Shown piece after piece: positions 1 through 64,000 of a stretch of DNA of 64,000 bases. The notes below the pieces were generated by a model. The model made no database searches and was not told the origin of the DNA. It was given only the letters and a program-made list of their open reading frames with translations. The DNA lies in contig CAYGBA010000001.1 in the NCBI GenBank assembly GCA_964347995.1, positions 2,244 through 66,243 of the forward strand, in the 5' to 3' direction. A program made the translations under genes and the position numbers. The DNA is from an uncultured Candidatus Bathyarchaeia archaeon (GTDB lineage: Archaea; Thermoproteota; Bathyarchaeia; Bathyarchaeales; Bathyarchaeaceae). Positions within the stretch are counted from its first letter, which is position 1. The number at the start of each line of letters is the position of its first letter.

Positions 1-430
1 CGTCTAAAGTCTCTGATCCCAGCCAGCTGTCTGGACTAACGTTGCGGTCTCCTTTTGTCTGGAAATACCATGTGCCGTTATTCTTAACTTTGCTTATTGC
101 GCGATGTACAATGAGACGCGTATCTGTTCCAGCTACAGGTAGAAAGACAGGGGTTCGACCATATCGAGGATCATAGAAAACAACAATTTCGCCGGGGGGT
201 TGAGCCTCCTCAGGGGCAGCGTTAAGTTCGGTGAAGTTCAGTCCTCCTTGAACGACAATGAGATCGCCCCTAAACAATGTATCTTCCATGCTTCCGGAAG
301 CAACTGCCAGCAAGGGGTAATCTGTCCCTAGAGCAAACCTTAGACCGAACCAGAAAGTGGCGACAACAGCTATGATAATAGCGATTAGGATAATAGTCTG
401 TACAGTCTCATTTTTAAGAAGATTCCGCAT
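1..430 (-). CDS. Signal peptidase I, archaeal Sec11/S26B type (N-terminal part; gene runs off the window start)
   Basis: Absent from the ORF track because no stop lies in the window. My minus-strand translation from the ATG at 430 reads MRNLLKNETVQTIILIAIIIAVVATFWFGL...AVASGSMEDTLFRGDLIVVQ...LIVHRAISK...TKGDRN. It shows an N-terminal TM anchor plus the SGSME-TL, GD, HR and GD(R)N boxes typical of type I signal peptidases. Confidence 0.8.
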   Translation of the reverse strand, partial: MRNLLKNETVQTIILIAIIIAVVATFWFGLRFALGTDYPLLAVASGSMEDTLFRGDLIVVQGGLNFTELNAAPEEAQPPGEIVVFYDPRYGRTPVFLPVAGTDTRLIVHRAISKVKNNGTWYFQTKGDRNVSPDSWLGSETLD

Positions 431-680
431 TTTCAATGTTTCTTATCACTTCTCCGATGTTTCCCGTACAACCGTCAGTCTTCGTAAGAGCTTGTTCCCT
501 GTTGAATGTTAAAAACTTAACGATATACAATAAAAAGGAGGAGGTTTGCAGACTTAAAGGCGATTACAAGCTTACACTTCTATACTTCACTAGCGCTTTT
601 GCTTTTTCCAACGACTTCCTCTAATATCTTCAACGAACGGGGGAACGAACCCCCACGTCTGTCGAGTGGGCCTTTTAGTC

Positions 681-851
681 TTAAATCTTCTGCTTGGCCA
701 AGACTTTTCTAAAGGCTTTGTTGCATCGGGGGCAGTCGAAGAGGCCGATTTTTAGCTCAGTCCTTGTACCCTTTCTGTCTGGGCGGCCAGCCATCTTCCA
801 TGTCTTTCTTGGTGTGGAAACTTCTATTCCACAGCCGGGACACTTTGCCAT
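681..851 (-). CDS. Small (56 aa) zinc-ribbon protein, CPxCG...CPxC type
   Basis: Below the ORF-track size cutoff. My translation is MAKCPGCGIEVSTPRKTWKMAGRPDRKGTRTELKIGLFDCPRCNKAFRKVLAKQKI*. It has two CxxC pairs, and a GGAGG lies about 8 nt upstream of the ATG. A GGGGG-N6-CCCCC hairpin (639-654) lies downstream of the stop. Confidence 0.55.
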   Translation of the reverse strand: MAKCPGCGIEVSTPRKTWKMAGRPDRKGTRTELKIGLFDCPRCNKAFRKVLAKQKI

Positions 852-1135
852 TTATTTTTCCTCCATCATGACTGTTCATCATTGTTTGATATTGAATATA
901 AATTTAACCATGTAAAATGATCTTGATATCTTAGGACGTTGACACAAAAATGGATAGAATCCCCATACTGGAAGGTCTTTTTATTATTAAGCTTGACACT
1001 TCGCATGCGATTCTAGAGTTCCCGTTTTTTTGAACCTATATATCAAACTAAATTGGCTGTTCAACTAAAGGGGAAAGGAAGGCTCAATTAGGTGTTGCGT
1101 GTAGCTATTTTATTGGCGCCTTTGCGTAAGCAAGC

Positions 1136-2614
1136 TTATGGTGTGTACTTGAATGGATGCTTGGCCCTGTCCTTGTTCTCAACAATCTCCTCAGCTGTAG
1201 GCCTACCTTCCATAGTTCTCCTGATTGCATGCCTCATAGCCTTATAGTTGTTGACATACACACGATGCCTATTGACGGCGCTAGGATGAACAAAGACATT
1301 TGCGATAATAACAAGATCATCCACAGCACCCTTAGGAATAATACCATCAGCCAAACTGTCAGCGACAGCTTTAGCAACACCCGCCTGAGCAGGACCATAG
1401 ACCATACTAGCCTGCCGCATCCCCCTAATAGTAACCGTCGGCACAATCAAAGTCAGAGGCTTCACGGCGAGATTGGGCTCAAGAATGGCCACTAAAGGCT
1501 CATGTCCAGCAGAGGGAGCCGCCTTAGCCTTGGCGTAGGCCTCACCCACAGGACCATCTTTTCTCCCAATCATTAGGTCAATGTGGGCAACCTCAGACTC
1601 CCCACCGGCCAGAGCCTCACCAACGCGCAGATGGAAGTCACGGACAACCTCAGGTGTAATGCCGATAGCCGTAAAACGCTCTTCTAAGGCTTTCTCCTTG
1701 ATCTTAAACTTGACTGGCTTTGTAGCAATCTTCCCGATCTTCTCGAGCTCTAGGCGAAGCTCCTCACGGGCCTCATAGGTCAGCTCCCCACCCACGCTCA
1801 GAGGCATCCTAGCACGTCCAACCCTTAATCCCATCATATTTAGCGCCTCCTTCGCCCCAACGACACCACTCTTGGCAATAATTCTAGCAATCTTCTGAAT
1901 TCCAAACTGTAGCTCACGAGCTTTCTCAAGATCGCACTTCTGAATCAGATCATAAATCTCAACCCATCTATCTGGGATGACATTTGCGCTCGCCAGAATA
2001 GCCCCGGAAGCTCCAGCTGCCAAAGCCGAGAGAACAACTTCGTCATAGCCACACATGACATTGATCTTTTCTCTAGCCTTCTCCAGAACCGCCAGCATAT
2101 ACTTCAGCTCTCCACTGCTGTCCTTCAAACCAACTATATTAGGAACGTCAGCGAGGTCTTCAACCATCTGCCACGTAAGCCACACACCAGTACACTGAGG
2201 AATATTATACAGAATGACCGGAAGATCAACCCCACTCGCAATAGTATAGAAGTGCTCGTAGATCCCACGATCTGTTGGCTTGAGGTAGAACGGGGTCACC
2301 ACCAAAGCCGCATCCACACCAGAATCCTTCGCATACCTAGTCATCTGTAAAGCCTGATCAGTCCCACTCGCACCAGTACCAGCAACCACAGCCACCCTCC
2401 CATCAACCTCATCCACAACAACATCAATCACCAGCCTCCTCTCATCAACACTAAGATTAACAAACTCCCCAGTCGTACCACATGGAACAAGACCACTCAC
2501 ACCCTGTTCAATACAGCTGTTGACCAGTTTCCGCAACTGCCCCTCATCCACCTCCCTCCCGTCCTTGGTAAAGGGGGTTACCAGCGCAGGCAAGATTCCA
2601 CTAGGCTTGAACAC
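1136..2614 (-). CDS. Fusion protein: DapA/NAL-family pyruvate-dependent class I aldolase (N-terminal, about 300 aa) plus formaldehyde-activating enzyme Fae (C-terminal, about 165 aa)
   Basis: N-terminal motifs are PCGTTGEF, ILYNIPQCTG and VGLKDSSG (Schiff-base Lys context), as in DapA/KDG aldolase/NAL. The C-terminus (VGEALAGGESEVAHIDLMIGRKDGPVG...MVYGPAQAGVAKAVADSLADGIIP...AKHPF) aligns with the Fae sequence I recall (EVAHIDLIIG, FGPAQ.GVA.AV, THPF). It is a single uninterrupted 492-aa ORF. Confidence 0.8.
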   Translation of the reverse strand: MFKPSGILPALVTPFTKDGREVDEGQLRKLVNSCIEQGVSGLVPCGTTGEFVNLSVDERRLVIDVVVDEVDGRVAVVAGTGASGTDQALQMTRYAKDSGVDAALVVTPFYLKPTDRGIYEHFYTIASGVDLPVILYNIPQCTGVWLTWQMVEDLADVPNIVGLKDSSGELKYMLAVLEKAREKINVMCGYDEVVLSALAAGASGAILASANVIPDRWVEIYDLIQKCDLEKARELQFGIQKIARIIAKSGVVGAKEALNMMGLRVGRARMPLSVGGELTYEAREELRLELEKIGKIATKPVKFKIKEKALEERFTAIGITPEVVRDFHLRVGEALAGGESEVAHIDLMIGRKDGPVGEAYAKAKAAPSAGHEPLVAILEPNLAVKPLTLIVPTVTIRGMRQASMVYGPAQAGVAKAVADSLADGIIPKGAVDDLVIIANVFVHPSAVNRHRVYVNNYKAMRHAIRRTMEGRPTAEEIVENKDRAKHPFKYTP

Positions 2615-2696
2615 TACAAACCCTCAACCCAGTTGTCACATGCAACATATTTGTCTGTTTCTGAAGGGAACATCAAAAAGAAGGGAACTGAAACGC

Positions 2697-3644
2697 TTAG
2701 GGCGTCGGAACCGCTAAGTCGGATGGACCTATCTTGGAAAGCTTGGCCTCAGGATAGTACTTCTCTATCAAAGAAACGATAACCTCAGCCATCTTCACCT
2801 TCTCCCTCGCAAGAAACGCCAGATGCTCCGGGCTCACCCAAGGTTTGTAAAGTGCACCAGCACTAGTCCCCGGCTCGATCTTATAGTAGCATGGCGCACA
2901 TATCCTCGTGATCTCTGGAGTTTCCCAAATCCGGTTTATACCACTCCAAGAATCAAATATCACAACATGCACATCGATCGGAATATCAATAGCCGTCCTT
3001 ATAGACGCCAACATAGGAAGCGTCAGATCAGCCAAGGGATTGAAAGTATTGGCCCCAAGCATCTCCAGGACTCTCGCTCCAGCTGCGTTCCCATGACCAG
3101 CAAATATCGAAACCTTGAAGACCACATCCTTCGGCAAATCCCCAGCCTTCCGCATCTCGTTTAAAAGCCACAAAAGACCCTCATCCACAACTAGGAAGCC
3201 TTTGATTCCAAATTCGATGGCTCTCATAATATCGCCAATAACATAGGAGAGATTGTCGGATCCCCGATAGCGCATGCCAGAAAGAGAGCCCTCAGGAGTC
3301 CTGATCTGTGCTCCCAGATCCCAGAGTGACCTCGGGCCTGGTGTGGCGATGACCTCAAGTTTGGCGTCCCTTGCCATCTTTGCAAAGCTCTCTAACTCGT
3401 CGTCTGAGAGATATGTTGCGCCCATCACCATTGAAATCAGCCTGTGAACCCGCACATCTCTCTTGTCCATCTCATCTATCAGGGCCTCCAGCGTCGAAGG
3501 ACGCTCGACACCAGATATCTCTATTCGGTAATGACACTTGTCGGGAAATCTCTTCTTGGATGTTGGCAGTTCATACAAATCTCTGCCAGGTATCCCATGC
3601 TTCTCCATACTTTTCCTAATCTTTTCCAAACGATTCTCCTCCAA
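2697..3644 (-). CDS. Hypothetical protein (315 aa), possibly an alpha/beta-barrel enzyme; function unknown
   Basis: Long ORF with non-repetitive, globular-looking composition. It lies 82 nt upstream of and co-directional with the DapA-Fae gene. A TATA-like box lies about 25 nt upstream of its ATG. I recognised no family motif. Confidence 0.55.
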   Translation of the reverse strand: MEENRLEKIRKSMEKHGIPGRDLYELPTSKKRFPDKCHYRIEISGVERPSTLEALIDEMDKRDVRVHRLISMVMGATYLSDDELESFAKMARDAKLEVIATPGPRSLWDLGAQIRTPEGSLSGMRYRGSDNLSYVIGDIMRAIEFGIKGFLVVDEGLLWLLNEMRKAGDLPKDVVFKVSIFAGHGNAAGARVLEMLGANTFNPLADLTLPMLASIRTAIDIPIDVHVVIFDSWSGINRIWETPEITRICAPCYYKIEPGTSAGALYKPWVSPEHLAFLAREKVKMAEVIVSLIEKYYPEAKLSKIGPSDLAVPTP

Positions 3645-3669
3645 GGATAGCGGATGTTATGTTCCGTGC

Positions 3670-3680
3670 TTATATAAAAA
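3670..3680 (-). promoter_or_regulatory. TATA-box-like element (TTTTTATATAA on the minus strand) about 25 nt upstream of the ATG at 3644; suggests a leaderless or near-leaderless mRNA
   Basis: The sequence ttatataaaaa at 3670-3680 lies at the spacing typical of archaeal TATA-to-TSS distance. Confidence 0.35.
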
Positions 3681-3819
3681 GGCAATGAAAATCTGCGAAC
3701 GTAAAACATCATTATTTATAGCCGATCACAGTCCAATTTTATATATTAGAGATATGCGTGTATACTCCACAACAATTTGAAATAGAGGACAACGAGTATG
3801 TGAGAGTGCTGTAGCGAAT

Positions 3820-5454
3820 ATGACTACGAAATCTAGAAAACTAATTCTTCCATTTGCCGCCTCTGCCGAGGATCGCAAAAAAGCCTTTAGTAGAGAAATG
3901 GAGAAGGCAGCAGTTTTCTGCATAGCTCAGATGGAGAGAAAGAAGGGTGGCGGTATCTTAAGGAGGAAAGAGAGAGGAGAGGAGTTACTTTTCACCGCAA
4001 AGTTCTGTTATCCAATGTGGCTGGTTCCTTGGAGGGGGAGAAGTCTATTATTTGATGGTCTCAGCATAACTACGCATAAATTGCGTTATAGCACCCTACC
4101 TGACATCAAAGTATTCACCACCGATATTGAAGTGAGCGCGAAAACGCGTGAAGCCCACTCCGCATTTCTCTCTGATCGCCTCAATTTCTTCAAAAACTTC
4201 ATCGACGAGGAAGAAAAAGTCATCGAAGGGCTGGTCGCAGATGCAGCGCTTGTTCAAGATTTCTCCATCTATCTTAAAGAGGCAAAGGTAATCAGAAAGC
4301 CTCTGGCTGACGTAGTTCTCATATCCCCAGCACTCGACGAACAAGCACTCTCATCCACAATTCAGGACTTGTCAAATCATAGATCCACTATTAAAGACGA
4401 CATTGAAAATCTGTGCGCAGTCATGAAACTATTGAGCAATACTACTGAGAAACACATCAAGACAATGCGTGAAAGAATAGTGCAAAACAAAAAAGAATTT
4501 GACAAAAAGATAACAGATCTGAAATCTTCCCTTAGAGAGAAAGTAAGCCAGATTCAGAGGAGATGCGATAAAGAGATTACTATACGAACCAAAGAGATGG
4601 AAAGCAATCTTCATCGTCTTCATCAAAAGCGAGTTAGGCTGGAAAAGACAGTGCAAAACATGACTGCCAGAGTCGATCGTTATGAAGCAGAGATAAGATC
4701 TTGTAGGCTCAACAAGGATAAGACAGGCGAACTCCTATGGAAGGAAGAGCTTGAGAGAAGCGAAAAGAAACTCTCTGATCTAGAGAGGAGCATCAGGGAT
4801 ATTGACAAAGAAATTGAAGATGCAACCGCAACTAAAAAGAAGGAAATCTCAAAACTGAGGTCTGTATGCGACGACCGAATGGAAGCGGCTATGAAAGGAG
4901 TGAGGGATATTGAAGCCGCCCGTGACGCTAGGATTCTGATGAGTCGGCAGGAGATAGAGTCTTTAGAAGATTCAGCGAAGACAATTGTGGATCAGATCGA
5001 CAATCTAGTCGGGAAGAAGGGAGCTGCATTAGATAAACTTGACACGTTGGGTGTATCAGAGGGGATAAGAAAATATGCTCTCGTGTACGTTCCATTCTAC
5101 CTTCTTTGTTATGAAGAGAAGTTGAAGAATCGATATGCTGTACACCCTCCTTCTGTTGCTGGAAGCATAGGAATTCTGACAAAGTTTAAGGGAGTCTTTG
5201 GAGTTGCAAAGGTGAAATCGATCCTCGAGCCCCGCTCAAAGATCATCGCGGCACTTCTGGACGGACTCCTCCCTTTGATTGCACAGAATCCAGTGTTTGA
5301 AAAAGAAATAGTGGACGCAGGAACTGAAGCTAACATGTTGCGGACAAAAGAACTACGCAGGAAGATAACAGAAGGACTCGAGGCGTTGGAAGAGGAAGGA
5401 TGGTTATCCGAAAGCGAATTCCAAACTTACAGTGAATTCTTGGCGAAGACCTAA
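3820..5454 (+). CDS. Large coiled-coil protein (544 aa), unknown function
   Basis: The central region of about 250 aa is highly charged with heptad-like K/E/R/L-rich sequence (KEFDKKITDLKSSLREKVSQIQRRCDKEI...LERSEKKLSDLERSIRDIDKEIED). It is flanked by globular N- and C-terminal regions. No NTPase motif was seen. Confidence 0.6.
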   Translation: MTTKSRKLILPFAASAEDRKKAFSREMEKAAVFCIAQMERKKGGGILRRKERGEELLFTAKFCYPMWLVPWRGRSLLFDGLSITTHKLRYSTLPDIKVFTTDIEVSAKTREAHSAFLSDRLNFFKNFIDEEEKVIEGLVADAALVQDFSIYLKEAKVIRKPLADVVLISPALDEQALSSTIQDLSNHRSTIKDDIENLCAVMKLLSNTTEKHIKTMRERIVQNKKEFDKKITDLKSSLREKVSQIQRRCDKEITIRTKEMESNLHRLHQKRVRLEKTVQNMTARVDRYEAEIRSCRLNKDKTGELLWKEELERSEKKLSDLERSIRDIDKEIEDATATKKKEISKLRSVCDDRMEAAMKGVRDIEAARDARILMSRQEIESLEDSAKTIVDQIDNLVGKKGAALDKLDTLGVSEGIRKYALVYVPFYLLCYEEKLKNRYAVHPPSVAGSIGILTKFKGVFGVAKVKSILEPRSKIIAALLDGLLPLIAQNPVFEKEIVDAGTEANMLRTKELRRKITEGLEALEEEGWLSESEFQTYSEFLAKT

Positions 5455-5534
5455 GACACTAATTTCTTAAATCACATATCTGTCAAACGCAGGGTATCCA
5501 TGGCTGCTGATATTTCTACATTCGTAGACTCCTT

Positions 5535-7211
5535 TTAGCCACCCATCTTCTTGCAGACGTTAGAAATAGCCAAGATAATCTGTGGCGGCGTGAAGATGCT
5601 GAAAACCTTCGCGTATCGAGGAGATCCCGCCTTCTTAACCGTTCCTCTTTTGCCCCCAGCCTCCAGATATCCTTCGATGAATTCTTTTGCAAGAAGCTTC
5701 GCGGATTTCGCTGAAGAGACTGGAGAGGCGTAGTGCCCGGAATAGTAGAGGAACTCAGTTATGTCCCAGGCTTGATTTCCGTCTCTTGAAGCCTGTTCGA
5801 GATCGACGAAAAAGGCTATTCCATCTTTCGTGACTACAATGTTCTCCGGCTTGCAGTCTCCAAGACTAACGCCAAGTTTGTGAGCTTGGGCAATTTTCGT
5901 CCCTACATCTCTCACTAAGGCAATATCTGAGGCTCTTTTCTTGGATGACATGATCTGCTTCACAACTCTAACTAACGTCTCTCCATCAATGAAATCCTCG
6001 AAGATCAATCGTTCCTTATGGCTGACGTGAAGAATCTTCGGAACAGCAAAACCACGACTACGTAGAAATTGGTTTATTGCGTATTCTCTTTCCAGCCTGG
6101 ATCGACCGAGCACCGTAAACGTCTTTGTACCAAGCGTCCACAGCGCCAATGGAAACCATTTGAAGCCAAACCAGTCCTCAAACTTCTTCACCACGACCTT
6201 CCGTTTTTTACTGTTTTCCCACAGTGTGAGCAGATATACGGTGTTCAAAACTCCACCCATATGTTCAACTTTCATATCTAAAACATCTTCGTTCAACATC
6301 ATTTTCTCCGCAAAAACCTCCACGGTGGTTCTGTCTGAAAACGGAACCAGTCCGTTATGCGTCGGCATCAACAAGTATTTATCAGGATCCTCAAGCCGAA
6401 AAACCAGCCGTTCAGTTTCAACGTCTCGATAAGATCCTCTGAACAGCTTCTGGTCTTGAACGAGAAGATTGGTCAATTTTGGCAATACGTTAAGAATGTG
6501 GAGAAGCGCCGTTTTTTGAATGGATTTGAGAAAGATGGGAATTCGAATTTTCTGGCTTCTAATCGCGTTAATCAGTTTCTGTGTAACTTTGATGTATCCA
6601 TTGGACAAAGTAATCCAGTTCTCCTTCGCCAGCTGATCGATGGCTTCAAGGTAGCCCCTCATAATTGCGTTGATATTTTTTCTTCTGAGATCGTCCCTAA
6701 ACATGTTAAGGAAGCTGTACGTGATGGGCGGGAACAGTTTGGCTTTACGCCTTATAGTTTCATGAATGAAATACTCGGGTTTTATGAGGAGCTCTTGAGA
6801 TAAATCGGGAGACTCTAAAACAAGATTCTCCAAGAGCTCCCAGACAATGCGCCTTTTCACCTTTACTTCATGACGCCACAGATATTCCTTGTTAATCAAA
6901 GGAACATACGGGAACGTTACCTTTTCAGCGACAAACTCACCCAACCATCCTTGCACCACATCTCTTTCAAAGATTCTTCGATCAACAGCCAAGATGAAAG
7001 TGTCCATTCCATTTGAAGGCTTAATGTGGTATCTCAATCCAATTTTGTAACGCTCTAGGACCAAAAAGACATGGGCATCACCCTTTTCGTCCGCGTAGCC
7101 GTACACCCGCGGACCATGTAGACCGGCTGCAACAACCTCGCAAGAGCCAGCAGCTTGCATGCAGAAGTCTAATGCGTTTTCTCTGAGATTTTCACTCGAA
7201 AGCTGAGTCAT
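5535..7211 (-). CDS. Two-domain protein: N-terminal nucleotidyltransferase-like or uncharacterised domain plus C-terminal Bud32/RIO/LPS-kinase-like protein kinase domain
   Basis: C-terminal kinase-like motifs are LIFEDFIDGETL, AHKLGVSLGDCKPENIVV (catalytic-loop D-x-K-x-x-N) and FFVDLEQA (DFG-equivalent D). The N-terminus (AAGLHGPRVYGYADEKGDAHVFLVLE) loosely resembles a Pol-beta-type NTase core. Confidence 0.6.
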   Translation of the reverse strand: MTQLSSENLRENALDFCMQAAGSCEVVAAGLHGPRVYGYADEKGDAHVFLVLERYKIGLRYHIKPSNGMDTFILAVDRRIFERDVVQGWLGEFVAEKVTFPYVPLINKEYLWRHEVKVKRRIVWELLENLVLESPDLSQELLIKPEYFIHETIRRKAKLFPPITYSFLNMFRDDLRRKNINAIMRGYLEAIDQLAKENWITLSNGYIKVTQKLINAIRSQKIRIPIFLKSIQKTALLHILNVLPKLTNLLVQDQKLFRGSYRDVETERLVFRLEDPDKYLLMPTHNGLVPFSDRTTVEVFAEKMMLNEDVLDMKVEHMGGVLNTVYLLTLWENSKKRKVVVKKFEDWFGFKWFPLALWTLGTKTFTVLGRSRLEREYAINQFLRSRGFAVPKILHVSHKERLIFEDFIDGETLVRVVKQIMSSKKRASDIALVRDVGTKIAQAHKLGVSLGDCKPENIVVTKDGIAFFVDLEQASRDGNQAWDITEFLYYSGHYASPVSSAKSAKLLAKEFIEGYLEAGGKRGTVKKAGSPRYAKVFSIFTPPQIILAISNVCKKMGG

Positions 7212-7356
7212 GCCTACCCAATTCCTGACAGCCTATAATCTTATCTCCTCTTCCTTTTATAGGCTTGATATACCCAACAGGTTTTTCAGCAATGGTTCCA
7301 ATAGCCGCTTCAAATGTGCCGAAAGCCGAGAAGACTTAACTACTCGGTTTCGAGTT

Positions 7357-7366
7357 GCTTATATAC
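7357..7366 (+). promoter_or_regulatory. TATA-like box (gcttatatac) about 35 nt upstream of the internal ATG at 7401
   Basis: Its position supports 7401 rather than 7314 as the start of the riboflavin kinase gene. Confidence 0.3.
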
Positions 7367-7400
7367 ACTGAGTTTGTTTTTCCTCAATGAGGCGACACGA

Positions 7401-8102
7401 ATGGACGCTTCTACCGTCGACGCACACACCTGGAAAAGTCTCTTCATACTCTACAAGCTCGCAGAACTAGGTGCTTGTAGCAGAACAGTGAAGGTTTCAA
7501 CGGAATATCTGGCTGAAAAGATGGGGGTTTCCCAGCAGACAGCCTCCCGCCACCTTATTCATCTGGATAAGAGCGGTTGGACAAATAGGACGATCACTTC
7601 AGAGGGTTGCCTGATCAAAATCACGGACTCCGGAGCGGCTCAGTTGAAGAAGCTTTATTCTGGGTTGCGTCTAATAATTGAGGCACCCTATCCGCCTTCT
7701 ATTACGCTGGAGGGTGTGCTTTTCACCGGGCTTGGTGAGGGCGCCTACTACGTGACGAGAGATGGATATCGTAGGCAGTTCATAGAGAAGTTGGGTTTCG
7801 ATCCGTATCCTGGAACTCTAAATCTGAAGCTTACCTCTGAGTATGACATGAAAACGAGGTCTGAACTGGAGACGTATCCTGGGATAGAGCTCGAAAGTTT
7901 CAAGGATGAATCTAGAACTTATGGTTCGGTGAAGTGCTATCCGGCTATAATCAATAACAGGGTGAAGGGCGCTCTGGTATGTGCCCTACGAAGCCATTAC
8001 GATTCCTCAGTTATGGAGATAATCGCCGCCTCTTTCTTGCGGGGCAAGCTTAAGCTGAAAGATGGAAATAAGGTGAAGGTGGAGGTTTTGATTCTTCCAT
8101 AA
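7401..8102 (+). CDS. ribK: wHTH-fused CTP-dependent archaeal riboflavin kinase (RbkR-like: regulator plus RibK)
   Basis: The C-terminal domain (GVLFTGLGEGAYYVTRDGYRRQFIEKLGFDPYPGTLNLKL) matches the archaeal MJ0056-type riboflavin kinase. The N-terminus (YLAEKMGVSQQTASRHLIHLDKSGW) is a wHTH. The ORF track starts at 7314, but I prefer MDASTVD at 7401. Confidence 0.8.
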   Translation: MDASTVDAHTWKSLFILYKLAELGACSRTVKVSTEYLAEKMGVSQQTASRHLIHLDKSGWTNRTITSEGCLIKITDSGAAQLKKLYSGLRLIIEAPYPPSITLEGVLFTGLGEGAYYVTRDGYRRQFIEKLGFDPYPGTLNLKLTSEYDMKTRSELETYPGIELESFKDESRTYGSVKCYPAIINNRVKGALVCALRSHYDSSVMEIIAASFLRGKLKLKDGNKVKVEVLILP

Positions 8103-8187
8103 GGTGAAGGACTAAGATGAAATCTGGAGTGACAATAGGCTTTCAAGAACTAAGAGGGCGCTTGAAAGGAATGATTTTGAAGTTATT

Positions 8188-8757
8188 ATGGCTTCGGCTA
8201 GGAATGATGCGGTTCAGAAGGTTTTGGCACTTATCCCAGCTGATGCCAAGGTCGGCGTTGGTGGATCTATGACGATCCGTGAACTTGGTCTTATGGAGGC
8301 TTTGACTGAGCGAGGAAATCGGTTTGTTCACCACTGGTTGCTGGATATATCTGTAAGGGACTGGCTTCCTTTTATGAGGGAGGCTCATAATTCTGATGTT
8401 TTCTTGTGTAGTAGCAATGCTGTGACGGAGGACGGGAAGCTTGTGAATGTCGATAGTACAGGCAATAGGGTTGCCTCTATGATATTTGGTCCTGATAAGG
8501 TGATTGTTGTTGCTGGACGGAACAAGATTGTGAGGAATATGGATGAGGGTCTCAAGCGCCTCAAAGAAGTAGCAGGTCCTCTTAATGCAAAACGGCATAA
8601 TATTGGGGAACTTCCATGTGTCAAGACAAGGGTGTGTGAAGAATGCGACTCTCCAAAGAGGATTTGCCGCGTGATAACCATCCTAGAGAGAGCTCCCAAC
8701 AGAATCAGAGAGTCACGTATTACGGTGGTACTAGTAGACGAGGACCTCGGCTTCTGA
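8188..8757 (+). CDS. LUD-domain (LutC/YkgG-like, DUF162) protein
   Basis: Size is 189 aa. The pattern VGVGGSMTIRELGL...FLCSSNAVTEDGKLVNVDSTGNRV...VIVVAGRNKIV is typical of LUD-domain proteins. Confidence 0.6.
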   Translation: MASARNDAVQKVLALIPADAKVGVGGSMTIRELGLMEALTERGNRFVHHWLLDISVRDWLPFMREAHNSDVFLCSSNAVTEDGKLVNVDSTGNRVASMIFGPDKVIVVAGRNKIVRNMDEGLKRLKEVAGPLNAKRHNIGELPCVKTRVCEECDSPKRICRVITILERAPNRIRESRITVVLVDEDLGF

Positions 8758-8846
8758 TAACGTTAAGAGGTTCCAAGAGCCCTAAACAGTGCATCTGGCG
8801 TCAAAAATAATGCTCACTGAGTATTTTTGTGAGCATGCGACATAAA

Positions 8847-9188
8847 CTAACATGTTAGATGAAAGGTCGCTACTGCTTTTTTCCCGGATTGGATGAGCTT
8901 GTTGTAGGTTTCGCAGGCTCGCTTGGTTGGCTGAATGACAAGCTCGATTTCTCTCTCCTCGATGTATCGCTTCGTCTCTGCAGGAACTTTCATCAAGGCC
9001 GAGTAGCCGGTGCCGACAACAAGCACATCAGGTAGCTTATCAACTACTTCTTCGATGTCTTCGATGTTTAATTGGTGACCCACTTTCCTCCGCCAACCGT
9101 CTTCAACACGATCTGGAAAGATGATGAGGTCGGTGGTGTACTCTTTCCCGTCGACGACTATACGGCCAAAATCGTAGGATTCGATCAT
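8847..9188 (-). CDS. Mth938-domain (DUF498) protein
   Basis: The 113-aa protein FGRIVVDGKEYTTDLIIFPDRV...W.RK.GHQL...DVLVVGTGYSALMKV...ATFHLTC matches the MTH938 family pattern. Confidence 0.7.
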   Translation of the reverse strand: MIESYDFGRIVVDGKEYTTDLIIFPDRVEDGWRRKVGHQLNIEDIEEVVDKLPDVLVVGTGYSALMKVPAETKRYIEEREIELVIQPTKRACETYNKLIQSGKKAVATFHLTC

Positions 9189-9323
9189 TAGATTTATTCT
9201 TCATGCAGTTTTTTTTGCATGGATGCACTTCGTCAGATTTCTTATAAAGCTTTGCGAAGTTTCAAAGCCAACGTGCAATTTCATTATTGAGGGAACCGCA
9301 TGTGGGAAAGCTTAAAACTATCG

Positions 9324-9335
9324 GATAAATTATTT
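9324..9335 (+). promoter_or_regulatory. A/T-rich TATA-like element (gataaattattt) about 20-25 nt upstream of the tRNA 5' end
   Basis: Called from its position relative to tRNA start 9352. Confidence 0.3.
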
Positions 9336-9351
9336 GTTGGTGCTCTGGGAG

Positions 9352-9490
9352 GCTCCGGTAGAAGAAAGAGGAAAACCTTCTCTGCCGAATATAGCCAGGT
9401 TAAACACCTTCGGTGAGCCAAGTATTCCGGCCTTTCGCCACAACTAGTGGAAGAGAGCCGGAGACCCGGGTTCGAATCCCGGCCGGAGCA
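9352..9490 (+). tRNA. tRNA-Glu(UUC) precursor, 139 nt, apparently with two introns
   Basis: - Acceptor stem: GCTCCGG (9352-9358) pairs with CCGGAGC (9483-9489); the discriminator is A.
- T arm: CCGGG-TTCGAAT-CCCGG (9466-9482).
- Anticodon stem: CCGGC (9427-9431) pairs with GCCGG (9457-9461). The loop is C-T-TTC-G, so the anticodon TTC is at 9434-9436.
- Canonical intron: an 18-nt insert (9438-9455) lies at position 37/38.
- Variable loop: 4 nt (AGAC), as in archaeal tRNA-Glu.
- Second insertion: the D arm GAAG-loop-CTTC (9361-9380) is separated from the anticodon stem by about 45 extra nt (about 9382-9426).
- Both ends match the archaeal tRNA-Glu consensus I recall (GCUCCGG...CCGGGUUC.AAUCCCGGCCGGAGCA). 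Confidence 0.8.
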
Positions 9491-9738
9491 CTAATTTGAT
9501 TTCGTCTTTTTCTTCCATAATAGGAGTTTGGGCTTGGAAGCCCTCATAATTTCTGAGTAGGAGTATATGCTACAGCTCCTTCTCAGGTTAGCAATCAAAA
9601 CGGGGTTTGACTGTGTCTAAGAAGTTTGAGGAAGCGTAACTAGATTTGGAAACAACGTTTGGAATAGCTAGCGAAATTGTTTAAGGCTACAGGTTTTTAT
9701 TTTACTGTGCTTAGTCAAGTGGTAACGGAGAGTTCAAG

Positions 9739-10176
9739 ATGCCTCATAAGAAGAGGAAAATCAGAAAGAAACGTGGTTCAAGAACACATGGATACGGTGT
9801 TATAGGTCAGCATAGAGGCGGAGGACAGCGGGGCGGCCGAGGAAAAACTGGAGGCAAGAAACACAAGTGGACCCACACGGTGAAATACGCTCCAAAACGA
9901 TTCGGGAAATACGGATTCAAATTACCAATAAGAAGAGAGGTACGTGCAATTAACGTTGGCGAACTGGATCAACAAATCAGCGAACTAATAACCAACAAAA
10001 AGGCCAAGAAGACAAAGGAGGGCGTCACGGTAGATCTGGATAAGCTCGGCTTTGAAAAACTTCTTGGGAGAGGACAGGTCACACAACCGCTCATCATACA
10101 AGTAGATTCCCACTCCGAGTCCGCAGCCCAGAAAATAGAGACAGCTGGAGGCAAAATAGTAAAATCCGAACAATAA
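9739..10176 (+). CDS. rpl15: 50S ribosomal protein uL15 (L15P/L27a family)
   Basis: The basic N-terminus KKRKIRKKRGSRTHGYGVIGQHRGGGQRGGRGKTGGKKHKW is typical of uL15. Size is 145 aa. Confidence 0.85.
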   Translation: MPHKKRKIRKKRGSRTHGYGVIGQHRGGGQRGGRGKTGGKKHKWTHTVKYAPKRFGKYGFKLPIRREVRAINVGELDQQISELITNKKAKKTKEGVTVDLDKLGFEKLLGRGQVTQPLIIQVDSHSESAAQKIETAGGKIVKSEQ

Positions 10177-10319
10177 TCCTTATCGGACATCTGCGTCAAG
10201 CAGTTACAACCTACTTTTGCCAGACAGAATTTCAACGCGTATTGCTCATCTTGTGTAATCATTTTTTATATGAGGAGCCATCTATTGCGCACAACGTATA
10301 ATGCCTGGAGGATAGGAGA

Positions 10320-11540
10320 ATGTCCTTTAAGAGAAGATTACTCATGTTGCCAGGCCCCAGTGAGCCTTATCCAGAGGTTCTAGAGAAGCTTCAACATCAA
10401 GTTCTCCCACACTATGGACCTGACTGGAAAGAAGCGTTCAGAAAAGTGCGCGAAGATCTGAAGAAGATTTTCCAAACAAAGGGAGAAATCATACTATATC
10501 CTGGCTCGGGCGAGTCAGCAACCCACATGGTCGCCGCAAACATGGTTAAGCCTGGAGACAAGGTGATAACCCTCACGAATGGAATCTTCGGAGAATACAT
10601 CAACACGGCTGTGGAAGCTTTCGGTGGAAATCCCATACTAGTATGGGAGAGTTTTGGGAAGGCCATAGACCCGGAGAAAGTGAGGAAAGTTGCGATAGAG
10701 GAGAAAGACGCAAAGGCCATCTTCGTGGTGCACGTCGAGACCTCGTCTGGAGTGCAGAACCCGATTAGGGAAATCGGTGAAATCGCCGAAGAAACTGGCA
10801 AAACCTACATAGTCGACGCGATAGCGTCGCTAGGAGGTTCTGAGTTGAGGATGGATGAGTGGAACATAGACATCTGCCTGGGCTACGCTAGTAAAGCCTT
10901 AGGTTCCATACATGTTCTTTCTCCGATAGCTGTAAGCATGGAAATCTGGGAGAGCATCGTGGAGAAGCCTCGATACATTAAGCCCTACTTCGTAGATTTC
11001 TCAGCGTGGAAGTACAGGAGCTGGGGTGGCGGTCACCCAGTCACCATGCCGACGATGAACATTCTAGCCCTCAGCAAGGCTGTGAAGATAGCATTAAGAG
11101 AAGGTTTGCAGAGCCGTTTCAGAAGACACTATGTCGCTGGGGAGGCGGTGAGGGCGGGAGTTAGGGCTATGGGCTTAAGCGTCCTCCCAGAAGAGGATGA
11201 TGCGGCTGGAACGGTCACAGCTGTAAAAGTCCCCATGGGCACCGAAGACAAGATAAGGAGCCTGATGATGGAGAAGTTCAACATAATGATTGGGGGAAGT
11301 TTAGGAGACTTGGCGAAGGGTAAGGAGACTTGCGGCAAAGGAGAGCTGATAAGGATTGGACACATGGGGCTGGTAGCCTCACCAGAATACATAGTCCCAA
11401 CCCTAGCAGCTCTAGAAGAAGTCCTGCCAAAAATAGGTTTCCACCCAAAAGGGTCCGGAGTGGAAGCCGCGCTGGAAGTATTCAAGCAACAACCAAAAGA
11501 GTGGATAAATGGAATCATCGCACGACTCATGGAAAGATAA
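10320..11540 (+). CDS. Class V PLP-dependent aminotransferase (serine-pyruvate/alanine-glyoxylate aminotransferase-like)
   Basis: Size is 406 aa. Supporting segments are GSGESATHMVAANMVKPGDKV, VHVETSSGVQNP, IVDAIASLGG and GYASKALGS (PLP lysine context). Confidence 0.7.
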   Translation: MSFKRRLLMLPGPSEPYPEVLEKLQHQVLPHYGPDWKEAFRKVREDLKKIFQTKGEIILYPGSGESATHMVAANMVKPGDKVITLTNGIFGEYINTAVEAFGGNPILVWESFGKAIDPEKVRKVAIEEKDAKAIFVVHVETSSGVQNPIREIGEIAEETGKTYIVDAIASLGGSELRMDEWNIDICLGYASKALGSIHVLSPIAVSMEIWESIVEKPRYIKPYFVDFSAWKYRSWGGGHPVTMPTMNILALSKAVKIALREGLQSRFRRHYVAGEAVRAGVRAMGLSVLPEEDDAAGTVTAVKVPMGTEDKIRSLMMEKFNIMIGGSLGDLAKGKETCGKGELIRIGHMGLVASPEYIVPTLAALEEVLPKIGFHPKGSGVEAALEVFKQQPKEWINGIIARLMER

Positions 11541-11587
11541 AACTAGACCAAGGCATAACCATTCTTTGCGGATGACCAAATGGACGC

Positions 11588-12481
11588 CTAGCAAACCTCA
11601 ATGACTTTCAGTATTTCTTTTATCTCTTTCTTCTCGTCTTCCTCCAGCGGTGCTGTCGGTTTTCGGGGATAACCACCCAGTAAACCCTTCATGGTCAATG
11701 CTGCCTTTATCGCAGAGAGTTGATTATGCCTTCTGATGAGAACCTCATTTATGTAAGAAATACATCCTTGTAATTTGCTTGAGTATTCAAACTTTCCTTC
11801 TTTGAAGTTCTCATACAAGGCGCTACATTGTTTGGGAGCTACGTTTGCCACCGCAATTAAGGCGCCTTTTCCTCCAAGCATTAACGTTGAGAGAGCAACG
11901 TCGGCTGTACCGGCTAGCACCGACACTTTGTCACCCACTAATCTGATGAGCTCTGCTATTTGACTTAGGTTTCCGCTGCTATCTTTTATTCCAATAACAT
12001 TTTCGTATTCAGAAACAAGTTTGTAAACTACGCTTGGGTCCAGAGAGAATCCTGTAAATTTTGGAACGTTATAGATGACAATTGGTAAGTCAACTGCTTC
12101 TAGTAAAGCGCTGTAATGGTCATGAATCTCTTTGCTTGAATGCTTATAATAGAATGGTGTTACAACAAGAGCCGCATCCACCCCTACACTCATTGCATCT
12201 TCAGTTAATTGAATCGTTTCCCGCGTGCTTATAGCTCCTGTTCCAGCGATTACAGGGACCTTGCCATCGGCTTCTTCTACAACAACTTCAATAACTCTCT
12301 TCCTTTCTTCTCTCAGGAGATAGGGGGCCTCACCGTTGCTTCCGCAAGGAACAAGTCCAGAAAGTCCTCCTTCAACCCAAAATTGTACACATTGCCGCAG
12401 CGCATTCTCGTTTATTTCTCCGTTTCGTCTAAAGGGAGTTATATGCGGTACAAAGACTCCTTCTAATATTGGCTTGGCCAT
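11588..12481 (-). CDS. DapA-family class I aldolase (4-hydroxy-tetrahydrodipicolinate synthase or KDG-aldolase-like paralog)
   Basis: Size is 297 aa. Motifs are PCGSNGEAPYL, VIYNVPKFTG and IGIKDSSG. This is the second DapA-family member in the window. Confidence 0.75.
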   Translation of the reverse strand: MAKPILEGVFVPHITPFRRNGEINENALRQCVQFWVEGGLSGLVPCGSNGEAPYLLREERKRVIEVVVEEADGKVPVIAGTGAISTRETIQLTEDAMSVGVDAALVVTPFYYKHSSKEIHDHYSALLEAVDLPIVIYNVPKFTGFSLDPSVVYKLVSEYENVIGIKDSSGNLSQIAELIRLVGDKVSVLAGTADVALSTLMLGGKGALIAVANVAPKQCSALYENFKEGKFEYSSKLQGCISYINEVLIRRHNQLSAIKAALTMKGLLGGYPRKPTAPLEEDEKKEIKEILKVIEVC

Positions 12482-12673
12482 GCACCTCTCGACCTTAGTT
12501 CTGATATGTCACAAGATCTTAAATTTTTATGGAATGCCCGATCGTGAGGGAGCATCGTCTATAGCTTGGTCTAGAAGATGGACTAAGATGACATGGGTGC
12601 AAGCTCACGCTCGAGGATGTTTAAGATTCTGCTCGCATGACGTACATTCATATCTTTCCAGCTGATTGCAAGC

Positions 12674-12681
12674 TTTATAAA
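12674..12681 (+). promoter_or_regulatory. TATA box (TTTATAAA) 30 nt upstream of the amidohydrolase ATG
   Basis: The sequence agctttataaacaac lies at a spacing consistent with a very short leader. Confidence 0.35.
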
Positions 12682-12711
12682 CAACTTTAGCCGCCCAACC
12701 TAATCTACGAG

Positions 12712-13989
12712 ATGGATAACATGCCCGTTAGAAAGAAGGCGATTAAGGCGATTGAAGGAAGATTAATTGACGGGACCGGAAGCACTCCAACTAGAAAAGC
12801 TATCGTTGTAATAGAAAAAGAAAAAATCAAAGAAGTGGGCAAGGCAAGCGAAATCAAGATTCCAGATGGTGCAGAGCTGATAGATGCTTCAGGCAAGACT
12901 GTCATGCCAGGGTTAATAGATTCTCACATGCATTTCATGGGCTTGGTGAGTGACAAATTTGTTGAGGAAAAAATTGTAAGACCCATAGAACTTGGAATCA
13001 TAAAAGCGGTTTTTGACGCCAGAGACCTCCTAGAAGCTGGCTTCACCACCGTAAAGGACTGCGGAAGCAGGGGAGGCCTCTTTCTAAAGAAAGCGATCAA
13101 AGAAGAATGGTCAAAGGGAATTATTAAGGCTCCAAGAGTGTTAGCAGCTGGCCGCGCTCTCAGCCAGACCTTCGGTCACGGAGACGCACACTATCTTCCA
13201 ATAGAATACGCCAGACAGCTCAATCCATGCATATGCGACGGAGTTCCAGAATGCCTTAAAGCAGCTCGTCTAGCTCTCAGGGAAGGCGCAGACTTCATAA
13301 AAGTGATGACCAGTGGAGGGGTAATGTCTCAACGAGATCGACCAGAATATACGCAGTTCACGCTGGAAGAAATCAGGGCTATTGTTCGGGAGGCAGAGAA
13401 GGTGGGAACATTCGTAACTGCACATTGCCAAGGAACCGAGGCTATAAAGCTCTCCATCAAAGGTGGAATAAGAACAATCGACCACGCCTTCTATCCAGAT
13501 GAAGAAGCGATAGAAATGGCAATCAAGAAGAACGTCGCTTTCGTTCCAACACTCTCAATAAACCAACAAATAGTAAAAGGCGGGGTAGAAGCAGGTTATC
13601 CTCCATGGGCAGTGGAAAAGGCGGAGGAAGCTTGGGAAGAAGTTTGCAGGAATATCGAGAAGTCACATAGAGCTGGCGTACCCATCTGTGCAGCCACCGA
13701 CTTCTGTGGTTCTCCACTTCTGAAATTTGGCAAAAACGCTATGGAACTTGAGCTACTTGTCAAGAAATGTCATTTCAAGCCCCTTGAAGCTATTGTAGCT
13801 GCTACCAAAAACGCTGCTGAATTCGCATGCAACTTAGGAGGCAAGATTGGAACAATAGAGGAGGGGAAATTTGCCGACATCATTGTTGTGGAAGGAGACC
13901 CACTGAAAGACATAACGATTCTACAAGACTTAGAAAAGATAAAGATGGTAATGAGAAAAGGGGGAATAGAAGTCAATCGAGGATTATAA
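12712..13989 (+). CDS. Metal-dependent amidohydrolase superfamily protein
   Basis: PGLIDSHMHF (HxH metal motif), a later TAHCQG and IDHAF histidines, and a C-terminal ATDF aspartate context. Size is 425 aa. Confidence 0.75.
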   Translation: MDNMPVRKKAIKAIEGRLIDGTGSTPTRKAIVVIEKEKIKEVGKASEIKIPDGAELIDASGKTVMPGLIDSHMHFMGLVSDKFVEEKIVRPIELGIIKAVFDARDLLEAGFTTVKDCGSRGGLFLKKAIKEEWSKGIIKAPRVLAAGRALSQTFGHGDAHYLPIEYARQLNPCICDGVPECLKAARLALREGADFIKVMTSGGVMSQRDRPEYTQFTLEEIRAIVREAEKVGTFVTAHCQGTEAIKLSIKGGIRTIDHAFYPDEEAIEMAIKKNVAFVPTLSINQQIVKGGVEAGYPPWAVEKAEEAWEEVCRNIEKSHRAGVPICAATDFCGSPLLKFGKNAMELELLVKKCHFKPLEAIVAATKNAAEFACNLGGKIGTIEEGKFADIIVVEGDPLKDITILQDLEKIKMVMRKGGIEVNRGL

Positions 13990-14030
13990 ACCCTCAATAT
14001 CCCCTTTTTATTTCTGTTGGAAGAGATTCG

Positions 14031-15260
14031 ATGTCTCCACCTCTGATTTGGATGGGATTCTTCCTTGCACTCGCCGTTCTACTACTTGTCTCCAGAAGAA
14101 ATTTCGCCGCGGCCATGTTTCTAGGAGCGCTCATTCTGGCAGTTTTCACCATACCTTTCAATGAGATAGCCCCGCCATTCATTTCAGCTTTTACAGACCC
14201 ATCTACAATGTTGTTGGCCATAGCTGTGGGTTTGATCCCTATTATAGGGGGCATATTGAAGGACACTGGACAAATGGACAATTTAGTTAAGAACATGAAG
14301 ATAGGGAAGAAGGCCTTTCTTGCAGTTTCTCCAGCGTTGCTAGGAATGCTTCCTATGCCTGGAGGCGCCCTACTTTCTTCTCCAATGGTGGAAAAAGCAG
14401 GTGAGGGGATATCAAGGGAGAAGAAATGTGCTCTCAACGTATGGTTTCGTCATATTCTGTTTCTCATATATCCTTTGACCCCCGCCTTGATTGTCTCCGT
14501 CAGAATCGCTAACGAGGAGTTGCAGAAAAGGGGGATTACCAGTGTTTCTCTTGATCTTTACCAAGTCCTACTATATCTGGCACCCTTCTTTCTTTTGTCC
14601 ACCCTTTTTGGGTATGTTTTCTTTCTTCATAAGATCAAAGGAGAAATTGACTATGAACAGAAACCTTCCTTGGATAGGGTTCTTCTACCTTTGACTGCGA
14701 TCTTGATCGCTCCAATCCTAGATTTCCTAATCAAAACCTTGTTTGCTCCTTCTATTCCTGAAGCAGCTACGCTGATCGCTATAACAAGCAGCTTGATTCT
14801 CGTCGTGATCATTGGAAGATTGGGAGCTAGAGATTTTGGCAAGATCGCTTGGAAGTCAAAACCATGGGATTTCGCCTTCATAATCGTGGGGATGGCAGTT
14901 TTCCTTAATGTATTCAGAATCTCTGGCATTCCAACGCTGATACAGAGCCTTCAGATCACTCCAGTGATTCTTTGCGTCGTAATAGGTTTCTTGCTTGGTT
15001 TTGCTACCGGCAGAATACAAACGCCTGCCTTAATCATTATCCCCATATTTTTCACAAAGGGATGGATTCTATCTGCTCCGGTCTTTGCTATAATGTTCTT
15101 CAGCATTTTTCTTGGTTATGCTCTCACACCTGTCCACCCATGCGTTTCTTTATCCGCTCAGTTCTTCCATGTGGAAATCAAAGATTTCCTGAAGGCAATC
15201 TTTCCTCCTACATTGATCGGCTTTGTGGTTAGCTTCATTCTGCTTTCCGTTATTTCGTGA
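14031..15260 (+). CDS. Polytopic membrane protein, DUF401/ion-transporter-superfamily-like permease
   Basis: Hydrophobic throughout, with at least 10 predicted TM stretches by eye, and MLPMPGGALLSSPMV. The ORF track starts at 13827 inside the upstream gene. I prefer the ATG at 14031 (MSPPLIWMGFFLALAV), just after the amidohydrolase stop. Confidence 0.6.
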   Translation: MSPPLIWMGFFLALAVLLLVSRRNFAAAMFLGALILAVFTIPFNEIAPPFISAFTDPSTMLLAIAVGLIPIIGGILKDTGQMDNLVKNMKIGKKAFLAVSPALLGMLPMPGGALLSSPMVEKAGEGISREKKCALNVWFRHILFLIYPLTPALIVSVRIANEELQKRGITSVSLDLYQVLLYLAPFFLLSTLFGYVFFLHKIKGEIDYEQKPSLDRVLLPLTAILIAPILDFLIKTLFAPSIPEAATLIAITSSLILVVIIGRLGARDFGKIAWKSKPWDFAFIIVGMAVFLNVFRISGIPTLIQSLQITPVILCVVIGFLLGFATGRIQTPALIIIPIFFTKGWILSAPVFAIMFFSIFLGYALTPVHPCVSLSAQFFHVEIKDFLKAIFPPTLIGFVVSFILLSVIS

Positions 15261-15274
15261 AAGAGTGAAAAACC

Positions 15275-15877
15275 TTGAAGGAATCGGAAGGGTTTAGGCG
15301 GGTTATCCTTGTTACTGGGACACCGGGTGTGGGAAAGACCGTCGTATCCCGTTTGTTAACGTCAAAATTGAAGGGACTACGTATCGACTTGGCGGATCTT
15401 GTCAAGCAGGAAGAGCTGACTAGCGGCGTTGATGAAGCGAGGAAAACGCTTATTGCGGATATGGAAAAGGTTTCAAAAAGGACGCTGGAAATTATACAGG
15501 ATTGCGAAGGGGATGTTATAGTTGATGGTCACTATGCTGTGGATGTTGTGCCAGCGGAGGATGCGCACTTGGTCTTTGTTTTGAGGAGACATCCCGATGA
15601 ACTAAAGATGTTTATGGAGAAACGTGGATTTAGAAACAGGAAGCTCTGGGAAAATCTCGTTGCCGAAATCTTGGATGTTTGTCTCTCTGAGGCAGTGGAA
15701 GCTTGCGGTGTTGATAAAGTGTGCGAGATTGATGCCACCGGTAGAGGCACTGAAGGGGTAGTGGAGAATATGATTCAGATTTTGGAAGATAAAGAGGAAT
15801 GCAGGGTCGGTGTGGTTGACTGGTTGAGGAAACTTGATGAAGAGGGACGGCTGGACGAGTTTCTAAGACATTTCTAG
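15275..15877 (+). CDS. Fap7/AK6-type adenylate kinase-like NTPase
   Basis: P-loop ILVTGTPGVGKTVVSRLL and an archaeal Fap7-like size of 200 aa. It has a TTG start 14 nt after the upstream stop. Confidence 0.65.
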   Translation: MKESEGFRRVILVTGTPGVGKTVVSRLLTSKLKGLRIDLADLVKQEELTSGVDEARKTLIADMEKVSKRTLEIIQDCEGDVIVDGHYAVDVVPAEDAHLVFVLRRHPDELKMFMEKRGFRNRKLWENLVAEILDVCLSEAVEACGVDKVCEIDATGRGTEGVVENMIQILEDKEECRVGVVDWLRKLDEEGRLDEFLRHF

Positions 15878-15878
15878 A

Positions 15879-16217
15879 TTATCCCAGCCTACGTAGGATC
15901 TGACGCTTTGTGAGCAGACTGATGGCTCGACGATTTGCGTAGGCCTTTGCGTGGCCACTGAATTTCTGGGAAACCATTATCGGATTAGGCAAACCCACAT
16001 CTGCCGATGCCTTATCTAGGCTTATCACCATGTTGACGCCCACAGTTCTCTTCCAGTCCTTTATCTGAACCAAGCGTCTTTCATTGCCTTTGTGAATGAC
16101 GAGATCGAATCTATGTGGCAGTCCGGAAAGGCCCTCTAAAACGGTGTCTCTCTCTATCTTGTACCCTTCATGTCTAAAACATTTGGTTGCAAGATCGACG
16201 ATAGAAGCCTTACTCAT
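15879..16217 (-). CDS. Small PD-(D/E)XK (restriction-endonuclease-fold)-like protein
   Basis: Size is 112 aa. GYKIERDTVLEG.SG.PHRFDLVIHKGNERRLVQIKDWK resembles the D...(E/Q)xK core of Mrr-cat-like nuclease-fold proteins. Motif-level evidence only. Confidence 0.4.
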   Translation of the reverse strand: MSKASIVDLATKCFRHEGYKIERDTVLEGLSGLPHRFDLVIHKGNERRLVQIKDWKRTVGVNMVISLDKASADVGLPNPIMVSQKFSGHAKAYANRRAISLLTKRQILRRLG

Positions 16218-16633
16218 CTGTCTTGTCCTCTTACTGCAGTTATGCGCGCGTTGGGAAAAAGCTTTTCGCCGAAAAGAGAGCCTTTTAGAATTCTGAGTTA
16301 CTTATGCAACCCAGTGTTCGATTCTTGCGAGTAAGATTGGATCACCTACAGCTGTAAAGCCGAAGTTCGTCGCGCTTACATTGTGAAAAACCGTAGAGTG
16401 CGCGTCTCCTAATTAAGGGTTGCTGGAAAAAATGCGCCCGTTCAAAAGAAATGTTTAATCTGATTCTTATTGGGCCTTTTTTCCTGAACTGATTGTGCGA
16501 CAGATTTTTATCTAAATTTACCACGATCTAACATTCTGAGAGTAGTAAAGCCGTTGTCGTTTTACTGATTCTTACTTCATAAATGATAAATCAATTGCAT
16601 GCCTGCAACGTAAAGCACGTGCATATGAGTTAG

Positions 16634-16963
16634 GTGCATACTGCCGTACATTTGGGGAATTGTTGGATGGTAGACAAGGCTGAAATTTCAGGATATGTTG
16701 TCTTGATTGTAGGCGTGGCTCTGTTGGTTTTCACGTTCATTAACGCCTATCTTTTCCTCATAGGAGTGTTGAATATCTCAATCGGGGATTGGGTGGCCGA
16801 ACTTGGGGAGCTTTTAGGTCCGTTGGTCGAAACTTGTATACGAGTAATGTACCTTGGCATAATGGGATGGATCGGCGCTTTACTAACCAAAAGAGGAATA
16901 GACTTCCTTTCCAAGCTTCCGCGAGGAGTCAAGAAGGAAGCTGAGAAGAAATCTGGCGACTGA
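16634..16963 (+). CDS. Small membrane protein (2-3 TM), unknown function
   Basis: Hydrophobic segments are GYVVLIVGVALLVFTFINAYLFLIGV and VMYLGIMGWIGALL. It is the first gene of a tight three-gene unit. Confidence 0.5.
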   Translation: MHTAVHLGNCWMVDKAEISGYVVLIVGVALLVFTFINAYLFLIGVLNISIGDWVAELGELLGPLVETCIRVMYLGIMGWIGALLTKRGIDFLSKLPRGVKKEAEKKSGD

Positions 16964-16978
16964 AGGAAAGAAGGGCTG

Positions 16979-17773
16979 ATGAGACAGTCCATTCGAGCGT
17001 TGGGCTGGGCGAGCAAGATACTCTGGATTGCAACTACAGTTTTCATGGTCACCTCTTTATATTCCCCTTTGAAACTGATCTTGGAAAGGCAGATAGACAT
17101 CGGATCGCCCCAACCTTCCTTTTCAAATGGAACAATGACAGTATCCATACCCTTCGTTGTAAATAACACAGGTTTTTACGACATATCTGACTTGAACGTG
17201 ACAACATCGGCTACAGATTGCAACAGCACGTTAATCTCAACATCAACAACTTCTTTGGAGAACATACCGAGAGGTGGAAGCGTCGACGAAACTCACGCGA
17301 TCTCCGTGAGCATAGATGACATCATATCAAAGAATCTGACTTACCTATTACTTAACGACGCGACGATTATCTTGGATGTATGTGTAGGACTGAAAATCGC
17401 ACATGTCATCCCTCTCAAAGTGTCAACAAGTGTAAACATGTCTTGGGGAGCGCCTTTCTACAATGCTTCCGTAAGGATAGCGGATTTCCCAGAGCCATAC
17501 AACTCCAGTCATTATGTTATAGACGCATGGTCAAGCTTTGAAAATCATTCGCCCTTCGACGTGAACGGAACGCTAAGACTTGAAATCTTTGACGAGAGCG
17601 AGGAATTTATAGGTGTCTGGATCGGTCAGGTAAGTGCTCCCTCAGAAGGGGAATACAGTGAGAAGGTGACCATGTACGTTAAGCCTTCCCAGTTCTCTGG
17701 GACTGGAGAAGTACATGTCTATTTTGAAGGTCCACTGGGCAGTGTAGAGTGGTGGTTTACATATGGCGGATGA
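16979..17773 (+). CDS. Membrane-anchored extracellular protein with about 10 N-glycosylation sequons (beta-sandwich/LEA_2-like guess)
   Basis: It has an N-terminal TM (ILWIATTVFMVTSLY) followed by a soluble domain. By my count there are 10 N-x-S/T sites. It overlaps the next gene by 11 nt. Confidence 0.55.
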   Translation: MRQSIRALGWASKILWIATTVFMVTSLYSPLKLILERQIDIGSPQPSFSNGTMTVSIPFVVNNTGFYDISDLNVTTSATDCNSTLISTSTTSLENIPRGGSVDETHAISVSIDDIISKNLTYLLLNDATIILDVCVGLKIAHVIPLKVSTSVNMSWGAPFYNASVRIADFPEPYNSSHYVIDAWSSFENHSPFDVNGTLRLEIFDESEEFIGVWIGQVSAPSEGEYSEKVTMYVKPSQFSGTGEVHVYFEGPLGSVEWWFTYGG

Positions 17774-18242
17774 AGGAAACTTGAAATCAGTTTTGAAGAA
17801 GATAATGTCGAACGTGACAAAGGCGGTCTTGAAAGGGTTTATTATGTTTCTTCTAACTTATCTCTTGCCAACGCTGGTGGTAGAGGCTATGGTGCCTTCT
17901 AGCTCACCTTTTGGGATGCCTTCAGAGTATACGACTCTCTTGTACGTGTTCTCGGCAATAGTCGTCTTCTTCACCGTTGTCACCGAACTCTTCTCTGGAA
18001 CCATTCTTCAGCACGCCTTCTGCGTCGGTAGAGCAATAGTCCTGATAGTTTACTTTGTCTACGCCCTGAATGGCGGCATCTTTGTGTCGACTTTTCAAAT
18101 TCCCGGGCAACAGCAAGTTATACGTATTTTTGCCAATCTGAGAGCTTTCCTTGCCGTGCTAATCTTTATTAATCTTTTAGGATTTGCAAAGGGTATGCTT
18201 CAGGTCATAAACTTCCTGTCTGGAAAAGCTGACCTGAAATAG
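17763..18242 (+). CDS. Integral membrane protein (about 4 TM), unknown function
   Basis: Four hydrophobic stretches. Translationally coupled to the upstream gene by overlap at 17763-17773. Confidence 0.55.
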   Translation: MADEGNLKSVLKKIMSNVTKAVLKGFIMFLLTYLLPTLVVEAMVPSSSPFGMPSEYTTLLYVFSAIVVFFTVVTELFSGTILQHAFCVGRAIVLIVYFVYALNGGIFVSTFQIPGQQQVIRIFANLRAFLAVLIFINLLGFAKGMLQVINFLSGKADLK

Positions 18243-18316
18243 CTCCAATGAGGAATGGAGTTCCACACCTGGGAAAATTCTTGAGTCGCGGTTGGGATGT
18301 AAGTAGCTCGTTTTCA

Positions 18317-19564
18317 CTAGGATTTATTGACTTCGAGAACGATTCCAGCAGCTGCGGCTCCTTTCTTGCCTTCGACTACGAATCTTCCAAGCTGAGGGAT
18401 TTCAGAATATTTTTCTAAGCATGTTGGGTCGAGGGTGGAGAATTTCACCCTGGCGATGTCTCCATCTTTTAGGCCACCATGAAGCTTCTGTTGTATTGCC
18501 AGATTGATGGGGTCCATTTTTTCTAAGATTTTGTGGACTTTGCATTTTCTTTCTGTGGTTCCGTAGCGGATTTTTAGTACATCGTTGTTTTCTATCTGGA
18601 TATCTGTCAGCACTATTATCTGTGCTGGGAAGCTTTGAATGGTTTCTGCGTTGTTTTGGGGGTAGCTGATCACTTCGCCTCTTTTAATTTGGTCTACTCC
18701 GTCTACAGAAAGCTCCACGGAGTCGCCCGGTTCAGCTCTGTCTACTTCTTTTCCGAAAAGCTCTATCTTCCTTATCAGCCCTTTCTGTGTGGATGGACTG
18801 AAGAAGAGGTCTTTTCCTGTTTCTATGCTTCCCGTTTCGATCTTGCAGATGATGATCTTTCCTTTCTCTGTATCATACACGTCTTGGACGAAGCCTCTCA
18901 GCGGCTTGTCTGTTGGTAGAGCCGGGGGAGTGATGTTCTGATCTAGAGCGTCGATGAATGTTGTACCATCATACCATGCCATTTTTCGGGACTTCTTGAA
19001 AACGTTGTCTCCTCTCAAGGCGGATAATGGAATGGTTGGAACGTTCTTGTAGTCCAGAGAATCTAGGAATATGTTTAGCCTTTCCAAGATTTCTTTGAAT
19101 ATTGACTGATCATAGTTTATTTCGTCCATCTTGTTTACTGCAACGACTAGTTGCTTGATCCCAAGGGTCTTCACGAGATATGCGTGTTGTTTAGTTTGGT
19201 CTTTTATTCCCTCTTTTGCGGAGATTACTAGGACGGCTGCGTCGGCTTGCGATGCCCCTGTTATCATGTTTTTGATGAATTCCTTGTGGCCTGGGCAATC
19301 GATGATTGTGTAGAGATGCTTTTTGGTTTTGAATGGCGTATGCATGATGTCTACGGTTAGTCCGCCTTTTCTTTCCTCTTCTAGGCTGTCTAATAGGTAT
19401 GAGAATTTGAATCGTCCTCTGCCGGCTCTTTGGGTTTCTTCTTTGATTTCCTGGATTTTTTGTTGTAGGATGGCTTTGGAGTCGTAGAGGAGTCTCCCTA
19501 TGAGGGTGGATTTCCCATGGTCTTTGTGGCCTATGATTACGAGGTTTATGCTGGATTTGGTCAT
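18317..19564 (-). CDS. cysN: CysN-like translational-type GTPase (EF-1alpha/EF-Tu superfamily; sulfate adenylyltransferase subunit 1-like)
   Basis: G motifs are GHKDHGKST, DCPGH, NKMD and SAL. The segments STLIGRLLYDSKAI, VVAVNKMDEINYDQSIF and PLSALRGDNV resemble CysN more than canonical aEF1A. It lies in an operon with a CysD-like gene. Confidence 0.6.
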   Translation of the reverse strand: MTKSSINLVIIGHKDHGKSTLIGRLLYDSKAILQQKIQEIKEETQRAGRGRFKFSYLLDSLEEERKGGLTVDIMHTPFKTKKHLYTIIDCPGHKEFIKNMITGASQADAAVLVISAKEGIKDQTKQHAYLVKTLGIKQLVVAVNKMDEINYDQSIFKEILERLNIFLDSLDYKNVPTIPLSALRGDNVFKKSRKMAWYDGTTFIDALDQNITPPALPTDKPLRGFVQDVYDTEKGKIIICKIETGSIETGKDLFFSPSTQKGLIRKIELFGKEVDRAEPGDSVELSVDGVDQIKRGEVISYPQNNAETIQSFPAQIIVLTDIQIENNDVLKIRYGTTERKCKVHKILEKMDPINLAIQQKLHGGLKDGDIARVKFSTLDPTCLEKYSEIPQLGRFVVEGKKGAAAAGIVLEVNKS

Positions 19565-20253
19565 CTTTTGGCACTTTTTATTGTTTTATGGAAGTCTGTT
19601 ATTTTTGGCAGGTGGAGATTTAGCTTTCTGTTTGTTGAGTAGTAGCCCTTTTGGGTGTGGTCGCCATATCTTCCGATGGCTTTCATGCCGTGGTCGGAGA
19701 TGATGAGCGTGAGGTCATTTGTATTTCTGATTCTTGCGGCTAGGTTTTCTAGTTCTGTGTAGACTCTTTTCATTTTTGTGTAGACGCCGAAGCTTAGGTG
19801 TCCTATGGCATCTGCTAGGTTGAAGTAGGCCATTAGTAGATCGTATTGTTCTAGGCTGTTGAGGAATTCTGTTTTGTTTTCTTGGTGGTTTTTCCAGATG
19901 AGTTTGTCGTATTCTTGGATTGTAGCGTTTTCGTTGAAGTAGGCTTTTAGGAGTTGTCTTTCTTTTTTGTGGTTTTCTTGTTTGTAGGCGTATGCTGGGA
20001 CGTCTATGGCTTTTGGGGAGTCAAAATAACAGAGGAAGGTTTCTTCTCTCTTCAGTTGGAATTCCCACTGGCCTTCTATAGGGATTTTTGCTTCCATGTT
20101 TTTGCCTGTGAGGAAGGAGGCCCAGAGAACTATGGTCCTTGGTTCCTTGAAGTTTGTGATGTCGGTTTGACCGTGCTCTTCTTGCATTAGGTTTTTGCAG
20201 TTGAATGTTTTGACTAGGTTTTGGTCTAGCGCGTCGAGGGCTAGGATTATCAA
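19561..20253 (-). CDS. Small alkaline-phosphatase-superfamily protein (nucleotide pyrophosphatase/phosphodiesterase-like core)
   Basis: ILALDALD (N-terminal metal Asp), EPRTIVLWASFLTGK (nucleophile Thr context, compare PT.T.P.H..L.TG), and IISDHGM...GDH. Its stop overlaps the cysN-like start by 4 nt. Confidence 0.6.
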   Translation of the reverse strand: MIILALDALDQNLVKTFNCKNLMQEEHGQTDITNFKEPRTIVLWASFLTGKNMEAKIPIEGQWEFQLKREETFLCYFDSPKAIDVPAYAYKQENHKKERQLLKAYFNENATIQEYDKLIWKNHQENKTEFLNSLEQYDLLMAYFNLADAIGHLSFGVYTKMKRVYTELENLAARIRNTNDLTLIISDHGMKAIGRYGDHTQKGYYSTNRKLNLHLPKITDFHKTIKSAKR

Positions 20254-20266
20254 TGTGGGTCCTGTC

Positions 20267-20764
20267 CTACATGTATCCTAGACCGCGTAGTTTCTGCATC
20301 ATGTAAGCCTTCTCTTTGTCCTGGGCTCTGCCTGCGCGTTCCGAGATTTTTGTGATTTTTAGCTCTTGGATGATCTGGTCTATGGTTCGCGCGTCTGATG
20401 AGATGGGTACGGTACAGGGTTGGCATCCTAGGCTTCTGTAGCGTTTCCCGTTTTTTGCGAAGTAGAGGGGGTTTATGGGGAGGTTTTCTTCTTTGACGTA
20501 TTGCCAGGCTTCGAGTTCTGTCCAGTGGAGGATGGGGTGGACTCTCATGTGTGAGTAGTCTTCTGCGGGTTTTACGTATATGTCCCACATTTCTGCGGGT
20601 TGGTTTTTGTAGTCCCATCTGAAGTCTTCGTCTCTGGGGGAGAAGATTCTTTCTTTGACTCTTATGCCGTGTTCGTCTCTTCTTATGGAGACGAGGAGCG
20701 CGTCGAACTGTTCTTTTTCTATTGGTTCTTTAATGAGTTGCCCTGCGTGTTTAATCCCGCCCAT
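20267..20764 (-). CDS. cysD: CysD-like protein lacking the N-terminal PP-loop half (truncated sulfate adenylyltransferase subunit 2; possibly a pseudogene)
   Basis: The 165 aa align with roughly the last 190 residues of E. coli CysD as I recall it (ARRDEE..R.KERI.S.RD...RWD.KNQ.PE.W..Y; W.ELD.WQYI; R.LGC.P.T; TSERQGR..D...MELKKRQGYF). No SGGKDS-type PP-loop is present, and all three upstream frames carry stops. Confidence 0.65.
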   Translation of the reverse strand: MGGIKHAGQLIKEPIEKEQFDALLVSIRRDEHGIRVKERIFSPRDEDFRWDYKNQPAEMWDIYVKPAEDYSHMRVHPILHWTELEAWQYVKEENLPINPLYFAKNGKRYRSLGCQPCTVPISSDARTIDQIIQELKITKISERAGRAQDKEKAYMMQKLRGLGYM

Positions 20765-21224
20765 AGGCTTGTCAGAATGGAAATTGATTTTGGTTTCTCA
20801 AATGTATGGTTGGCGGGGTTGCACAAAATGGATAATTCGCCGATTTCTGACGTTGAGTGTTTTGACAGCTTTGTTGAGCTCTTTTGGATGAACAGTTCCG
20901 AATTCGTCCGATCAGCCGAAGTCCGACACATCGGCAATTTTTCTAAAATATTCGCGTGCATTGTAACTCAGAGCTTGGATAAATCTAATTGCCAAACTAT
21001 TGATCCTAGGGATGACAAAAATCCATGTTAAATCATACCAATCTGGTAATACCTTTGAAAGCCATTCAACGGTCGCCGGAAGCGGAGCTTATTACTCCTT
21101 CTAATTTTCAATCTAGATGTTTTCCGTATTGCCGTTCAAAATAGTCGTAACGGCAAGAGTCCAATACAATTAAGGCATCCCAGTCCCATTCTTTTATCTT
21201 AGTTATTTGAAATTTTTCGGGTTA
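20765..21224 (-). pseudogene. Decayed gene remnant; contains an AP-superfamily N-terminal-like fragment
   Basis: My minus-strand translation of 21221-21111 gives PEKFQITKIKEWDWDALIVLDSCRYDYFERQYGKHLD*. The LDS.RYDY motif is the N-terminal metal-binding motif of the NPP/AP family. Downstream frames give short protein-like stretches (FIQALSYNAREYFRKIADVSDFG*, SDEFGTVHPKELNKAVKTLNVRNRRIIHF) broken by stops. The 560-bp gap has no intact ORF. Confidence 0.35.
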
Positions 21225-21327
21225 CAAGTATCTTCTGAAAGGGAAAATAGCGTTTCTGATTCTAGACTCAACAGAAGTCCTCAAATCAAGCATTCTACTA
21301 ACCCCTCGTCAGCTGTCACATAATATC

Positions 21328-22083
21328 CTAAATGGTTTTTGTTGTTATCCCTCGTTCTTTCTGATTAAACAAGGGTAGTCTAGATAAGGCTAGAAGCGTT
21401 CCGAGAAAGGCGAGGATAGAGCCGAAATTGCGGGATAATCCCACATATTTTGTCATGTGGACAAGTCTTTGTAAACAATACTTCACATAGCTTTGTTTCT
21501 CTTCTGATGCAATTCTGTCTTTGATTGCGAGTGCATGAAACTTCTTAACGATTTCCATGACACGGTATAACCTGATATCTACTCCACATACATCATCGCA
21601 ATAGTATATGCGCCATCCCTCGCCTTCCATGCGCCTAACCCAGTTTCGGTCACAGCCCGGCTCATTTAAATACTCACCCACTTCTCTCCAAGCCTTCATA
21701 TTGAAAAGCATTACAAACCCAGCGTGTCCTTTAAGAAAAGAATTCTCGTCATATACAACTCTTCCAGCTACTGCACCGACTTTTCCACTCATCAGCTTAA
21801 GCATTTTAGTCAATGCATCTTTCTTGAGAATAATATCCGCGTCGGATTTCAAAACATAATCATATTCTTTCAAAGCTTTCATTCCAACGTTCACTGCTCT
21901 ATAGCCAGGTCTTACGCCAGACACTAGGACACATGGAATGTCTAAGTCACATATCGATTGGTAAGCAAGCTTCGTTGTCGCTTCTCCAAGGGTCGCGATG
22001 AATCCCGCAATCCTTTCTTTCACACGGTTTTGGTCTGTTCGACGTTCAAAATTGCCTACTCGACGATGATTATGATTCAACAT
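21328..22083 (-). CDS. GT2-like glycosyltransferase with an atypical or short N-terminus
   Basis: RAVNVGMKALKEYDYVLKSDADIIL (DxD-type motif) and a C-terminal TM segment. Confidence 0.5.
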   Translation of the reverse strand: MLNHNHRRVGNFERRTDQNRVKERIAGFIATLGEATTKLAYQSICDLDIPCVLVSGVRPGYRAVNVGMKALKEYDYVLKSDADIILKKDALTKMLKLMSGKVGAVAGRVVYDENSFLKGHAGFVMLFNMKAWREVGEYLNEPGCDRNWVRRMEGEGWRIYYCDDVCGVDIRLYRVMEIVKKFHALAIKDRIASEEKQSYVKYCLQRLVHMTKYVGLSRNFGSILAFLGTLLALSRLPLFNQKERGITTKTI

Positions 22084-22242
22084 GAAAATCGACCCAGTCT
22101 TAAATCAACATAATTGCCGCTACCTCGATAATATTGAGATTAAGGGCATTGAAATTCCTTTCGAAAAAATGTGAAATTTCCGGGGCATTCACGTAGCATT
22201 TAAGTTTCCAAAAGTTCAATAATCTTTCTTAGGCGACTCAAC

Positions 22243-23319
22243 GTGCGAGTTCTAATGCCCCTATGGTCTGTAAATCTCTTAGACCAAGGTTTTGTCGCCC
22301 CACTGACTAGAAGCATATCAAAACAATTAGGATCACAACCAGAGCTCCTAAACATAGCTCATCTCAGAGGAGTACCAAAAAAAGAATGGAAGCAGCACTT
22401 CACCTTTCACAAACTCAACTTGCCCTACAAGTTCATCAAAAGCAAGATGGCACGGCTCTATCTCTCAAGACGAGAAATCTACAACCAAATAGGAAACGTC
22501 GATGTAGAAGTCATCTTCACCCTCAGCGACCCATGGGCACAGGAATTCTCCAGATACTGCTCCAGAAAAATGGGCATCCCCTACGTGGTAAGGTTAAGAG
22601 GAAATGCAAAAGAAGTCAGAAAGGTCACCCATGTCAGTTGGATAAAACAAAAAATAATGGACTACCTAGATGCAAGAAGCCTGAAGGAAGCAAACTTGGT
22701 CGTACCAAACTCAAACGACCTGGCCAAAAAAGCCGAGGAATGGGGGGTAGAAGAAGATAAGATCACAAGCCCTGTCTACAACGGCGTTGACGCCCACGTG
22801 TTCAAACCAATGAACATTGAAAGGTCAAGCAAATTCACCGTCGCCTACGCCGGCAGGATAAGCCCAGAAAAAAGGGTCACTCATCTACTTAAGATTGCAG
22901 AGTCTCTCCAAAACGTATATTTCCTGATAGCTGGAAAGAAACAGATGTCCATGTCCTTCCCAAGCACCATAAACTATCTGGGAGGGCTACCATTCTCTGA
23001 GATGCCAAAATTCTACAACAAAGCAGACCTCATAATCCTCCTCAGCGCCACCGAAGGCTTCCCAAACATCGTCCTAGAGGCATACGCATGCGGAAAACCA
23101 GTCCTAGTAACAAAAGAAGCCTTTCCTAAAGAGTTGAAGCTCTTTGGCTCTATAGCAGAACTAAACGAATTCGAGTCAGAAATAAAAGCCCTGATGAAAT
23201 CCGACCTTGACAATCTGGGTCGCCAAGCAAGGGCTTATGTCAAGAAGCATTATACATGGGAAGAGTTCGGCAAATCTATAGTCAAACACTTTGAGAGGTT
23301 GACAACGCAACGTACCTAA
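22243..23319 (+). CDS. GT4 (GT-B, group 1) glycosyltransferase
   Basis: SATEGFPNIVLEAYACGKPVLVT is the characteristic EX7E-region motif. Size is 358 aa. Confidence 0.8.
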   Translation: MRVLMPLWSVNLLDQGFVAPLTRSISKQLGSQPELLNIAHLRGVPKKEWKQHFTFHKLNLPYKFIKSKMARLYLSRREIYNQIGNVDVEVIFTLSDPWAQEFSRYCSRKMGIPYVVRLRGNAKEVRKVTHVSWIKQKIMDYLDARSLKEANLVVPNSNDLAKKAEEWGVEEDKITSPVYNGVDAHVFKPMNIERSSKFTVAYAGRISPEKRVTHLLKIAESLQNVYFLIAGKKQMSMSFPSTINYLGGLPFSEMPKFYNKADLIILLSATEGFPNIVLEAYACGKPVLVTKEAFPKELKLFGSIAELNEFESEIKALMKSDLDNLGRQARAYVKKHYTWEEFGKSIVKHFERLTTQRT

Positions 23320-23332
23320 ACTTAACGCAAAA

Positions 23333-24244
23333 CTAGCTTCTTTTCAGAACACCCCTCATCCAGTCGTAAGTCATCTCTAAGCCTTCTTCAATCGATGTCT
23401 TGGGACTCCAATTCAAGATCCTCTTCGCCTTCGTTATATCTATGTGTTCTTTTTTCACATTCCCCGGCCTGTCAGGAATAAACTCCAAGGCAACCTTCTC
23501 ATTCGGATTCGCCATCCGCCAACACAGCTCGGCCAACTCCAATGTAGATACCGACTCTTCTCCAGCTATGTTAACAACCTCATCTTTCACTTCCATCGCC
23601 TTAACGGTCGCATCCACCAGATCCTCAACAAATATGTAAGACCGCGTATGAGCCCCATCACCATGAGCCTGCAGAGTCTCATTTCTTATCGCTCTCGAAA
23701 GAAAGATGAAAGGCGCCAACGCCTCACGCATCCTAGGTCCATAAACAGTGGAGTACCGCAAAATGTTACAATCTAAACCATAAAGTTGGCGATAGCCCTT
23801 AACCACGTACTCACCCGCAAGCTTCGTCGACCCATAAATCTCAGTAGGTCTCAAAAGAGCATCCTCGTGAGTCGGAAAAACATCAGTATCACCATACACG
23901 CAACAAGTCGAAACATACGTCAAAAAGCAATCAAACCGCCTGCACATCTCAGCAACTACTCCAGTTCCAAAAACATTCGCTTTAACCGTTTCGATGCTGT
24001 GTTGCCTTGCATAATTCACATCTGCAACAGCCCCAACGTGAAAGCAATAACCAGGCTCACGCTTCGAGAAAAGCGCCCCCAGTTCTTGCTGGCTTGTGAA
24101 ATCAGTTTCGTGCGAATGATAGTTTCTATTCGCGAAATCGCTAGATTTCAGGTCACATCCAACAACTGTATGCCCCAATTCCAATAGTTTTTCAACAAGA
24201 TACCGACCAATAAAACCACTGCTTCCAGTAACTAAGACCTTCAT
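23333..24244 (-). CDS. NAD-dependent sugar-nucleotide epimerase/dehydratase (extended SDR)
   Basis: MKVLVTGSSGFIGRYL (GxxGxxG) and YGSTKLAGE (YxxxK). Confidence 0.8.
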   Translation of the reverse strand: MKVLVTGSSGFIGRYLVEKLLELGHTVVGCDLKSSDFANRNYHSHETDFTSQQELGALFSKREPGYCFHVGAVADVNYARQHSIETVKANVFGTGVVAEMCRRFDCFLTYVSTCCVYGDTDVFPTHEDALLRPTEIYGSTKLAGEYVVKGYRQLYGLDCNILRYSTVYGPRMREALAPFIFLSRAIRNETLQAHGDGAHTRSYIFVEDLVDATVKAMEVKDEVVNIAGEESVSTLELAELCWRMANPNEKVALEFIPDRPGNVKKEHIDITKAKRILNWSPKTSIEEGLEMTYDWMRGVLKRS

Positions 24245-24424
24245 CGCTTATTCACCTAAACCTTGAAATTTATCCTATTCGCCCAAAACATTTCAGTCAA
24301 GACTAAAAAAGCTTGCCTAATGATAACTCGCAAGCCCGTGCAGTTAGAAGACTGTTTATTAGCATCCCTAGCCTAGAGAATCGAACAGGTGACAAATCTG
24401 CTTGATGTCTAGGGCGAGATCAAA

Positions 24425-25249
24425 GTGAACACTGCCGAAAAGGAGCAGAAGATTTCTGTGGTTATCCCAGTTCACAACGAAGAAGAAACACTGAATCAAT
24501 GTCTAAACGCTGTCAGGAAACAAAAAGTCGACGAGATAATCCTCACCCTAGACAGGTGCACGGACAATTCCGAAAAAATAGCAGAAAAACAGGCAAAAAA
24601 GGACCCAAGAATCAAAATCTTCCATCTAACCAGACACAAGTTCAAAACAAACTACCTAGCAGAAACAGTGAACATTGGAATCTCTAACGCTCAAAATGAG
24701 ACAATATTAATCGCCGAAGCCGACACCGTCCTCAGCTCCAACTACGTCTCCACACTACTACCCCATCTGAAAAGACCTGTAGTCTCAGTAGCCGGAAGAT
24801 ACGTTCCCCTTCACAAAAGACCACTGCATTTTCTTGAAACCATCACAGGGACAGGCAGACTCCTCTTCCATGAAATATGGCGGGAACTAGACGGGTTCCA
24901 AGACATCCTAGCATGCGACACCCGCTTCGACCTAGAACTAATGAAAAGAAACTTCAAAACCAAGATCGTAGGCAAAGCCCTTGTGTATGACCTAAGAGAT
25001 TATTCAATGAGACAGCTAGCCATCCGCACAATTCGAAGAGGAAAGGGTCGCAGACAGAACGCCCAATCATTCATCTTCATGCTCGGCCACGGCCTATACT
25101 GTCTCACCAAGACCCCGTTTGGCCTTGTGGAGTTGCTAGGTAACATCGCAGGATACGTCACAGCCAACGAAAGAACATCAAGGGATGGTATGAGGCGATA
25201 TGAAAGAGAGAGAATCCGCGAGATACTCCGAAAACTAACACACCATTGA
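24425..25249 (+). CDS. GT2 glycosyltransferase
   Basis: ISVVIPVHNEEETLNQCLNAVRKQ and IAEADTVL (DxD-like). Confidence 0.75.
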   Translation: MNTAEKEQKISVVIPVHNEEETLNQCLNAVRKQKVDEIILTLDRCTDNSEKIAEKQAKKDPRIKIFHLTRHKFKTNYLAETVNIGISNAQNETILIAEADTVLSSNYVSTLLPHLKRPVVSVAGRYVPLHKRPLHFLETITGTGRLLFHEIWRELDGFQDILACDTRFDLELMKRNFKTKIVGKALVYDLRDYSMRQLAIRTIRRGKGRRQNAQSFIFMLGHGLYCLTKTPFGLVELLGNIAGYVTANERTSRDGMRRYERERIREILRKLTHH

Positions 25250-25297
25250 TACTACGACCGCAACATATAAGATAAGCATTGTGAAAAGACAATTCCC

Positions 25298-26248
25298 TTG
25301 CCTCAAAAGGTGATTAAGACGAATATATTAATAACTGGAGGCGCAGGCTACATTGGATCAGCACTAACCAGAGAACTACTAAAAACCGAGGACACAGTAA
25401 ACACAATCGACGTGAAATCTCCGCCGAGAGAAATTGCTGCAAAAATCCATCACATAACGCAGGATCTAACGAACTTTGAAAACCTTAAAAATGATCTGCA
25501 ACCGCTCGAAACCGATGTGGTTGTGCATCTAGCGGCGTTAGTCAGCGGAGACCCCTCTCAGGTATTAAGAGTAAACGTAGGCGGAACCGCAAACCTTCTA
25601 GAGACCCTGCGACCTCACCGACCCAAACTGATCATAGTAGCGTCAACGGCGGCTCAGCTTTACAGGAACGCTCAATACATGCCCATCGACGAAAAACACC
25701 CAATAACACCAGTAACGACTTACGGGCTCTCAAAACACCTAACCGAAGAGATCGCCAGATTCTACTCCAGAGTCCACTCAATGCCAATAACTATATTCCG
25801 TCAGACAAACGTTTATGGTTCTGCTCCAGTCCAGAAGTATACCGTGATAAACAGATTCGTAGACGATGCTCTAAGAAACGGCCAAATAACAATCTTCGGA
25901 GACGGAAGACAGGTAAGAAACTTCATACATATAGATGATCTCATCCAGTACTACATGGAGGTAATACATTATCCCTCACCCGAAAGACTAGCGGGCCAAG
26001 TCTTCAACATAGCGGGACCCGAAGAATGCCAAATAAAACCCCTAGCAGAAAAAATAGCATCGCACATAACTTCAGAAACAAACAAAGAAGTAAAAATAGT
26101 CCACGGACCGCCCTCAATCCCACCAGAACAAGACATACACATCTTCAACATATCATCCCGAAAAGCCCAGCTATTCTTCAACTATAAACCAAAGATAACA
26201 CTAGCCGAGGGGATACACAAAACGATAGCTGAAATGCACACACTGTAG
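25298..26248 (+). CDS. NAD-dependent sugar-nucleotide epimerase/dehydratase (extended SDR)
   Basis: ILITGGAGYIGSAL and YGLSKHLTE (YxxxK). Confidence 0.8.
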   Translation: MPQKVIKTNILITGGAGYIGSALTRELLKTEDTVNTIDVKSPPREIAAKIHHITQDLTNFENLKNDLQPLETDVVVHLAALVSGDPSQVLRVNVGGTANLLETLRPHRPKLIIVASTAAQLYRNAQYMPIDEKHPITPVTTYGLSKHLTEEIARFYSRVHSMPITIFRQTNVYGSAPVQKYTVINRFVDDALRNGQITIFGDGRQVRNFIHIDDLIQYYMEVIHYPSPERLAGQVFNIAGPEECQIKPLAEKIASHITSETNKEVKIVHGPPSIPPEQDIHIFNISSRKAQLFFNYKPKITLAEGIHKTIAEMHTL

Positions 26249-26252
26249 AAAG

Positions 26253-27419
26253 GTGAGCAAGATAACCGAACTAATAAAGGTGGCAATCCCCTCAGTGGGA
26301 GAAGAAGAAATAGAAGCAGTAGCTGAGGTGTTGAGGTCAGGACGCTACGTCCAAGGACCCAAAGTGAAGGAGTTCGAAGAGAAGTTCGCAGACTACATAG
26401 GAACAGAACACGCCATAGCAACAAACAGCGGCACCGCTGCACTCCACATAGCTCAAGCCGCAGCCGGAATAGGTCCAGGAGACGAGGTTATCGTTCCTGC
26501 ATTAACATTTTTTTCTACAATCACCTCAGTGATTCATAACAATGCCATACCAATCTTCGCAGATATAGACACTGAAATCTACTGTTTAGATCCTGAAGAC
26601 ATCGAAAAAAAGATAACTAAGAAAACAAAAGCCATCATCCCAGTTCATCTTTACGGCCACCCGGCTGAAATGGACCAAATAATAGAAATCGCTCAGACTC
26701 ACAATCTTCTGGTTATTGAGGATGCAGCTCAGGCCCATGGAGCACAGTACAAGGGGCAAAAGGTAGGATCTATAGGCGACACTGGTTGCTGGAGTTTCTA
26801 CGCCACAAAGAATATGACAACAGGAGAAGGAGGAATGATCACCACTGATGATTCAAACATTGCGGAGAAGGCGGGACGCATCAGAAGTCACGGAATGACC
26901 TCTCGTGACGACCATGCCGTGATAGGATACAACTACCGCATGAACGAAATTGCAGCGGCAATAGGACTAATTCAACTTTCTAAACTCGATAGGCTCAATC
27001 AGATAAGAACAAGGAATTCCATGTATCTGCTTAAAAACCTTGAGAGCGTCGATTGGCTTGAAACCGCAAAGATAAAGCCTTATGTTAAGCATGCATTTTT
27101 CTGGTGTCCTGCGCGGGTGAATGAGGAAAAGTTGGGCATGAAGACAAAGGACTTGGTAGCTACCCTTAGGGAAAGAGGTGTAGAAGTGAGACACAGATAT
27201 GTGGCACCACTTTACAAGCAACCTATGCTTATCAACCAAAATGTTTATCCTAAAAAATGTCCTTTCAGCTGTCCATTCTATGGAAAAGAAATAGATTATT
27301 CCGGTTTTAAGTGTGCAAACGCGGAGAAAATAGCTGGAAAAATGATAGGGCTACCGAATCATCCTAAATTGAGAAGAGAAGAATTAGACACGGTAATATC
27401 AACTATCAAAAATGTCTAG
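26253..27419 (+). CDS. DegT/DnrJ/EryC1/StrS-family sugar aminotransferase (PLP)
   Basis: ATNSGTAALHIA, IPVHLYGHPA, EDAAQAHGA and SFYATKNMTTGEGG (PLP-Lys context). Confidence 0.85.
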   Translation: MSKITELIKVAIPSVGEEEIEAVAEVLRSGRYVQGPKVKEFEEKFADYIGTEHAIATNSGTAALHIAQAAAGIGPGDEVIVPALTFFSTITSVIHNNAIPIFADIDTEIYCLDPEDIEKKITKKTKAIIPVHLYGHPAEMDQIIEIAQTHNLLVIEDAAQAHGAQYKGQKVGSIGDTGCWSFYATKNMTTGEGGMITTDDSNIAEKAGRIRSHGMTSRDDHAVIGYNYRMNEIAAAIGLIQLSKLDRLNQIRTRNSMYLLKNLESVDWLETAKIKPYVKHAFFWCPARVNEEKLGMKTKDLVATLRERGVEVRHRYVAPLYKQPMLINQNVYPKKCPFSCPFYGKEIDYSGFKCANAEKIAGKMIGLPNHPKLRREELDTVISTIKNV

Positions 27420-27528
27420 CAATTTTTGAGGAGGACTCATCATTACCCCAAAAATATATGTAAGCAAGTACGCTGAGATAGGAAAAAATGTTGAAATTGC
27501 ATATGGAGCAATAGTCGAAAAGAGTGCT

Positions 27529-28227
27529 ATGATCGAAGACGATGTGAAAATAGGGGCTTATACTGTAATTCACTCTCACGCTAAGATCAAAAGCAATGTT
27601 ACCCTTGGAAGCCACTGCGTCATAGGTCACCCTTCAAAAAGCGAACTAATAGGAATCGACTATTCGTATAAGGACCCCAAGTTGAAAGATCTTATCATAA
27701 GAGACCCCGTAACAATTATCGGAGAGGGGAGCGTTGTAAGGTCTGGGTCTATTATCTATACCCACACTAAGGCTGGGAAAAAACTGGGCACTGGGCATCA
27801 CGCTATCATCAGAGAACATACAAACCTCGAAGAATACTGCTTAGTTGGATCACACACAGTTTTGAATGGATACTCGAGATTTGGAGAACGAACAAGAATC
27901 AACACTGGGTGCGCGTTACCTCAGTCAATGCGGATAGGGAAAGGGGTTTTTGTAGCTCCGCTAGTTGCCTTCTCTGACAACGAGAGAGCCACGCCAGGAG
28001 AGGGAAACGAGGGGGCCATCGTACAGGACTTTGTAAGGATCGGGATTGGGGCGAAGATTTTACCTAAGATAGCTATAGGAAAAGGAGCGCTAATCGGCGC
28101 CGGAGCAGTCGTTACAAGGGATGTCCCCGAGAGGGCAATCGTCTACGGAGCGCCTGCCGACATCAAGGGATACTTGGACGAAAAGGAACTAAATAAGTAC
28201 ATTGATTCAATTATGAAATGGATTTGA
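27529..28227 (+). CDS. Left-handed beta-helix (hexapeptide-repeat) sugar N-acetyltransferase; the true start is probably upstream (about 27436-27442)
   Basis: Hexapeptide repeats are IEDDVKIGAYTVIHSHAKIKSNVTLGSHCVIG and, later, IGIGAKILPKIAIGKGALIGAGAVV. The frame stays open and repeat-like for 33 codons upstream of the first ATG. Confidence 0.75.
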   Translation: MIEDDVKIGAYTVIHSHAKIKSNVTLGSHCVIGHPSKSELIGIDYSYKDPKLKDLIIRDPVTIIGEGSVVRSGSIIYTHTKAGKKLGTGHHAIIREHTNLEEYCLVGSHTVLNGYSRFGERTRINTGCALPQSMRIGKGVFVAPLVAFSDNERATPGEGNEGAIVQDFVRIGIGAKILPKIAIGKGALIGAGAVVTRDVPERAIVYGAPADIKGYLDEKELNKYIDSIMKWI

Positions 28228-28290
28228 CCAATAGACATAATGCACATAGCAAGAATAGGGTAAAGGGCTATGAACTCTCTCCCATATCAT

Positions 28291-29391
28291 TTATTTCATC
28301 TCCCTAGAAGAATAGTATTTCATAAGGATCTTGGCAATTTCAGGTCGCATCTTTTTTTCCGACGGCATAGTCGCTTGTCTGATTGTTTCTCTCAGTTTTG
28401 TCATACTCATACTAACATGGTTTTCATCGCGGTGTCCGCAGGTTCTGGTCGTGACTATTAGGTCGCAACGCTTACAGTAGAAGGCTTCTTTGAATTTGAT
28501 CGGTTCTATCCCTAAATCCAACTCGTCAAACATTTCATGCGCCCTATAAGGTTCATATAGCCCTCCAATTCCAGCCATGTCTCGACCAATCACAAAGTGG
28601 GTGCATCCGTAATTCTTCCTTACGATGGCAAGGAAAATCGCTGCTTTGGGTCCTGCGTATCGCATGCCTATTGAAAGGGTGTTAAGGTATACACGATCTT
28701 CAGGATAGTAATTGTCTATGAGAAGTCTGTAAGATTCGACTATCGCTTCTGGCGGGAAATCGCTGGATTTCAATTTTCCTATAACCGGATGGATAAGCAG
28801 CCCATCAACTTTTTCCATGACGTTTCTTTGGAGATATTCATGAACCATGTGTGGGGGATTTCTCGTTTGGTAGCCAGCGACAGTCTTCCAGTGACGCTTT
28901 TTGAAAGCTTCCCGAGTGCCCAGCGGTGTTGATTCTTGTGAAACTCTGTGAAAAAGGTCGATCATGCCTCCAAGCGCAGTTTCACCCATGTTGTAGATAT
29001 CGCTGACATTCGGATGACTTCGATCTGTAGTACCGTAAACTTGTATTGCCAGTTCTTTCTTGTTATACTGAAATTTCTCTTCTAAATGCATAATTGCAAT
29101 AGACTTACCGTTATATCCTAGGACTAGGTCATCACCTTCCCCTAATTCTCTTACAATTTTCGCGTTTTTTTCCCCTGAAGGACAAAATATGATCGGTATT
29201 GTCCAAACAATGTCATTTGCCAGTCTTTCCTTGTAAATTACGTTTATGTAGTCTTCTCGGCACATGAAGGCTTCTAGGGGACTGAAGGCTCCTATGGCAA
29301 TTTTTTCTACATCTAAGGCTGTCGTCCAATCTACTTCAATTTTTGGCAATTCGCTTGTTTCAATAGACTCGCTGTTTACGATTCTGTTCAC
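28291..29391 (-). CDS. sat: Sulfate adenylyltransferase (ATP sulfurylase, homo-oligomeric Sat type) with C-terminal Cys-rich tail
   Basis: AGYQTRNPPHMVHEYL (QxRNPxHxxH), VIGRDMAGIG, and the tail CKRCDLIVTTRTCGH. Confidence 0.85.
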   Translation of the reverse strand: MNRIVNSESIETSELPKIEVDWTTALDVEKIAIGAFSPLEAFMCREDYINVIYKERLANDIVWTIPIIFCPSGEKNAKIVRELGEGDDLVLGYNGKSIAIMHLEEKFQYNKKELAIQVYGTTDRSHPNVSDIYNMGETALGGMIDLFHRVSQESTPLGTREAFKKRHWKTVAGYQTRNPPHMVHEYLQRNVMEKVDGLLIHPVIGKLKSSDFPPEAIVESYRLLIDNYYPEDRVYLNTLSIGMRYAGPKAAIFLAIVRKNYGCTHFVIGRDMAGIGGLYEPYRAHEMFDELDLGIEPIKFKEAFYCKRCDLIVTTRTCGHRDENHVSMSMTKLRETIRQATMPSEKKMRPEIAKILMKYYSSREMK

Positions 29392-29435
29392 GAGTTTGTT
29401 GCCGTGTGGAAGCGGCAGACTTCATCCATCCTGTT

Positions 29436-30152
29436 TCATTTATGGGCGTGTAGACCGCATTCTTTCTTTTCTGGTGATTCCCACCACCATCTTCCAGCCC
29501 TGATGGCTTCTCCAGGTTTGATGGGTCTCGTACAGGGTTCACAGCCGATGCTGGTGTAACCTTTGTCGTAAAGCGTATTGTGAGGCACATTGCTTTTCTT
29601 GACGTACTCCCAGACCTTGTCATCGGACCAGTCAGCCAAGGGGTTTATCTTCACGATGCCTCCATGTGCATCATCGATCTCGATTTTCTTAACTTCTGTT
29701 CTTGTGACGCTTTGTCCTCTCCTTAACCCCGTGATCCATGCATCTAGGCCACTGAGGGCTCTCATCAGGGGCTCAACTTTTCTTATCTTGCAACAAAGTC
29801 TACGGTTACTAACACTCCCGTAGAACAGGTTCATCCCACGTTCTCTAACCATTTTTTCAACTGAAGCCGTATTTGGATAATAGACTTCCATCTGCAAACT
29901 GTATCTCGCTCGTATCCGCTCCATCAAACTGTATGTTTCTTGGTCAAGCCTACCAGTGTCGAGTGTGAATACCCTGAACTTAGGGTCTATTTTCGATAGC
30001 ATGTCAATCAGAGTGACATCTTCTACACTAAAACTTGAAGAGAGTGCCAGCCTAGGGTGCAACTCATCCACAGCCCATTTCAATATCTCCTGTGGTTCTT
30101 TGTTTTCAAAACTCTCAGCGAGTTTTTCTACTTCGCCTTTGCTTAGCTTCAT
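29436..30152 (-). CDS. cysH: APS/PAPS reductase (CysH), Fe-S-type signature
   Basis: The C-terminal ECGLH motif, plus CCKIRKVEPL and GCEPCT cysteines typical of 4Fe-4S APS reductases. Confidence 0.85.
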   Translation of the reverse strand: MKLSKGEVEKLAESFENKEPQEILKWAVDELHPRLALSSSFSVEDVTLIDMLSKIDPKFRVFTLDTGRLDQETYSLMERIRARYSLQMEVYYPNTASVEKMVRERGMNLFYGSVSNRRLCCKIRKVEPLMRALSGLDAWITGLRRGQSVTRTEVKKIEIDDAHGGIVKINPLADWSDDKVWEYVKKSNVPHNTLYDKGYTSIGCEPCTRPIKPGEAIRAGRWWWESPEKKECGLHAHK

Positions 30153-30351
30153 TTTCGTATCCGCAAGCCTCCTTGTTTCACCACTCCTGTTCTTAATGCA
30201 TATATTTACTACATCTCAATAGTAAATATATAAGGTTTACTCCTTTTGAGTGGTAAAAATTTTTCGTCAAACCAAACCAGCCGAAATTCCTACACTGGAA
30301 AGAAAGAACGCTAAGTAAGAAATGAATTTGAGGCTGTGCTCAGAAAAAACG

Positions 30352-31194
30352 CTAGAGCTTCGTTGCTTTGTGTTTCCATAACAGTCTGTACATCAAAGCA
30401 AGTCCTCTAACGACGCTTTGATGCGACGTGATGGCTGCTTCACGCAGGAAAAAGGGAACTCCAGGATCTTCAACAAGGAACAAAGCCTTTCCCCCCGTCT
30501 TTGGGTCAACTATGCAGCCCCTAATCGGAATCTCATCAGTGAAACGGATCTCAACCCCACCCGCCAGCACCTTGTTGATGCCCCCCAACATCTTTGCTTG
30601 CTTTTCTCTGTCTTCAGGCCCCAGCATGTCCGGCTTCATCAAGATCAGTTTCAATGAGACACCCCGCGCTATAGCCTCCCCAAGTTTTTCAGCAACTTCC
30701 GGGAAGTACTCTATGGCCCTTGAAAGGATCTGGATTTCCGTCTCCGCTGCGTCGTAAAGTTTTTTTGTTTCCTCACGTGAAACTTCGCCCACGCTGACGA
30801 TGCGTAGAAGAGGAACCCCTGGAACTCCTTTCTCACCCTTCAAATAAATCTTCTTGCTGACTTCTACGAGATCTTGTGCGTACTCCTCAAGGGTTCTAAG
30901 CTTCTGCTTAAGCTCTTTCATGCTCAAAGACACAAGAGAGCTTGCGATATCCTCGAGAGGGCGCGGGTTGTACAGCACAGGTCTTCCAGGTCTTATCGTT
31001 ACAAGTCCCATTTTTGCAAGCTGGTCCAAAACGCCGTAGATGCGCGCACTCGGCACTTTACTAGTCTTGCTTAGGGTCGTTGCCTTTGTCTCTCCCAGAA
31101 GTATTAGGTGCGCAAGCGCCGCGGCTTGGTACTCGTTTAAGCCCATGTTTATGAGCAGCAACCTGGTTTCATTGATGTCTTTTTCAAAGGCCAA
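30352..31194 (-). CDS. trmB: TrmB-family transcriptional regulator
   Basis: The N-terminal wHTH LGLNEYQAAALAHLILLGETKATTLSKTSKVPSARIYGVLDQLAKMGLV is typical TrmB. Size is 280 aa. It is divergent from the UDP-sulfoquinovose synthase gene. Confidence 0.8.
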   Translation of the reverse strand: MAFEKDINETRLLLINMGLNEYQAAALAHLILLGETKATTLSKTSKVPSARIYGVLDQLAKMGLVTIRPGRPVLYNPRPLEDIASSLVSLSMKELKQKLRTLEEYAQDLVEVSKKIYLKGEKGVPGVPLLRIVSVGEVSREETKKLYDAAETEIQILSRAIEYFPEVAEKLGEAIARGVSLKLILMKPDMLGPEDREKQAKMLGGINKVLAGGVEIRFTDEIPIRGCIVDPKTGGKALFLVEDPGVPFFLREAAITSHQSVVRGLALMYRLLWKHKATKL

Positions 31195-31346
31195 GAGTTA
31201 ACTACTCTCCTATAGATAATTTGAACAACCTGCTTTTAAATCCTTTACATTGTGTGTTTCAACTTACGCGAAGGAAAAAACTGTACACAGAAAAGGTTAT
31301 AAATGAGAATAATTAACTTCAACCAAGTAGTAAAATCGGTGTTCAT

Positions 31347-32513
31347 ATGAAGGTTTTAATTACTGGTATGGATGGATACATCGGTTGGGCTTTAAGCCTA
31401 CACATGCTAAACCGCGGACACACGGTAATTGGAATAGATAACTTTCTTAGGAGGAAGATGGTGAGGGCGGTCAACTGCCAGAGCGCAATTACTATACAAC
31501 CCATGAAAAAGAGGTTAGAGCTGATTAAGCAGGTTCTTGGAAAGGAAATTGCCTTTGAGCAAGGCGACATGTTGGACTACGACTTTCTTAAAGCTGTCTT
31601 GCATAAGTACAAGCCGAATTCCATTGTGAACCTTGCACAACAGCCATCCCCCGCTTACAGCATGATCAACGCAAAGCACGCCACATTTTCCCAAAGGAAC
31701 AACGTTTGTGGGATACTCAACCTCATGTGGGCCATGAGAGAGGAGACTCCGGATGCGCATGTGACCACATTGGGCACCATGGGTGAGTATGGACAGCCCA
31801 ACATGCCCATTCCCGAAGGTTTTTTCACTGTGGAGTATAAAGGAATGAAGGATACTCTGCCGTTTCCACGCCAAGCTGGAAGCTTCTACCATTGGTCAAA
31901 GGTTCAAAGCTCCGACAACGCCTTTTACTGTTGTAATCTCTGGGACTTGAAGGCAACCGACATAATGCAAGGAGTCGTCTACGGGACGCAAACCGATGAA
32001 GTGATTTTGAACGAGGGGTTGCGCACAAGGTTCGACTTTGACGAGTGCTTTGGAACAATGATAAACAGGGCCTGTGCATGCGCCATAACTGGGCATCCCA
32101 TAATTCCATACGGGAAAGGCTGGCAAACCCGGGGATATATCGCGCTAAGAGACAGCATCCAGTGCTTAACCCTTTCAACGGAGAACCCGCCAACCGATGA
32201 GAATAGTGTCCATGGTTACCGTGTGATGAACCAGTTTGACGAATGCTACAGCTGCAATGAGATAGCGGATAGAGTGGGCTTGGTAGCGGAGAAACTTGGA
32301 TTCGAGACGGAGGTGAAGCATATAGAAAACCCACGAGTAGAGAAAGAGGAACACTTCTATCAGCCCATCCATGAGAAGCTTTACAGACTCGGCTTCAAAC
32401 CGCTCCATACTTTGGAAGAGGAGCTGGAGATCATGCTCACTGATCTGGACCACTGGAAGGACAGGATTTTGGCATACGAACATAAAATAATGCCTAAAAT
32501 CACTTGGCGTTGA
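31347..32513 (+). CDS. agl3: UDP-sulfoquinovose synthase (SQD1/Agl3 family)
   Basis: MKVLITGMDGYIGWAL (SQD1-type GxDGYxGW), TLGTMGEYG, FPRQAGSFYHWSKV and ATDIMQGVVYG. Length is 388 aa, as in SQD1/Agl3. Confidence 0.85.
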   Translation: MKVLITGMDGYIGWALSLHMLNRGHTVIGIDNFLRRKMVRAVNCQSAITIQPMKKRLELIKQVLGKEIAFEQGDMLDYDFLKAVLHKYKPNSIVNLAQQPSPAYSMINAKHATFSQRNNVCGILNLMWAMREETPDAHVTTLGTMGEYGQPNMPIPEGFFTVEYKGMKDTLPFPRQAGSFYHWSKVQSSDNAFYCCNLWDLKATDIMQGVVYGTQTDEVILNEGLRTRFDFDECFGTMINRACACAITGHPIIPYGKGWQTRGYIALRDSIQCLTLSTENPPTDENSVHGYRVMNQFDECYSCNEIADRVGLVAEKLGFETEVKHIENPRVEKEEHFYQPIHEKLYRLGFKPLHTLEEELEIMLTDLDHWKDRILAYEHKIMPKITWR

Positions 32514-32624
32514 ACCAAGGAAATGGAGAAGAACGGACAGCGCATTAACGACTAAGGAGAAAATCATGCCAAGTTTCATCTTGGAACCAATGGAAAATTT
32601 CTTATCAATAAAATTTCGGTTGCA

Positions 32625-33254
32625 GTGATGGCAAACCCTAAAGTCTCCGTGATCATACCTGCATACAATGAAGCTATGTCGATAGGCAAAGTGGTCACCA
32701 ACTGCAAGTCATTTTGCGATGAGATAATTGTCATAGATGATGGTAGTACAGATGATACAGCTGAAATTGCAAAGAAAAGTGGAGCACTATTGGTTCGGAG
32801 TGAGGAGAATCTTGGCATAACCAAAGCTATTCAGAAAGGACTGGAAGCTGCTCACGGCGAGATAATCGTAACAATGGACGCAGATGGTCAACATGACCCA
32901 TCAGATATACCGAATCTAATTAAACCAATAACGGATGGAACAAGCGATGTGGTGCTTGGCATAAGAGACGAAATTCCAAATCTCTCAGAAAGAATAATTA
33001 ATGCGCTTGCAAACCTAGGCGGAAAATGTTCGGACGCTGGAACAGGGTTCAGAGCTATAAGAGCGAACATAGCTAAGAAGATGAAACTGCATGGAGCATG
33101 CCTCTGTGGAACATTCCTTCTGGAGGCGCGTAAGCGAGGCGCCAGAATATTAGAGATTCCTATAAAAAAGAAGAGAAGAATCTATGGGAGAAGAAAGGCA
33201 AAGACAAAGCACATAAGGCAATTCTTCTATGTCGCACGAGACCTAATCTTCTAG
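32625..33254 (+). CDS. Short GT2 glycosyltransferase (dolichyl-phosphate sugar synthase-like)
   Basis: VSVIIPAYNEAMSIGKVV, IVIDDGSTDDT and TMDADGQHDP. Confidence 0.75.
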   Translation: MMANPKVSVIIPAYNEAMSIGKVVTNCKSFCDEIIVIDDGSTDDTAEIAKKSGALLVRSEENLGITKAIQKGLEAAHGEIIVTMDADGQHDPSDIPNLIKPITDGTSDVVLGIRDEIPNLSERIINALANLGGKCSDAGTGFRAIRANIAKKMKLHGACLCGTFLLEARKRGARILEIPIKKKRRIYGRRKAKTKHIRQFFYVARDLIF

Positions 33255-33387
33255 TCACAAGGACACATAGATAGCGACCTAAAACTACGAAAGCGCTCGC
33301 ACGCGGAAGCACAGCAAAAATCAATCTAGCATTGAGAAGCGTTAAAAATGGAATAGAACAATGACTAAGACAAACTGGTGATCGCAA

Positions 33388-34371
33388 ATGGACATACTAG
33401 TAACTGGTGGAGCAGGCTACATCGGAAGCGGGCTTCTCCTCAAGCTGGGCGAAGAGTTCCCTGAAGCCACTATAACTTCCATGGACAACTTAACAACAGG
33501 AGATTACCGCCACATTGAATATCTCAAGAGAGACAAGCGTTATCGCCTTCTGATCGGTGACATAAGAAAAAAGTCTGACACAAAAAGGGCCATAACCCAA
33601 GATACGAATATGATCATACACTTGGCAGCTATGCCAGGCGTAAAATTATGTAACGATCAGCCAAAAGAAGCTATAGAGACTAATATTTATGGCACCCATC
33701 TCCTTCTGGAAGAAGCTGTTAATCACAATGTCAAGAAATTTGCTTTTACCTCTTCGGCCGCCGTATACGGAACACCAGAAGAGCACCCTATCAGTGAAAG
33801 GCACCCTCTCAAGCCCATCAACCTCTATGGTGTTAGCAAAGTAAGCGGTGAAAAGCTTGTTAACGGACACCACATCACTAGCGGCTTAAGCACAACAACA
33901 CTTCGGTTATCCAACGTTTATGGTCTAGGTGCATACACCAAGTGGAAGACCGTTATCCCCCGGTTTGTCTGGCAGGCAGTGCACAATAAGGCTCTGACGA
34001 TCCGCGCAGATGGAAAACAGCAACGCAACTTTGTACATGTACAAGATGTTATAGACGCCATAATCCGATGCTTAAAGGCTCCTCAACAGGCAGTTGCAGG
34101 CGAAATCTTCAACGTAGGTGGAGAAGCCTTAAGCGTTAACCAAATCGCCACGAATGTAATTCGCGAAGCCAGGCAAAGGCTGGGCAAAGAAGTTTCAAAG
34201 GCATACACGCAGTTGGAAACTGGCGAAGTTTACACATCGGAATTCAACTACGATTGGAAAAGAGCTTCTCAAAAGATAGGCTATAAGCAGAAGCGAGAAG
34301 TCTCGGAAGGCGTTTCTGCGTTGTTTGACTACGCCTTAAAAATCAAGGCTACACAAAGTCATGACGATTAA
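33388..34371 (+). CDS. NAD-dependent sugar-nucleotide epimerase/dehydratase (extended SDR)
   Basis: MDILVTGGAGYIGSGL and YGVSKVSGE (YxxxK). Confidence 0.8.
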   Translation: MDILVTGGAGYIGSGLLLKLGEEFPEATITSMDNLTTGDYRHIEYLKRDKRYRLLIGDIRKKSDTKRAITQDTNMIIHLAAMPGVKLCNDQPKEAIETNIYGTHLLLEEAVNHNVKKFAFTSSAAVYGTPEEHPISERHPLKPINLYGVSKVSGEKLVNGHHITSGLSTTTLRLSNVYGLGAYTKWKTVIPRFVWQAVHNKALTIRADGKQQRNFVHVQDVIDAIIRCLKAPQQAVAGEIFNVGGEALSVNQIATNVIREARQRLGKEVSKAYTQLETGEVYTSEFNYDWKRASQKIGYKQKREVSEGVSALFDYALKIKATQSHDD

Positions 34372-34392
34372 GGCTATCCTCTTTTTGAGTGT

Positions 34393-35376
34393 TTAGTTGT
34401 CTTTCAGTAACTCCATTATCATGTTTGCGAGGTTTTTAGCCCCTTCTGGTAGCGTCGGAACCTTCCTCCCTCTTGCTTCTTTTATAGCATCTAAGAGACT
34501 CTGTAACTCTATTTTGGAAACCAAGACAGCGTTTATTTTTCTCGCCAAATATTCTGCGTCCTCTATTCCTGCTGTTCTTGTCCAATCAGGATTTGGAGCC
34601 AAAACTACGGGTTTTTTATAAATGGCCGCATCCAACAACGTTCCACCAAAATGAGACACCACCAGTTCGGCTCCGGCTAGAAGCTTGTGGAATTCTTCTG
34701 TAAATGTTATCACCTTCCACTCGGGATGTTGCTTAATGTAGGGCGCGGCGTCCACTCTGCCGGTCTGCAAAACAACATTGCTTAGTCTGCTCTTTGACAA
34801 GGTATCAAACAAAAGCTTGTGTCCATAGGTGCCTCCTGAAGCTAGAATGTATCCTCCATCCCATGGCGTGATCTCTGGCTTACAAAGCGTGGGGCCCACA
34901 ACCACACCTTTTAGAAATCTACTCTGTTCCTTCCAATGCAAAGCCGTTAATGCTGAAATAGGCTGTAGTACGCGAGCGGTTCTAGAAGGTTTTGTGAAAC
35001 GAACAAGGCTCTCAATGTTAACCACTGGAACACCTCTCATCCAAGCCAAAAGTGCCGGTGGACCACAGAAGTTGCTTCCTGTGCTCACAACAACATCAAA
35101 CTCATGGAAATCTACTTTGACAGAATCAATAAGCGCCTTGATGAGACGGGCTGCGAAAATGTAGTCGGGAGTTTTTGGACCTCGAGGCTTCAGTAGAAAC
35201 TCTACTTTGCCAAATTTGCTCAGCCTTCTCTCGCTTAATGTGTCTCCCTCGGGCGCGAGAAATGATAGAGACACTTTCTTGTGAAGTGTTTGGGCTAGCG
35301 CATATGCAATTCCAGTGTGCCCACCGCCACCAGCAAGAATCAGTACGCGCCCCTTCACCTTGGCTCCCCTTGACAC
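34393..35376 (-). CDS. agl24: Agl24-like GT-B glycosyltransferase (MurG/Alg13-Alg14-like, GT28-type)
   Basis: The N-terminal VLILAGGGGHTGIAYALAQ (GGxGGH motif) with a GT28-like C-terminal half (LVVSHFGGTLLDAAIYKKPVVLAPNP). It lies adjacent to aglH and aglB. Confidence 0.6.
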   Translation of the reverse strand: MSRGAKVKGRVLILAGGGGHTGIAYALAQTLHKKVSLSFLAPEGDTLSERRLSKFGKVEFLLKPRGPKTPDYIFAARLIKALIDSVKVDFHEFDVVVSTGSNFCGPPALLAWMRGVPVVNIESLVRFTKPSRTARVLQPISALTALHWKEQSRFLKGVVVGPTLCKPEITPWDGGYILASGGTYGHKLLFDTLSKSRLSNVVLQTGRVDAAPYIKQHPEWKVITFTEEFHKLLAGAELVVSHFGGTLLDAAIYKKPVVLAPNPDWTRTAGIEDAEYLARKINAVLVSKIELQSLLDAIKEARGRKVPTLPEGAKNLANMIMELLKDN

Positions 35377-35431
35377 TTCTTCATCCAGAAGTTATATAGT
35401 TGTCTTTTCTACGTTCGCTCTCGGAATCCGT

Positions 35432-36451
35432 TTACAATGGTAGAAAGGGTAGTACCGCAAAGCAAATTTGGATTAATATCAGAATTATTGTAACTTGTTT
35501 CTCGGTCATTGGCCTTAAGTTCATCAGAATATGAGTCCAACTATACACTTTTTTCCCATAGGGCGGATCAAGTTTCCCATCTTTTCTCAATTTTCCTAGA
35601 CAACTCGCATTGAATTTGGACCTCAGTTTCAGAAAGAACTCGATAATGAAGGGTAGCATTACGAGAATTCCGCTTCTTTCCGTGTTTCCAACAATTACTC
35701 CAGCAGCTATCATTGATCCAAGCAGATAAGTTAGGGAATCTCCAGGCAGAATTTTCGCAGGATACCAGTTAAACTTAATGAAACCAACCAGAGCGGCGAG
35801 GGTTACGAGAAATATAACTGAGCCGATTCTTTCACATACCAAAGCGAAGACTCCCAAACCAAGGAAATAAGCAATTCCCATTCCTGCTTCCAATCCGTTG
35901 AATCCCGCAAGCATATTGACAACATTAGATGCCCCCACCATTCCAAGCGGCACCAACACAAGAGGATAAAGAATCCCAAAGTCAACGCGTCCTATGAATG
36001 GAATCGACATGTGCGTTACTCCGGCGCTAATCGCCATCAAGGGTACCGCCGCTGGCAAGGTAAGTAGGGGCTTAAGCCACTGTGGAAAACCAACTCTAAT
36101 ATCAGAACCTTCCTTGGTCTTCACTCTTCTTGATTTGACATTTAAGTCATCCAGCAGACCCACAAACATGACAATAAGAACGGATGAGGTTACCGCCAAG
36201 AGCGGTTTCAAATCCCCCTCGGAACCGGAGAGAAATGTCTGCAAACCTATGTAGCTTAACAATCCAGCTAAGACACCGAAAGCAACACAGATTCCGCCTG
36301 AGCTTGCCAACTTCGGTTTTTCCCTCTTATGCAAATCCAAGCCTACTATCCCAGCGACGTACAGGAATCGCGTGAAGTAAGGAGTAATAAAGAGGGTTAC
36401 AATGAAGGATATCAGAACAGAGATGAGTAATATCATCATCAGGCGCACCAA
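35432..36451 (-). CDS. aglH: UDP-GlcNAc:dolichyl-phosphate GlcNAc-1-phosphotransferase (AglH; Alg7/MraY/WecA family)
   Basis: Polytopic membrane protein with LLDDLN, NVVNMLAGFNGLEAGMG and PAKILPGDSLTY motifs of the polyprenyl-phosphate HexNAc-1-P transferase family. Confidence 0.8.
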   Translation of the reverse strand: MVRLMMILLISVLISFIVTLFITPYFTRFLYVAGIVGLDLHKREKPKLASSGGICVAFGVLAGLLSYIGLQTFLSGSEGDLKPLLAVTSSVLIVMFVGLLDDLNVKSRRVKTKEGSDIRVGFPQWLKPLLTLPAAVPLMAISAGVTHMSIPFIGRVDFGILYPLVLVPLGMVGASNVVNMLAGFNGLEAGMGIAYFLGLGVFALVCERIGSVIFLVTLAALVGFIKFNWYPAKILPGDSLTYLLGSMIAAGVIVGNTERSGILVMLPFIIEFFLKLRSKFNASCLGKLRKDGKLDPPYGKKVYSWTHILMNLRPMTEKQVTIILILIQICFAVLPFLPL

Positions 36452-36625
36452 ACACTTCGCTTTAGATTTGACCGATCAGACATTAGGGTTATGATTGAAG
36501 AATTTAAAAATATTATTCCAGATAGCCTGATGTTCAACAAGCTGTTGAATACTTTGACAAAATGCGTTTATGGAGGGATGCTCTTCGTGAAACGCGACCA
36601 AGGGCTAACCGTAAGAGAAATATAA

Positions 36626-38806
36626 ATGGTTAACCGAAATGGGTCGAAGAGAAGATTGTTAAGAATGAAGATCAGAAAATTGTTTAGCAGGGAGAAAGTC
36701 TTTGATACTTTGAAAAGGGCTACGGCTGTTCGCTTTAGAATTTCGCATTCCTCGCTTCTGCAGCTTTCCCTACTTTTCCTCATTCTTTTGTTGGCTTTGA
36801 CAGTTAGGATGCTTCCCATCCGGTGGGGTCTTTACCTCTCAGAATTCGATCCCTATTTCCAATTTCGCGTGACAAAACATGCAGTTGAAAACGGACTCCA
36901 CAACTGGGCTACCGGATGGTCAAATATAGATCCCTCACGAGACCTAATGAGTTGGTATCCTTATGGTCGGAAAATCTCGACTGCTTATCCAGGGATACCA
37001 CTTACCGCAGCATTCTCATATTTAGTAGCCCATGCACTGGGCTTGCCTCTAAACGTGTTTGAGTTTTGCGTCGTCTTCCCCGCCATAATGGGAACGTTAA
37101 CATGCCTAGCCATATATTTCCTAGGAAAAGATATGGGCGGCAAACACGTAGGCATCCTTTCCGCACTTTTCCTAGCGCTGAGTTCAGCCCACATCAGCCG
37201 AACATCCCTTGGATTTTTCGACGACGAAACCGTGGGAATATTTGGTCTATTACTCTTTTTCTTCTTCTTCCTCAGATCCATCGAAAGTGAAAGACCAGTA
37301 AGAAACTGTGTGGGCTATGCGGTTGCTGCGGGGCTTTCGCTAGGATGGATTTTTGCCTCGTGGGGTGCTTCAAGATACGTAGTTGATATGGCGGCCCTTT
37401 TCGTTTTTGTTCTGCTCTTGCTAAAGAGATATTCCTCTCGGTTGCTTTTCTCTTACAGCACAGGACTGGGCATAGCTCTTTTCATCGCTGTCAATGTCCC
37501 AAAATTAGGATTCCGATTCTTGACAGGAACCGAAATCTTGTCAGCAGCTGCGGTATTTCTATTATTGTCCATGTATGAGATTACCCGCCATATCAAAACC
37601 GTCAGGAATAAGGCCGTTTTCATTTCACTCTTTCTAGGACTTTGCGCGGGTCTATTCCTTATGCTTTCTTCATTTGGATATGTCGCGCCCTTGGCAGGAA
37701 AATTCGTATCTGTCATAAATCCGCTCGAACGCCTCGCTAACCCCCTCAGACAGTCTGTCCAAGAACACAGACCCGCCGCTTGGGGATCCTTCTACTACGA
37801 TTTTGGGATAGGCGCCTTCTTTGTGCCTGTCGGCTTGTTCTTTGCTGTGCGAAATCCTTCAAACCGGAATATCTTCTTGACAGTCTTTGGCTTGACGGCA
37901 ATCTACTTTGCAGGTTCCATGGTGCGTTTAACCCTAATTCTGGCACCAGCTATCAGCCTCCTCTGGGCGTTGGCTCTAGTCCGATTGATCAAACCCTTCA
38001 CCACTGTCATGAAGGCAGCCCCCATAATTCCACGGAGAGGGGCAGGCCTTGCGGCTCATGTAGGGAAGGAATTCAGCGGCGCCTTCTTAATAGTGATGTT
38101 CCTCTTGCTCACACTCACTTTCGTCTTACCCACTCAAAGAGTATTTAACCATGCGTATTCCCCCACGACAATTGCAGCGGCAAGTATGCCGGTAAAGCCT
38201 GGTGAGACGGTCAACGACTGGATTGACACTTTGGAGTGGATACGAACAAACGAAAGCGTCGAGGTGGTGGCTAGCTGGTGGGACTACGGATACTGGATTA
38301 CAAACCTCGGCAATAAGACGTCACTTGCGGATAACGGCACATGGAACAAAACCCAAATAGCACAGATTGGCCTAATGTTCATGTCAAATGAAACTGCGGC
38401 GGTCAAAATCCTCCAAAAATACCACGCAACTCATGTCCTGGTCTTTGTAACGTGCGATGGTCAAGGCAGAGATGTGGGGTGGGGCGATGAGGGTAAATGG
38501 ATGTGGATGGCGCGCATTGCGGACTCGGTCTTCGGCGGTTTCGAATATGATGAAGAGAATCATCTAATAGTTGGCTATCAAGAATTAGTAACAGATGAAC
38601 AAGGACAAACCGCTAGGGTATGGACAGAAAAGGGCAAGCAGACAGTTATATACAAGTTGATGGCGTATGCAAAAGATAAGAGGACGGGCTCCTCACATTT
38701 GACTTATCCTTTGACACACTTCGAAGAAGCATATATTTCTGAAGGAAAAGACTATGGAGGAGTGATACCGCTCGTATGCGTATATAGAATCAATTATACA
38801 ACGTAG
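36626..38806 (+). CDS. aglB: Oligosaccharyltransferase AglB (STT3 homolog)
   Basis: WWDYGYWIT (WWDYG motif), an N-terminal polytopic domain with EFDPYFQFR (DxD-like first loop), and a soluble C-terminal domain. The start is uncertain (36626 or M at 36668). Confidence 0.9.
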   Translation: MVNRNGSKRRLLRMKIRKLFSREKVFDTLKRATAVRFRISHSSLLQLSLLFLILLLALTVRMLPIRWGLYLSEFDPYFQFRVTKHAVENGLHNWATGWSNIDPSRDLMSWYPYGRKISTAYPGIPLTAAFSYLVAHALGLPLNVFEFCVVFPAIMGTLTCLAIYFLGKDMGGKHVGILSALFLALSSAHISRTSLGFFDDETVGIFGLLLFFFFFLRSIESERPVRNCVGYAVAAGLSLGWIFASWGASRYVVDMAALFVFVLLLLKRYSSRLLFSYSTGLGIALFIAVNVPKLGFRFLTGTEILSAAAVFLLLSMYEITRHIKTVRNKAVFISLFLGLCAGLFLMLSSFGYVAPLAGKFVSVINPLERLANPLRQSVQEHRPAAWGSFYYDFGIGAFFVPVGLFFAVRNPSNRNIFLTVFGLTAIYFAGSMVRLTLILAPAISLLWALALVRLIKPFTTVMKAAPIIPRRGAGLAAHVGKEFSGAFLIVMFLLLTLTFVLPTQRVFNHAYSPTTIAAASMPVKPGETVNDWIDTLEWIRTNESVEVVASWWDYGYWITNLGNKTSLADNGTWNKTQIAQIGLMFMSNETAAVKILQKYHATHVLVFVTCDGQGRDVGWGDEGKWMWMARIADSVFGGFEYDEENHLIVGYQELVTDEQGQTARVWTEKGKQTVIYKLMAYAKDKRTGSSHLTYPLTHFEEAYISEGKDYGGVIPLVCVYRINYTT

Positions 38807-38887
38807 CTGGCCTTTCCTTGTTCTCATCTTAGTGCACGCATAGCCATTTAATGAGAAACTTTTAAATGTGGTCAACGATCTTCGAAC

Positions 38888-39073
38888 TTGAAGGTGGATA
38901 CATTGTCTGAAGAGAGGGTTCCTGGACTTGTTTACGAATGCGTGAGGTGTGGTGCAAAAGTGACAACTGATGAACTCAAATTGCGGGGTGGTGAGGTGAA
39001 GTGCACCGTCTGTGGCTATCGTGTTCTCAAGAAGATGAGGCCTCCAGTCGTTAAGCGTGTCTCAGCCAGATAG
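38888..39073 (+). CDS. rpoP: DNA-directed RNA polymerase subunit P (Rpo12/RPABC4)
   Basis: YECVRCGAKV...KCTVCGYRVLKKMRPPVVKRV is the zinc ribbon typical of RpoP. The start codon is uncertain (TTG 38888 or GTG 38894). Confidence 0.8.
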   Translation: MKVDTLSEERVPGLVYECVRCGAKVTTDELKLRGGEVKCTVCGYRVLKKMRPPVVKRVSAR

Positions 39074-39136
39074 TCATCATTCACAGCAATTCTATGCTTA
39101 ACTTGGTAGACTAAGCCCCCAGTGATTACTTCTCTG

Positions 39137-39493
39137 CTAGAAAATCTCTTCTTCGCCTATCTTTTTTACAATCTTGCCCCTCAACTTCACTGGTGGGCCT
39201 ATCTCCTCGGGTTCCTTTTCCGCTGTTTTTCGCTTCACAGTTTCTCCGCAGATGCCATTAGGCAGCAACCTTCTCTTCATACAGATCGCGTAGTTGCAAT
39301 TCGAAATGTTGCATTTCTCGTCTGTCCACGTACACCATACCTTATCTCCGCGGTGTACCGCAGCTTTCTTTGCACATCTGAAAAATTCACATCTTGGGAA
39401 ACAATGTTTTACTCCAGACAAAGTAGACACAACCTCTAGATTCAATACAAAAAGTCTCTCTTCTACTCTAGTCGTCAATTTATGCCTAGACAA
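39137..39493 (-). CDS. Cys-rich small protein (putative metal-binding), unknown function
   Basis: The 118-aa protein has 8 Cys in CFPRCEFFRC...WCTWTDEKCNISNCNYAIC...GIC. It has a basic C-terminal tail. Confidence 0.5.
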   Translation of the reverse strand: MSRHKLTTRVEERLFVLNLEVVSTLSGVKHCFPRCEFFRCAKKAAVHRGDKVWCTWTDEKCNISNCNYAICMKRRLLPNGICGETVKRKTAEKEPEEIGPPVKLRGKIVKKIGEEEIF

Positions 39494-39549
39494 AGAGTGT
39501 TATAAACTTTTTTCTTAAGATGCTTATTTCTAGTAATAATTCTTCAGAA

Positions 39550-41757
39550 CTATTTCGAACGCCTTCTATAAATTAGAATGAAAGCACAGAGGACGACTAC
39601 CATTGTCAATAAAACGCTAGTGATCAATTGATTCGACTCTAGGGGAAATCCTGCCACCATGATATAATCCTCGACTCGAAAGGTTATCTCTCCTGATGCC
39701 TCCAAATCCAGTGACTCAACTCGAGATAGCCTTCCAGCTACGTAAAGAGTGATTCGGTAATTGCCGCCTAGGATTCCGTGTGCGCGATTGATTCCGTCAG
39801 AGCCAGTTGTTAAGTTGAGTATTTTTGTTCCTTCAGTAGTTGAGTTAAGTACGACCTTAGCATTTGGAATGGGCTGTCCAAAGTAATCGATGGCCCTCAC
39901 GGATAGATCAAGGTTGACCCTCTTACAATTAAGCACAAGATAAAATTGGTTTCGGATCACATCCACGACTGTTTCGTTCAGAATGACTGTCTCTTCTAGA
40001 TTGTAGACTCTGACCTTGTATCTTCCAAAAGTGAAAGCAAGTCTGATGCTTCCCCACTGATCCGTCTTTCCCAGTCCAACAATTCTTCCGCTACTCCATT
40101 CGACAACCTCGACTGTAGCGTTCTGGATTGGATGTCTTTTGGAATCTGATGCGTGAACGAACAGAGTATAGGTGGGACACGTGATTCGGAATGGTTCGCT
40201 GAGATTCCCGATTGTCTTAGTTAGGTTCCCAATCGACTCGTTGAAAAACAAATGACCGTAACGCCGAGCCTCAATTCTATATAAAGTGTTCGTGAACGCG
40301 TTCGTAGATACGATCCCGGTATAGTCTGTCTGTAGCTGCAGAGTTTTCTTAGGAGCAGCGGTTACATTTGCGAGAGTTACGTCGATAAGCGGAAGAGGAC
40401 CATCCTTATCACTGACAATAATAGTCACACACGCAAGTTCACATTCTATGTGGAACTGAATCTGTAGAACGTAATCTGTGGCGCCTCCGGTGATATTTCT
40501 AAATCTGAGACTTCCAACTTCGACTTCTCTCCAATAGGCCCCAAATGAATAACTACCATGGTCAAGTAGGAAATCAACCCATCCAGTTCCGTTGGTTGTG
40601 CGGTTGTCAATGTAGAAGAACCCAAGAGCACCAAGATACGCCTTGATAGAGACGCCAGCCAGAGATTTATTATCGTATTGGTTCTGAGCTTGGCAGGAAA
40701 CAACGATTTCAACTATCGTGAAGTTGTGGGTGTCCTTCACTGGCTTTTCAATGCTAGCGCTTGTCACAGTTACCGAGTAGGTTGAAAGTGGTGCGTTTTC
40801 TGGGATCTCCCACTCATGACTGACTAGGCCGTTGGTGGCATTTTCTTCCTTAGGATACCCTTGAACTGGCACAAGAGATGTATTCTCATAGTAAGTCATG
40901 TTAATGGTGACGGACTCATTGTCGTATCCTGAACCCTGAATCAAAACCTCACTCGTTTCTTCTTCGCCCTCACTTAGGTATCTTCGAACATATTCTAGCT
41001 TGTTTGTTAAGCCAACGATGAAGTTCGCAGTTGCCAGAGTTTCATTGAATAAAATGTGGTACGTGCCCATGTAGTCTGTGTGGGCACCACCGCCAAAATC
41101 TGCAGGGTATCTTATCCTTGCCTCTCCATATCCCGTTGTGGTGGTGTTTGATAGTAAGACAGGAGACCAATACGTCGTGTTTGCTGGGTTTTTCACTGTG
41201 ATATTTGCAGTGTAAATTGTATTTCCTGCGCCTCCAGTTACATTCACCCATATATCCGTCTCTTGCCCTTCTTGTAGTTGGAATGGCGATTGGGGTACGA
41301 CTGCTTTTACGTGGTATTGCGTGTAGAGTCTGAATGAGGCGTTTGCTATACTGCCCGTTTTGTTGTCAATCAATTCTATGAGAACCTCGCGTCCTGAATC
41401 GGGCTCTCCCACTGTATGGGGAACTATGAACGATATGTAAACATCGTATTCCGTAGCGTTACCAATTGTTACATCGAGTCTTTCATCCCATCTTAGTATG
41501 TAAGTTCCATTTGCAGTGTCAATTGTTCCATTGACCCTCACTTCCGTTCCAACAGATCCACTTGAGGGATCAATCACAGCAATAGTCGTTGTCGGCGCGG
41601 CTATCACTCTCGGCACAAGCGGCGTGATGAGCATTATCGCAAAAATCAGGGCTATCAAAACCGGGGTAACCAATCCCTTTCTGAACGCATTCCTAGGCAC
41701 TTTATTCCCTCTCAAAGTTCTACCTGGCGGGTCTTCGTTTCCTGAAGATGTGAACAT
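39550..41757 (-). CDS. Large surface (S-layer-like) glycoprotein with N-terminal signal/TM and C-terminal TM anchor
   Basis: N-terminal TM LVTPVLIALIFAIMLITPLV and C-terminal TM LITSVLLTMVVVLCAFILIY followed by RRRSK. By my count there are about 27 N-x-S/T sequons. Repeated beta-rich modules resemble CarboxypepD_reg/Ig-like domains (GRYKVRVY, GNYRITLY). Confidence 0.7.
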   Translation of the reverse strand: MFTSSGNEDPPGRTLRGNKVPRNAFRKGLVTPVLIALIFAIMLITPLVPRVIAAPTTTIAVIDPSSGSVGTEVRVNGTIDTANGTYILRWDERLDVTIGNATEYDVYISFIVPHTVGEPDSGREVLIELIDNKTGSIANASFRLYTQYHVKAVVPQSPFQLQEGQETDIWVNVTGGAGNTIYTANITVKNPANTTYWSPVLLSNTTTTGYGEARIRYPADFGGGAHTDYMGTYHILFNETLATANFIVGLTNKLEYVRRYLSEGEEETSEVLIQGSGYDNESVTINMTYYENTSLVPVQGYPKEENATNGLVSHEWEIPENAPLSTYSVTVTSASIEKPVKDTHNFTIVEIVVSCQAQNQYDNKSLAGVSIKAYLGALGFFYIDNRTTNGTGWVDFLLDHGSYSFGAYWREVEVGSLRFRNITGGATDYVLQIQFHIECELACVTIIVSDKDGPLPLIDVTLANVTAAPKKTLQLQTDYTGIVSTNAFTNTLYRIEARRYGHLFFNESIGNLTKTIGNLSEPFRITCPTYTLFVHASDSKRHPIQNATVEVVEWSSGRIVGLGKTDQWGSIRLAFTFGRYKVRVYNLEETVILNETVVDVIRNQFYLVLNCKRVNLDLSVRAIDYFGQPIPNAKVVLNSTTEGTKILNLTTGSDGINRAHGILGGNYRITLYVAGRLSRVESLDLEASGEITFRVEDYIMVAGFPLESNQLITSVLLTMVVVLCAFILIYRRRSK

Positions 41758-41891
41758 TTCTTTACAACTGGCATTTTAAACTTTGTCTTTTCTGACTTCT
41801 TTCACGGGAGTGAGCGTGTAACAAAACGTGTTTTAGCGTCGCAACTGTAAAGTATCTCTTCAAATAACTTAGAAGCCAATGGTCTGGAGGC

Positions 41892-43076
41892 TTGACTATG
41901 ATTGATGAAATCTTGGATTTGACCAAAAAGCATGAACAGTGGCGCGAAAAAGAATGCATCAACCTCATTCCCTCAGAAAATGTGATGAGTCACGCGGTTC
42001 GTTCGCTACTCTCTTCTGAGCTTGGGCATCGGTACACCTCAAGAGACAAATTCTATATGGGAACCCGCCTCATCGATGAAATCGAACAGTTGGGAGAGGA
42101 GCTTGCAAAAGAAGTTTTCAAGGCTGATGCGGCTGACCTGCGTCCCCTGTCTGGCCACATAGCAGACATGATTTATCTCGGGAGTTTTGCAAACCCGAGT
42201 GACACGATACTTTGCGTTTCCCCTACGGATGGAGGATACCCAGGGATCTGGGAAGAAGGGGTATCGAAATATCTGAAACTTAGGACAATCGGGTTTCCCT
42301 TTTCTAAAGAGACGATGAACATAAAAGTGGATGAAGCCGCAGATCTGATCCTGAAAGAGAAGCCAAGCATAGTAATTTTTGGGGCGAGCTTGATTCTGTT
42401 TCCTCAGCCTGTGAAGGAGCTTGCTAGGGTGGCCCATGAAGTGGATGCTCATGTTGGATATGACGGCTCCCACGTTCTTGGCTTGATTGCTGGAGGAGAG
42501 TTTCAGAATCCTTTTCAGGAAGGCACCTCGGTTCTGTTGGGTTCCACACATAAGACTCTCTTTGGGCCTCAAGGCGGAATGATTCTCGCTGACAAAGAGC
42601 ACGGCGAAACAATTGAGAAACGAATTTTCCCGGCGTTTGTAGACAATGCGCATTGGAACCGAATAGCCGCTTTGTCGTTGGCATTGGCGGAGTTGAAGGA
42701 ATATGGAAGGGAATATGCTAGGCAGATTATTCGGAATGCACAAATCCTGGCTGGGGCACTAGCTGAATACGGCTTTCCTGTTGCTTGTCCTGGTCTTGGG
42801 TATACAAAATCTCACCAGGTTTTCCTTGACTATGGCGGCTACAAGGAAGGCCGAGTCATAGCCAAAAGAATGGAAGGCGCAAACATCATCGCTGATTGTG
42901 GAGTTAGACTGGGTGTTTGCGAGACAACTCGGAGAGGGATGAAAGCGGGTGAGATGGAGAAGATAGCAGAGTTCATAAAAAGACTGATTGTCGACAAAGA
43001 GGATTCAAGTCGAGTTAAGGAAGATGTCCTGAGGCTTGCAAAAGAATTTCAGGAAATCAAATATTGCTTCAAATAG
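41892..43076 (+). CDS. glyA: Serine hydroxymethyltransferase (GlyA)
   Basis: INLIPSENVMSHAVRSLLSSELGHRY and GSTHKTLFGPQGG (PLP-Lys THKT motif). Confidence 0.85.
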   Translation: MTMIDEILDLTKKHEQWREKECINLIPSENVMSHAVRSLLSSELGHRYTSRDKFYMGTRLIDEIEQLGEELAKEVFKADAADLRPLSGHIADMIYLGSFANPSDTILCVSPTDGGYPGIWEEGVSKYLKLRTIGFPFSKETMNIKVDEAADLILKEKPSIVIFGASLILFPQPVKELARVAHEVDAHVGYDGSHVLGLIAGGEFQNPFQEGTSVLLGSTHKTLFGPQGGMILADKEHGETIEKRIFPAFVDNAHWNRIAALSLALAELKEYGREYARQIIRNAQILAGALAEYGFPVACPGLGYTKSHQVFLDYGGYKEGRVIAKRMEGANIIADCGVRLGVCETTRRGMKAGEMEKIAEFIKRLIVDKEDSSRVKEDVLRLAKEFQEIKYCFK

Positions 43077-43118
43077 TCAGAATTCAAATACACTGTTGTG
43101 TGCGCCGGAGTTATGGCT

Positions 43119-44114
43119 TTATTTTTCGAAGTGCGGGGTTATGTTGTCACTTATGAGGTCAATTGACTTTCGGACATTGGGACCTATCGGTGAGCCGACT
43201 ACAAACTGTGAAATACCGGACTTGAGAAGCTCAGCAATGCGCTCTATGCACATGTCCGGAGTGCCGCAAACAGAGAAGGCTTCTATCATTCGGGAAGAAA
43301 CTAGACCAAAGGCTGCCCCCCATTTACCGGCTTTTAAGGCGTTGCTGATCTTCTCAGCCTTTTCTTCATCAATTCCGTGTCTCTGTAACACTACGTCTGG
43401 GCTGCCAGCCACAATATAGGCGACAACTGGAACTGCCGCCTGTGCGGCCTTCTCCATATTTTCATGTACCGAGAAAGATGTGTAGGCAGCGATGTCCACA
43501 TCAGTCAGCCTCTTTCCAGCTTGCTGGATTCCCTTCTTGACGCGATTAACCGCATAATCCACATCTTTGGGATGACCCGCGTTTATCAAGACTCCATCGC
43601 CAATCCTTCCGGCTAGTGCGAGCATTTTGGGACCTTGAGCACCGACGTAGATTGGGATCTCCGTTGCGGGCTTGAAGAAGAACTTTGCATTACTGGTTTT
43701 GAACACGTTGCCTTCGAAAGTAACGTTCTTCTCAATCATCATCCTTCTGACTATCTCTACACATTCTTTGACTGCTGTGAGGGGTTTATGCATCTCTAGA
43801 CCAGTGGACTTGAGCGTTGTTTTGTCCCCTGCGCCAATGCCTAAGATGACACGTCCAGTAGCTATCTCATTTAGTGATGCGACGGCTTGTGCGGTGACCG
43901 CTGGGTTGATCAGATATGGATTAGTCACTCCTGGACCAAGCTTGATTCTTTCCGTGTGGAGTGCTGCTGCGGTGAGGGTGACATAGACGTTGCGGTTGTT
44001 GAAGTGGTCTGTTATCCAGAGGTAGTCAAATCCCCGCTTCTCAGCCTGAATCGCATAGAATGTCGTCTTCCAATAAGGCTCACTTGGAACGAACTCGATC
44101 CCAAACCTAACCAT
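43119..44114 (-). CDS. mer: F420-dependent 5,10-methylene-tetrahydromethanopterin reductase (Mer)
   Basis: FGIEFVP, WITDHFNN, LGPGVTNPY, GIGAGDK, IPIYVGAQGPKML, DIAAYT, EAFSVCGTPD and VVGSPIGP all match the Mer sequence I recall block by block. I prefer the start at MVRFGIEF (44114). The ORF-track start at 44135 would overlap the upstream ORF by ATGA. Confidence 0.85.
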   Translation of the reverse strand: MVRFGIEFVPSEPYWKTTFYAIQAEKRGFDYLWITDHFNNRNVYVTLTAAALHTERIKLGPGVTNPYLINPAVTAQAVASLNEIATGRVILGIGAGDKTTLKSTGLEMHKPLTAVKECVEIVRRMMIEKNVTFEGNVFKTSNAKFFFKPATEIPIYVGAQGPKMLALAGRIGDGVLINAGHPKDVDYAVNRVKKGIQQAGKRLTDVDIAAYTSFSVHENMEKAAQAAVPVVAYIVAGSPDVVLQRHGIDEEKAEKISNALKAGKWGAAFGLVSSRMIEAFSVCGTPDMCIERIAELLKSGISQFVVGSPIGPNVRKSIDLISDNITPHFEK

Positions 44115-44131
44115 GCAGAAAATCTCCCTGA

Positions 44132-44437
44132 TCATTTTACAGCTCTAATAGCTTTTGCGACATCCAGTAATTGCAGCTTTTCCTCTAGGATGTTCATTGT
44201 TTTTTCAGATTCTAGGATGATCGCGGTCTCAAGGAGGGTGGTGAGGCCTCTCTCGTTTGCAAGTGGCCCCTGTTGCCATTGGTGAAGTAGCGTTCTTGCT
44301 AGACCATTCGGCATCTTGTCAGTGCTCTTCGATTTGAGGATGAGATCCATCAGTTTGGTGGAGAGCTTCTCTCGCTTTGTCAATGGGACCATTTCGACTA
44401 TTCTTCGATAATCCATATCAATCGCCTTTCTTAACAT
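44132..44437 (-). CDS. Small helical hypothetical protein (101 aa) immediately upstream of mer
   Basis: The ORF abuts or overlaps the mer start. No motif was recognised. Confidence 0.4.
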   Translation of the reverse strand: MLRKAIDMDYRRIVEMVPLTKREKLSTKLMDLILKSKSTDKMPNGLARTLLHQWQQGPLANERGLTTLLETAIILESEKTMNILEEKLQLLDVAKAIRAVK

Positions 44438-44484
44438 GACGAAATTGTGGAGCTTTTATTAATGTAGGCACGTTTTTATGTCTT

Positions 44485-45456
44485 TTGGGAAAAGGCCTAC
44501 TGATGCAATCGCCGATTTCGAATGAGCTCATCCAAGTGTTGAAGAACCAAAAATATCACATTGTTGGCAGACACTCCGCTGTCAAACGCTGCAGATGGCT
44601 CTACGAGAGTCTTATCCATGATCGTCCTTGTTACAAGCAGAAATTCTATGGAATAAGGAGTCATCGGTGTGTTCAGATGACCCCTGCAGTTGTCTACTGC
44701 ACGTTGCATTGTCCTTTTTGTTGGCGTCTTCAGAGTGGAGACCTCGAATTTGAGTGGGATGAGACGGATTTGCCGGAATGGGATAGCCCTGCGGAGATAG
44801 TGGAGGGCTGCGTTAGGGAGCAGCTTAGGATTTTGAGCGGATACAAGGGAAATGCGAAAGCTGATCCGGAAAAGTACAAAGAAGCTTTGACGCCTAGACA
44901 CGCTGCCATAAGCCTAGCAGGCGAACCAACATTATACCATAATCTTGATGGTCTCATACATGAATTCCACAAACGAGGCTTCACAACGTTTTTGGTCACC
45001 AACGGGACAGCTCCCCAAGTACTATCACAGCTGAGCGAAGAGCCGACGCAACTTTATATCTCGGTCTCAGCGTTCGATAAGAAGACATACTTTGAAACAT
45101 GTCGTCCACAAATCCCAGACGCTTGGGAGAAACTTAACGAAACAATATCCTTGTTACCAAGTTTGAAATGTCCAACTGTAATCCGTATAACGTTGGTGCG
45201 CAACCTTAATCTGAAGCATCCGGAGCTGTATGCCCGATTGATTGATAGCGCCAATCCTACATATGTAGAGCCCAAAGCCTACATGCACGTTGGCTTTTCG
45301 AGGCTACGCCTAGAATTTGAGAATATGCCGACTCACAGGGAGATTCGATCCTTTGCAAGTGAACTATCAGAGCAGATGGGCTATAACATTCTGGACGAGG
45401 CCCGCGAGAGTCGTGTTGTTTTGCTAAGTCGCCTGGAAAGACCCATTAGATTCTGA
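44485..45456 (+). CDS. taw1: tRNA 4-demethylwyosine synthase Taw1 (radical SAM, Tyw1 homolog)
   Basis: YKQKFYGIRSHRCVQMTP and CTLHCPFCWR (CxxxCxxC), plus ISLAGEPTLY. Confidence 0.8.
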   Translation: MGKGLLMQSPISNELIQVLKNQKYHIVGRHSAVKRCRWLYESLIHDRPCYKQKFYGIRSHRCVQMTPAVVYCTLHCPFCWRLQSGDLEFEWDETDLPEWDSPAEIVEGCVREQLRILSGYKGNAKADPEKYKEALTPRHAAISLAGEPTLYHNLDGLIHEFHKRGFTTFLVTNGTAPQVLSQLSEEPTQLYISVSAFDKKTYFETCRPQIPDAWEKLNETISLLPSLKCPTVIRITLVRNLNLKHPELYARLIDSANPTYVEPKAYMHVGFSRLRLEFENMPTHREIRSFASELSEQMGYNILDEARESRVVLLSRLERPIRF

Positions 45457-45525
45457 GAGCAGCTTTTCTGAAAGCAACAAGTTAAAATGTCGGTTCTCTG
45501 AACTAGGATAAACGATGGTGTTCTT

Positions 45526-46620
45526 ATGGTCGACCCAAGAGATACTAGACTTGCTGATGTCTTAGTCAGCTACTCGATCGAGATGAAAAAGGGAGAAAAT
45601 GTTTGTTTACTCACAGATTCAACTCAGACTCTACCCCTATTCCTTGAAGTGTACAAGAAAGTCATCGCAGGGGGCGGATATCCGTATCCTCACATTTTCT
45701 TGGATCCTCACATAGGCTTTGAAGGAATGGACTATACGTTTATGAAACATGCTTCAGAGGAGCAGTTGAATCACCTTTCGCCGCTTAGACTGAAAGAAAT
45801 GGAGACGATGGATGCCTATATCAGAATTGGCGGACCCGCAAATAGTCAGGAGCTGAGTGGCATCGATCCCAAGAGAATATCGATGAGAAGGAAGACGACA
45901 AAACCGATATTGGATGAAAGGTTAAGAAAGAAATGGGTTGTGACTAGGTATCCTACTCCGTCTATGGCTCAGGCTGCGTGGATGGCTACACAGGATTTCG
46001 CAGATTTCTTTTACAACGCCTGCCTTATAGACTGGAAAGAACAAGAAACGAATCAAGAAGCCATCAAGAGGAAATTTGAAAGCGGAAAGATTGTTAGAGT
46101 GCTTGCAGACGACACTGACCTCAGGGTGAGCATAGAAGGAAGAAAATGCATAAAGTGTTATGGAAAGAAGAATATGCCAGATGGAGAAATCTACTTTGCC
46201 CCCAATGAAACATACACCACCGGGTATATCAAATACACGTACCCCTACAACATGCAAGGACAAACAATATCAGGAATATTCCTTAGGTTTGATAAAGGAA
46301 AAATAGTTGATTTCAAGGCGCAAACAAATCAGAAGGCGTTGGAAGCTCTCCTGAACACAGATGAAGGAGCAAGACGGCTAGGCGAATTCGGGATCGGAAC
46401 AAACGAAGGCATAAAACGATTCACCAGTCAAACACTCTTCGATGAAAAGATAGAGGGTACAATCCATGTCACTCCTGGAAATGCCTACGAGGACAGCGGA
46501 GGTTTGAACAAGTCAGCGATACATGCAGACATAGTCAAGGATTTAAGGAAGGAAAAGGGCGGCGGCGAAATTCAAATAGATGGTGAAACCATCCAAAAAG
46601 ACGGAAAATGGCTCCTCTAG
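45526..46620 (+). CDS. M29-family aminopeptidase (AmpS/PepS/aminopeptidase T-like)
   Basis: LADVLVSYSIEMKKGENV, a mid-protein GEIYFAP, and GEFGIGTN...IHVTPGN...HADIV are typical of the thermophilic metalloprotease M29 family. Confidence 0.75.
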   Translation: MVDPRDTRLADVLVSYSIEMKKGENVCLLTDSTQTLPLFLEVYKKVIAGGGYPYPHIFLDPHIGFEGMDYTFMKHASEEQLNHLSPLRLKEMETMDAYIRIGGPANSQELSGIDPKRISMRRKTTKPILDERLRKKWVVTRYPTPSMAQAAWMATQDFADFFYNACLIDWKEQETNQEAIKRKFESGKIVRVLADDTDLRVSIEGRKCIKCYGKKNMPDGEIYFAPNETYTTGYIKYTYPYNMQGQTISGIFLRFDKGKIVDFKAQTNQKALEALLNTDEGARRLGEFGIGTNEGIKRFTSQTLFDEKIEGTIHVTPGNAYEDSGGLNKSAIHADIVKDLRKEKGGGEIQIDGETIQKDGKWLL

Positions 46621-46671
46621 TCGCGCATGTGGTGGCGTCCAAATAGACCGCGATAGAGAGACACAGAAGGA

Positions 46672-46683
46672 GGGGGATCCCCC
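46672..46683. repeat. Perfect 12-nt palindrome GGGGGATCCCCC downstream of the M29 peptidase gene
   Basis: Read directly at 46672-46683. Confidence 0.9.
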
Positions 46684-46732
46684 TACTCAGTTTTAACGTC
46701 AAGTTGTTAGTTGGATCCAAATACTCGAACAA

Positions 46733-46756
46733 TATTGAAAACACTATTGAAAACAC
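46733..46756. repeat. Perfect tandem duplication of TATTGAAAACAC (2 x 12 nt) in the intergenic region upstream of the M20 peptidase gene
   Basis: Read directly: copies at 46733-46744 and 46745-46756. Confidence 0.9.
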
Positions 46757-46891
46757 AATTTTTTAGAACGGCACCCGCAGATTAACATTCCAAGGAGCAG
46801 TCCCCTCTCATAATCCACAAATGTGTAAAGAAGCGGTCTACGAAAGAATGGCATAGTAACTCATTAATACGCTCAGCATGAACATGACTAC

Positions 46892-48253
46892 ATGCAATTA
46901 GACAGCGTCTATAAGTGTATCGACTCCAACTCGCAAAGTTTCATCCAAGATCTCGTCCGACTTGTGAGGCAACCAAGCGTCTCTGCGAGAAAAGAAGGAA
47001 TGCAGGAGTGCGCAGAAATCGTGGACGAGATGATGAGAGAGATTGGAATCTCCACGAGGATTATCCCCGAAGAAGAGGGAAACCCTGTTGTATATGGCGA
47101 AATCAAATCGAAATCCTCTCAGAAGACGCTCCTCTTCTATGACCACTACGATGTTCAGCCGCCGGAACCGCTCGAGGAATGGATCTGCGACCCATTTGAG
47201 GGCAAGATACAAGATGGAAGAATATACGGTAGAGGCGCGGCCGACAACAAGGGGAACATCGTCTCAAGACTTAAGGCTGTTCAAGCTTTTGTCGAAACCA
47301 CGGGAAACGTGCCGATCAACATCAAATTTGTGATCGAAGGAGAGGAAGAGATAGGCAGCCCGCACCTGGCGCCAGTCATTCAGGCAAATAAGGATTTGTT
47401 TTCGGCTGACGCGGCAATCTGGGAGTTCGGCGGCACAGATCGAAAAGGGCGCCCCTTGGTCTATCTGGGGCTAAAGGGAGTATTGTCTGTAGAGTTGACA
47501 GCCAAGGGTGCATCTAGGGATGTACACTCAGCAAATGCCCCGTTGATTCACAATCCAGCTTGGCGCCTTGTGTGGACGTTGAGCACCCTGAAAAACGAAA
47601 AAGACGAAATTCTGATCCACGGTTTTTATGACAAAGTCGAACCTCCATCAGCCGAGGAAATCAGATATGCAAAAGAGATTCCTTTTGAAGAAGAGGAGGA
47701 AAAGAAAGAGCTAGGATTGAATCAGTTTCTCCACGACGTATCTGGGGTGGACGCTGTAAGAGCGTTATTGCATCAACCAACTTGCACGATAAATGGCTTT
47801 CTCAGCGGGTATACAGGCACGGGCTCCAAAACCGTGTTACCAAATAAGGCTATGGTGAAACTTGACTTCCGCCTGGTTCCTCGTCAAATGCCCGAAGAAA
47901 TCTTCAACAAACTTGTGCAACATCTGAAAAACAGCGGGTTCGGAGACATCGAAGTGCTAAAGCACAGCTCAACCGAGCCGACAAAAACACCAATTAGCGA
48001 CAGCTTCGTTCAGACCGTGATAAAAACGGCTGAGAGAGTGTACGATAAAAAGGCGGTTGTATATCCTACAAGTGCGGGCTCTGGGCCTATGCATCTGTTT
48101 CGCAACTGGCTTGGGTATCCTGTTGTCTCAGTTGGATGCGCCCATGCGGAATCACGCGGGCACGCGCCAAACGAGAACATAACGATAGACGGATTCGTCG
48201 AGGGAACGAAGTTTATGGCAACAATCATCCACGACTTCAGCGTCTCCCAGTGA
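46892..48253 (+). CDS. M20-family metallopeptidase (dipeptidase/ArgE/DapE/CPG2-like)
   Basis: LLFYDHYDVQP and GRGAADNKGNIV (M20 catalytic/metal motifs), and EGEEEIGS. Confidence 0.8.
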   Translation: MQLDSVYKCIDSNSQSFIQDLVRLVRQPSVSARKEGMQECAEIVDEMMREIGISTRIIPEEEGNPVVYGEIKSKSSQKTLLFYDHYDVQPPEPLEEWICDPFEGKIQDGRIYGRGAADNKGNIVSRLKAVQAFVETTGNVPINIKFVIEGEEEIGSPHLAPVIQANKDLFSADAAIWEFGGTDRKGRPLVYLGLKGVLSVELTAKGASRDVHSANAPLIHNPAWRLVWTLSTLKNEKDEILIHGFYDKVEPPSAEEIRYAKEIPFEEEEEKKELGLNQFLHDVSGVDAVRALLHQPTCTINGFLSGYTGTGSKTVLPNKAMVKLDFRLVPRQMPEEIFNKLVQHLKNSGFGDIEVLKHSSTEPTKTPISDSFVQTVIKTAERVYDKKAVVYPTSAGSGPMHLFRNWLGYPVVSVGCAHAESRGHAPNENITIDGFVEGTKFMATIIHDFSVSQ

Positions 48254-48343
48254 TGAGCGCCATTTCGTAGTGTGGATGTTAAGTAAAAGCCTATTAAGTC
48301 CGCTTGAATCATCATCTTTGAAACTCAGCAAGGTGTAAGAGAT

Positions 48344-49000
48344 ATGTCATTGAAATCGATTCTTGACAGGATTCAGAATGATTTAACGAAAAGAGAGGCG
48401 GTCTGGGAAGAAATTAAGAGGGACATGCGTAGGGCTACACGATTATCTAAACAGGCGATTCTTTTCGTGCATCAACAAAGGAATGATGACGCTACGAAGT
48501 TACTCGGCGACGCTAGAGAGCTTTTCTCCAAGCTTCGCAAGGTTTCAAAGGATTATCCTGACCTAGTCTACACGGGCATGGTTGATTCGGCTCTTCAGGA
48601 GTACGTTGAGGCACAGACTTTTCTAGGTTTAATCGAGAAAGATCGATTCATCAACCCTGAAGAACTTGAGGTTCCCCCAATTTCCTATATCCTCGGGCTT
48701 GCGGATGTTATTGGAGAGTTCCGGCGCAGGACCCTTGATGCCATTCGCAGAGGAGATGTAGATACAGCTGAGAATTGTCTGCAAACTATGGAGCACATCT
48801 ACACCGAGTTAACCGGTATGGATGAGAGCTATCTCCTCGTCTCAGGGCTCCGAAGAAAATGCGACATTGCAAGACGCATCATCGAATCAACCAGAGGAGA
48901 CGTCACCATAGAAGCCCGAAGAAGCTCTTTGGAAGACTCGATCACGGAATTAGAGACAACGTTGAGGAGAAAGGGGAAGATTGGGGAAACTGAGTCCTGA
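48344..49000 (+). CDS. Translin-family protein
   Basis: The 218-aa helical protein with QEYVEAQTF and LGLADVIGEFRR resembles archaeal translin-family sequences. Confidence 0.65.
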   Translation: MSLKSILDRIQNDLTKREAVWEEIKRDMRRATRLSKQAILFVHQQRNDDATKLLGDARELFSKLRKVSKDYPDLVYTGMVDSALQEYVEAQTFLGLIEKDRFINPEELEVPPISYILGLADVIGEFRRRTLDAIRRGDVDTAENCLQTMEHIYTELTGMDESYLLVSGLRRKCDIARRIIESTRGDVTIEARRSSLEDSITELETTLRRKGKIGETES

Positions 49001-50588
49001 TAAGATTTTGAAGCAAATCGAGGAAGAGGGATTTGAGAGCGTCTGGAAGGAAAGCACAAGGCTCTTTTCAAAAGCTAAGAGACGACTTAAGCTTGTTCCA
49101 GGCAAGCGCGGCATATCCCATCCACTCTTCGATCTTCTCCAGAAGATGCGACAGTCATTTCTCAGTCTCGGTTTTATGGAGGTCTCAAATCCCGTCGTGA
49201 CCGACGAAAAAGAAGTCTACAAGCAATACGGATCTGAGGCGCCGATAATACTCGATCGTTGCTATTACTTGGCGACGTTGCCCAGACCAGACATCGGTTT
49301 GAGCAAAGCGAAGAGTCAAAAGATCGGGTCTCTTGGAGTCGAATTGACAAAACGGAAGATAGCAGCCCTACAGGATGTGTTGAGAGACTACAAGAAGGGA
49401 GAAATGGCTTCTGATGATTTTGTGAAAAGAATTTCGGAATCGCTCGGGATTTCTGATGACAAAGCCACCCAAATTCTTTCCGAGATTTTTCCAGAGTTCG
49501 CCGCTCTAGAACCTCAAACCTCCACCCTCACCTTACGATCTCACATGACAAGCGCGTGGTTTCTCACCCTGCAGGCGCTACAGCACAAGCTGGAGTATCC
49601 TCTGAAGTTGTTTTCCGTAGACATCCGCTTCCGACGTGAGCAGAGGGAGGACCCTACTCACCTTCGTGTGCATCATGCTGCGAGCTGCGTTGTTATGGAT
49701 GAGGGTGTGGATGTGAGAGATGGTGAGGAAATCACCAGAGCCCTTCTCGAGCCTCTGGGATTCGGGCAGTTCCGTTTCGCTCAAAAGAAAGTTACCTCCC
49801 GATATTACGCGCCAGGAACGGAATATGAAGGCTACATTTTTCATCCAGATATGGACGACTGGATTGAGATTGCCAACTACGGAGTGTATAGCCCAATCGC
49901 CCTCGCAAGATACGGTCTTGAACATCCTGTTCTGAATGTTGGTGTTGGAGTGGAGCGCGTGGCTCTGGTGTTGTATGGTGAGACTGACGTGAGGAGCCTT
50001 GTATATCCGCAGTTTTCCGCAGAGTGGGAGCTTACTGATGTTGAGATCGCGACGATGGTTGGGGTCGAATTGGAGCCAAGAAGTGAGGCGGGAGAAAGGA
50101 TGCGAGAGAAGATCAAAGCTACCGCGTTAGAGCATGCAGATGCCATGGCTCCATGCGAGTTCTTAGCATACGAAGGAGCAATGTTGGACAAGACTGTGAA
50201 GGTTTACGTTTATGAAACGGATAGGGGTGCCAAGCTTCTAGGGCCGGCTGCTCGGAATCTGGTCTATGTTTATGATGGAAACGTCTTGGGTGTTCCACGG
50301 AAAGGTATGGAGCGAGTGGCGATTGTGAAGAAGGCGAGGGCGGGGGGCGTATCAACTCGTCTCAGTTATTTGGATGCTGTGGCTTCTCTTGCGGCTGCAA
50401 AGGTTGAGGAGGCGGTTGAGTCTGGCGAGGAAGGGGTGAATGTTCGGGTGAGGATTGCGAAGCGTCCTAGCGATGTCAACATTGGGATAAGCGATGTGGC
50501 TCGGCGCTACGTAACAGGCAAGAAGAGGAAAATTGATGTAGCTGGGCCAGTCTTTATTGGGGTTCGAGCGGAGATTGACAAAGGTTAG
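48981..50588 (+). CDS. sepS: O-phosphoseryl-tRNA(Cys) ligase (SepRS)
   Basis: Collinear with the M. jannaschii SepRS sequence I recall: YKQYGSEAPIILDRCYYLATLPRPDIGL, TLTLRSHMTSAWF, PLKLFSVDIRFRREQRED, HHAASCVV, IANYGVYSPIALARYG and NVGVGVERVALVLYG. It has a TTG start overlapping the translin stop by 20 nt. Confidence 0.9.
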   Translation: MGKLSPDKILKQIEEEGFESVWKESTRLFSKAKRRLKLVPGKRGISHPLFDLLQKMRQSFLSLGFMEVSNPVVTDEKEVYKQYGSEAPIILDRCYYLATLPRPDIGLSKAKSQKIGSLGVELTKRKIAALQDVLRDYKKGEMASDDFVKRISESLGISDDKATQILSEIFPEFAALEPQTSTLTLRSHMTSAWFLTLQALQHKLEYPLKLFSVDIRFRREQREDPTHLRVHHAASCVVMDEGVDVRDGEEITRALLEPLGFGQFRFAQKKVTSRYYAPGTEYEGYIFHPDMDDWIEIANYGVYSPIALARYGLEHPVLNVGVGVERVALVLYGETDVRSLVYPQFSAEWELTDVEIATMVGVELEPRSEAGERMREKIKATALEHADAMAPCEFLAYEGAMLDKTVKVYVYETDRGAKLLGPAARNLVYVYDGNVLGVPRKGMERVAIVKKARAGGVSTRLSYLDAVASLAAAKVEEAVESGEEGVNVRVRIAKRPSDVNIGISDVARRYVTGKKRKIDVAGPVFIGVRAEIDKG

Positions 50589-51249
50589 CCCAAAGTTTTC
50601 CGTAGAGAAAGCCCATGCGATCCAGTCGCAGTTGGCCAAACGTGTGATAAGGAAAGATGAGCTTCCTGACACCATTCGTTACGTGGCCGGGGTGGACATC
50701 GCTTATACAAGGGGGATCTCCATTGGCGCAGCTGTGGTTCTCGCTTCTGTCTCGCTGTCTCCCATAGAGTCGCGTGTATCCAGCGTCAAAACACGCTTTC
50801 CTTACATACCAACTCTACTATCTTTCAGAGAAGTTCCTCCAGCCCTTTCAGCCATAAGGAAACTGCGGGTGAGACCAGACGTTTTTCTAGTTGATGCTCA
50901 TGGAATTATGCATCCCTATAGCCTCGGCTTCGCTGCCCATCTCGGATTAGTTATTGATAAGCCCACGATTGGGGTTGCGAAGAGCCCTTTATGCGGCAAG
51001 CCTGAGCCGCTCAAAGGGAGAACGTGGGCTCCAATCGTCGATGGGGAAGAGGTCATTGGTGCCAGGGTTGTCACGAAGCCTGGAGAGAAGCCGGTGTATG
51101 TGAGCATCGGCCACAAGGTTTCGCTGGAGACCGCCATAAATATCGTCATTGATTGCACACGGACGCACAGAATTCCTGAGCCTACCAGAAGGGCGCATCA
51201 GAGGGCGAGTGAAGAGAAGCGGAGATTCACATATACTCAGAGGCTCTAG
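50557..51249 (+). CDS. nfi: Endonuclease V (Nfi)
   Basis: VAGVDIAY, FPYIPTLLSFRE, LVDAHGIMHPYSLGFAAHLG, PTIGVAKS and IPEPTRRAH match EndoV block by block. The start is TTG 50557 or 50575, and either overlaps the sepS 3' end. Confidence 0.85.
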   Translation: MGFERRLTKVSPKFSVEKAHAIQSQLAKRVIRKDELPDTIRYVAGVDIAYTRGISIGAAVVLASVSLSPIESRVSSVKTRFPYIPTLLSFREVPPALSAIRKLRVRPDVFLVDAHGIMHPYSLGFAAHLGLVIDKPTIGVAKSPLCGKPEPLKGRTWAPIVDGEEVIGARVVTKPGEKPVYVSIGHKVSLETAINIVIDCTRTHRIPEPTRRAHQRASEEKRRFTYTQRL

Positions 51250-51351
51250 AATTTGTCTCGCATATGGCTCAAATAGGCTCTTAACATGATTAGACCTACC
51301 TTTGCTGATCTCTGATTTGGGCAGTATTGGAATCCCTCCTCAAAAATTTCT

Positions 51352-52161
51352 ATGTCATCCCAGATTGTCTTTCTTATATGCGCCGGTGCATCCAGTAGTT
51401 CTGGCAAGTCTTATAGTTGGGCAGATGATAATAGAAGAAGAGCCGTTGGAGGATTAGATTTGGATTCTCGCCTCAAGAAGGTCATTAGCAAGATCAAAGG
51501 CAAGTCACTTCGGAAGAAAGTAGTTGAGCTTGTTGAAAATCCCTCGATTGAGATAGATGGTGGGGTTCACACGGGTATGCCACTGGACGCTGCTCCTGCT
51601 GGATTGTCCCGTCATCATAGCTATCCGGGAGGTCTCATCGAGCATATCGTCGGCGCAACAGGCATAGCTCTGGCTCTCTGTGACGTCGTCGAGAAAGTCT
51701 ACTGCGGGAAGGTGGACAGAGACTTAGTGCTCGCTGGCATAGTCCTGCATGACATCTTCAAGCCCCTAACCTACGAGATGGTGGAGGATGGTAGCTACAG
51801 GATGACTCCGTTAGCAGAGAGAATCGACCATCTAACATTAATTGTGGCAGAACTTGTTCGGAGAGGCTTCTCGCTAGACCTGACCCACATAGTCTGTGCG
51901 CACCATGGAGGACAGGTGGGTCCGATCTGGCCACGAACAGTAGAGGCATTAATCTGCCATCTGGCAGACTTAACAGACTCAAGGTTGAACGGAGAGGTGT
52001 TGAGAGCTGCAAGGTATCTCTCAAGAGACGCCACGGGCGAAGAACTGGAACGAATCAACTCGAAGGAAGCCTTCGGGATAGTACACTCGAAAGTGGTGAA
52101 CGGGTGGGAGGGAGTGCGGAAAGCAGTGGAGAAAATAAGACGAGACAGGCTGAATCCATAG
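51352..52161 (+). CDS. HD-domain metal-dependent phosphohydrolase
   Basis: HHSYPGGLIEHIV and GIVLHDIFKP (H...HD), later CAHHG. The first about 35 codons look non-native, so an in-frame TTG at 51460 is an alternative start. Confidence 0.65.
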   Translation: MSSQIVFLICAGASSSSGKSYSWADDNRRRAVGGLDLDSRLKKVISKIKGKSLRKKVVELVENPSIEIDGGVHTGMPLDAAPAGLSRHHSYPGGLIEHIVGATGIALALCDVVEKVYCGKVDRDLVLAGIVLHDIFKPLTYEMVEDGSYRMTPLAERIDHLTLIVAELVRRGFSLDLTHIVCAHHGGQVGPIWPRTVEALICHLADLTDSRLNGEVLRAARYLSRDATGEELERINSKEAFGIVHSKVVNGWEGVRKAVEKIRRDRLNP

Positions 52162-52267
52162 CTATCAGCTAATGCCTAGATGTGCAGAAGTTAGAAGCTT
52201 TAACTTAATTAACCACCTGATTTCTCATCATGAGCAAGATCAAAAAGTTTTTATATTTTATCTACAA

Positions 52268-55200
52268 ATGTTGAGGAAGGCTCAAATTCCACTTAGAGAA
52301 GATATGAGAAAAATTCTTGTTTTAGGGTCCGGAGCCATAAAAATTGGAGAAGCAGGCGAGTTTGATTATTCTGGCTCTCAAGCGCTAAAAGCATTAAGAG
52401 AAGAAGGAATAGAAACTGTCTTAGTGAATCCAAACATAGCAACAATTCAAACCGATGATAAATTCTCTGATAGAGTATATCTACTCCCGATTAACGCCGA
52501 TTTCGTCGAGAAGATTATTGAAAGAGAAAGACCAGACGGGATTTTGCTTGGATTTGGTGGACAAACCGCTCTAAATTGTGGAGCAGAGCTCGCTACAAGA
52601 GGAATACTAGACGAGTATGACGTGAAAGTTCTAGGAACATCGATACAGGGGATACGTAAAACAGAGGACAGAGAGTTATTTAGAAAAACTATGGAAGATG
52701 CTGATGTAAGGGTCTGTAAGAGTAAGGCAGCCTCATCGTTGGAAGAGGCTTTCGACATAGCAAACAAGATAGGCTACCCGGTAATCGTGAGGCCAGGTTA
52801 CACTCTAGGCGGACTAGGAAGCGGTATTGCAAGAAACGAGGATGAATTGAAGAAAATTGTCAGAAGAGGATTAGCACAGAGCAGGATAAGCCAAGTTCTT
52901 ATTGAAGAGTGTGTCATTGGCTGGAGAGAGATTGAATATGAAGTTGTTAGAGATTATTCAGATAATTGTCTCATTGTGTGTGACATGGAAAACTTTGATC
53001 CAATGGGAGTCCATACCGGGGATAGTATCGTTGTTGCCCCAGCTCAAACATTATCAAGATCCGAGTCCAAGAAACTGAGAGAAATTGCAGCCAGAGTAGT
53101 TAGAGCGGTTGATGTTGTGGGCGAATGTAATATTCAGTTTGCATTGAACAAAGATGGGAATTACCAGGTAATCGAAGTTAATTCAAGACTATCTAGATCT
53201 TCTGCATTGGCTTCAAAAGCTACAGGATATCCTCTGGCCTACATAGCAGCAAAACTAGCGATCGGATATGATTTGCCGAACTTACAGAGAAAAATCCCAA
53301 GGGCCTTTGCTGAACCTTCCCTAGATTATGTGGTGGTCAAGATACCCAGATGGGATCTACAAAAGTTCAGGAGGGTAGATGAAAAGATTGGGACTCAAAT
53401 GAAGTCCGTTGGAGAGGTCATGGGTATTGGAAAGAGGTTTGAGGAAGCTGTCCAGAAAGCAGTTAGAATGCTAGATATTGGTAAATCAGGTCTAGAAACT
53501 GACTCCAAGCTAGAGAAAGAGAAACTCGCTGAGATTCTGAAAAATCCAACAGATAAAAGATTATTCCATATCTACTTGGCCTTCAGAAAAGGAATTAGTT
53601 TGAGGAAAATACATGGATTGACTCAAATAAGTCCCTTTTTTCTCAAAGGAGTAAAAAACATTGTTGAATTTGAGAAAACTCTAACAGAAAGGAACTTATC
53701 AAGAGAAATCCTTCTGAAAGCGAAAAAATTGGGTTTTTCTGATGGACAAATTGCAGGAATTAAAGCAAAAGAAGAAGGAGAGATCAGAGAGCTGAGGAAA
53801 AGCTTTGGAATAGTGCCGAAAGTAAAGCGAGTGAATGCTTTAGTTGAGAAGAGCCTTTCCGCTAATTATCTATACCTTACTTATAACTGCGATGAGGAAG
53901 ATGCATTCTATAGCAAAAGAGAGAAGATTGTAGTTCTTGGATCTGGGCCTTATAGAATTGGTTCTTCTGTGGAATTTGATTGGAGTGCCGTCAACACAGT
54001 TTCAACTCTTCGAAAGCAGGGGTATGAAGCAATAATGATAAACTGTAATCCAGAGACTGTTTCAACCGATTATGATGTTTCTGACAAACTGTACTTTGAA
54101 GAATTAACTTGCGAAAGGGTTTTAGATATTCACGAAAAGGAAGAACCGCTAGGAGCTATCGTTTCGGTAGGTGGACAAATTCCAAACGATCTTGCTCTAA
54201 GCTTGCATAATTTCGGAGTGACAATCCTCGGGACTAGTCCGAGGCAAATCGATAAAGCAGAGGATAGAGCAAAGTTTAGCGGGTTTCTAGACGAACTAAG
54301 GATAAATCAACCCAAATGGAACAGATTTACTAATTTAGAAGATGCCAAAGAGTTCAGTAGAAAAATAGGATACCCGGTTCTTATTAGACCAAGTTATGTT
54401 CTTTCAGGGTCCGCGATGAGAGTGGCCAATGACGCGGATGAATTACGAGATTATCTGCAATTAGCCATCAAAATCTCAAAGAAGCATCCAGTAGTGATAT
54501 CAAAATTCATCAGGAATGCCAAGGAAGTTGAAGTGGATGGGGTATCCGATTCCCAGAACGTTTTGATTGGAGCAGTGATAGAACATATAGAGAACGCTGG
54601 AGTTCATTCTGGAGACGCAACAATGGTTGTTCCACCTGTGACAATTCCACAAGACACGGTTGGAATGATCAGAGAAAATTCTGCAAAGATAGCCAAGGCA
54701 TTACAAATCAGAGGACCCTTCAACATTCAATACATTTTGAAAGACAACGAATTGTTCGTAATAGAGTGCAATTTAAGAGCTTCTAGAAGCATACCTTTCG
54801 TGAGCAAAGTAAAGAATGTGAATCTGATCGAAACTGCTACTGAAGTCATGCTTGGAAAACCTCTTGAAACCACAGAAATCACAAAAATTACTCATTTTGG
54901 AGTTAAAGTTCCTCAATTCTCATTTATGCGGCTGGACGGAGCAGATCCCACACTTGGTGTTGAGATGGTTTCGACTGGCGAGGTAGCATGTCTGGGTGAA
55001 GATTTCTATGAAGCCTTTTTGAAATCCTTGATCTCCTCTCAATTAGAAATCCCTCTAGAAAATTCTTCGGTTTTAATCAGCATCTGCGACGAACTCAAGC
55101 CAAGAATATTAGAAACTGCGAAAAAACTAGATCAGTTGGGCTTTAAGATATATGCAACTCTGGGAACATCGAAATTTCTGACAAGAAACGGGATTCAAAC

Positions 55201-55468
55201 AGAAGTTCTATACAAAGTTTTTGAGAACAAAAAACCAAATATTCTAGATTATCTGATTAACAGAAAAATAGACATAGTTCTTACCATCCCTCCTGTTGAA
55301 AACGACGAGACTGCGAAAGAAGACAATTACTTAATTAGAAGAACATCAATTGAATCTAATATTCCTGTTATTATGAACATAGAGTTAGCCAAAGCTTTGA
55401 CAAATGCGATTGAACAAAAGAGAGGCAGAGTTCTTCAGATAAAATCGTGGAATGAATATTTCACCTAG
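52268..55468 (+). CDS. carB: Carbamoyl-phosphate synthase large subunit (CarB)
   Basis: [24 protein letters not shown], two ATP-grasp halves (the second starts [20 protein letters not shown]), and an MGS-like C-terminus. I prefer the start at [12 protein letters not shown] (52268, giving 1066 aa) over the ORF-track 52172. Confidence 0.9.
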   Translation: [1066 protein letters not shown]

Positions 55469-55519
55469 ACGCATTTGTCACTCTCAAGAGGGTCGCTCAC
55501 AATTTTTCCACAATCAAAG

Positions 55520-56110
55520 CTACTTCAATGGAACAATCTTCACATACAATGCTTTTGTGTCTAACAAGGCTATAGTTGATTTTCCCGTTAGGTAGCCACA
55601 CACCTCTCCGGGATTTACAACAAGCGTCTTCCCCCTTCGATAGGTTTTGTCTTCATGGATGTGACCGTGCACGATCACATCATAACTGTCAGCATCAATA
55701 AGTGAGCGGAGAAGCTCCTCTTCATGGCCATGCAGCATCGCGATCTTTAGTCCATCTATCAGGATCGTTGCGAAGTTTCCACGGATGTCGGCGCCTATGT
55801 CAGCAAATTTTTTCTTCAGCAGTTCCTTGTCTCCGTCGTTATTTCCGAAGACACCGATCAGGTCTGCTTTTAAGGGTTTGAAGTGTGGTACGACAAAGGG
55901 GGCTATGTAGTCTCCTGCATGAAGAACCGAATCAACCTCTTCTTCATTTAGCCTCGTCACGGCCTTATCTAGCATAAGCAGACGGTCATGAGTGTCCGCC
56001 ATTATTCCTACAAGCAATTCATTCTCACCCGAAATCACTAATAGTATTCTCTTCTTAAAACTAGTTTTCGCTAGATTCCTTCTCCACAAGCGTGAACCTA
56101 GAACTCGCAC
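55520..56110 (-). CDS. YfcE/MJ0936-type metallophosphoesterase
   Basis: MADTHD, HAGDY, GNNDGD, LHGH and GHIH motifs. The start is uncertain because the N-terminal 35 aa look atypical. Confidence 0.75.
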   Translation of the reverse strand: MRVLGSRLWRRNLAKTSFKKRILLVISGENELLVGIMADTHDRLLMLDKAVTRLNEEEVDSVLHAGDYIAPFVVPHFKPLKADLIGVFGNNDGDKELLKKKFADIGADIRGNFATILIDGLKIAMLHGHEEELLRSLIDADSYDVIVHGHIHEDKTYRRGKTLVVNPGEVCGYLTGKSTIALLDTKALYVKIVPLK

Positions 56111-56118
56111 GCCTCATA

Positions 56119-56691
56119 CTATGAGGTAGCCCTCTCTTCCTGCAGGGCTTTTTCTCCTAGCTTAACTCCTTCCTCAAACACTCTGAGATTCAGATCCAAA
56201 TACTTCTTAGGAACCCGGGTCTTAACGGATTCTCTCATTCCGTCAACGCTGACCGCGTCCCAGATTCTTGCTAGAAAGCCCAGCATGACGATGTTTGCAA
56301 CGATCTTGGCTCCTGCTTTTTCCGCTATTTCGGTAGCTGGGACCTCATGGAGTTTGTATTTGCCTGCTTTTTCATCAGGCTTGACGAGGGCACTGTCAAT
56401 TATCAGTATTCCTCCATCCTTTAGTCTTGGCAGGAACTTTTCGTAGGCGTCTTGACCCATAATCACCATAATCTGAGGTTTGAGCGGGAAAGGATAGTCT
56501 ATTTCCTCGTCATCGATGACCACGCCACTGTGACAAGCTGACCCTCGAGCCTCCGGCCCGTAAACCTGCGTCAGGGTGCTATCTCTGTCGTCATAGACAG
56601 CGGCAGCTTGACCAGTGATGTAGCCTGCTGTGATAATTCCTTGACCGCCAAACCCTCCGAACATGATCTCCTCTCTTGTCTCTCGGTTCAT
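56119..56691 (-). CDS. 2-oxoacid:ferredoxin oxidoreductase, gamma subunit
   Basis: FGGFGGQGIITAG is typical of the OFOR gamma subunit. Size is 190 aa. Confidence 0.8.
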   Translation of the reverse strand: MNRETREEIMFGGFGGQGIITAGYITGQAAAVYDDRDSTLTQVYGPEARGSACHSGVVIDDEEIDYPFPLKPQIMVIMGQDAYEKFLPRLKDGGILIIDSALVKPDEKAGKYKLHEVPATEIAEKAGAKIVANIVMLGFLARIWDAVSVDGMRESVKTRVPKKYLDLNLRVFEEGVKLGEKALQEERATS

Positions 56692-57557
56692 TTTTCCGCT
56701 GTCGCCTCTTGTGCTATCTTCTCTTTCAATTTTTCCATGCCGTCATAATATGTTGGTTTTCCCGCCCGTTTGACAAAGTTGCCCAGGATCAAAGGCTTTC
56801 CCTTCTCAATCTGAGCCTTACTTGTATCTGCTCCGTTTCTAATTATTGAGGATCGCCTGAGCCATTTAGCCATGTCATCGGGTTCGGGAAATCTGTTTCT
56901 CCGTCCGTAATTTATTGGGCATGGTGACAAAACCTCGATGTAGCGAAAGCCCCTGATTTTCAGAGCCTCAGCGATAGACTGTTCTAATCGTCTTACGTGA
57001 ACGCTGGTCCACCTGGCGACGTAGATCGCTCCGGCTGCATCAGCCAGATGAGGGGTATTGAAGGGATGCTCGATATTGCCGTAGGGGGAGGTGGTTGTGT
57101 AGTCTCCTGTGGGGGTGGTGGGGGCAAGCTGGCCTCCTGTCATGCCGTAAATGAAGTTGTTGGTGCAGATGACGAGGAGATCAACATTTCTCCTACATGC
57201 GTGGATGAAATGGTTTCCCCCTATGGAGAAGAGGTCGCCGTCTCCAGATATGACGTTCACGCAGAGTTCTGGCTTTGTGAGTTTAATCCCGATAGCGAAG
57301 GGAATGGCTCTGCCGTGAGTCGTGTGAAAACCATCAACTTTGAGATAGCCGCATCCTCTGCCACAGCAACCTATTCCAGATACATACACGACTTTGTCTC
57401 GGGGTATGCCAACTCGTTCAAGCGCTCTGACCCATGCATACAACGTAGGGCCGATGCCGCATCCTGGGCACCATATGTGTGGTATCCGCTCAGATCTGAG
57501 CCACTTGTCCATGGGATGCAGTTTCTGATCTTTTTGTCTTACTACCTGTTTGCTCAC
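56688..57557 (-). CDS. 2-oxoacid:ferredoxin oxidoreductase, beta (TPP-binding) subunit
   Basis: WCPGCG and GDGDLFSIGGNH (TPP GDG motif). It overlaps both neighbours by 4 nt. Confidence 0.85.
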   Translation of the reverse strand: MSKQVVRQKDQKLHPMDKWLRSERIPHIWCPGCGIGPTLYAWVRALERVGIPRDKVVYVSGIGCCGRGCGYLKVDGFHTTHGRAIPFAIGIKLTKPELCVNVISGDGDLFSIGGNHFIHACRRNVDLLVICTNNFIYGMTGGQLAPTTPTGDYTTTSPYGNIEHPFNTPHLADAAGAIYVARWTSVHVRRLEQSIAEALKIRGFRYIEVLSPCPINYGRRNRFPEPDDMAKWLRRSSIIRNGADTSKAQIEKGKPLILGNFVKRAGKPTYYDGMEKLKEKIAQEATAEK

Positions 57558-58705
57558 TTTTTGCCAATTCTCCTGATTTCTTGATAAATCTCTTCAGGGG
57601 TGATTAATCTCCCTCCCATCCTCGCAAGCAAGTTGGTTTTTGCATATCCTGCGGCTTCTCTCTTCACCTCTAAGTAGATCTGGCCGTAATTCAACTCCGG
57701 GACCAGAAAATAATCAACTTGTTTCGCCCACTTTCTTATGATGTGTTCTGCAAAGGGCCAAATGGTGACAAGCTTTATGCTTCCAGCTTTGATCCCTTGT
57801 TTTCTCGCCATTTTGACAGCTCTTTTGGCTGGACGAGAAACCTGCCCGTAGGAAACAACCGCGATTTCAGCGTCATCCATCTCTTCCTCTTTTACTTCCA
57901 CTATCTCCTCCCTGTGTTTTCGAATCTTGTCATTCAGCCGCCTGATGAGCTTCTCTTGGGCCTCAGGGCTCATATCCGGATAGCCCTTTTCATCATGGGT
58001 TAGACCTGTTGTGGTGAAGGCGTATCCCTCCCCCGCACAGGCCATCGGTGGAATTAGGTCTTCGTCAGGCTCGTAGGGTAGATACGTTTCCCGCGGAACC
58101 TTGGGCTTCTTCCTTTGTACAAGTTGTATTTCATCTTCAGGCGGGACAATAACTTTCCCCGCACTGTGGCCGACGGTCTCGCTTGTCAGAAGGATCGCTG
58201 GAATCCGATATTTCTCGGCAAGATTGAAGCAGCGTATTGTAAGGTCGAAGGCGTTCTGTGGTGAGTCTGGTGAAAGGGCGATTATTTCATAGTGTCCGTG
58301 GCTTCCCCATTTCGATTGCATAACGTCCCCCTGAGCTGTAAGGGTGGGGAGGCCCGTGCTTGGAGAGCCGCGTTGCACGTTAACAATAACCGTAGGGGTT
58401 TCCATCATCACTCCTAACCCAATGTTTTCCTGCATCAGGCTGAAGCCAGGTCCAGAGGTTGCGGTCATTGTCTTGGCTCCTGCCCAAGAGGCTCCTAGGA
58501 TTGCGGCGATGGAGGCAAGTTCATCCTCAAATTGGACGAACACACCATCCACATCTAGAAACCTCCTGCAAATGCGCTCAGCTATTTCACTGGCTGGCGT
58601 AATCGGGTACCCAGCAAAAAAGCGGCAGCCCGCGGCTATGGCACCCTCTGCTATGGCGATGTCTCCATACCAAAAGTGTTTACCGGTTAAAACTGCCTTT
58701 CTCAT
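57554..58705 (-). CDS. 2-oxoacid:ferredoxin oxidoreductase, alpha subunit
   Basis: AIAEGAIAAGCRFFAGYPITPASEI and ATSGPGFSLM. Size is 383 aa. Confidence 0.85.
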   Translation of the reverse strand: MRKAVLTGKHFWYGDIAIAEGAIAAGCRFFAGYPITPASEIAERICRRFLDVDGVFVQFEDELASIAAILGASWAGAKTMTATSGPGFSLMQENIGLGVMMETPTVIVNVQRGSPSTGLPTLTAQGDVMQSKWGSHGHYEIIALSPDSPQNAFDLTIRCFNLAEKYRIPAILLTSETVGHSAGKVIVPPEDEIQLVQRKKPKVPRETYLPYEPDEDLIPPMACAGEGYAFTTTGLTHDEKGYPDMSPEAQEKLIRRLNDKIRKHREEIVEVKEEEMDDAEIAVVSYGQVSRPAKRAVKMARKQGIKAGSIKLVTIWPFAEHIIRKWAKQVDYFLVPELNYGQIYLEVKREAAGYAKTNLLARMGGRLITPEEIYQEIRRIGKK

Positions 58706-59001
58706 TCATCTGCCTCCGGCGAGTCCTTCTTCATCTCTTCAACCCAAATGCTGTACTCTGGACAGACAATCTGACAAAAGCCACAGGCGACGCAGACCTT
58801 TCCCTTCTCAGGTTCTTCAACGAGTTCGGGGAGGCGGTAGCCCTTGTTATTTACCTTGTCAGATGCTTGGAGAACTTTCATGGGACAGAAGTCGATGCAC
58901 AATCCGCATCCTTTACATCTATCCTCTATTATGTGCACTTTGCCTTTGGGGGTCTTGACCCTTTCTGAGTCCAATGGTTTGCGCCAAAGTTTCGCAGACA
59001 A
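58702..59001 (-). CDS. 2-oxoacid:ferredoxin oxidoreductase, delta (2x[4Fe-4S] ferredoxin) subunit
   Basis: CKGCGLCIDFCP and CVACGFCQIVCP. The delta-alpha-beta-gamma gene order resembles 2-oxoglutarate/2-ketoisovalerate-type enzymes. Confidence 0.8.
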   Translation of the reverse strand: MSAKLWRKPLDSERVKTPKGKVHIIEDRCKGCGLCIDFCPMKVLQASDKVNNKGYRLPELVEEPEKGKVCVACGFCQIVCPEYSIWVEEMKKDSPEADE

Positions 59002-59007
59002 TATAGA

Positions 59008-61428
59008 TCACCTGGCTTCTCTTTCCATCATCTCCGATTTCGCTATCTCTTCTCTAGTGACGCTGTTCACTGTGCATTGCATCTCTCTGATCTTGGACAC
59101 AAACTTCCCTCCCTCAGATGCGGTTATCCAGGCTAGCTGCAACCGATTCTTGTCTAAACCTAGCCTATCCATCTTCTTCCAGAGTTTCTCAACTCTTCTC
59201 TTGGTCTGGTAATTAGCGTTAATGTAATGACAGTCGCCCAAATGACAACCAGCAACCAGCACCCCTGCGGCTCCTCGTGCAAAGGCTCTCTCAACAAACT
59301 TTGGAGATACTCGGCCCGAGCACATGGTTCGGATTATACGCACATTCGCAGGATACTGCATCCTGCTGACTCCAGCAAAATCTGCACCAGCATAGGCGCA
59401 CCAATTGCAGCAAAAAGCAACAATCTGCTTATCAGCGTCTTGCTCTGTTGCAGCATCGATCTGAGCGTAGATTTGGTCATCAGTGAAATGTCTCATAGTT
59501 ATCGCGCCGAATGGACACTCCGCACCACAGGTGCCGCAACCAGCGCAGGCTGCCTCTATCACCTCGCTTCTTTCCAGCTCTTTGTTCACAGTTATCGCAT
59601 TGTAGGGACAGATTCTGGAACATAGCCCGCAAGCGGTACAAGTCTCCACATCTATCCTTGGTGTGATTGCTTCAACCGTCACCTTCCCCTTCGCCATCAG
59701 GATGCCTGCACGAGCTGCTGCAGCGCTTGCTTGAGTCACGCTGTCCTTGATGTCCTTTGGGGACTCAGCGCAACCAGCAAGGAACACTCCCCCCGTGGGG
59801 GCATCCACTGGGCGCAGTTTTGGGTGGGCTTCCATGAAGAAGCCATCAGAAGTTCGGGAGAGCGTGAAGAGGCGTTGGATTACATCGCTGTCTCGTCGTG
59901 GTTCGATGCCGATGGATAAAATAGCCATTCCAACATTGATTCTATACAATTCCTTTAGCAGAGTGTTTTCTCCAATCAGCCACAGGTTGCCACTATTTCT
60001 GTTCTCCACTATTTCCGCCGGTAATCCACGAATGAATTTTACACCTTCTTTCTTGGCCCGCTTGTAGAGATCCTCAAAACCTTTCCCATAGGCTCTAATG
60101 TCAACATAAAACACATAGATCTCGGTTTCGGGCCAGTGCTCCTTTATCAGAAGGCTGTCCTTGATTGTGTTCATGCAACAAACGTTGCTACAGTAGAGAT
60201 TTCCACTCTTATCAGAGCGGGAGCCGACACACTGAACGAAAGCTACTCTTTTAGGAATTTGCATGTCGCTCGGTCTTATCAAATGGCCTTCGGAAGGGCC
60301 ACCTGCGTTTATAAGCCGTTCAAATTCTAAAGATGTGATCACATTTGGAAATCTCGTATATCCGTAATTCACTAATGACGTAGGGTCATACACATCTGCC
60401 CCTGTGGCGACTATAATTGTGCCAACTTCTAGCTTCAGAGTTTCACGTTGCATCTCAAAATCTACAGCGTCTCTGTCGCAAGCTTTCAGGCATTCGTCAC
60501 ACGTCATCACATTATCTTGGTTGAGGCACAACTCCCTATCAATGATGTAAGTGGAGGGAACGGCTTGGGCGAAAGGGGTGTAGATGCCATGCCTCGTCGA
60601 CAGACCGATATCGAACTCGTTTGGCGCCGTGACCGGACAAACTTCCACGCATTCTCCGCACGCTGTACATTTTTCCGTTACATACCTCGGCTTCTTTAGC
60701 ACATTAGCTTTGAAATTTCCGATGTAGCCCTCAACCTCTGTGACCTCGCTGTTCGTCAACAACTCGATATTTGGGTGTCTGCCCAGATCAGACATTTTCG
60801 GTGCAAGGATGCATATGGAGCAGTCCATAGTCGGAAATGTCTTGTCGATCTGCGCCATCCTTCCGCCTATGCTCGGTTCCTTCTCCACAAGGTAGACTTT
60901 GTATCCCGTATCGGCCAAGTCGAGGGCGGCTTGGATTCCGGCAACCCCCCCGCCAATGATTAATGCCTTCCGAGCGACTGGAACCTCGATTTCCTCTTGA
61001 GGTTGAAGAAGCGCAACCTTCGCAACGGCCATTCGGACTAGGTCCTTGGCTTTTTCTGTGGCTTTCTCCTTTTCGTATAGGTGGACCCAGCTACATTGCT
61101 CGCGGATGTTGGCCATCTCGAAGAGGTATTTGTTCAGTCCTGCTTCTTCGCATGCTTTTCTGAAGGTTGGCTCGTGCAGCCGTGGGGAGCAGGAGGCTAC
61201 GACGACACGGTTGAGGTTGTGTTCTTTGATGTCGTTTTTGATTTCTTCTTGGCCTTGGTCTGAGCATGTGTAGAGGGTGTCCTTTGAGAGTGCAACATGG
61301 GGCAGGGTAGATGCGAACTTTGCAACGTCCTCGCAGTCAACTGAACCGGCTATGTTTAGTCCGCAGTGGCAGACGTAGACGCCTATCCTAGTCTCGTCTT
61401 CGGGTTTGGATGAGTGTGCTTCAGTCAT
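59008..61428 (-). CDS. hdrA: HdrA-like flavoprotein fused to a C-terminal MvhD-like domain
   Basis: FAD motif IIGGGVAGIQAALDLA and several CxxCxxCxxxCP ferredoxin clusters. The C-terminus (IVAFCCNWCAYAGADFAGVSRMQYPANVRIIRTMCSGRV...VAGCHLGDCHY) is the MvhD/FlpD domain. Total 806 aa, versus about 650 aa for a stand-alone HdrA. Confidence 0.8.
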   Translation of the reverse strand: MTEAHSSKPEDETRIGVYVCHCGLNIAGSVDCEDVAKFASTLPHVALSKDTLYTCSDQGQEEIKNDIKEHNLNRVVVASCSPRLHEPTFRKACEEAGLNKYLFEMANIREQCSWVHLYEKEKATEKAKDLVRMAVAKVALLQPQEEIEVPVARKALIIGGGVAGIQAALDLADTGYKVYLVEKEPSIGGRMAQIDKTFPTMDCSICILAPKMSDLGRHPNIELLTNSEVTEVEGYIGNFKANVLKKPRYVTEKCTACGECVEVCPVTAPNEFDIGLSTRHGIYTPFAQAVPSTYIIDRELCLNQDNVMTCDECLKACDRDAVDFEMQRETLKLEVGTIIVATGADVYDPTSLVNYGYTRFPNVITSLEFERLINAGGPSEGHLIRPSDMQIPKRVAFVQCVGSRSDKSGNLYCSNVCCMNTIKDSLLIKEHWPETEIYVFYVDIRAYGKGFEDLYKRAKKEGVKFIRGLPAEIVENRNSGNLWLIGENTLLKELYRINVGMAILSIGIEPRRDSDVIQRLFTLSRTSDGFFMEAHPKLRPVDAPTGGVFLAGCAESPKDIKDSVTQASAAAARAGILMAKGKVTVEAITPRIDVETCTACGLCSRICPYNAITVNKELERSEVIEAACAGCGTCGAECPFGAITMRHFTDDQIYAQIDAATEQDADKQIVAFCCNWCAYAGADFAGVSRMQYPANVRIIRTMCSGRVSPKFVERAFARGAAGVLVAGCHLGDCHYINANYQTKRRVEKLWKKMDRLGLDKNRLQLAWITASEGGKFVSKIREMQCTVNSVTREEIAKSEMMEREAR

Positions 61429-62885
61429 CTTCCTTCATGCCTCACTGAAACCTCAATCTCTCCACCCTTGGTGTCTTCACCCTTTAGGTAGCGATCGATG
61501 GAAAGAGCAGCCCGTTTGCCAGCTGCTATCGCTTCGATCACAGTTGCAGGTCCAGAAACAACGTCTCCGCCAGCAAATATACCGGGGAGACTAGTCTCCA
61601 TTGTAACCGGGTCAGCCAAAATCGTGTTCTGATCATCAACCTCAATTTCTTCTGGTAAAAGGGAAAGGTCAGGGCTTTCTCCGATGGCCAGTATTACCGT
61701 TTCAAGCTCCGTGGTGAACTCTGAGTCCTCAATCGGTGCAGGCCTTTTCCTCCCGGTCTCATCCAGCTCTCCCAATTCCATACGGACGCACTCTACCGCA
61801 GTAACCTGTCCATGCTCGCCCAAGATTTTTGTTGGAGACACCAAAAAGCTGATCTTCACCCCTTCGCCTTCTGCCTCTTTAACCTCCCACGGATTCGCCG
61901 GCATCTCCTCTCTTGATCTTCTGTATAGAATAGAGACGTCTTTAGCCCCCAGTTTTAGGGCTGTTCTTGCTGCGTCCATAGCAACGTTGCCGCCACCTAT
62001 CACAGCAACTCTCTCTCCGAGCTTAATCTCCTTTCCTAGGTTGGTCTTTTTCAGAAGATCGAGGGCGTAGATGACCCCTTTTAGCTCTGTACCTTCAATC
62101 CGGAGTTCTCTGCTCTTGTGAGCCCCTGTGGCGAGAAACACGGCTTTGTATCCCTCTTTTGAGAAGTCTTGTAGGGTTAACTCTTCGCCTATGGTGACGC
62201 TTGTTCTGATCTCTATGCCGAGTTTCTTCACGTGCTCGATGTCGGCTTCAAGGATTTTTTTGGGCAGCCGATAAGTTGGCATGCACTCTCTCAGCATCCC
62301 ACCGAGTTCAGAAGATGATTCAAAAACGGTGACTTGAAATCCCATCATGGCCAGTTCGCAGGCGGCGGTGAGTCCGGCTGGACCTGAGCCGACTATAGCT
62401 ATTTTCTCGCCATTCTTTCGTTGAGGAGCTGTCTCCATTTCTTTTCGAAACTCATAATTCGTCCTGATGGTTTGTAAAATGTCGATGTCAGCACGTTCTG
62501 GATGAAAGCAGACTTGTTGGCAGACTCTTGGAAGGGGGATTTCTTTGCGGATTAGTTCAGCGGCTTCCTCAAGCCCTCCGAGATAGCCTTTTTTCACGGC
62601 GAGCTTTCTGGCTCTTAAAAAAATCTCTGGAAGCAGCAGTTGTTGGGGGCACCTTCGGTAGCATCTGTAGCACCACGCACAGAGCCATAACGCCTCTTCT
62701 TTCAGCACCCCGTCTAGATCTAGAAAAATTCTTTGGAGGAGGGTTCTTGGATGATAATGTTCTGGAAGTAGCTCCACCATGGGGCAAGTTGCCGTGCAGA
62801 TACCACACTCGTAGCAGTATTGCAGCTTCTCGGCGTTAATCAATGTTTGAAGTGCACTTGTAGAATCGTGCATTGCGGCTTCCAA
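61425..62885 (-). CDS. Fusion: HdrC-like helical 2x[4Fe-4S] domain plus GltD/NfnB/SudA-like NAD(P)H-dependent FAD oxidoreductase
   Basis: The N-terminus has CYECGICTATCP and CAWCYRCYRRCP. It is followed by IAIVGSGPAGLTAACELA, VAVIGGGNVAMDAAR and IFAGGDVVSGPATVIEAIAAGKRAA (GltD-type dinucleotide sites). Confidence 0.75.
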   Translation of the reverse strand: MEAAMHDSTSALQTLINAEKLQYCYECGICTATCPMVELLPEHYHPRTLLQRIFLDLDGVLKEEALWLCAWCYRCYRRCPQQLLLPEIFLRARKLAVKKGYLGGLEEAAELIRKEIPLPRVCQQVCFHPERADIDILQTIRTNYEFRKEMETAPQRKNGEKIAIVGSGPAGLTAACELAMMGFQVTVFESSSELGGMLRECMPTYRLPKKILEADIEHVKKLGIEIRTSVTIGEELTLQDFSKEGYKAVFLATGAHKSRELRIEGTELKGVIYALDLLKKTNLGKEIKLGERVAVIGGGNVAMDAARTALKLGAKDVSILYRRSREEMPANPWEVKEAEGEGVKISFLVSPTKILGEHGQVTAVECVRMELGELDETGRKRPAPIEDSEFTTELETVILAIGESPDLSLLPEEIEVDDQNTILADPVTMETSLPGIFAGGDVVSGPATVIEAIAAGKRAALSIDRYLKGEDTKGGEIEVSVRHEGR

Positions 62886-62929
62886 GGCTACCCTCTCTAG
62901 TTTTAGGATTCTGTCTCGGATATAAAGGT

Positions 62930-63230
62930 TTACAAACGTAAACCTCTACTCTGGACTGTAAACTTTTGTGCATGCATGTAGCCGAGCTCTTCTTGGGTTG
63001 TTACTCTTCGATTCACGACTGAGTATCGGGTGTGTCTTAGGGATTCTTGGGTTCTCACGTCTTTGTATATGTCGCATGCTGATGCTGGGGCGTTTTGGGC
63101 GAGGGTCCAGAAGATCGCCTTGGTCAGCCTTTGTGTTCTTCCTGTGAAGACGGGAAGTTTTGGCGTGCTTCTTTCCTAGATTGGGCAGGGTCTCTCGGAT
63201 CTTACGGAACTCATCCAACAATGTTAGAAT
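62930..63230 (-). pseudogene. Probable frameshifted small wHTH gene
   Basis: One minus frame reads LLDEFRKIRETLPNLGKK and then turns into implausibly basic sequence. Another frame, open only from 63175, reads RSTPKLPVFTGRTQRLTKAIFWTLAQNAPASACDIYKDVRTQESLRHTRYSVVNRRVTTQEELGYMHAQKF..*, which looks wHTH-like but has no start codon. A TATA-like CTTATATAGG lies at 63291-63300. Confidence 0.3.
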
Positions 63231-63498
63231 GAGCTCGTCCTAGATCTGCTGGGCTTCCGGCGGCTCCTCTGTGCGCGCACTCCCCCTCCCCCTATATAAG
63301 TGTCCTCACGGTTCTCACGCTTCAGTCTCCCTAGCTTCCCACGTTGGGTCGAAATGGGATGCATTAATGAGCTAATGAGTTGATAGATTTCATCAATTCC
63401 CTTCCGCTTCTCGATACATGCATACGAAGAGGGCAATAGCCTTCTTCTAGGCTAATAAGTTTGAAAAGAGTATAGCGGCTTCTCTGAGAGTCTGATCG

Positions 63499-64000
63499 TT
63501 GGCCAATAAGTCCTCGTCTGGGAGAAAAAAAGCACTCATTGAAGGTGTTTTGGCTGGCACATTCTTCGGCACGGCAGCCATATTCATAAGGCTTCTTGAA
63601 GACATTGACGTTTTCTCTATAGCTCTCTGGCGCTTGGTGATCGCTTTCGCGGTTTTGGCCGCTGCTAGTTTCCTTTTGAGGAAGCCTTTTGGATTCAGTT
63701 TACTGAAGAGAAATTTTCTTCAGGTTGTCTTTTTGGCAGTTTTGTTGGGAGTGCATTTTGTGCTTTTCGTGTCGGCTGTTATGGATACAACTATAATCAA
63801 TGCCACCGTCTTGGTGAACACCACACCTATTTGGTCTTTGCTGATTTCCGTCTTGATTCTGGGCGAAAAGCCTTCTCGCTTGGCCGTTTTAGGTCTAATC
63901 GTTTCATTTCTAGGCGTAACCATAATCGCCTGTTCAGATATCGCGTCTCCCGTGTTTGGTTTGAACTTGAAGGGAGACTTGAAAGCCCTGTTTGCTGCTG
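63499..64000 (+). CDS. EamA/DMT-family transporter (5' part; runs off the window end)
   Basis: Absent from the ORF track because no stop lies in the window. My translation from TTG 63499 reads (M)ANKSSSGRKKALIEGVLAGTFFGTAAIFIRLL...ALWRLVIAF...FLAVLLGVHFVLFVSAVMDTTIINATVLVNTTPIWSLLISVLILGEKPS. This is the typical first EamA repeat. Confidence 0.7.
   Translation, partial: MANKSSSGRKKALIEGVLAGTFFGTAAIFIRLLEDIDVFSIALWRLVIAFAVLAAASFLLRKPFGFSLLKRNFLQVVFLAVLLGVHFVLFVSAVMDTTIINATVLVNTTPIWSLLISVLILGEKPSRLAVLGLIVSFLGVTIIACSDIASPVFGLNLKGDLKALFAA

Follow-up and report, generated by a model that had tools for sequence, protein, structure and literature searches.

Formaldehyde-activating enzyme (Fae, EC 4.2.1.147) catalyzes the reaction HCHO + H4MPT <-> methylene-H4MPT and is a pentamer with active sites at its subunit interfaces. 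Enzymes of the DapA family usually form tetramers, with a donor specificity largely restricted to pyruvate; among them, YagE/YjhH are 2-keto-3-deoxy-pentonate aldolases. To the best of our knowledge, no N-acetylneuraminate lyase (NanA), KDG/KDPG aldolase, YagE/YjhH, or HOGA1 aldolase is fused to Fae. Ketopantoate hydroxymethyltransferase (PanB, KPHMT) and class II aldolases for 4-hydroxy-2-oxobutanoate are metal-dependent and use tetrahydrofolate or free formaldehyde, and the latter enzymes have been used in the synthetic homoserine cycle. Among the closest described systems is the Fae-Hps protein of methanogens (Hps, 3-hexulose-6-phosphate synthase), in which, according to PMC5241800 (citing Goenrich et al. 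2005), Fae is fused to a formaldehyde-releasing aldolase and capture of the formaldehyde is proposed.

The window analyzed here, a stretch of 64,000 nucleotides from an uncultured Bathyarchaeia archaeon, encodes a different Fae fusion (Table 1). As in Fae-Hps, Fae is covalently joined to a TIM-barrel aldolase, and both proteins are found in H4MPT-using anaerobic archaea. The proposed logic is also alike, in that formaldehyde derived from an aldol reaction would be captured at once as methylene-H4MPT. Unlike Fae-Hps, the fusion contains a DapA-family class I Schiff-base 2-oxo-acid aldolase in place of the OMP-decarboxylase-like Hps, its domains are arranged in the opposite order, Fae being C-terminal, and an extra conserved partner gene lies beside the fusion. 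When scored against the Fae-Hps model NF009833, the Fae half matched alone (positions 2-161 of 392, 185.9 bits versus a cut-off of 274), and a Pfam scan found no Hps domain in the fusion. Our best explanation, to which we assign a probability of roughly 45%, is a two-site enzyme in which a class I 2-oxo-acid aldolase and a working Fae would tie a formaldehyde aldol reaction to the H4MPT pool.

Table 1. Features of the fusion locus and of the Mer gene (window coordinates)
Feature	Position	Strand	Remarks
Fusion gene	1136..2614	minus	492 aa; starts with GTG, ends with TAA; aldolase, linker and Fae in a single chain
DHDPS/DapA-family (beta/alpha)8 class I aldolase domain, aa 4-290	1745..2605	minus	PF00701
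C141 codon, E. coli DapA Arg138 position	2192..2194	minus	YNIPQCTG versus YNVPSRTG in DapA
K164 codon, Schiff-base lysine of GLKDSSG	2123..2125	minus	Aligned to E. coli K161
Conserved inter-domain linker, aa 291-330	1625..1744	minus	~40 aa, ELEKIG...FTAIGITPEVVRDF; between both Pfam envelopes
Fae domain, aa 331-488	1151..1624	minus	PF08714 and TIGR03126
Fae-domain residues E333, H344, D346, N381, G407-P408, Q410, F441, H443, N456, H486-P487-F488	1151..1624	minus	
Spacer between w315 and fusion, 82 bp	2615..2696	minus	Purine-rich GGTTGAGGG just before GTG; no clear TATA box
Partner gene w315, ~310-315 aa	2697..3644	minus	Directly upstream of fusion; uncharacterized
TATA-like TTTATATA	3671..3678	minus	Upstream of w315; sequence reading
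Mer, F420-dependent methylene-H4MPT reductase	43119..44135	minus	TIGR03555, 451.7 bits versus cut-off 348.7

The first-pass annotation had described a single 492-aa ORF without interruption, joining a class I aldolase to Fae. This description holds, with the addition that the gene lies on the minus strand, which had been left unstated. A Pfam scan of the fusion protein placed DHDPS at aa 4-290 (E 2.6e-81) and Fae at aa 331-488 (E 6.4e-62, 208.7 bits, profile positions 1-158 of 159), and the NCBIfam models TIGR00674 dapA (242.6 bits, cut-off 206.15) and TIGR03126 fae (216.8 bits, cut-off 118.05) were likewise passed, so that both domains were found far above curated cut-offs. The motifs from which the domains had been recognized carry the corresponding residues: GTTGEF, YNIP, and GLKDSSG in the N-terminal part contain T47/T48, Y136, and K164, respectively, and EVAHIDLMIG in the C-terminal part contains H344/D346, with YGPAQAGVAKAV and the C-terminal HPF also present. 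The junction, anticipated at about 1630-1720, lies close to that estimate in a linker (nt 1625-1744) that is alignable among fusions of different phyla. A missed stop or a frameshift that artificially merged two genes is effectively refuted. The identical 492-aa protein is present on three independent contigs/assemblies, the linker is conserved, and hundreds of orthologues match it in length and architecture, some of them on chromosome-scale contigs. The same 492-aa architecture was found in >120 clusters at 90% identity (76-99% identical) and, with greater divergence, in ~16 clusters at 50% identity (37-55% identical).

A search for this architecture revealed that it is widespread across archaeal and some bacterial lineages. 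The archaeal lineages are Bathyarchaeia, several Asgard lineages, Korarchaeota-like archaea, Thermoplasmata, and Methanofastidiosia, and the bacterial ones are Anaerolineae/Chloroflexota; occurrence in the latter was counted against the two-site enzyme. Complete Bathyarchaeia genomes with the fusion include CP070679.1, CP070649.1, CP070765.1, and OY970176.1. Many other lineages carry tandem fusion pairs (types A and B) with Fae domains that have degenerated complementarily. A genome scan built on type A fusions gave full-length matches in at least ~45 species genomes among the best 80 of 588 matches; its patterns are specific to type A, and thus loci having a type B copy alone are missed. The first-pass annotation had also asked whether the fusion might prove common and already have an unrelated function assigned. 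It is indeed common, bacteria included, but the function assigned to it is an automated name that is probably wrong (see below). Within the literature library searched, no paper describing a Fae-DHDPS/DapA fusion was found. The Bathyarchaeia literature that was found mentions fae only as widespread, and the search returned no usable literature on ketopantoate hydroxymethyltransferase in methanogens or on lysine biosynthesis in Bathyarchaeia.

To map the residues of the aldolase domain, we used E. coli DapA, the sequence of which was checked as identical to 1dhp, as the reference. In the alignment, T47, T48, Y110, Y136, and K164 of the fusion correspond to E. coli T44, T45, Y107, Y133, and K161, and the pyruvate-site residues are the same as in DapA. 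Across 28 single-copy fusions from Bathyarchaeia, Lokiarchaeota, and relatives (E. coli numbering), T45, Y133, and K161 are present in every sequence, Y107 in 27, and T44 in 26. The same set has invariant residues of its own, namely F48, W145, and D188-E189. The domain therefore resembles DapA/DHDPS (EC 4.3.3.7) in its fold, its Schiff-base lysine, its Thr-Tyr-Tyr proton relay, and its TIGR00674 score. Since this equivalog cut-off is exceeded, its closest relatives of known structure are DHDPS enzymes (foremost M. jannaschii DHDPS 2yxg, ~45% identity), and the source annotations read "4-hydroxy-tetrahydrodipicolinate synthase", the N-terminal domain could be taken for the organism's genuine DapA, serving lysine biosynthesis, with the Fae fusion being incidental. 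We rejected this reading as very improbable. In DapA, Arg138 binds the carboxylate of aspartate semialdehyde and is essential for that binding. The DHDPS enzymes of E. coli and M. jannaschii both keep this arginine, which is replaced by Cys141 here, and the position is occupied by C, V, A, T, or L in the family, with Arg in 0/72 fusions (46 type A and 26 type B). Because the aspartate semialdehyde determinant is lost, the N-terminal domain is probably not a true DapA of the lysine pathway, and the database name is probably mistaken.

Further differences from DapA/DHDPS are the fusion-family substitutions S48F, N108L, P145W, D187Y/W/H, and N248G, the joining to Fae, and a lack of DAP-pathway context at the loci searched. 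A tblastn search with E. coli DapB found no match in the window or in ~90 fetched loci, a result that excludes adjacency only. The TIGR00674 score carries less weight in this group since another DapA-family gene of the window (11588..12481) passes the model although it is without Arg138, which indicates that the model over-calls. In addition, the fusion has been stably maintained in different phyla, and its partner gene is not a DAP gene. We also considered that the bulky F48, W145, and Y/W/H187 shrink the aldehyde pocket; this idea was rejected because sequence alone is its basis, and position 48 falls in the allosteric/dimer-interface region of DapA. The fusion scored below every curated cut-off of the NCBIfam NanA, HpaI-like, KdgD, and archaeal KD(P)G aldolase models (TIGR02313, 216.7 versus 396.7; NF003164, 188.9 versus 281; TIGR00683, 177.2 versus 382; NF040954, 128.4 versus 390; TIGR03249, 118.2 versus 374).

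In the Fae domain, 52/58 canonical positions, defined as those ≥90% conserved in 20 free-standing Fae proteins, are identical. The retained positions include H344, D346, N381, G407-P408, Q410, H443, N456, and H486-P487, and the domain aligns with M. extorquens Fae 1y5y. It is thus a catalytically plausible Fae. In duplicated fusions, each copy holds a complementary half of the Fae residue set and one full set is always kept, which is consistent with an active site at the subunit interface. The tandem copies would therefore provide a clean natural case of an interface active site split between paralogues. The combination of a tetrameric DapA-family enzyme and a pentameric Fae in one chain was counted against the two-site enzyme.

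The tandem copies also bear on an alternative that we regard as unlikely, namely that Fae is the sole physiological activity and that the DapA-like domain is an oligomerization scaffold or a 2-oxo-acid-binding regulatory module. The protein would then be a housekeeping formaldehyde trap, for example, for formaldehyde from the reverse ribulose-monophosphate pathway. In one lineage (L005/L006), both tandem copies are without the Schiff-base lysine (ALADSSG and GILDATG) yet the Fae residue sets persist, which suggests that the aldolase chemistry is not indispensable everywhere. This alternative also draws on the frequent Y107F substitution in type B copies, on gene neighborhoods that are mainly housekeeping, and, weakly, on the lack of a free-standing Fae from Bathyarchaeia/Lokiarchaeota among the best 80 of 588 matches. 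It is opposed by the single-copy fusions, in which the catalytic residues of the aldolase domain are kept in 26-28 of 28 sequences over 45-55% sequence divergence. The family-specific invariant residues of this domain are hard to square with a mere scaffold, and the conserved, enzyme-like partner gene indicates a pathway. The conservation in the 28 single-copy fusions, together with that of the canonical Fae positions, argues that the aldolase and Fae residues are both under selection, and this was counted in favor of the two-site enzyme.

The partner gene is a recurrent feature of the fusion loci. Homologues of w315 (62-66% identity) lie directly upstream of the fusions in Methanofastidiosia, Anaerolineae, and Chloroflexota loci, and the same placement was found in further contigs, one of them named Bathyarchaeia, with homologues of 77-78% identity. 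Overall, either w315 or a second gene, n427 (~427 aa), adjoins the fusion in >30 loci from archaeal and bacterial phyla. This conservation points to a dedicated pathway. In the window, w315 and the fusion are probably co-transcribed, given the purine-rich stretch before the GTG and the absence of a clear TATA box in the spacer between them; the upstream TATA-like element is a possible promoter of the unit. Neither w315 nor n427 has a Pfam, NCBIfam, or PDB sequence match, permissive thresholds included, and the two are remote homologues of each other (hhalign probability 62%, E 7.6e-5, 280 columns). The AlphaFold2 model of w315 (mean pLDDT 62.8) has alternating beta/alpha elements and a TIM-barrel-like predicted fold, for which Foldseek returned generic TIM barrels only (TM ~0.4), with KPHMT among the weak fold matches. 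The n427 model (pLDDT 46.3) was too poor for a fold search. The low confidence of the former model and the unusable state of the latter were counted against the two-site enzyme. The association with the fusion gives these two uncharacterized protein families a functional anchor.

Most fusion neighborhoods are housekeeping, with conservation confined to the partner gene. The Mer gene, which the first-pass annotation had placed at 43119-44114, was borne out with a slightly larger extent (Table 1), and since Mer is encoded in the window, the organism appears to use H4MPT, the co-substrate of Fae. The SHMT gene proposed at 41892..43076 (plus strand) has a Pfam SHMT match and falls just below the NCBIfam cut-off (322 versus 335). 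In three Bathyarchaeia loci, the fusion adjoins a UxaA/GarD-type sugar-acid dehydratase and a LarA-like 2-hydroxy-acid racemase/epimerase. These neighbors hint at a logic in which a 2-keto-3-deoxy acid is converted to pyruvate and an aldehyde, which is the logic of other DapA-family pyruvate aldolases. Like NanA, KDG/KDPG aldolase, YagE/YjhH, and HOGA1, the fusion would likely carry out a retro-aldol reaction of a 4-hydroxy-2-oxo acid to pyruvate and an aldehyde; unlike theirs, the aldehyde proposed for the fusion is a C1 compound. A link to methionine salvage was rejected because the recurrent IF-2B/Aldolase_II/arginase neighbors in Thermoplasmata-type loci look like shared synteny.

The same context raises the alternative that the aldolase is active with chemistry other than 4-hydroxy-2-oxobutanoate cleavage, which we consider quite improbable. 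One option is that the enzyme cleaves 4-hydroxy-2-oxoglutarate or a longer 2-keto-3-deoxy sugar acid. UxaA/GarD-type dehydratases are known for C6 sugar acids, and their presence beside the fusion in the three loci would fit this option. Another is that it moves a hydroxymethyl group from methylene-H4MPT onto a different 2-oxo acid, in which case the fusion would be an H4MPT-dependent functional analogue of PanB. A tblastn search with E. coli PanB gave no match in the window or in any fetched locus, which excludes adjacency only, and the weak Foldseek hits of w315 include KPHMT. For Bathyarchaeota and Korarchaeota, the archaeal PoK/PPS steps of CoA synthesis are also reported as missing (PMC6650551), which bears on their route to pantothenate. 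Against such chemistry, formaldehyde as the aldehyde is the simplest explanation of a fusion to an intact Fae, and the fold matches of the partner are to generic TIM barrels. Moreover, the pyruvate site is unchanged and DapA-family enzymes favor pyruvate, which makes a branched donor such as 2-oxoisovalerate less likely. The likeness to PanB and to class II aldolases for 4-hydroxy-2-oxobutanoate would be one of mechanism alone, with a formaldehyde unit passing between a pterin carrier, or free HCHO, and C3 of a 2-oxo acid. The sequences are unrelated, and the fusion combines a class I aldolase with an H4MPT-specific Fae.

Returning to the two-site enzyme, the N-terminal Schiff-base aldolase would act on a 2-oxo acid, with pyruvate the most likely donor, and the C-terminal Fae would interconvert formaldehyde and methylene-H4MPT. 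An aldol reaction with formaldehyde as the presumed aldehyde would thereby be linked to the H4MPT pool, by analogy to Fae-Hps. The simplest candidate reaction is 4-hydroxy-2-oxobutanoate <-> pyruvate + HCHO, and a plausible best reading of the fusion is 4-hydroxy-2-oxobutanoate <-> pyruvate + HCHO <-> methylene-H4MPT. Free formaldehyde would be captured as, or delivered from, methylene-H4MPT, the direction of flux being presumptive, as is the coupling between the two sites. Methylene-H4MPT would then be used by Mer and the Wood-Ljungdahl pathway, and the w315 product (elsewhere that of n427) would probably make or consume the 4-hydroxy-2-oxo acid. It is from the domain combination and the Fae-Hps precedent that we infer formaldehyde as the aldehyde, 4-hydroxy-2-oxobutanoate as the 2-oxo acid, and channeling. 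The aldolase dimer/tetramer and Fae pentamer interfaces might together build a large assembly that keeps formaldehyde off the cytoplasm. It should be noted that nothing in the sequence marks formaldehyde as the aldol partner, which was counted against this explanation together with the housekeeping neighborhoods, the lysine loss in L005/L006, and Y107F in type B copies.

In anoxic sediments, Bathyarchaeia and Asgard archaea rank among the most abundant organisms, and their C1 metabolism has been reconstructed almost wholly from annotation. The gene described here is currently read either as "DapA", and thus lysine synthesis, or as "fae", and thus detoxification, so that an aldolase that is probably not DapA and its partner are overlooked. 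The fusion and w315/n427 could constitute an undescribed H4MPT-linked pathway that interconverts a C4 4-hydroxy-2-oxo acid with pyruvate and methylene-H4MPT, a tentative proposal that we hold to be possible but on balance doubtful. If true, such a pathway would be widespread in sediment archaea and some Chloroflexota. It could represent a natural pyruvate hydroxymethyltransferase/4-hydroxy-2-oxobutanoate aldolase route by which the Wood-Ljungdahl pathway is supplied from homoserine-type compounds or C4 sugar acids; otherwise, it could be a naturally occurring equivalent of the synthetic homoserine cycle. The formaldehyde-coupling hypothesis is directly testable with one recombinant protein. 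To our knowledge, only engineered formaldehyde-assimilation pathways have made use of the 4-hydroxy-2-oxobutanoate aldol reaction to date; should the aldolase form or split this compound, the fusion would connect pyruvate with the methylene-H4MPT pool in a natural system.

The first-pass annotation had described a single uninterrupted 492-aa open reading frame joining a DapA-family aldolase to formaldehyde-activating enzyme (Fae). This was borne out: the gene begins with GTG, and every motif quoted for its product was located in it. Pfam placed a DHDPS-family domain at residues 4-290 (E 2.6e-81) and a Fae domain at residues 331-488 (E 6.4e-62), and the NCBIfam models TIGR00674 (dapA) and TIGR03126 (fae) scored 242.6 bits (cut-off 206.15) and 216.8 bits (cut-off 118.05), respectively. 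The Fae-Hps model NF009833 was matched through the Fae half only. Among solved structures, the N-terminal part is closest to Methanocaldococcus jannaschii DHDPS (2yxg) and the C-terminal part to Methylorubrum extorquens Fae (1y5y). The identical protein occurs in three independent assemblies, more than 120 clusters at 90% identity have the 492-aa architecture (76-99% identical to the fusion; all named members Bathyarchaeota/Bathyarchaeia), and, when 50%-identity representatives were searched exhaustively, ∼16 more full-length fusion clusters emerged at 37-55% identity. This recurrence rules out a frameshift artefact, and the chance that the fusion is an artefact of any kind is negligible.

Full-length fusions were found in ∼45 species genomes, as judged from the names given by the sources and from scanning a single genome for each GTDB species (best 80 of 588 matches; patterns specific to type A, the form in the window). 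The archaeal hosts are Bathyarchaeia, Promethearchaeota (Lokiarchaeota), Borrarchaeum, Thorarchaeota, Sifarchaeum, Odinarchaeota (partial), Methanofastidiosia, Thermoplasmata, Methanomassiliicoccales, Undinarchaeales, and Korarchaeota-like MAGs; the bacterial hosts are about a dozen Anaerolineae/Chloroflexota MAGs and one Spirochaetota MAG. The fusion pair was seen in bacterial loci L037-L053 (Anaerolineae/Chloroflexota) and L046 (Spirochaetota). The architecture, not known to the first-pass annotation as characterised, is widespread and not rare. Its source label is "4-hydroxy-tetrahydrodipicolinate synthase" or, occasionally, "formaldehyde-activating enzyme"; the former name is probably a misannotation. 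Among the papers that could be searched, none mentions the aldolase-Fae combination, and the Bathyarchaeia papers remark only that fae is widespread (PMC10321748, PMC11631310).

To characterize the aldolase domain, 46 type A and 26 type B fusion proteins were aligned with M. jannaschii DHDPS and E. coli DapA (sequence verified as identical to PDB 1dhp). Residues T47, T48, Y110, Y136, and K164 of the window protein correspond to T44, T45, Y107, Y133, and K161 of E. coli DapA, which confirms the Schiff-base lysine proposed for this part. In DapA, Arg138 binds the carboxylate of aspartate semialdehyde. The window protein has Cys141 at this position, with unambiguous flanks (YNIPQCTG versus YNVPSRTG), and none of the 72 fusion proteins has Arg, the residue being C, V, A, T, or L. 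Near-invariant residues of the fusion family are F48, L108, W145 (type A), W/H/Y187, D188-E189, N208, and G248. Although the dapA model is passed, a genuine DapA is very unlikely: Arg138 is missing throughout, and tblastn found no dapB in the window or ∼90 fetched loci. The window has another DapA-family gene, a free-standing one (297 aa; GSNGEA, YNVPKFTG, GIKDSSG), whose product also exceeds the TIGR00674 cut-off, yet lacks Arg138; therefore, the model over-calls in this group. Flanked by genes for a class V aminotransferase and an Xaa-Pro dipeptidase-like amidohydrolase, it may belong to a distinct cluster (10320..13989) for a 4-hydroxy-2-oxo-acid aldolase, perhaps of the HOGA/hydroxyproline type. 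A free-standing relative of the fusion's aldolase domain, P0133 (53% identical, YNIPQVTG), has a class V aminotransferase on one side and a PALP enzyme on the other, which hints at amino-acid or 2-oxo-acid metabolism. We conclude that the fusion's N-terminal domain belongs to the DapA family and has the catalytic equipment of a class I aldolase, but is not DapA in the strict sense. An aldol chemistry other than 4-hydroxy-2-oxobutanoate cleavage, including PanB-like hydroxymethyl transfer, is rather improbable in our estimate. The tblastn searches of the window and the ∼90 loci also found no panB.

The Fae domain was compared with 20 free-standing Fae proteins (Archaeoglobi, methanogens, Planctomycetes) and that of M. 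extorquens. Of the 58 positions conserved to at least 90%, the window protein matches 52, including the AHIDL His/Asp (H344, D346), N381, G407-P408, Q410, F441, H443, N456, and the C-terminal HPF, and the domain is active-looking and conserved. A few substitutions characterize all fusions: K70T, F83Y, I119V, and K138R (1y5y alignment numbering). In type B, the Fae-like domain is degenerate, lacking the AHIDL His and the HPF tail, and Arg usually replaces W145. Tandem pairs with type B immediately ahead of type A occur in Anaerolineae/Chloroflexota, Thorarchaeota, Thermoplasmata, and Spirochaetota, and also in Korarchaeota-like and some other Bathyarchaeia-like contigs. Paired type A proteins keep the canonical Fae residues E10, H21, D23, F118, H120, N133, and H163-P164 and lose L51, P57-N58, K62, A79, G84-P85, and Q87, while type B shows the reverse; in short, type A carries the His/Asp/C-terminal set and type B the EPNL/YGPAQ set. 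Both sets are retained where type A occurs as a single copy, in Bathyarchaeia and Lokiarchaeota. The Fae active site sits between neighboring subunits, and the complementary losses are those expected of an A + B heteromer with a composite interface site, which suggests that tandem pairs form obligate heteromers of this kind. The complementary sets also show that, everywhere, selection maintains a complete Fae site. A single lineage (L005/L006; GCA_003560875.1, PWJQ01000035.1) has the Schiff-base Lys replaced in both copies (ALADSSG and GILDATG), and one copy also lacks T44/T45 and Y133, while the Fae sets persist; this aldolase is dead and the protein retained. The lineage favors a reading in which Fae is the sole relevant activity and the DapA-like domain a scaffold or sensor, which we consider unlikely overall.

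When the genes around 44 fusion loci were clustered, two adjacent genes recurred. One, n427 (∼427 aa), occurs beside the fusion in 26 loci, with 60-77% identity, spanning Bathyarchaeia, where it is divergent, and Lokiarchaeota, Undinarchaeales, and Anaerolineae, where it is co-directional. The other, w315, is represented in the window; in Methanofastidiosia, Anaerolineae, and Chloroflexota, the gene immediately 5' of the fusion is a homolog sharing 62-66% identity, and homologs of 77-78% identity occupy this place in further contigs, one of which its source names Bathyarchaeia. Both are abundant "hypothetical proteins" in databases, with no Pfam, NCBIfam, or PDB sequence match. A profile-profile comparison (probability 62%, E 7.6e-5, 280 columns; common motifs such as FK[VI]S[IV]F.G) suggests that they are remote homologs. 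Beta and alpha elements alternate in the w315 model (pLDDT 62.8), whose only matches are generic TIM barrels (class II aldolases, xylose-isomerase-like, KPHMT; TM ∼0.4); the n427 model was unusable for fold comparison. The 5' spacer of the fusion gene contains a purine-rich GGTTGAGGG but no clear TATA box, and TTTATATA is found upstream of w315, from which we infer a probable two-gene operon.

In three Bathyarchaeia loci, the fusion adjoins instead a split UxaA/GarD-type sugar-acid dehydratase (SAF + GD_AH) and a LarA-like racemase/epimerase. Remaining neighbors are housekeeping genes that differ from locus to locus. A Lys/Glu-rich, possibly coiled-coil (by eye) 544-aa ORF without a family match is divergent from the w315-fusion pair, with a homolog only in same-strain contig L001 among the fetched loci. 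A Kdo/APH-like kinase gene recurs near the unit in Bathyarchaeia contigs; in L095, it immediately precedes the unit in the same orientation. Synteny alone may account for this. As annotated initially, the window encodes Mer (TIGR03555, 451.7 bits) and an SHMT-family protein, and it carries SepRS, AglB, and HdrA/MvhD-like genes; it is part of a Bathyarchaeia genome. Other content spans 20267..39000, 48981..50588, and 56119..62885.

Coordinates of the fusion gene, its relatives and neighbors, and other window features
Feature	Locus	Position	Strand	Remark
Aldolase-Fae fusion	window	1136..2614	-	
w315	window	2697..3644	-	82 bp upstream of fusion, same strand
544-aa ORF	window	3820..5454		
Kdo/APH-like kinase	window	5535..7211		
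Kdo/APH-like kinase	L095	4222-5916		
Kdo/APH-like kinase	L096	1-611		
Class V aminotransferase	window	10320..11540		
Second DapA-family gene	window	11588..12481	-	
Xaa-Pro dipeptidase-like amidohydrolase	window	12712..13989		
ATP sulfurylase + PAPS-reductase genes	window	28291..30152		
AglB/STT3	window	36626..38806		in large glycosylation cluster
O-phosphoseryl-tRNA synthetase	window	48981..50588		
Carbamoyl-phosphate synthase large subunit	window	52172..55468		in lowest-GC stretch, 52001..56000 (0.408 vs ∼0.45-0.51 around)
HdrA/MvhD-like fusion	window	59008..61428		
2-oxoacid:ferredoxin oxidoreductase subunits	window			
n427	L003, L007, L011-L031, L039, L051, L057			e.g. L019 8556-9839
Dehydratase/epimerase	L022	3105-4579		one Bathyarchaeia subclade
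Dehydratase/epimerase	L033	4850-7580		same subclade
Dehydratase/epimerase	L052	6144-8874		same subclade
P0133 and neighbors	L091	136-2530		
Tandem B/A	L005 (L005/L006)	8544-11449		Schiff-base Lys replaced
Tandem B/A	L009	8528-11479		
Tandem B/A	L037, L039, L044, L045, L047, L051, L058, L092, L094, L095			

Taken together, a conserved class I 2-oxo-acid aldolase, active-looking but distinct from DapA, a conserved active-looking Fae, a fusion stable over deep divergence, a conserved enzyme-like partner, and an H4MPT-using host would be most economically explained by an aldol reaction involving formaldehyde, coupled to methylene-H4MPT by analogy with Fae-Hps (PMC5241800). Beyond the anatomy this reading is inferred, and we give it a probability of roughly 45%. 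Of the coupling first proposed for this protein, the catalytic residues of both domains and the Mer gene stand, while the substrate and the coupling itself are conjectural. The simplest substrate would be the C4 acid 4-hydroxy-2-oxobutanoate, formally 2-keto-3-deoxy-tetronate. The dehydratase/epimerase neighbors of one clade fit a route from sugar acid through 2-keto-3-deoxy acid to pyruvate and aldehyde. Like Fae-Hps, the fusion combines Fae with an aldolase; here, however, the aldolase is of another family and a new partner family is added. The name it bears in public databases is probably a misannotation.

Follow-up and report, generated by a model that had tools for sequence, protein, structure and literature searches.

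CysD-CysN, the heterodimeric ATP sulfurylase, is represented by E. coli cysDNC, by the P. syringae enzyme (1ZUN) and by M. tuberculosis CysD-CysNC. In archaea, CysDN has been described in ANME and a few methanogens, where the two genes are adjacent, CysN clusters apart from EF-1α, and a role in assimilatory sulfate activation was inferred from genomics (Yu et al. 2018; PMC6286981). Neither of the words phosphatase and phosphodiesterase occurs in that paper, which thus mentions no such neighbouring gene; by contrast, in a Methanosarcinales locus (L052) and in about 50 other species the pair is accompanied by a linked gene for a 230-aa alkaline-phosphatase (AP)-superfamily protein, here termed AP230.

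In this study, we analysed a 64-kb stretch of DNA (the window) from an uncultured Bathyarchaeia archaeon that carries part of such a CysD, AP230 and GTPase module. The module resembles the CysD-CysN systems in that ortholog CysD scored 218 bits against 1zun_A, the GTPase adjoins CysD as in E. coli, the CysD-GTPase-AP230 order (D-G-A) of some lineages parallels cysD-cysN-cysC, and the C-terminal ..GY(F/M) ending of E. coli CysD is also found in archaeal CysDs. It differs in that AP230, in place of APS kinase, is the third conserved gene; CysD is shorter (267 aa, compared with 302 aa in E. coli); the Bathyarchaeial GTPase is 44% identical to aEF1A and 30% identical to E. coli CysN; small RHH-like proteins with a CysD-like tail accompany the module; and the window's own CysD is without its catalytic half. 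We consider it likely that the window holds the broken downstream remainder of a conserved sulfate-activating operon, that the break was recent, and that AP230 of the intact module acts on APS.

Genes at the locus

The features of the locus, with the evidence for each, are as follows.

18317..19564, minus strand: CysN-type (aEF1A-like) GTPase, 415 aa, intact (domains, NCBIfam scores, tree)
19561..20253, minus strand: AP230, a 230-aa NPP-like minimal AP-superfamily enzyme, intact, TTG start (Pfam, homologs, AF2)
20267..20764, minus strand: 5′-truncated cysD remnant, 165 codons, without PP-loop (profile coverage, alignment, blastn)
20731..20745, no strand: rearrangement junction, with collapse of the identity to orthologous cysD (base-by-base comparison with L002)
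20765..21206, minus strand: decayed N-terminal ~150 codons of a "CRYD-type" AP-superfamily gene (three-frame translation, tblastn)
21328..28227, no strand: variable glycan-biosynthesis island, given as context (ORF list; Pfam on the identical loci L004 and L005)
28291..29391, minus strand: homo-oligomeric ATP sulfurylase (Sat), intact, an alternative APS route (NCBIfam, Pfam)
29436..30152, minus strand: APS reductase (CysH type), intact (TIGR02055, PRK02090)

The ORF list bore out the three tightly packed minus-strand genes of a preliminary description of this DNA, with a 4-nt overlap between GTPase and AP230 (19561-19564) and a 13-nt gap between AP230 and the cysD remnant (20254-20266). Given that gene spacing is identical in the orthologous loci L001 and L002, these features of the window are not due to chance.

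The cysD gene is truncated at a rearrangement junction

The 165-aa ORF covered positions 117-301 of the 301-position CysD profile PRK05253 (188.7 bits, below the cut-off of 195) and matched Pfam PAPS_reduct only at positions 93-175, in agreement with the earlier claim that only the C-terminal half of CysD is present and the PP-loop is absent. Its closest homologs are 267-aa CysDs with a PP-loop (LWSTGKDST, residues 30-38), up to 89% identical; full-length ortholog CysD passed the CysD model with 338.5 against 195. Alignment with these orthologs revealed that the first ~112 residues, PP-loop included, are missing from the window ORF, and that its cysD-derived portion spans only ~20267-20733, corresponding to residues ~113-267. 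The reported stops in all three frames upstream were seen again by three-frame translation. The remnant itself reads through 165 codons without interruption from an ATG of its own and keeps the C-terminal ...KLRGLGYM tail intact.

When the window was compared with L002, nucleotide homology (88.5%) extended from window position 16623 to 20731 and ended 339 nt into L002 cysD. The blastn boundary lay at 20731 with L003 as well and at 20722 with L001, and at base level identity to L002 collapsed at about 20733-20745. Upstream of the junction, blastn found no homology to L001-L003. In L002, an AT-rich palindromic promoter-like region lies 5′ of the RHH gene and a Shine-Dalgarno-like GAGGGAG precedes cysD; the window has neither, and unlike in L002 no Shine-Dalgarno-like or TATA-like signal lies upstream of the remnant. 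Moreover, an N-terminal cysD half, a small RHH gene and a second EF1A-like gene were found nowhere in the 64 kb.

In favour of a chimeric join within cysD, the junction is placed where a variable island begins, a typical site of misassembly. However, two separate runs, each in its own Logan assembly (L004, 10.2 kb; L005, 6.1 kb), gave the same junction and flanks. NCBI assemblies also encode the 165-aa product, on contigs 73.4 and 71.7 kb long, the copies are 99.9% identical, and no repeats flank the junction. Because independent assemblies reproduce it, the junction is taken to be real, and an artefact has hardly any probability. The truncated form was seen in a single population only, at 99.9% identity.

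The three-gene module is conserved in relatives

CysD, AP230 and GTPase occur together in 40 of 51 related loci; another 5 of the 51 are interrupted by the end of a contig, and in 2 AP230 borders on one. Wherever the contig of another locus covers the gene, it encodes a complete CysD of about 265-297 aa. The hosts are Bathyarchaeia, DPANN archaea, Altiarchaeales, Thermoplasmatota, Methanosarcinales and Patescibacteria. Bathyarchaeia have the gene order D-A-G, and DPANN, CPR and further lineages have D-G-A; in relatives of the window, a small RHH-like gene is followed by cysD, AP230 and the cysN-type GTPase. A TauE permease gene was found in 11 of 30 surveyed loci, sometimes within the operon, and in the window, Saccharibacteria and Micrarchaeota the module lies inside glycan clusters. 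A distance of about 4 kb around each module locus held no APS kinase, and neither APS_kinase nor Sulfotransfer Pfams were found among annotated module neighbours.

The cluster therefore is not aberrant, as it had been called, and AP230 is not an inserted gene but a conserved operon member in about 50 species. Nor does a PP-loop-less CysD appear to be a repurposed design, since cysD is complete at the orthologous loci, with 267 aa in the window's nearest relatives, and the PP-loop-less state thus points to a local rearrangement in one population. Of the two meanings given beforehand to full-length cysD at orthologous loci, a local change and an assembly artefact, only the former held. As judged by these comparisons, many archaea and ultra-small bacteria have conserved the three-gene operon in intact form, and the break is strain-specific.

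An intact cysD and small regulator gene elsewhere in the genome might instead serve AP230 and the GTPase in trans, with the fragment a relic. In Bathyarchaeon B26-1 the module is indeed split between contigs, one with AP230, GTPase and a small tailed protein (L019) and the other with a small ORF and cysD (L084); L042 likewise is without an adjacent cysD, and AP230 and the GTPase of the window retain all family-invariant residues. However, by its position the fragment is orthologous to the cysD gene in the operons of L001-L003, and within the 64 kb no further cysD-like sequence was found except CysH. We regard supply in trans as unlikely.

Selection on the remnant and timing of the break

The dN/dS of the remnant against orthologs was 0.08-0.115, like that of intact ortholog pairs (0.09-0.106). 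On the window branch, the remnant had 10 synonymous and 4 nonsynonymous changes, a count that departs from neutral evolution along the entire branch (P = 5.5e-5). For AP230, the nonsynonymous to synonymous ratio was 13:11 on the window branch and 11:20 on the L002 branch, a difference that was not significant (P = 0.18). Because the remaining half of cysD shows no relaxed selection (dN/dS ~0.1), these data suggest that the break was recent. The view put forward earlier, that tight coupling and an intact GTPase argue against simple decay, is weak; both were inherited from the ancestral operon, and the selection data fit a recent break.

A contrast that counts against our preferred explanation lies next to the remnant, where a CRYD-type fragment of similar length has 3 stops, a frameshift and a lost start, and no such decay is seen in the remnant. 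Decay of the CRYD fragment requires roughly at least 0.1 neutral substitutions per site. With one heavily decayed and the other not, either two separate events took place, which is our assumption, or selection still acts on the remnant.

The latter would suit a repurposed system, in which the C-terminal half of CysD is purposely kept, for example as a non-catalytic partner that uses its C-terminal part and tail to dock on the GTPase and acts with AP230 in a new function. The intact ORF with its ATG, the preserved tail, the low dN/dS and excess of synonymous changes, the contrast with the decayed neighbour, and an intact AP230-GTPase pair that is the tighter pair elsewhere are all in keeping with such a system. 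However, CysD is complete at every other locus where the contig allows, the truncated form is limited to a single population, the new ATG has no recognisable translation or promoter signal before it, and a recent break explains the selection signal equally well. Without residues 1-112, CysD also lacks its PP-loop and the N-terminal portion of an ATP-pyrophosphatase-type fold, and the rest presumably is unlikely to fold alone. Repurposing thus appears quite improbable.

The upstream dead gene, the glycan island, Sat and APS reductase

The 563-bp gap at 20765-21327 contains ..WDALIVLDSCRYDYF.., after which come 3 stops and 1 frameshift; three-frame translation revealed no start codon, and the last segment of this CRYD fragment is in frame with the cysD remnant. 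In tblastn, the fragment matched homologs of 272-331 aa that are intact at other loci, such as L042 (4771-5619) and L054 (209-1027 and 1175-2170), with E values of 1e-14 to 1e-18, and the two homologs scanned (282 aa in L042, 272 aa in L054) had weak Sulfatase or PglZ matches. The decayed AP-like paralog noted previously is thus a dead AP-superfamily gene, but it belongs to a different lineage of the superfamily and is no copy of the operon's AP gene.

The island upstream (21328..28227) encodes GT2-like, GT1, two NAD-epimerase and GT2 Pfam domains, as read from the identical loci L004 and L005, and by blastn is not homologous to the region 5′ of cysD in L001-L003. Aminotransferase-like and acetyltransferase-like ORFs were also labelled in the island from reading of translations, with no profile scan.

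The Sat reported at 28291-29391 is intact, scoring 435.6 with NCBIfam PRK04149 (cut-off 387) and carrying Pfam ATP-sulfurylase and PUA_2; APS reductase scored 272.5 with TIGR02055 (235.3) and 297.8 with PRK02090 (154). Both genes are intact and lie 8 kb from the cysD locus, and it is plausible that the intact Sat could make that locus dispensable. A second, independent degenerate copy of the module exists in L087, in which AP230 is absent, the GTPase is split, and cysD matches only residues 72-267 with a weak trace of 1-19, leaving the PP-loop region unmatched.

The GTPase is a CysN-type partner

Direct reading found the G motifs intact (GHKDHGKS, GGLTVD, DCPGH, NKMD, SAL), in agreement with the G1-G4 motifs described earlier, and Pfam gave an architecture of GTP_EFTU with domains D2 and D3. 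The window GTPase fell below both NCBIfam cut-offs, with 399.5 for EF-1alpha (540.1) and 296 for CysN (336.1), and module GTPases of DPANN and CPR passed the CysN model (363-376). In a neighbour-joining tree, it formed a clade together with E. coli CysN and every other GTPase linked to CysD (99% bootstrap), and the three aEF1As included fell outside this clade. Its best PDB matches are aEF1As (3WY9, 1JNY, 4CXG; 336-342 bits, 42-44% identity), with which it has the three-domain architecture in common; unlike aEF1A, it is encoded in an operon with CysD and not with translation genes. It is 87% identical to the L002 ortholog. On the tree and the failed EF-1alpha cut-off, the GTPase is a CysN-type partner and not canonical aEF1A, though closer to aEF1A in sequence.

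AP230 is a minimal NPP-like protein

The assignment of the 230-aa protein to the AP superfamily, with metal and nucleophile motifs, was upheld: AP230 passed Pfam Phosphodiest (PF01663) with 29.4 bits (cut-off 23), and D7, T40, D148, H152, D187, H188, D198 and H199 are invariant across 103 homologs. This Asp/His set is like that of NPP/ENPP enzymes, and the Thr with TG at +9/+10 resembles what we take to be the NPP nucleophile motif; unlike NPP catalytic domains (about 380 aa or more), AP230 has only 230 aa. The AF2 model (pLDDT 97.6) found its best PDB fold matches in ENPP6/5/4/1/3, all remote (TM 0.45-0.54, 11-15% identity). No NCBIfam assignment was obtained, JGI names the protein "AlkP superfamily pyrophosphatase or phosphodiesterase", and we found no published description of its role in the operon. 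AP230 probably is cytoplasmic, because no obvious signal-peptide-like N-terminus was seen by eye.

AP-fold transferases and sulfatases take a phosphoryl-type or sulfuryl group onto a Ser, Thr or formylglycine nucleophile and pass it to an acceptor or water. EptA/MCR-1, LtaS and sulfatases are, in our assumption, the mechanistic precedent for AP230, and PF00884 sulfatase-family genes frequently neighbour the module. In contrast to these families, AP230 shows no membership at the sequence level, and EptA/MCR-1 and LtaS are membrane-anchored and use lipid donors. We know of no AP-fold enzyme with APS as donor. As a counterpoint to sulfuryl transfer, an NPP-type attack on APS would amount to hydrolysis alone. 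Distant AP230 paralogs adjoin APS kinase, glycosyltransferases and a polytopic membrane protein in two Thermoprotei loci; the membrane protein was read as a flippase.

Alternatively, the module could make APS with AP230 as an accessory pyrophosphatase, nucleotide pyrophosphatase or PAP/PAPS phosphatase that pulls the reaction or clears up after it and neither consumes APS nor transfers sulfate. The NPP-type fold and ligand set and the JGI name agree with this, and PPi removal pulls the ATP sulfurylase equilibrium. However, NPPs are poor at hydrolysing free PPi, no nearby APS kinase would provide PAPS or PAP, AP230 takes the CysC slot in the D-G-A order, and glycan clusters recurrently hold AP230-family paralogs. 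An accessory role therefore seems rather doubtful.

Discussion

In our preferred explanation, a rearrangement in the window population, at the margin of a hypervariable island of surface-glycan genes, would have fused a CRYD-type gene that was dead by then in frame with cysD at codon ~113. CysD would thereby have lost its PP-loop half, and the operon its promoter region and the small regulator gene upstream. The remnant is predicted to be unable to adenylate sulfate, in which case the CysD/GTPase sulfurylase encoded at this locus would be inactive. APS presumably is still supplied by the intact Sat 8 kb away, and AP230 and the GTPase may be intact still because the break is recent.

For the intact module, gene linkage, family assignments and genomic contexts were observed, and the reaction steps we infer. 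Sulfate would enter through a permease of the TauE type, whose gene often lies in the module or next to it, and CysD would form APS with GTP hydrolysis by the CysN-type partner as the driving force. AP230, as a putative binuclear-metal, Thr-nucleophile, NPP-like enzyme in the slot held by APS kinase (CysC) in bacterial cysDNC, would then consume APS and pull the unfavourable reaction forward, most likely by transfer or release of the sulfuryl group for the sulfation of cell-surface glycans.

A truncated cysD in an otherwise conserved gene cluster

The preliminary description had reported three tightly packed minus-strand genes with a 13-nt gap and a 4-nt overlap, stop codons in all three frames upstream, a GTPase with intact G motifs and, between the two CysDN-like genes, a 230-aa protein of the alkaline phosphatase (AP) superfamily. 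The observation at this locus is real. The ORF coordinates gave the same packing, and translation gave the same upstream stops. In the GTPase, motifs G1 to G5 were legible and the three-domain, EF-Tu-like organization was recovered (Pfam GTP_EFTU, domain 2, and domain 3/eEF1A_C), while the 230-aa protein matched Pfam Phosphodiest (PF01663) with 29.4 bits (cut-off 23). The features concerned were as follows.

Features of the window (the first three from ORF calls)
18317-19564, minus strand: CysN-type GTPase, 415 aa
19561-20253, minus strand: AP230, the predicted 230-aa NPP-like AP-superfamily enzyme, TTG start
20267-20764, minus strand: CysD remnant, 165 aa
28291-29391: Sat, homo-oligomeric ATP sulfurylase (PRK04149, 435.6 vs 387; TIGR00339, 327 vs 322.95; Pfam PUA_2 and ATP-sulfurylase)

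When the 165-aa product was aligned with the CysD profile, as had been proposed, it covered positions 117-301 of PRK05253 (profile length 301) and positions 93-175 of Pfam PAPS_reduct, and scored 188.7 bits on PRK05253, below the cut-off of 195. The ORF begins at the equivalent of residue ~113, and so the protein is the C-terminal part of CysD only and has no PP-loop, as had been described. Its closest homologs were 267-aa Bathyarchaeial CysDs, to which the retained part was 83-89% identical; these bear the PP-loop LWSTGKDST at residues 30-38. One full-length ortholog (P0003) scored 338.5 bits on PRK05253 (cut-off 195), and a CysD ortholog matched 1zun_A with 218 bits. The retained part is thus orthologous to bona fide CysD, adjacent to a CysN-type GTPase, and syntenic with three orthologous Bathyarchaeial loci (L001-L003). 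Judged from the missing residues, ATP sulfurylase activity is expected to be absent from the truncated protein.

Normal full-length cysD genes, which the preliminary description had named as the finding that would speak against its reading, were present at the orthologous loci. In both L001 and L002, cysD (267 aa) is followed after a 13-nt gap by a 230-aa Phosphodiest gene, which overlaps a 416-aa GTPase gene by 4 nt, the same spacing as in the window. Synteny between L002 and the window continued downstream for >9 kb. DNA homology between the two (88.5%) ended at window position 20731, or 339 nt into the cysD of L002; the boundary with L003 was the same, that with L001 lay 9 nt away, and at the base level identity dropped between window positions ~20745 and ~20733. 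Neither the N-terminal half of cysD, nor the small upstream gene, nor a second EF1A-like gene was found within the 64-kb window. In L002, the small upstream gene has an AT-rich palindromic promoter-like region in front of it, and cysD has a GAGGGAG Shine-Dalgarno-like motif; neither was found at the new ATG of the window remnant. The AT-rich stretch of L002 (4560-4641), just upstream of the small RHH-like gene, contains the near-palindrome TAATTAGATATAATTACATCTAATTA, the equivalent of which is missing from the window. This region may constitute an operon promoter and operator.

The exact 165-aa product was present in NCBI and Logan assemblies, and other assemblies carried a one-residue variant of the same length. 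Logan contigs from runs ERR2564001 and ERR2564004 covered the junction and its flanks with 10 mismatches in 10,242 nt and 2 in 6,064 nt, respectively, and scans for repeats, tRNAs, and Rfam families at the junction found none. An assembly artefact was ruled out by the recurrence of the same junction in independent assemblies and the lack of a repeat there. All truncated copies came from one population, and the truncated state is therefore shallow.

The region upstream, window 21328-28227, is a glycan-biosynthesis island that is unlike the corresponding regions in L001-L003. The 251-aa ORF at its near edge (window 21328-22083) matched glycosyltransferase family 2/21 profiles only over short segments in their middle and had no NCBIfam match; it may be another damaged or divergent island-edge gene. 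On the far side of the island, the genes for Sat and a thioredoxin-type APS reductase lie side by side (window 28291-30152), and their products could supply sulfite besides APS; a connection with sugar-modifying genes of the island, such as a sulfoquinovose-type pathway, is conceivable. Sat passed both curated family cut-offs and has PUA-like and ATP-sulfurylase domains. We conclude that CysD most likely lost its PP-loop through a recent, strain-level break of the gene at the margin of a variable glycan island. Of the options put forward earlier, a decaying CysDN made redundant by Sat comes closest to this, with an intact Sat and APS reductase 8 kb away.

The decayed gene upstream and the age of the break

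The 563-bp gap upstream of the remnant does contain the broken AP-motif fragment reported earlier: KEWDWDALIVLDSCRYDYF is present, the sequence after it is interrupted by three stops and one frameshift, and there is no start codon. The fragment (window ~21206-20765) gave no significant Pfam or NCBIfam match of its own and was homologous to intact proteins of 272-331 aa (tblastn E 1e-14 to 1e-18). Among the intact homologs, one lies directly behind an AP230 ortholog (L042 4771-5619), and two occur as tandem copies in the Hadarchaeota locus L054. These proteins, here called CRYD-type, have in common the motifs ILDxCRYD ... S.T.EW ... H(Y/F).QPH.P ... DHG..GE, and scans of two of them (L042, 282 aa; L054, 272 aa) gave weak Sulfatase or PglZ matches; on these grounds they are assigned to the AP superfamily. 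The fragment had been described as a decayed AP-like paralog. That it is a dead AP-superfamily gene was borne out, but tblastn with 19 paralogs returned nothing, and derivation from AP230 or from the AP230 paralogs of ~278 aa was ruled out. By sequence, the CRYD-type lineage is distinct from both.

The last segment of the CRYD-type fragment shares its reading frame with the cysD remnant, and the rearrangement therefore fused two partial genes in frame. To recover the gene order before the rearrangement, metagenomes were scanned for a pseudogene ortholog that is still intact; none was found.

Substitution patterns bear on whether the remnant is still selected, a rival reading that we retain. 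The dN/dS of the remnant against three orthologs was 0.08-0.115, like that of the intact orthologs among themselves (0.09-0.106), and the neighboring CRYD-type fragment has been dead for much longer. With L001 as the outgroup, 10 synonymous and 4 nonsynonymous codon changes fell on the window branch and 16 and 7, respectively, on the L002 branch; neutrality over the whole window branch of the remnant was rejected (P = 5.5e-5). In simulations, three stops in about 150 codons became likely only from roughly 0.1 neutral substitutions per site upward. Comparison of the stop count with the selection statistics thus indicates that the CRYD-type fragment has been dead far longer than the cysD remnant has been unconstrained. 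The simplest reading is two events, namely an old island pseudogene and its later, recent joining to cysD. For AP230, the ratio of nonsynonymous to synonymous changes was 13:11 on the window branch vs 11:20 on the L002 branch, a non-significant excess (P = 0.18).

Another Bathyarchaeial MAG carries an independent degenerate copy of the module (L087 1258-3500). There, cysD is represented only by matches to residues 72-267 and a trace of residues 1-19, no AP230 is present, and the GTPase has been split into two pieces (residues 1-159 and 208-415). The module is therefore evidently dispensable in some Bathyarchaeia.

Identity of the CysN-type GTPase

The window GTPase scored 296 bits and its Bathyarchaeial orthologs 302-305 bits on the CysN model TIGR02034, below the cut-off of 336.1, which the GTPases of DPANN, CPR, Thermoplasmatota, and Altiarchaeales modules passed (363-376). 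The window GTPase also failed the EF-1alpha cut-offs (TIGR00483, 399.5 vs 540.1; PRK12317, 433.7 vs 502). By similarity it was nearer to aEF1A (3WY9, 342 bits, 44% identity) than to CysN (1zun_B, 205 bits; E. coli CysN, 30% identity). Together with its orthologs (L002, L007-L031), the protein encoded at window 18317-19564 is 42-44% identical to aEF1A and 30% identical to E. coli CysN, and the group fails both curated models.

In a neighbor-joining tree, a distance method, built from 409 columns with 200 bootstraps and an EF-Tu root, and including only one bacterial CysN and three aEF1As, all CysD-linked GTPases and E. coli CysN formed a 99% clade, with the three aEF1As outside. The Bathyarchaeial GTPases formed a short-branched 100% subclade. 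Because of this grouping with E. coli CysN, the CysN assignment made in the preliminary description held; a canonical aEF1A was ruled out by the EF-1alpha cut-offs and the tree. The window GTPase is a partner of the CysN type that resembles aEF1A to an unusual degree. A published study traces CysN to an archaeal EF-1alpha and lists it for bacteria only (Atkinson 2015, PMC4342817); among archaea, ANME and methanogens have been reported to carry CysDN (Yu 2018, PMC6286981). The Bathyarchaeial GTPases may inform the proposed origin of CysN from archaeal EF-1alpha (PMC4342817).

AP230 as a conserved third member of the module

An AP230 alignment was scanned against one genome per GTDB species, and the orthologs recovered were at least 42% identical. 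They came from Bathyarchaeia, Aenigmatarchaeota, Nanoarchaeota, Altiarchaeales, Thermoplasmatota, Methanosarcinales, Patescibacteria, and Saccharibacteria, and protein searches extended the range to Micrarchaeota and Woesearchaeota. CysD, the GTPase, and AP230 occurred together in 40 of 51 loci.

Arrangement of the module at the 51 loci
CysD-AP230-GTPase (Bathyarchaeia and allies): 27
CysD-GTPase-AP230: 11
AP230 on one strand, CysD-GTPase on the opposite strand: 2
Module cut by contig end: 5
AP230 at contig edge: 2
AP230 and GTPase without nearby CysD: 2
CysD and AP230 without nearby GTPase: 2

The order CysD-GTPase-AP230 parallels that of cysD-cysN-cysC in E. coli. The AP gene had been described as inserted; identical spacing in relatives and its presence in about 50 species ruled out a local insertion. 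In Bathyarchaeon B26-1 the module is split, with AP230, the GTPase, and a small tailed protein at L019 4001-6166 and a small ORF and cysD on a different contig (L084 2029-3177); AP230 and the GTPase are therefore the tighter pair. As such a split allows, the window organism may have a second cysD elsewhere in its genome.

Variant loci were also observed. At L022 2887-4675 and L034 892-3278, a longer CysD (290-297 aa, 56-59% identical, tail '..MRRLR[ST]LGYM') lies beside AP230, and no GTPase was found in the 4 kb downstream. At the DPANN-like locus L042 (25-3464), the CysN-type gene is preceded, in place of cysD, by a 280-aa ORF with homing-endonuclease-like DGDGY/DSDGY motifs; a 426-aa ORF lies between the CysN-type gene and AP230, and the CRYD-type AP gene comes after AP230.

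The truncated gene itself represents ordinary strain-level gene loss and is of little importance. The more interesting result concerns the AP230 gene, which belongs, as a conserved third component, to a CysD/CysN module of wide distribution. In the literature searched, no account of an AP-family member within cysDN operons was found.

Fold and active site of AP230

Residues D7, T40, D148, H152, D187, H188, D198, and H199 of AP230 were invariant in 103 sequences. From motif spacing and the known features of NPPs, these residues are taken as a nucleophile and binuclear metal ligands, and the spacing of Thr...TG is that of the NPP nucleophile motif. A first AF2 model from 24 close homologs (pLDDT 54.7) was discarded; the model from the 103-sequence alignment (pLDDT 97.6, pTM 0.93) had an AP-type alpha/beta fold. 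When this model was compared with the PDB by Foldseek, ENPP6, 5, 4, 1, and 3, snake-venom PDE, and autotaxin ranked highest, followed by phosphonoacetate hydrolase, iPGM, and a sulfatase. These matches were remote (E about 5e-5, TM 0.45-0.54, 11-15% identity), with a Foldseek probability of 1.00 or close to it for the ENPPs, PhnA, iPGM, and sulfatase. Searching the A2 profile against PDB sequences gave insignificant iPGM matches only (E 0.3).

A profile search of 1.84 billion representative proteins delineated a compact AP230 family (768 matches at E ≤1e-3 and 109 at ≤1e-30). All matches were stand-alone proteins of about 230-380 aa, and no domain fusions hinting at function were found in this library (the longest of the top 150 was 382 aa). 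By its conserved residues and predicted fold, AP230 ranks as a minimal AP-superfamily enzyme of the NPP-like type. The active site appears complete, and no characterized protein is closely related to it.

Genomic context and a proposed role in sulfate activation

The commonest neighbor of the module was a TauE/SafE-family permease (11 of 30 surveyed loci), sometimes encoded within the operon; examples in or beside the module are L043 2381-3136, L034 1790-2548, L052 907-1752, L086 10695-11474, and L009 6378-7184. Such a permease fits uptake of sulfate or a related oxyanion. Other recurrent neighbors were NAD-epimerases, large Phosphodiest- or Sulfatase-family proteins, glycosyltransferases, and flippases, and in the window, one Saccharibacteria genome, and one Micrarchaeota genome the module lies inside glycan-biosynthesis clusters. 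No APS kinase was found within about 4 kb of any module locus, and neither the APS_kinase nor the Sulfotransfer family occurred among annotated neighbors. In Thermoprotei, a distant AP230 paralog (28-32% identical) occurs with APS kinase, glycosyltransferases, and a flippase-like polytopic membrane protein (L056 283-4350 and L079 541-4795); the latter protein had no Pfam match, and no canonical sulfotransferase was seen in these two clusters. In Haloferax, Agl7 is needed for sulfation of a lipid-linked sugar, and the main text of that report gives no family annotation for it.

From these neighbors, that is, the permease, the glycan clusters, and the lack of APS kinase and sulfotransferase, we infer a scheme in which AP230 would consume APS. 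Sulfate would first be imported, CysD and the GTPase would make APS, and AP230 would use it in the slot that CysC takes in bacteria, most likely for surface-glycan sulfation. The main alternative is that AP230 serves as an accessory pyrophosphatase or phosphatase.

A C-terminal tail shared among the CysD, AP230-family, and small proteins may bear on how the module is assembled. The CysD C-terminus reads ...AYMMQKLRSLGYM, and that of E. coli CysD ...MELKKRQGYF. Nearly all module loci also have genes for small proteins (one to three per locus, 50-131 aa) whose sequences end in an acidic stretch and IK.RL[KR].LGY[ILM] (L001 7758-7985; L002 4642-4869; L012 2285-2533 and 2751-2981; L045 1539-1727 and 1766-1963; L019 5948-6166; and many others). 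This ending resembles the CysD C-terminus '..MQKLRSLGYM'. The two small proteins that were scanned gave only marginal NikR-type ribbon-helix-helix matches (E 0.014 and 0.16), and the term RHH-like is therefore a lead rather than a finding. The tail was also fused to the C-terminus of 27 of 150 representative AP230-family proteins, mostly paralogs of 286-324 aa (P0379, P0388, P0389, P0391, P0394, P0409, and others); the Hadarchaeota protein L054 3974-4951 carries it as well. The operon's own AP230 has no such tail, and the window has no small tailed gene, the tail being kept there by the CysD remnant only. As read from these termini, the tail could be a shared docking peptide, for which the CysN-type GTPase is the obvious candidate receptor. 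The best PDB match of the GTPase, 3WY9, is, as we understand it, aEF1A with a C-terminal peptide of a ribosomal stalk protein bound; this offers a possible analogy for tail docking.

We propose, as a speculative and on balance improbable model, that AP230 is the third subunit of an archaeal/CPR sulfate-activating complex that would use APS directly for PAPS-independent surface-glycan sulfation, with neither APS kinase nor a canonical sulfotransferase, and that CysD, enzymes of the AP230 family, and the small RHH-like regulators would all dock by a common C-terminal tail, '...IK.RL[KR].LGY[FILM]', on the CysN-type GTPase or another shared receptor.

CysDN-type activation in many archaea and ultra-small bacteria is strictly linked with an NPP-like enzyme; a TauE permease and small regulator-like proteins bearing the tail often accompany it. 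The module is embedded in surface-glycan clusters of reduced-genome organisms, which to our knowledge usually lack sulfur assimilation. We know of no enzyme identified so far that performs archaeal glycan sulfation. If AP230 consumes APS, these organisms could make sulfated cell-surface molecules without PAPS, and AP230 would be a candidate for the archaeal glycan-sulfation enzyme.

What the first reader, a model, noticed from the sequence alone, without database searches (positions are those of the whole stretch)
28291..32513. Dedicated sulfite-generating pair (Sat + CysH) embedded next to UDP-sulfoquinovose synthase, with a TrmB regulator between them
- Seen in sequence: sat (QTRNPPHMVH, GRDMAG) and an Fe-S-type cysH (CC...CxxC, ECGLH) sit inside a glycosylation island.
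- Seen in sequence: they are separated from an SQD1/Agl3-type UDP-sulfoquinovose synthase only by a divergently transcribed trmB-family regulator.
- Seen in sequence: no sulfite reductase or cysteine synthase lies nearby.
- Established knowledge: SQD1/Agl3 uses UDP-glucose plus sulfite, and Agl3 supplies sulfoquinovose for the Sulfolobus N-glycan.
- Inference: this Sat-CysH pair may exist to feed sulfite to glycan sulfonation rather than to cysteine synthesis.
- Inference: the sugar-sensing-type TrmB regulator may coordinate the two halves.
Basis: partly seen in the sequence, partly recalled or inferred. Interest (0 to 1): 0.68.

Follow-up and report, generated by a model that had tools for sequence, protein, structure and literature searches.

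The report
Sulfite supply module for archaeal sulfoquinovose
In this Bathyarchaeia genome, two enzymes that turn sulfate into sulfite sit beside the enzyme that builds the sulfonated sugar sulfoquinovose, and both appear to be controlled by one local regulator with a recognisable DNA binding site, which could explain why these archaea keep an apparently incomplete sulfate-reduction pathway.

Summary
**Observation: confirmed.** sat, an Fe-S APS-reductase cysH, a TrmB-family gene and an SQD1/Agl3-type UDP-sulfoquinovose synthase lie at the stated coordinates, inside an N-glycosylation island (GT2, epimerase, Alg13/14-like, AglH, AglB). The source is a Bathyarchaeia MAG. No sulfite reductase or cysteine synthase domain occurs anywhere in the 64 kb.

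**Interpretation: supported by comparative evidence (all in silico).**
- **Agl3 subclade:** this Agl3 belongs to a divergent subclade (IVNLAQQP in place of IVH[LF]GEQ). All 21 informative loci of that subclade have a CysH-family gene within 2 kb, against 3 of 67 canonical loci.
- **Alternative cassette:** near relatives (AglB 93% identical) carry trmB→agl3'→cysH'→tauE at the same position, with agl3' and cysH' overlapping by 8 nt.
- **Shared operator:** a palindrome, TTACTA-N8-TAGTAA, brackets the TATA box of the cysH-sat promoter (30206-30256). A degenerate copy lies between TATA and ATG of agl3 (31314-31333). It occurs in 17 of 18 trmB-bearing loci, always within 150 nt of trmB, and essentially nowhere else.

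The regulator has TrmBL2-type architecture and lacks a sugar-binding subdomain. The best operators are in the trmB-cysH spacer, not the 152-bp divergent region. A truncated cysD remnant lies 10 kb away.

**Not tested:** whether a sulfite reductase exists elsewhere in the genome.

The parts
28291..29391 (-). sat: homo-oligomeric ATP sulfurylase (sulfate + ATP -> APS), second gene of the cysH-sat operon
   Evidence: NF003166 at 435.6 bits (cut-off 387); PUA_2 plus ATP-sulfurylase domains. Closest solved structures are 8A8D and 1V47. 87-88% identical orthologues occupy the same position in L085, L088 and L106.
29436..30152 (-). cysH: [4Fe-4S] thioredoxin-dependent APS reductase (APS -> sulfite), so no APS kinase is needed
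   Evidence: TIGR02055 at 272.5 bits (cut-off 235.3). Matches 2GOY at 213 bits with the CC, CxxC and ECGLH cysteines aligned, against at most 121 bits for PAPS reductases.
30206..30256 (-). cysH-sat promoter. Operator O1 (30237-30256, 2 mismatches), TATA box (30226-30235, CCTTATATAT in cysH sense) and operator O2 (30206-30225, perfect TTACTA-N8-TAGTAA). The SD sequence GGAGG lies at about 30168-30174.
   Evidence: A homologous O1-TATA-O2 module follows trmB in type-A, type-B and type-C relatives.
30352..31194 (-). TrmBL2-type TrmB-family regulator with a conserved TTG start: winged HTH, long helix, and a PLD-like C-terminal domain without a sugar-binding subdomain
   Evidence: PF01978 at 59 bits. 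The profile hits TrmBL2 (5BPD) over its full length at E = 4e-16, but hits TrmB (3QPH) only over the DNA-binding domain. Foldseek gives the same ranking on a low-confidence model, pLDDT 62. More than 100 Bathyarchaeia homologues of 64-94% identity were found.
31233..31246 (-). trmB promoter TATA/BRE (AAAGGATTTAAAAG in trmB sense), conserved across cassette types
31297..31333 (+). agl3 promoter. TATA box TTATAAAT (31297-31304) and a degenerate operator, TAACTTCAACCAAGTAGTAA (31314-31333, 2 mismatches), lying between the TATA box and the ATG.
   Evidence: A homologous site sits at the same position in L084, L085, L088, L106 and in type-C L145.
31347..32513 (+). agl3: UDP-sulfoquinovose synthase of the Asn-type subclade (IVNLAQQPS)
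   Evidence: NF041015 at 520.9 bits, full length. SQD1 (1QRR) at E = 1e-104. TMG...YxxxK fingerprint present (PMC8987622). Subclade placement and CysH association.
32625..33254 (+). GT2 glycosyltransferase of the polyprenyl-phosphate-sugar synthase type (PpgS/AglJ-like). Candidate sulfoquinovosyl transferase (inferred).
   Evidence: PF00535; NF058614 and TIGR04182 matches below cut-off. Conserved next to trmB/agl3 in type-A and type-B loci at 65-78% identity.
33388..34371 (+). NAD-dependent sugar epimerase/dehydratase, conserved partner of the GT2
   Evidence: PF01370 at 176.8 bits. 72-89% identical orthologues are adjacent in type-A and type-B loci.
34393..38806 (.). N-glycosylation core: Alg13/14-like fused GT (34393-35376, -), AglH-like GlcNAc-1-P transferase (35432-36451, -) and AglB/STT3 oligosaccharyltransferase (36626-38806, +)
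   Evidence: Up to 86%, 94% and 93% identical in L096.
18317..21327 (-). Decayed alternative sulfate-activation locus: EF1A/CysN-like GTPase (18317-19564), phosphodiesterase-like ORF (19561-20253), CysD lacking its PP-loop half (20267-20764), and frameshifted fragments (20765-21327)
   Evidence: Relative L096 has an intact CysD (91% identical over the shared part), plus APS kinase, sulfotransferase and TauE.

Best explanation
The region is a self-contained sulfoquinovose module inside the N-glycosylation island of a Bathyarchaeia archaeon.

Pathway.
- Sat makes APS from sulfate.
- The Fe-S CysH reduces APS to sulfite.
- The Asn-type Agl3 adds that sulfite to UDP-glucose to give UDP-sulfoquinovose.
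- The conserved neighbouring GT2 and epimerase, together with the Alg13/14-like, AglH and AglB machinery, then use it for a glycoconjugate, most likely the N-glycan.

Regulation.
- The TrmBL2-type regulator encoded between the two halves binds the palindrome TTACTA-N8-TAGTAA.
- Two copies sandwich the TATA box of the cysH-sat promoter.
- One degenerate copy lies between the TATA box and the start codon of agl3.
- At these positions a bound TrmB-family protein should block TBP/TFB/RNA polymerase. The regulator most likely represses both promoters together and releases them in response to an unknown signal.
- This would keep production of toxic sulfite matched to its consumption.

What is shown and what is inferred.
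- Shown: gene identities, conserved linkage, and operator conservation with its strict co-occurrence with the regulator gene.
- Inferred: metabolic flux, the repressor mode, the ligand, and the glycan destination.
For: - Gene identities.
- Agl3-CysH coupling: 21 of 21 informative Asn-type loci have a CysH-family gene within 2 kb, against 3 of 67 His-type loci (tree).
- Two non-orthologous solutions occupy the same chromosomal slot in near relatives. Type A is sat<-cysH<-trmB<>agl3. Type B is trmB->agl3'->cysH'->tauE. AglB and AglH are up to 93-94% identical between them, but agl3 is only 57-61% and cysH only 28-33% identical.
- The agl3' and cysH' ORFs overlap by 8-17 nt in 11-13 of 15 scored type-B loci, depending on start-codon choice.
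- Independent cysH(-sat)-agl3/sqdB adjacency occurs in DPANN locus L021 and in Actinomycetota loci L010 and L022.
- In type-C L145 the same slot holds a YeiH-type putative sulfate transporter.
- The type-A block is conserved on a 2.23-Mb contig with different flanks.
- Operator: in the window there is a perfect copy and a 2-mismatch copy 31 bp apart around the TATA box upstream of cysH, plus a 2-mismatch copy upstream of agl3.
- 17 of 18 trmB-bearing loci have a site with at most 1 mismatch. All 21 such sites lie within 150 nt of trmB. In 1.58 Mb of trmB-less loci there are 3 sites, 2 of them at a contig end directly upstream of an agl3' gene.
- Characterised TrmB-family sites are TACT-N3-AGTA and TACT-N7-8-GAGTA, and they repress when at or downstream of TATA/TSS (PMC4158304).
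- No sulfite reductase or cysteine synthase occurs in 64 kb. cysI is nearly absent from Bathyarchaeia that carry cysND, cysC and cysH (PMC7110647).
- With limiting sulfite, Agl3 accumulates UDP-glucose-5,6-ene (PMC4388408), which gives a rationale for co-regulation.
- The CysD truncation in the window fits Sat having taken over sulfate activation.
Against: - Everything is in silico. There are no expression, DNA-binding or enzyme data.
- The whole genome could not be searched for a sulfite reductase (Sir, Fsr or Dsr-like). Sulfite from this pair could therefore also feed assimilation.
- The Agl3 here scores below the NCBIfam equivalog cut-off (520.9 < 575).
- It carries Asn and Pro at positions equivalent to His95 and Arg101, whose alanine mutants inactivate Sulfolobus Agl3 (PMC4388408). 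Pro at the Arg position is, however, also present in homologues that pass the cut-off, such as L145.
- The loci used for the association test are phylogenetically related, so the p-value overstates independence.
- The agl3 operator copy is degenerate (2 mismatches), and the window-wide count at 2 or fewer mismatches is not by itself significant: 4 found against 1.8 expected.
- The regulator model has low confidence (pLDDT 62).
- The destination, N-glycan versus lipid or other glycoconjugate, rests on gene context only.
Confidence: 0.75

Rival explanations
1. sat-cysH is the organism's ordinary assimilatory sulfate-reduction pair. Sulfite goes mainly to a sulfite reductase encoded elsewhere and on to cysteine. 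The position beside agl3 is incidental, or Agl3 merely takes a share of a general pool, as in plant plastids.
For: The enzymes are standard assimilatory types. The rest of the genome could not be inspected. In plants, APS-reductase-derived sulfite is shared between sulfite reductase and SQD1 (papers listed).
Against: No sulfite reductase or cysteine synthase lies within 64 kb or in the flanks of L082, L096 and L145. The 21-of-21 linkage with Asn-type Agl3, the overlapping ORFs in type B, and the shared operator all point to a dedicated role. cysI is reported in only one Bathy-6 genome in a survey of Bathyarchaeia (PMC7110647).
Confidence: 0.12
2. The pathway to UDP-sulfoquinovose is as described, but the sugar goes into a sulfoglycolipid or another surface polymer rather than the AglB-dependent N-glycan.
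For: In plants and bacteria, SQD1/SqdB homologues serve sulfolipid synthesis. The adjacent GT2 is of the polyprenyl/lipid-phosphate sugar transferase type, which could equally act on a lipid acceptor. None of the 80 GTDB agl3/sqdB loci had aglB, aglH or an alg13/14-like gene within 10 kb.
Against: In this lineage the module is fixed next to the Alg13/14-like, AglH and AglB genes across type-A, type-B and type-C loci. The only characterised archaeal use of Agl3 is the Sulfolobus N-glycan (PMC4388408).
Confidence: 0.2
3. The Asn-type 'Agl3' is not a true UDP-sulfoquinovose synthase. It could be a 5,6-dehydratase, or it could make a different sulfonated or thio-sugar using a CysH-derived sulfur species.
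For: It scores below the equivalog cut-off (520.9 and 461.8 against 575). The His/Glu to Asn/Gln changes lie in a motif where His95Ala inactivates Sulfolobus Agl3 (PMC4388408).
Against: Full-length homology to SQD1 at E = 1e-104, with the TMG...YxxxK fingerprint and Glu147/Tyr148 conserved. Obligate pairing with a sulfite-forming enzyme is what a sulfite-consuming synthase would predict.
Confidence: 0.08

Closest known systems
Sulfolobus acidocaldarius Agl3 and the sulfoquinovose-containing N-glycan pathway
   Same: An SDR-type UDP-sulfoquinovose synthase that uses UDP-glucose and sulfite, serving archaeal protein N-glycosylation. The TMG...YxxxK fingerprint and Glu147/Tyr148 are conserved (PMC4388408, PMC8987622).
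   Different: Here the synthase belongs to a divergent Asn-type subclade that falls below the NCBIfam equivalog cut-off. It is genetically tied to its own sulfite source (Sat + CysH) and to a local regulator. No such linkage came up in the papers I could search. The original Agl3 paper (PMC4391026) was not available to read, so the Sulfolobus neighbourhood is not verified here.
Plant plastid SQD1 fed by APS reductase
   Same: The same flux logic: APS reductase produces sulfite, and SQD1 consumes it with UDP-glucose. The closest solved structure is SQD1 (1QRR).
   Different: In plants the sulfite pool is shared with sulfite reductase and sulfite oxidase, the genes are unlinked, and the product goes to a thylakoid sulfolipid. 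Here the genes form a co-regulated cluster with no sulfite reductase nearby, and the context is protein glycosylation.
Bacterial and archaeal assimilatory sulfate reduction (Sat/CysDN, CysH, sulfite reductase), e.g. Pseudomonas APS reductase 2GOY and Methanothermococcus Sat 8A8D
   Same: Sat and the Fe-S CysH are bona fide members of these enzyme families.
   Different: The downstream half of the pathway (sulfite reductase, cysteine synthase) is absent from the locus. The genes sit under a glycosylation-linked operator rather than in a cysteine regulon context.
TrmB family regulators (TrmB, TrmBL1/Tgr, Halobacterium TrmB, TrmBL2)
   Same: An N-terminal winged HTH (PF01978), a coiled-coil helix and a PLD-like domain. 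The operators are palindromic with TACT/AGTA half-sites placed at or next to TATA/TSS, as for TACT-N3-AGTA and TACT-N7-8-GAGTA (PMC4158304).
   Different: The architecture is that of TrmBL2: short, with no sugar-binding subdomain. TrmBL2 is described as a chromatin-like general binder, whereas this protein has a specific local operator with different spacing (TTACTA-N8-TAGTAA). Its predicted targets are sulfite supply and sulfoquinovose synthesis, not sugar transport or glycolysis.

Membership tests
UDP-sulfoquinovose synthase (SQD1/Agl3/SqdB) | Full-length homology to SQD1/Agl3, clearly separated from GalE and 4,6-dehydratases | tested here: met
   1QRR at E = 1e-104 over residues 2-388. NF041015 at 520.9 bits, against 41.5 bits or less for GalE and dehydratase models.
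UDP-sulfoquinovose synthase (SQD1/Agl3/SqdB) | Active-site fingerprint [ST]MG...Yx3K, plus Glu147/Tyr148 | tested here: met
   T144-M145-G146-E147-Y148 and Y181-H182-x2-K185 are conserved. The fingerprint is taken from PMC8987622; residue roles are from PMC4388408.
UDP-sulfoquinovose synthase (SQD1/Agl3/SqdB) | Score above the curated NCBIfam equivalog cut-off (575 bits) | tested here: not met
   520.9 bits for the window protein and 461.8 for type-B L096. Canonical Bathyarchaeia L145 scores 619.
UDP-sulfoquinovose synthase (SQD1/Agl3/SqdB) | His95 and Arg101 (Sulfolobus numbering), essential in mutagenesis | tested here: not met
   Asn95 and Pro100 in the window protein. The Arg is also Pro in most prokaryotic homologues, including those above the cut-off. 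The His-to-Asn change is specific to this subclade.
UDP-sulfoquinovose synthase (SQD1/Agl3/SqdB) | Catalysis: UDP-glucose + sulfite -> UDP-sulfoquinovose | not testable with these tools
   Needs an enzyme assay. Indirect support comes from the obligate CysH linkage.
Thioredoxin-dependent [4Fe-4S] APS reductase (CysH) | Family score above cut-off, with the Cys-Cys...CxxC cluster ligands and the C-terminal ECGLH catalytic Cys | tested here: met
   TIGR02055 at 272.5 bits (cut-off 235.3). All five cysteines align to 2GOY.
ATP sulfurylase (Sat) | PUA-like plus ATP-sulfurylase domains, QxRNPxH and GRD motifs, family score above cut-off | tested here: met
   NF003166 at 435.6 bits (cut-off 387); TIGR00339 at 327 bits (cut-off 323). 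Motifs read directly.
Sugar-sensing TrmB/TrmBL1 regulators | C-terminal effector domain that includes the sugar-binding subdomain | tested here: not met
   No PF11495 hit. The profile aligns to TrmB (3QPH) only over residues 11-101, but to TrmBL2 (5BPD) over residues 11-274. Foldseek gives the same ranking. TrmBL2 lacks the sugar-binding part (PMC4158304).
TrmB family (broad sense) | PF01978 winged HTH and a palindromic operator at target promoters | tested here: met
   PF01978 at 59 bits (cut-off 25.6). A conserved TTACTA-N8-TAGTAA lies at the cysH-sat and agl3 promoters and co-occurs with the gene. Physical binding was not tested.
Complete assimilatory sulfate reduction to cysteine | Sulfite reductase and cysteine synthase linked to, or co-regulated with, sat-cysH | tested here: not met
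   Neither occurs among the ORFs of the 64-kb window or in the flanks of relatives.
Complete assimilatory sulfate reduction to cysteine | Sulfite reductase anywhere in the genome | not testable with these tools
   The genome could not be read outside the fetched loci. Literature for the lineage reports cysI in only one Bathy-6 genome (PMC7110647).

The most novel reading that the evidence does not exclude
The Asn-type Agl3 and its CysH partner may form a physical complex in which the sulfonate is passed on directly. This could happen from the CysH Cys-S-SO3 thiosulfonate intermediate or through a channel, so that free sulfite is never released. It would explain three observations: the obligate gene pairing, the 8-nt ORF overlap in type-B loci, and the subclade-specific substitutions (His to Asn, Glu to Gln, GTMINRACAC). 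It would also bear on the question, as I recall it from the SQD1 literature and did not verify here, of what the true in vivo sulfur donor of UDP-sulfoquinovose synthases is.
Probability: 0.18. Interest if true: 0.8.

Novelty: new variant of a known kind. Interest (0 to 1): 0.62.

Why it matters
- **A puzzle in Bathyarchaeia genomics.** These abundant, uncultured sediment archaea often carry sulfate-activation and APS/PAPS-reduction genes but no sulfite reductase. The loci studied here indicate that the genes serve glycan sulfonation, and in relatives sulfation through PAPS and a sulfotransferase, rather than sulfur assimilation. That would change how such genes should be read in metagenomic sulfur-cycle inventories.
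- **Annotation.** It identifies a subclade of UDP-sulfoquinovose synthases that current annotation rules miss; they are labelled GDP-mannose dehydratase or NAD-dependent dehydratase in MAG records.
- **Regulation.** It gives a concrete, testable regulon and operator (TTACTA-N8-TAGTAA) for a TrmBL2-type regulator outside the Thermococcales.
- **Glycobiology.** It suggests that sulfoquinovose-bearing glycans extend beyond the Sulfolobales.
- **Enzymology.** The tight Agl3-CysH coupling offers a system for asking how sulfite is delivered to this enzyme class.

Tried and rejected
- **Exact-protein look-ups.** Look-ups of the window Agl3 and of its 99%-identical relative P0001 found nothing. The exact Sat returned only a 2.9-kb Logan contig.
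- **Methanogen or ANME origin.** I first suspected this because Mer and HdrA2 score above their cut-offs. In that case sulfite might serve coenzyme M synthesis. Cluster names show the organism is Bathyarchaeia, and no CoM-biosynthesis genes are in the window.
- **Second active sulfate-activation system.** I considered whether the CysD/CysN-like genes at 18-21 kb are one. CysD lacks its PP-loop half, and no GKDS motif occurs in any upstream frame. Relative L096 has the intact gene.
- **Viral auxiliary-gene idea.** L083 looked like a mobile element, but the IMG/VR scan found no relative.
- **Regulator structure.** The AlphaFold2 model came out at low confidence (pLDDT 62), so I used it only for the coarse TrmBL2-versus-TrmB distinction, which the sequence profile shows independently.
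- **Literature.** Searches for an explicit cysH/sat-agl3/sqdB gene-cluster report found none and only plant physiology papers. The original Agl3 paper (PMC4391026) is not held.

Full report
**1. What is there**

- **Sat (28291-29391, -).** It has PUA_2 and ATP-sulfurylase domains and passes the NCBIfam sulfate adenylyltransferase cut-off, 435.6 bits against 387. Its nearest solved relatives are the Methanothermococcus and Thermus ATP sulfurylases.
- **CysH (29436-30152, -).** It passes the thioredoxin-dependent APS-reductase model, 272.5 bits against 235.3. It aligns best with the Pseudomonas [4Fe-4S] APS reductase 2GOY. The Cys-Cys, CxxC and ECGLH cysteines all match, and it scores far better there than against PAPS reductases. 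APS is therefore reduced directly, and no APS kinase is needed.
- **Regulator (30352-31194, -).** It carries a TrmB-type winged HTH.
- **Agl3 (31347-32513, +).** It is a full-length match to the UDP-sulfoquinovose synthase model at 520.9 bits. That is slightly under the 575 equivalog cut-off, but the next family scores about 41 bits. It also matches plant SQD1 at E = 1e-104.

Downstream lie a GT2, an epimerase, an Alg13/14-like fused GT, an AglH-like transferase and AglB. Upstream lie more GTs, epimerases, a DegT aminotransferase and an acetyltransferase. Cluster-member names identify the source as a Bathyarchaeia MAG. Consecutive NCBI accessions in sister MAGs show the same gene order.

**2. 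No reductive sink nearby, and a decayed second activation system**

Pfam scans of all 57 ORFs of 90 aa or more, and of the partial ORFs at both window ends, found no sulfite reductase, cysteine synthase or serine acetyltransferase domain.

- It holds an EF1A/CysN-like GTPase, a phosphodiesterase-like ORF, and a CysD that matches only positions 117-301 of the CysD profile.
- The upstream DNA carries frameshifted fragments and no PP-loop.

The close relative L096 (AglB 93% identical) has an intact CysD with its PP-loop. Inside the same island it also has an APS kinase fused to a cytidylyltransferase-like domain, a sulfotransferase and a TauE-family permease. In this lineage, then, sulfate-activation genes are part of the glycosylation island. 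In the window's own line the CysD route has decayed and Sat is present.

**3. Linkage of Agl3 with CysH**

Alignment shows the window Agl3 belongs to a subclade that reads IVNLAQQPS where canonical members and SQD1 read IVH[LF][GA]EQ[PR]S. The TMG...YxxxK fingerprint and Glu147/Tyr148 are retained (PMC4388408, PMC8987622).

I collected 80 loci from GTDB species genomes and 61 from metagenomes, plus targeted contigs.
- Every informative locus of the Asn-type subclade (21 of 21) has a CysH-family gene within 2 kb.
- Only 3 of 67 informative His-type loci do (Fisher p about 2e-17).
- The loci are related, so this p-value overstates independence.

Two arrangements exist.
- **Type A** (window, L084, L085, L088, L106 = L082): sat<-cysH<-trmB<>agl3->GT2->epimerase.
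- **Type B** (L091-L098, L100 and others): epimerase<-GT2<>trmB->agl3'->cysH'->tauE.

The scaffold genes are up to 93-94% identical between the two types (AglB, AglH). Agl3 is only 57-61% identical and CysH only 28-33%. The agl3+cysH content has therefore been exchanged at a fixed position while the pairing was kept.

In type B the agl3' stop overlaps the cysH' start, usually by 8 nt. Independent linkages also exist. A DPANN archaeon has cysH-sat-agl3 in tandem, and two Actinomycetota have cysH flanking sqdB. In type C (L145, canonical Agl3), the slot after trmB holds a YeiH-type putative sulfate transporter. L014 and L025 have an APS kinase 1.7 kb from agl3.

**4. The regulator and its operator**

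The trmB promoter and leader, and the TTG start codon, are conserved across cassette types.

A palindrome, TTACTA-N8-TAGTAA, is found as follows.
- In type B, two copies bracket the TATA box of the agl3'-cysH' promoter.
- In type A, the homologous O1-TATA-O2 module lies in the trmB-cysH spacer.
- In the window, O1 is at 30237-30256 (2 mismatches), TATA at 30226-30235, and O2 at 30206-30225 (perfect).
- A degenerate copy at 31314-31333 lies between the agl3 TATA box (31297-31304) and the ATG. A homologous site occupies the same position in the other type-A loci and in type C.

The site tracks the regulator gene.
- 17 of 18 trmB-bearing loci have a site with at most one mismatch.
- All 21 such sites lie within 150 nt of trmB.
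- In 1.58 Mb from 123 trmB-less loci there are three sites. Two of these sit at a contig end immediately upstream of an agl3' gene.
- L083 and L021 have agl3 and cysH but no trmB, and they have no site.

Characterised TrmB-family operators are TACT-N3-AGTA and TACT-N7-8-GAGTA. They repress when at or downstream of TATA/TSS and activate when upstream (PMC4158304). Sites that sandwich the TATA box, or lie between TATA and the start codon, therefore point to repression.

The protein itself matches TrmBL2 (5BPD) over its full length at E = 4e-16. It matches TrmB (3QPH) only in the DNA-binding domain. A low-confidence model (pLDDT 62) gives the same ranking, with a PLD-like C-terminal domain. It is therefore not a sugar-sensing TrmB in the established sense, and its signal is unknown.

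**5. Mechanism proposed**

Sat and CysH make sulfite from sulfate, and Agl3 consumes it with UDP-glucose. The regulator holds both promoters under common control. The rationale is that sulfite is toxic, and that Agl3 with limiting sulfite accumulates UDP-glucose-5,6-ene (PMC4388408). The conserved GT2 is of the polyprenyl-phosphate sugar synthase type. Together with the epimerase, it is the likely next step towards an AglB-dependent N-glycan.

The gene identities, the linkage, and the operator conservation and co-occurrence are shown. The flux, the repression mode, the ligand and the destination are inferred.

**6. Comparison and novelty**

The enzymes are members of known families. The idea that APS-reductase-derived sulfite feeds SQD1 is established for plants (papers listed).

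The following are new relative to what I could find.
- A genetically dedicated and co-regulated sulfite-supply module for an archaeal Agl3.
- The Asn-type Agl3 subclade that is obligately paired with CysH.
- The alternative cassettes at one locus.
- The operator of a TrmBL2-type regulator.

This also offers an explanation for the report that Bathyarchaeia carry cysND, cysC and cysH but almost never cysI (PMC7110647). I rate it a new variant of a known kind.

**7. Limits**

There are no experimental data. The genome outside the fetched loci could not be searched for a sulfite reductase. The Asn-type enzyme falls below the curated cut-off and lacks two residues shown to be essential in Sulfolobus Agl3. 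The association statistics are not corrected for phylogeny.

Noticed in passing
window 18317-21327 (-): Remnant of a CysD/CysN-type sulfate-activation operon. CysD lacks the PP-loop half, frameshifted phosphodiesterase-like fragments lie upstream, an intact phosphodiesterase-like ORF follows, and an EF1A/CysN-like GTPase scores below both the EF-1alpha and CysN cut-offs.
   Followed up: partly
L096 12021-21161: A close relative carries, inside the glycosylation island, a TauE permease, a sulfotransferase, an APS kinase fused to a cytidylyltransferase-like domain, and an intact CysD. This implies PAPS-dependent glycan sulfation alongside sulfonation.
   Followed up: partly
window 1136-2614 (-): A 492-aa fusion of a DHDPS-family domain with a formaldehyde-activating enzyme (Fae) domain. 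A second stand-alone DHDPS-family gene lies at 11588-12481.
   Followed up: no
window 34393-38806: An Alg13/14-like fused glycosyltransferase lies directly beside the AglH-like and AglB genes. This is a eukaryote-like set for a chitobiose-core N-glycan, conserved at 74-94% identity in relatives.
   Followed up: no
window 31192-31194 and all trmB relatives: The regulator gene uses a conserved TTG start codon with an in-frame stop just upstream in most relatives examined. A GGAGG-containing leader precedes it and is nearly identical between cassette types.
   Followed up: partly
L083 8367-11137 and flanks: agl3'-cysH'-tauE occurs without trmB and without the operator. It is embedded among many small unannotated ORFs and an ARPP-1-family gene, so this may be a mobile element. 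A scan of viral contigs found no Agl3 relative.
   Followed up: partly
window 30352-31194 (protein residue 227): A single, nearly invariant cysteine (Cys227, motif RGC) lies in the C-terminal domain of the regulator across 24 homologues. Thiol-based TrmB-family regulators are known (PMC9426492), so a redox- or sulfite-reactive switch is conceivable.
   Followed up: no
window 39550-41757 (-): A 735-aa protein with a CarboxypepD_reg-like domain lies next to AglB. Its conservation varies widely between relatives (40-82%), as expected for a surface or S-layer-type glycoprotein.
   Followed up: no
window 55520-62885 (-): A cluster of pyruvate:ferredoxin oxidoreductase subunits, a small ferredoxin, an HdrA2-type HdrA::MvhD fusion (1283 bits, cut-off 1100) and a GltD/HdrC-like Fe-S flavoprotein. 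Mer lies at 43119-44135. This is H4MPT- and Hdr-based metabolism in a Bathyarchaeia genome.
   Followed up: no
L130, L133, L136, L138: A second, separate Asn-containing SqdB-like clade (IFNFAHIPS) with no adjacent cysH. Two of these loci have a sulfotransferase-like gene within 3 kb.
   Followed up: no
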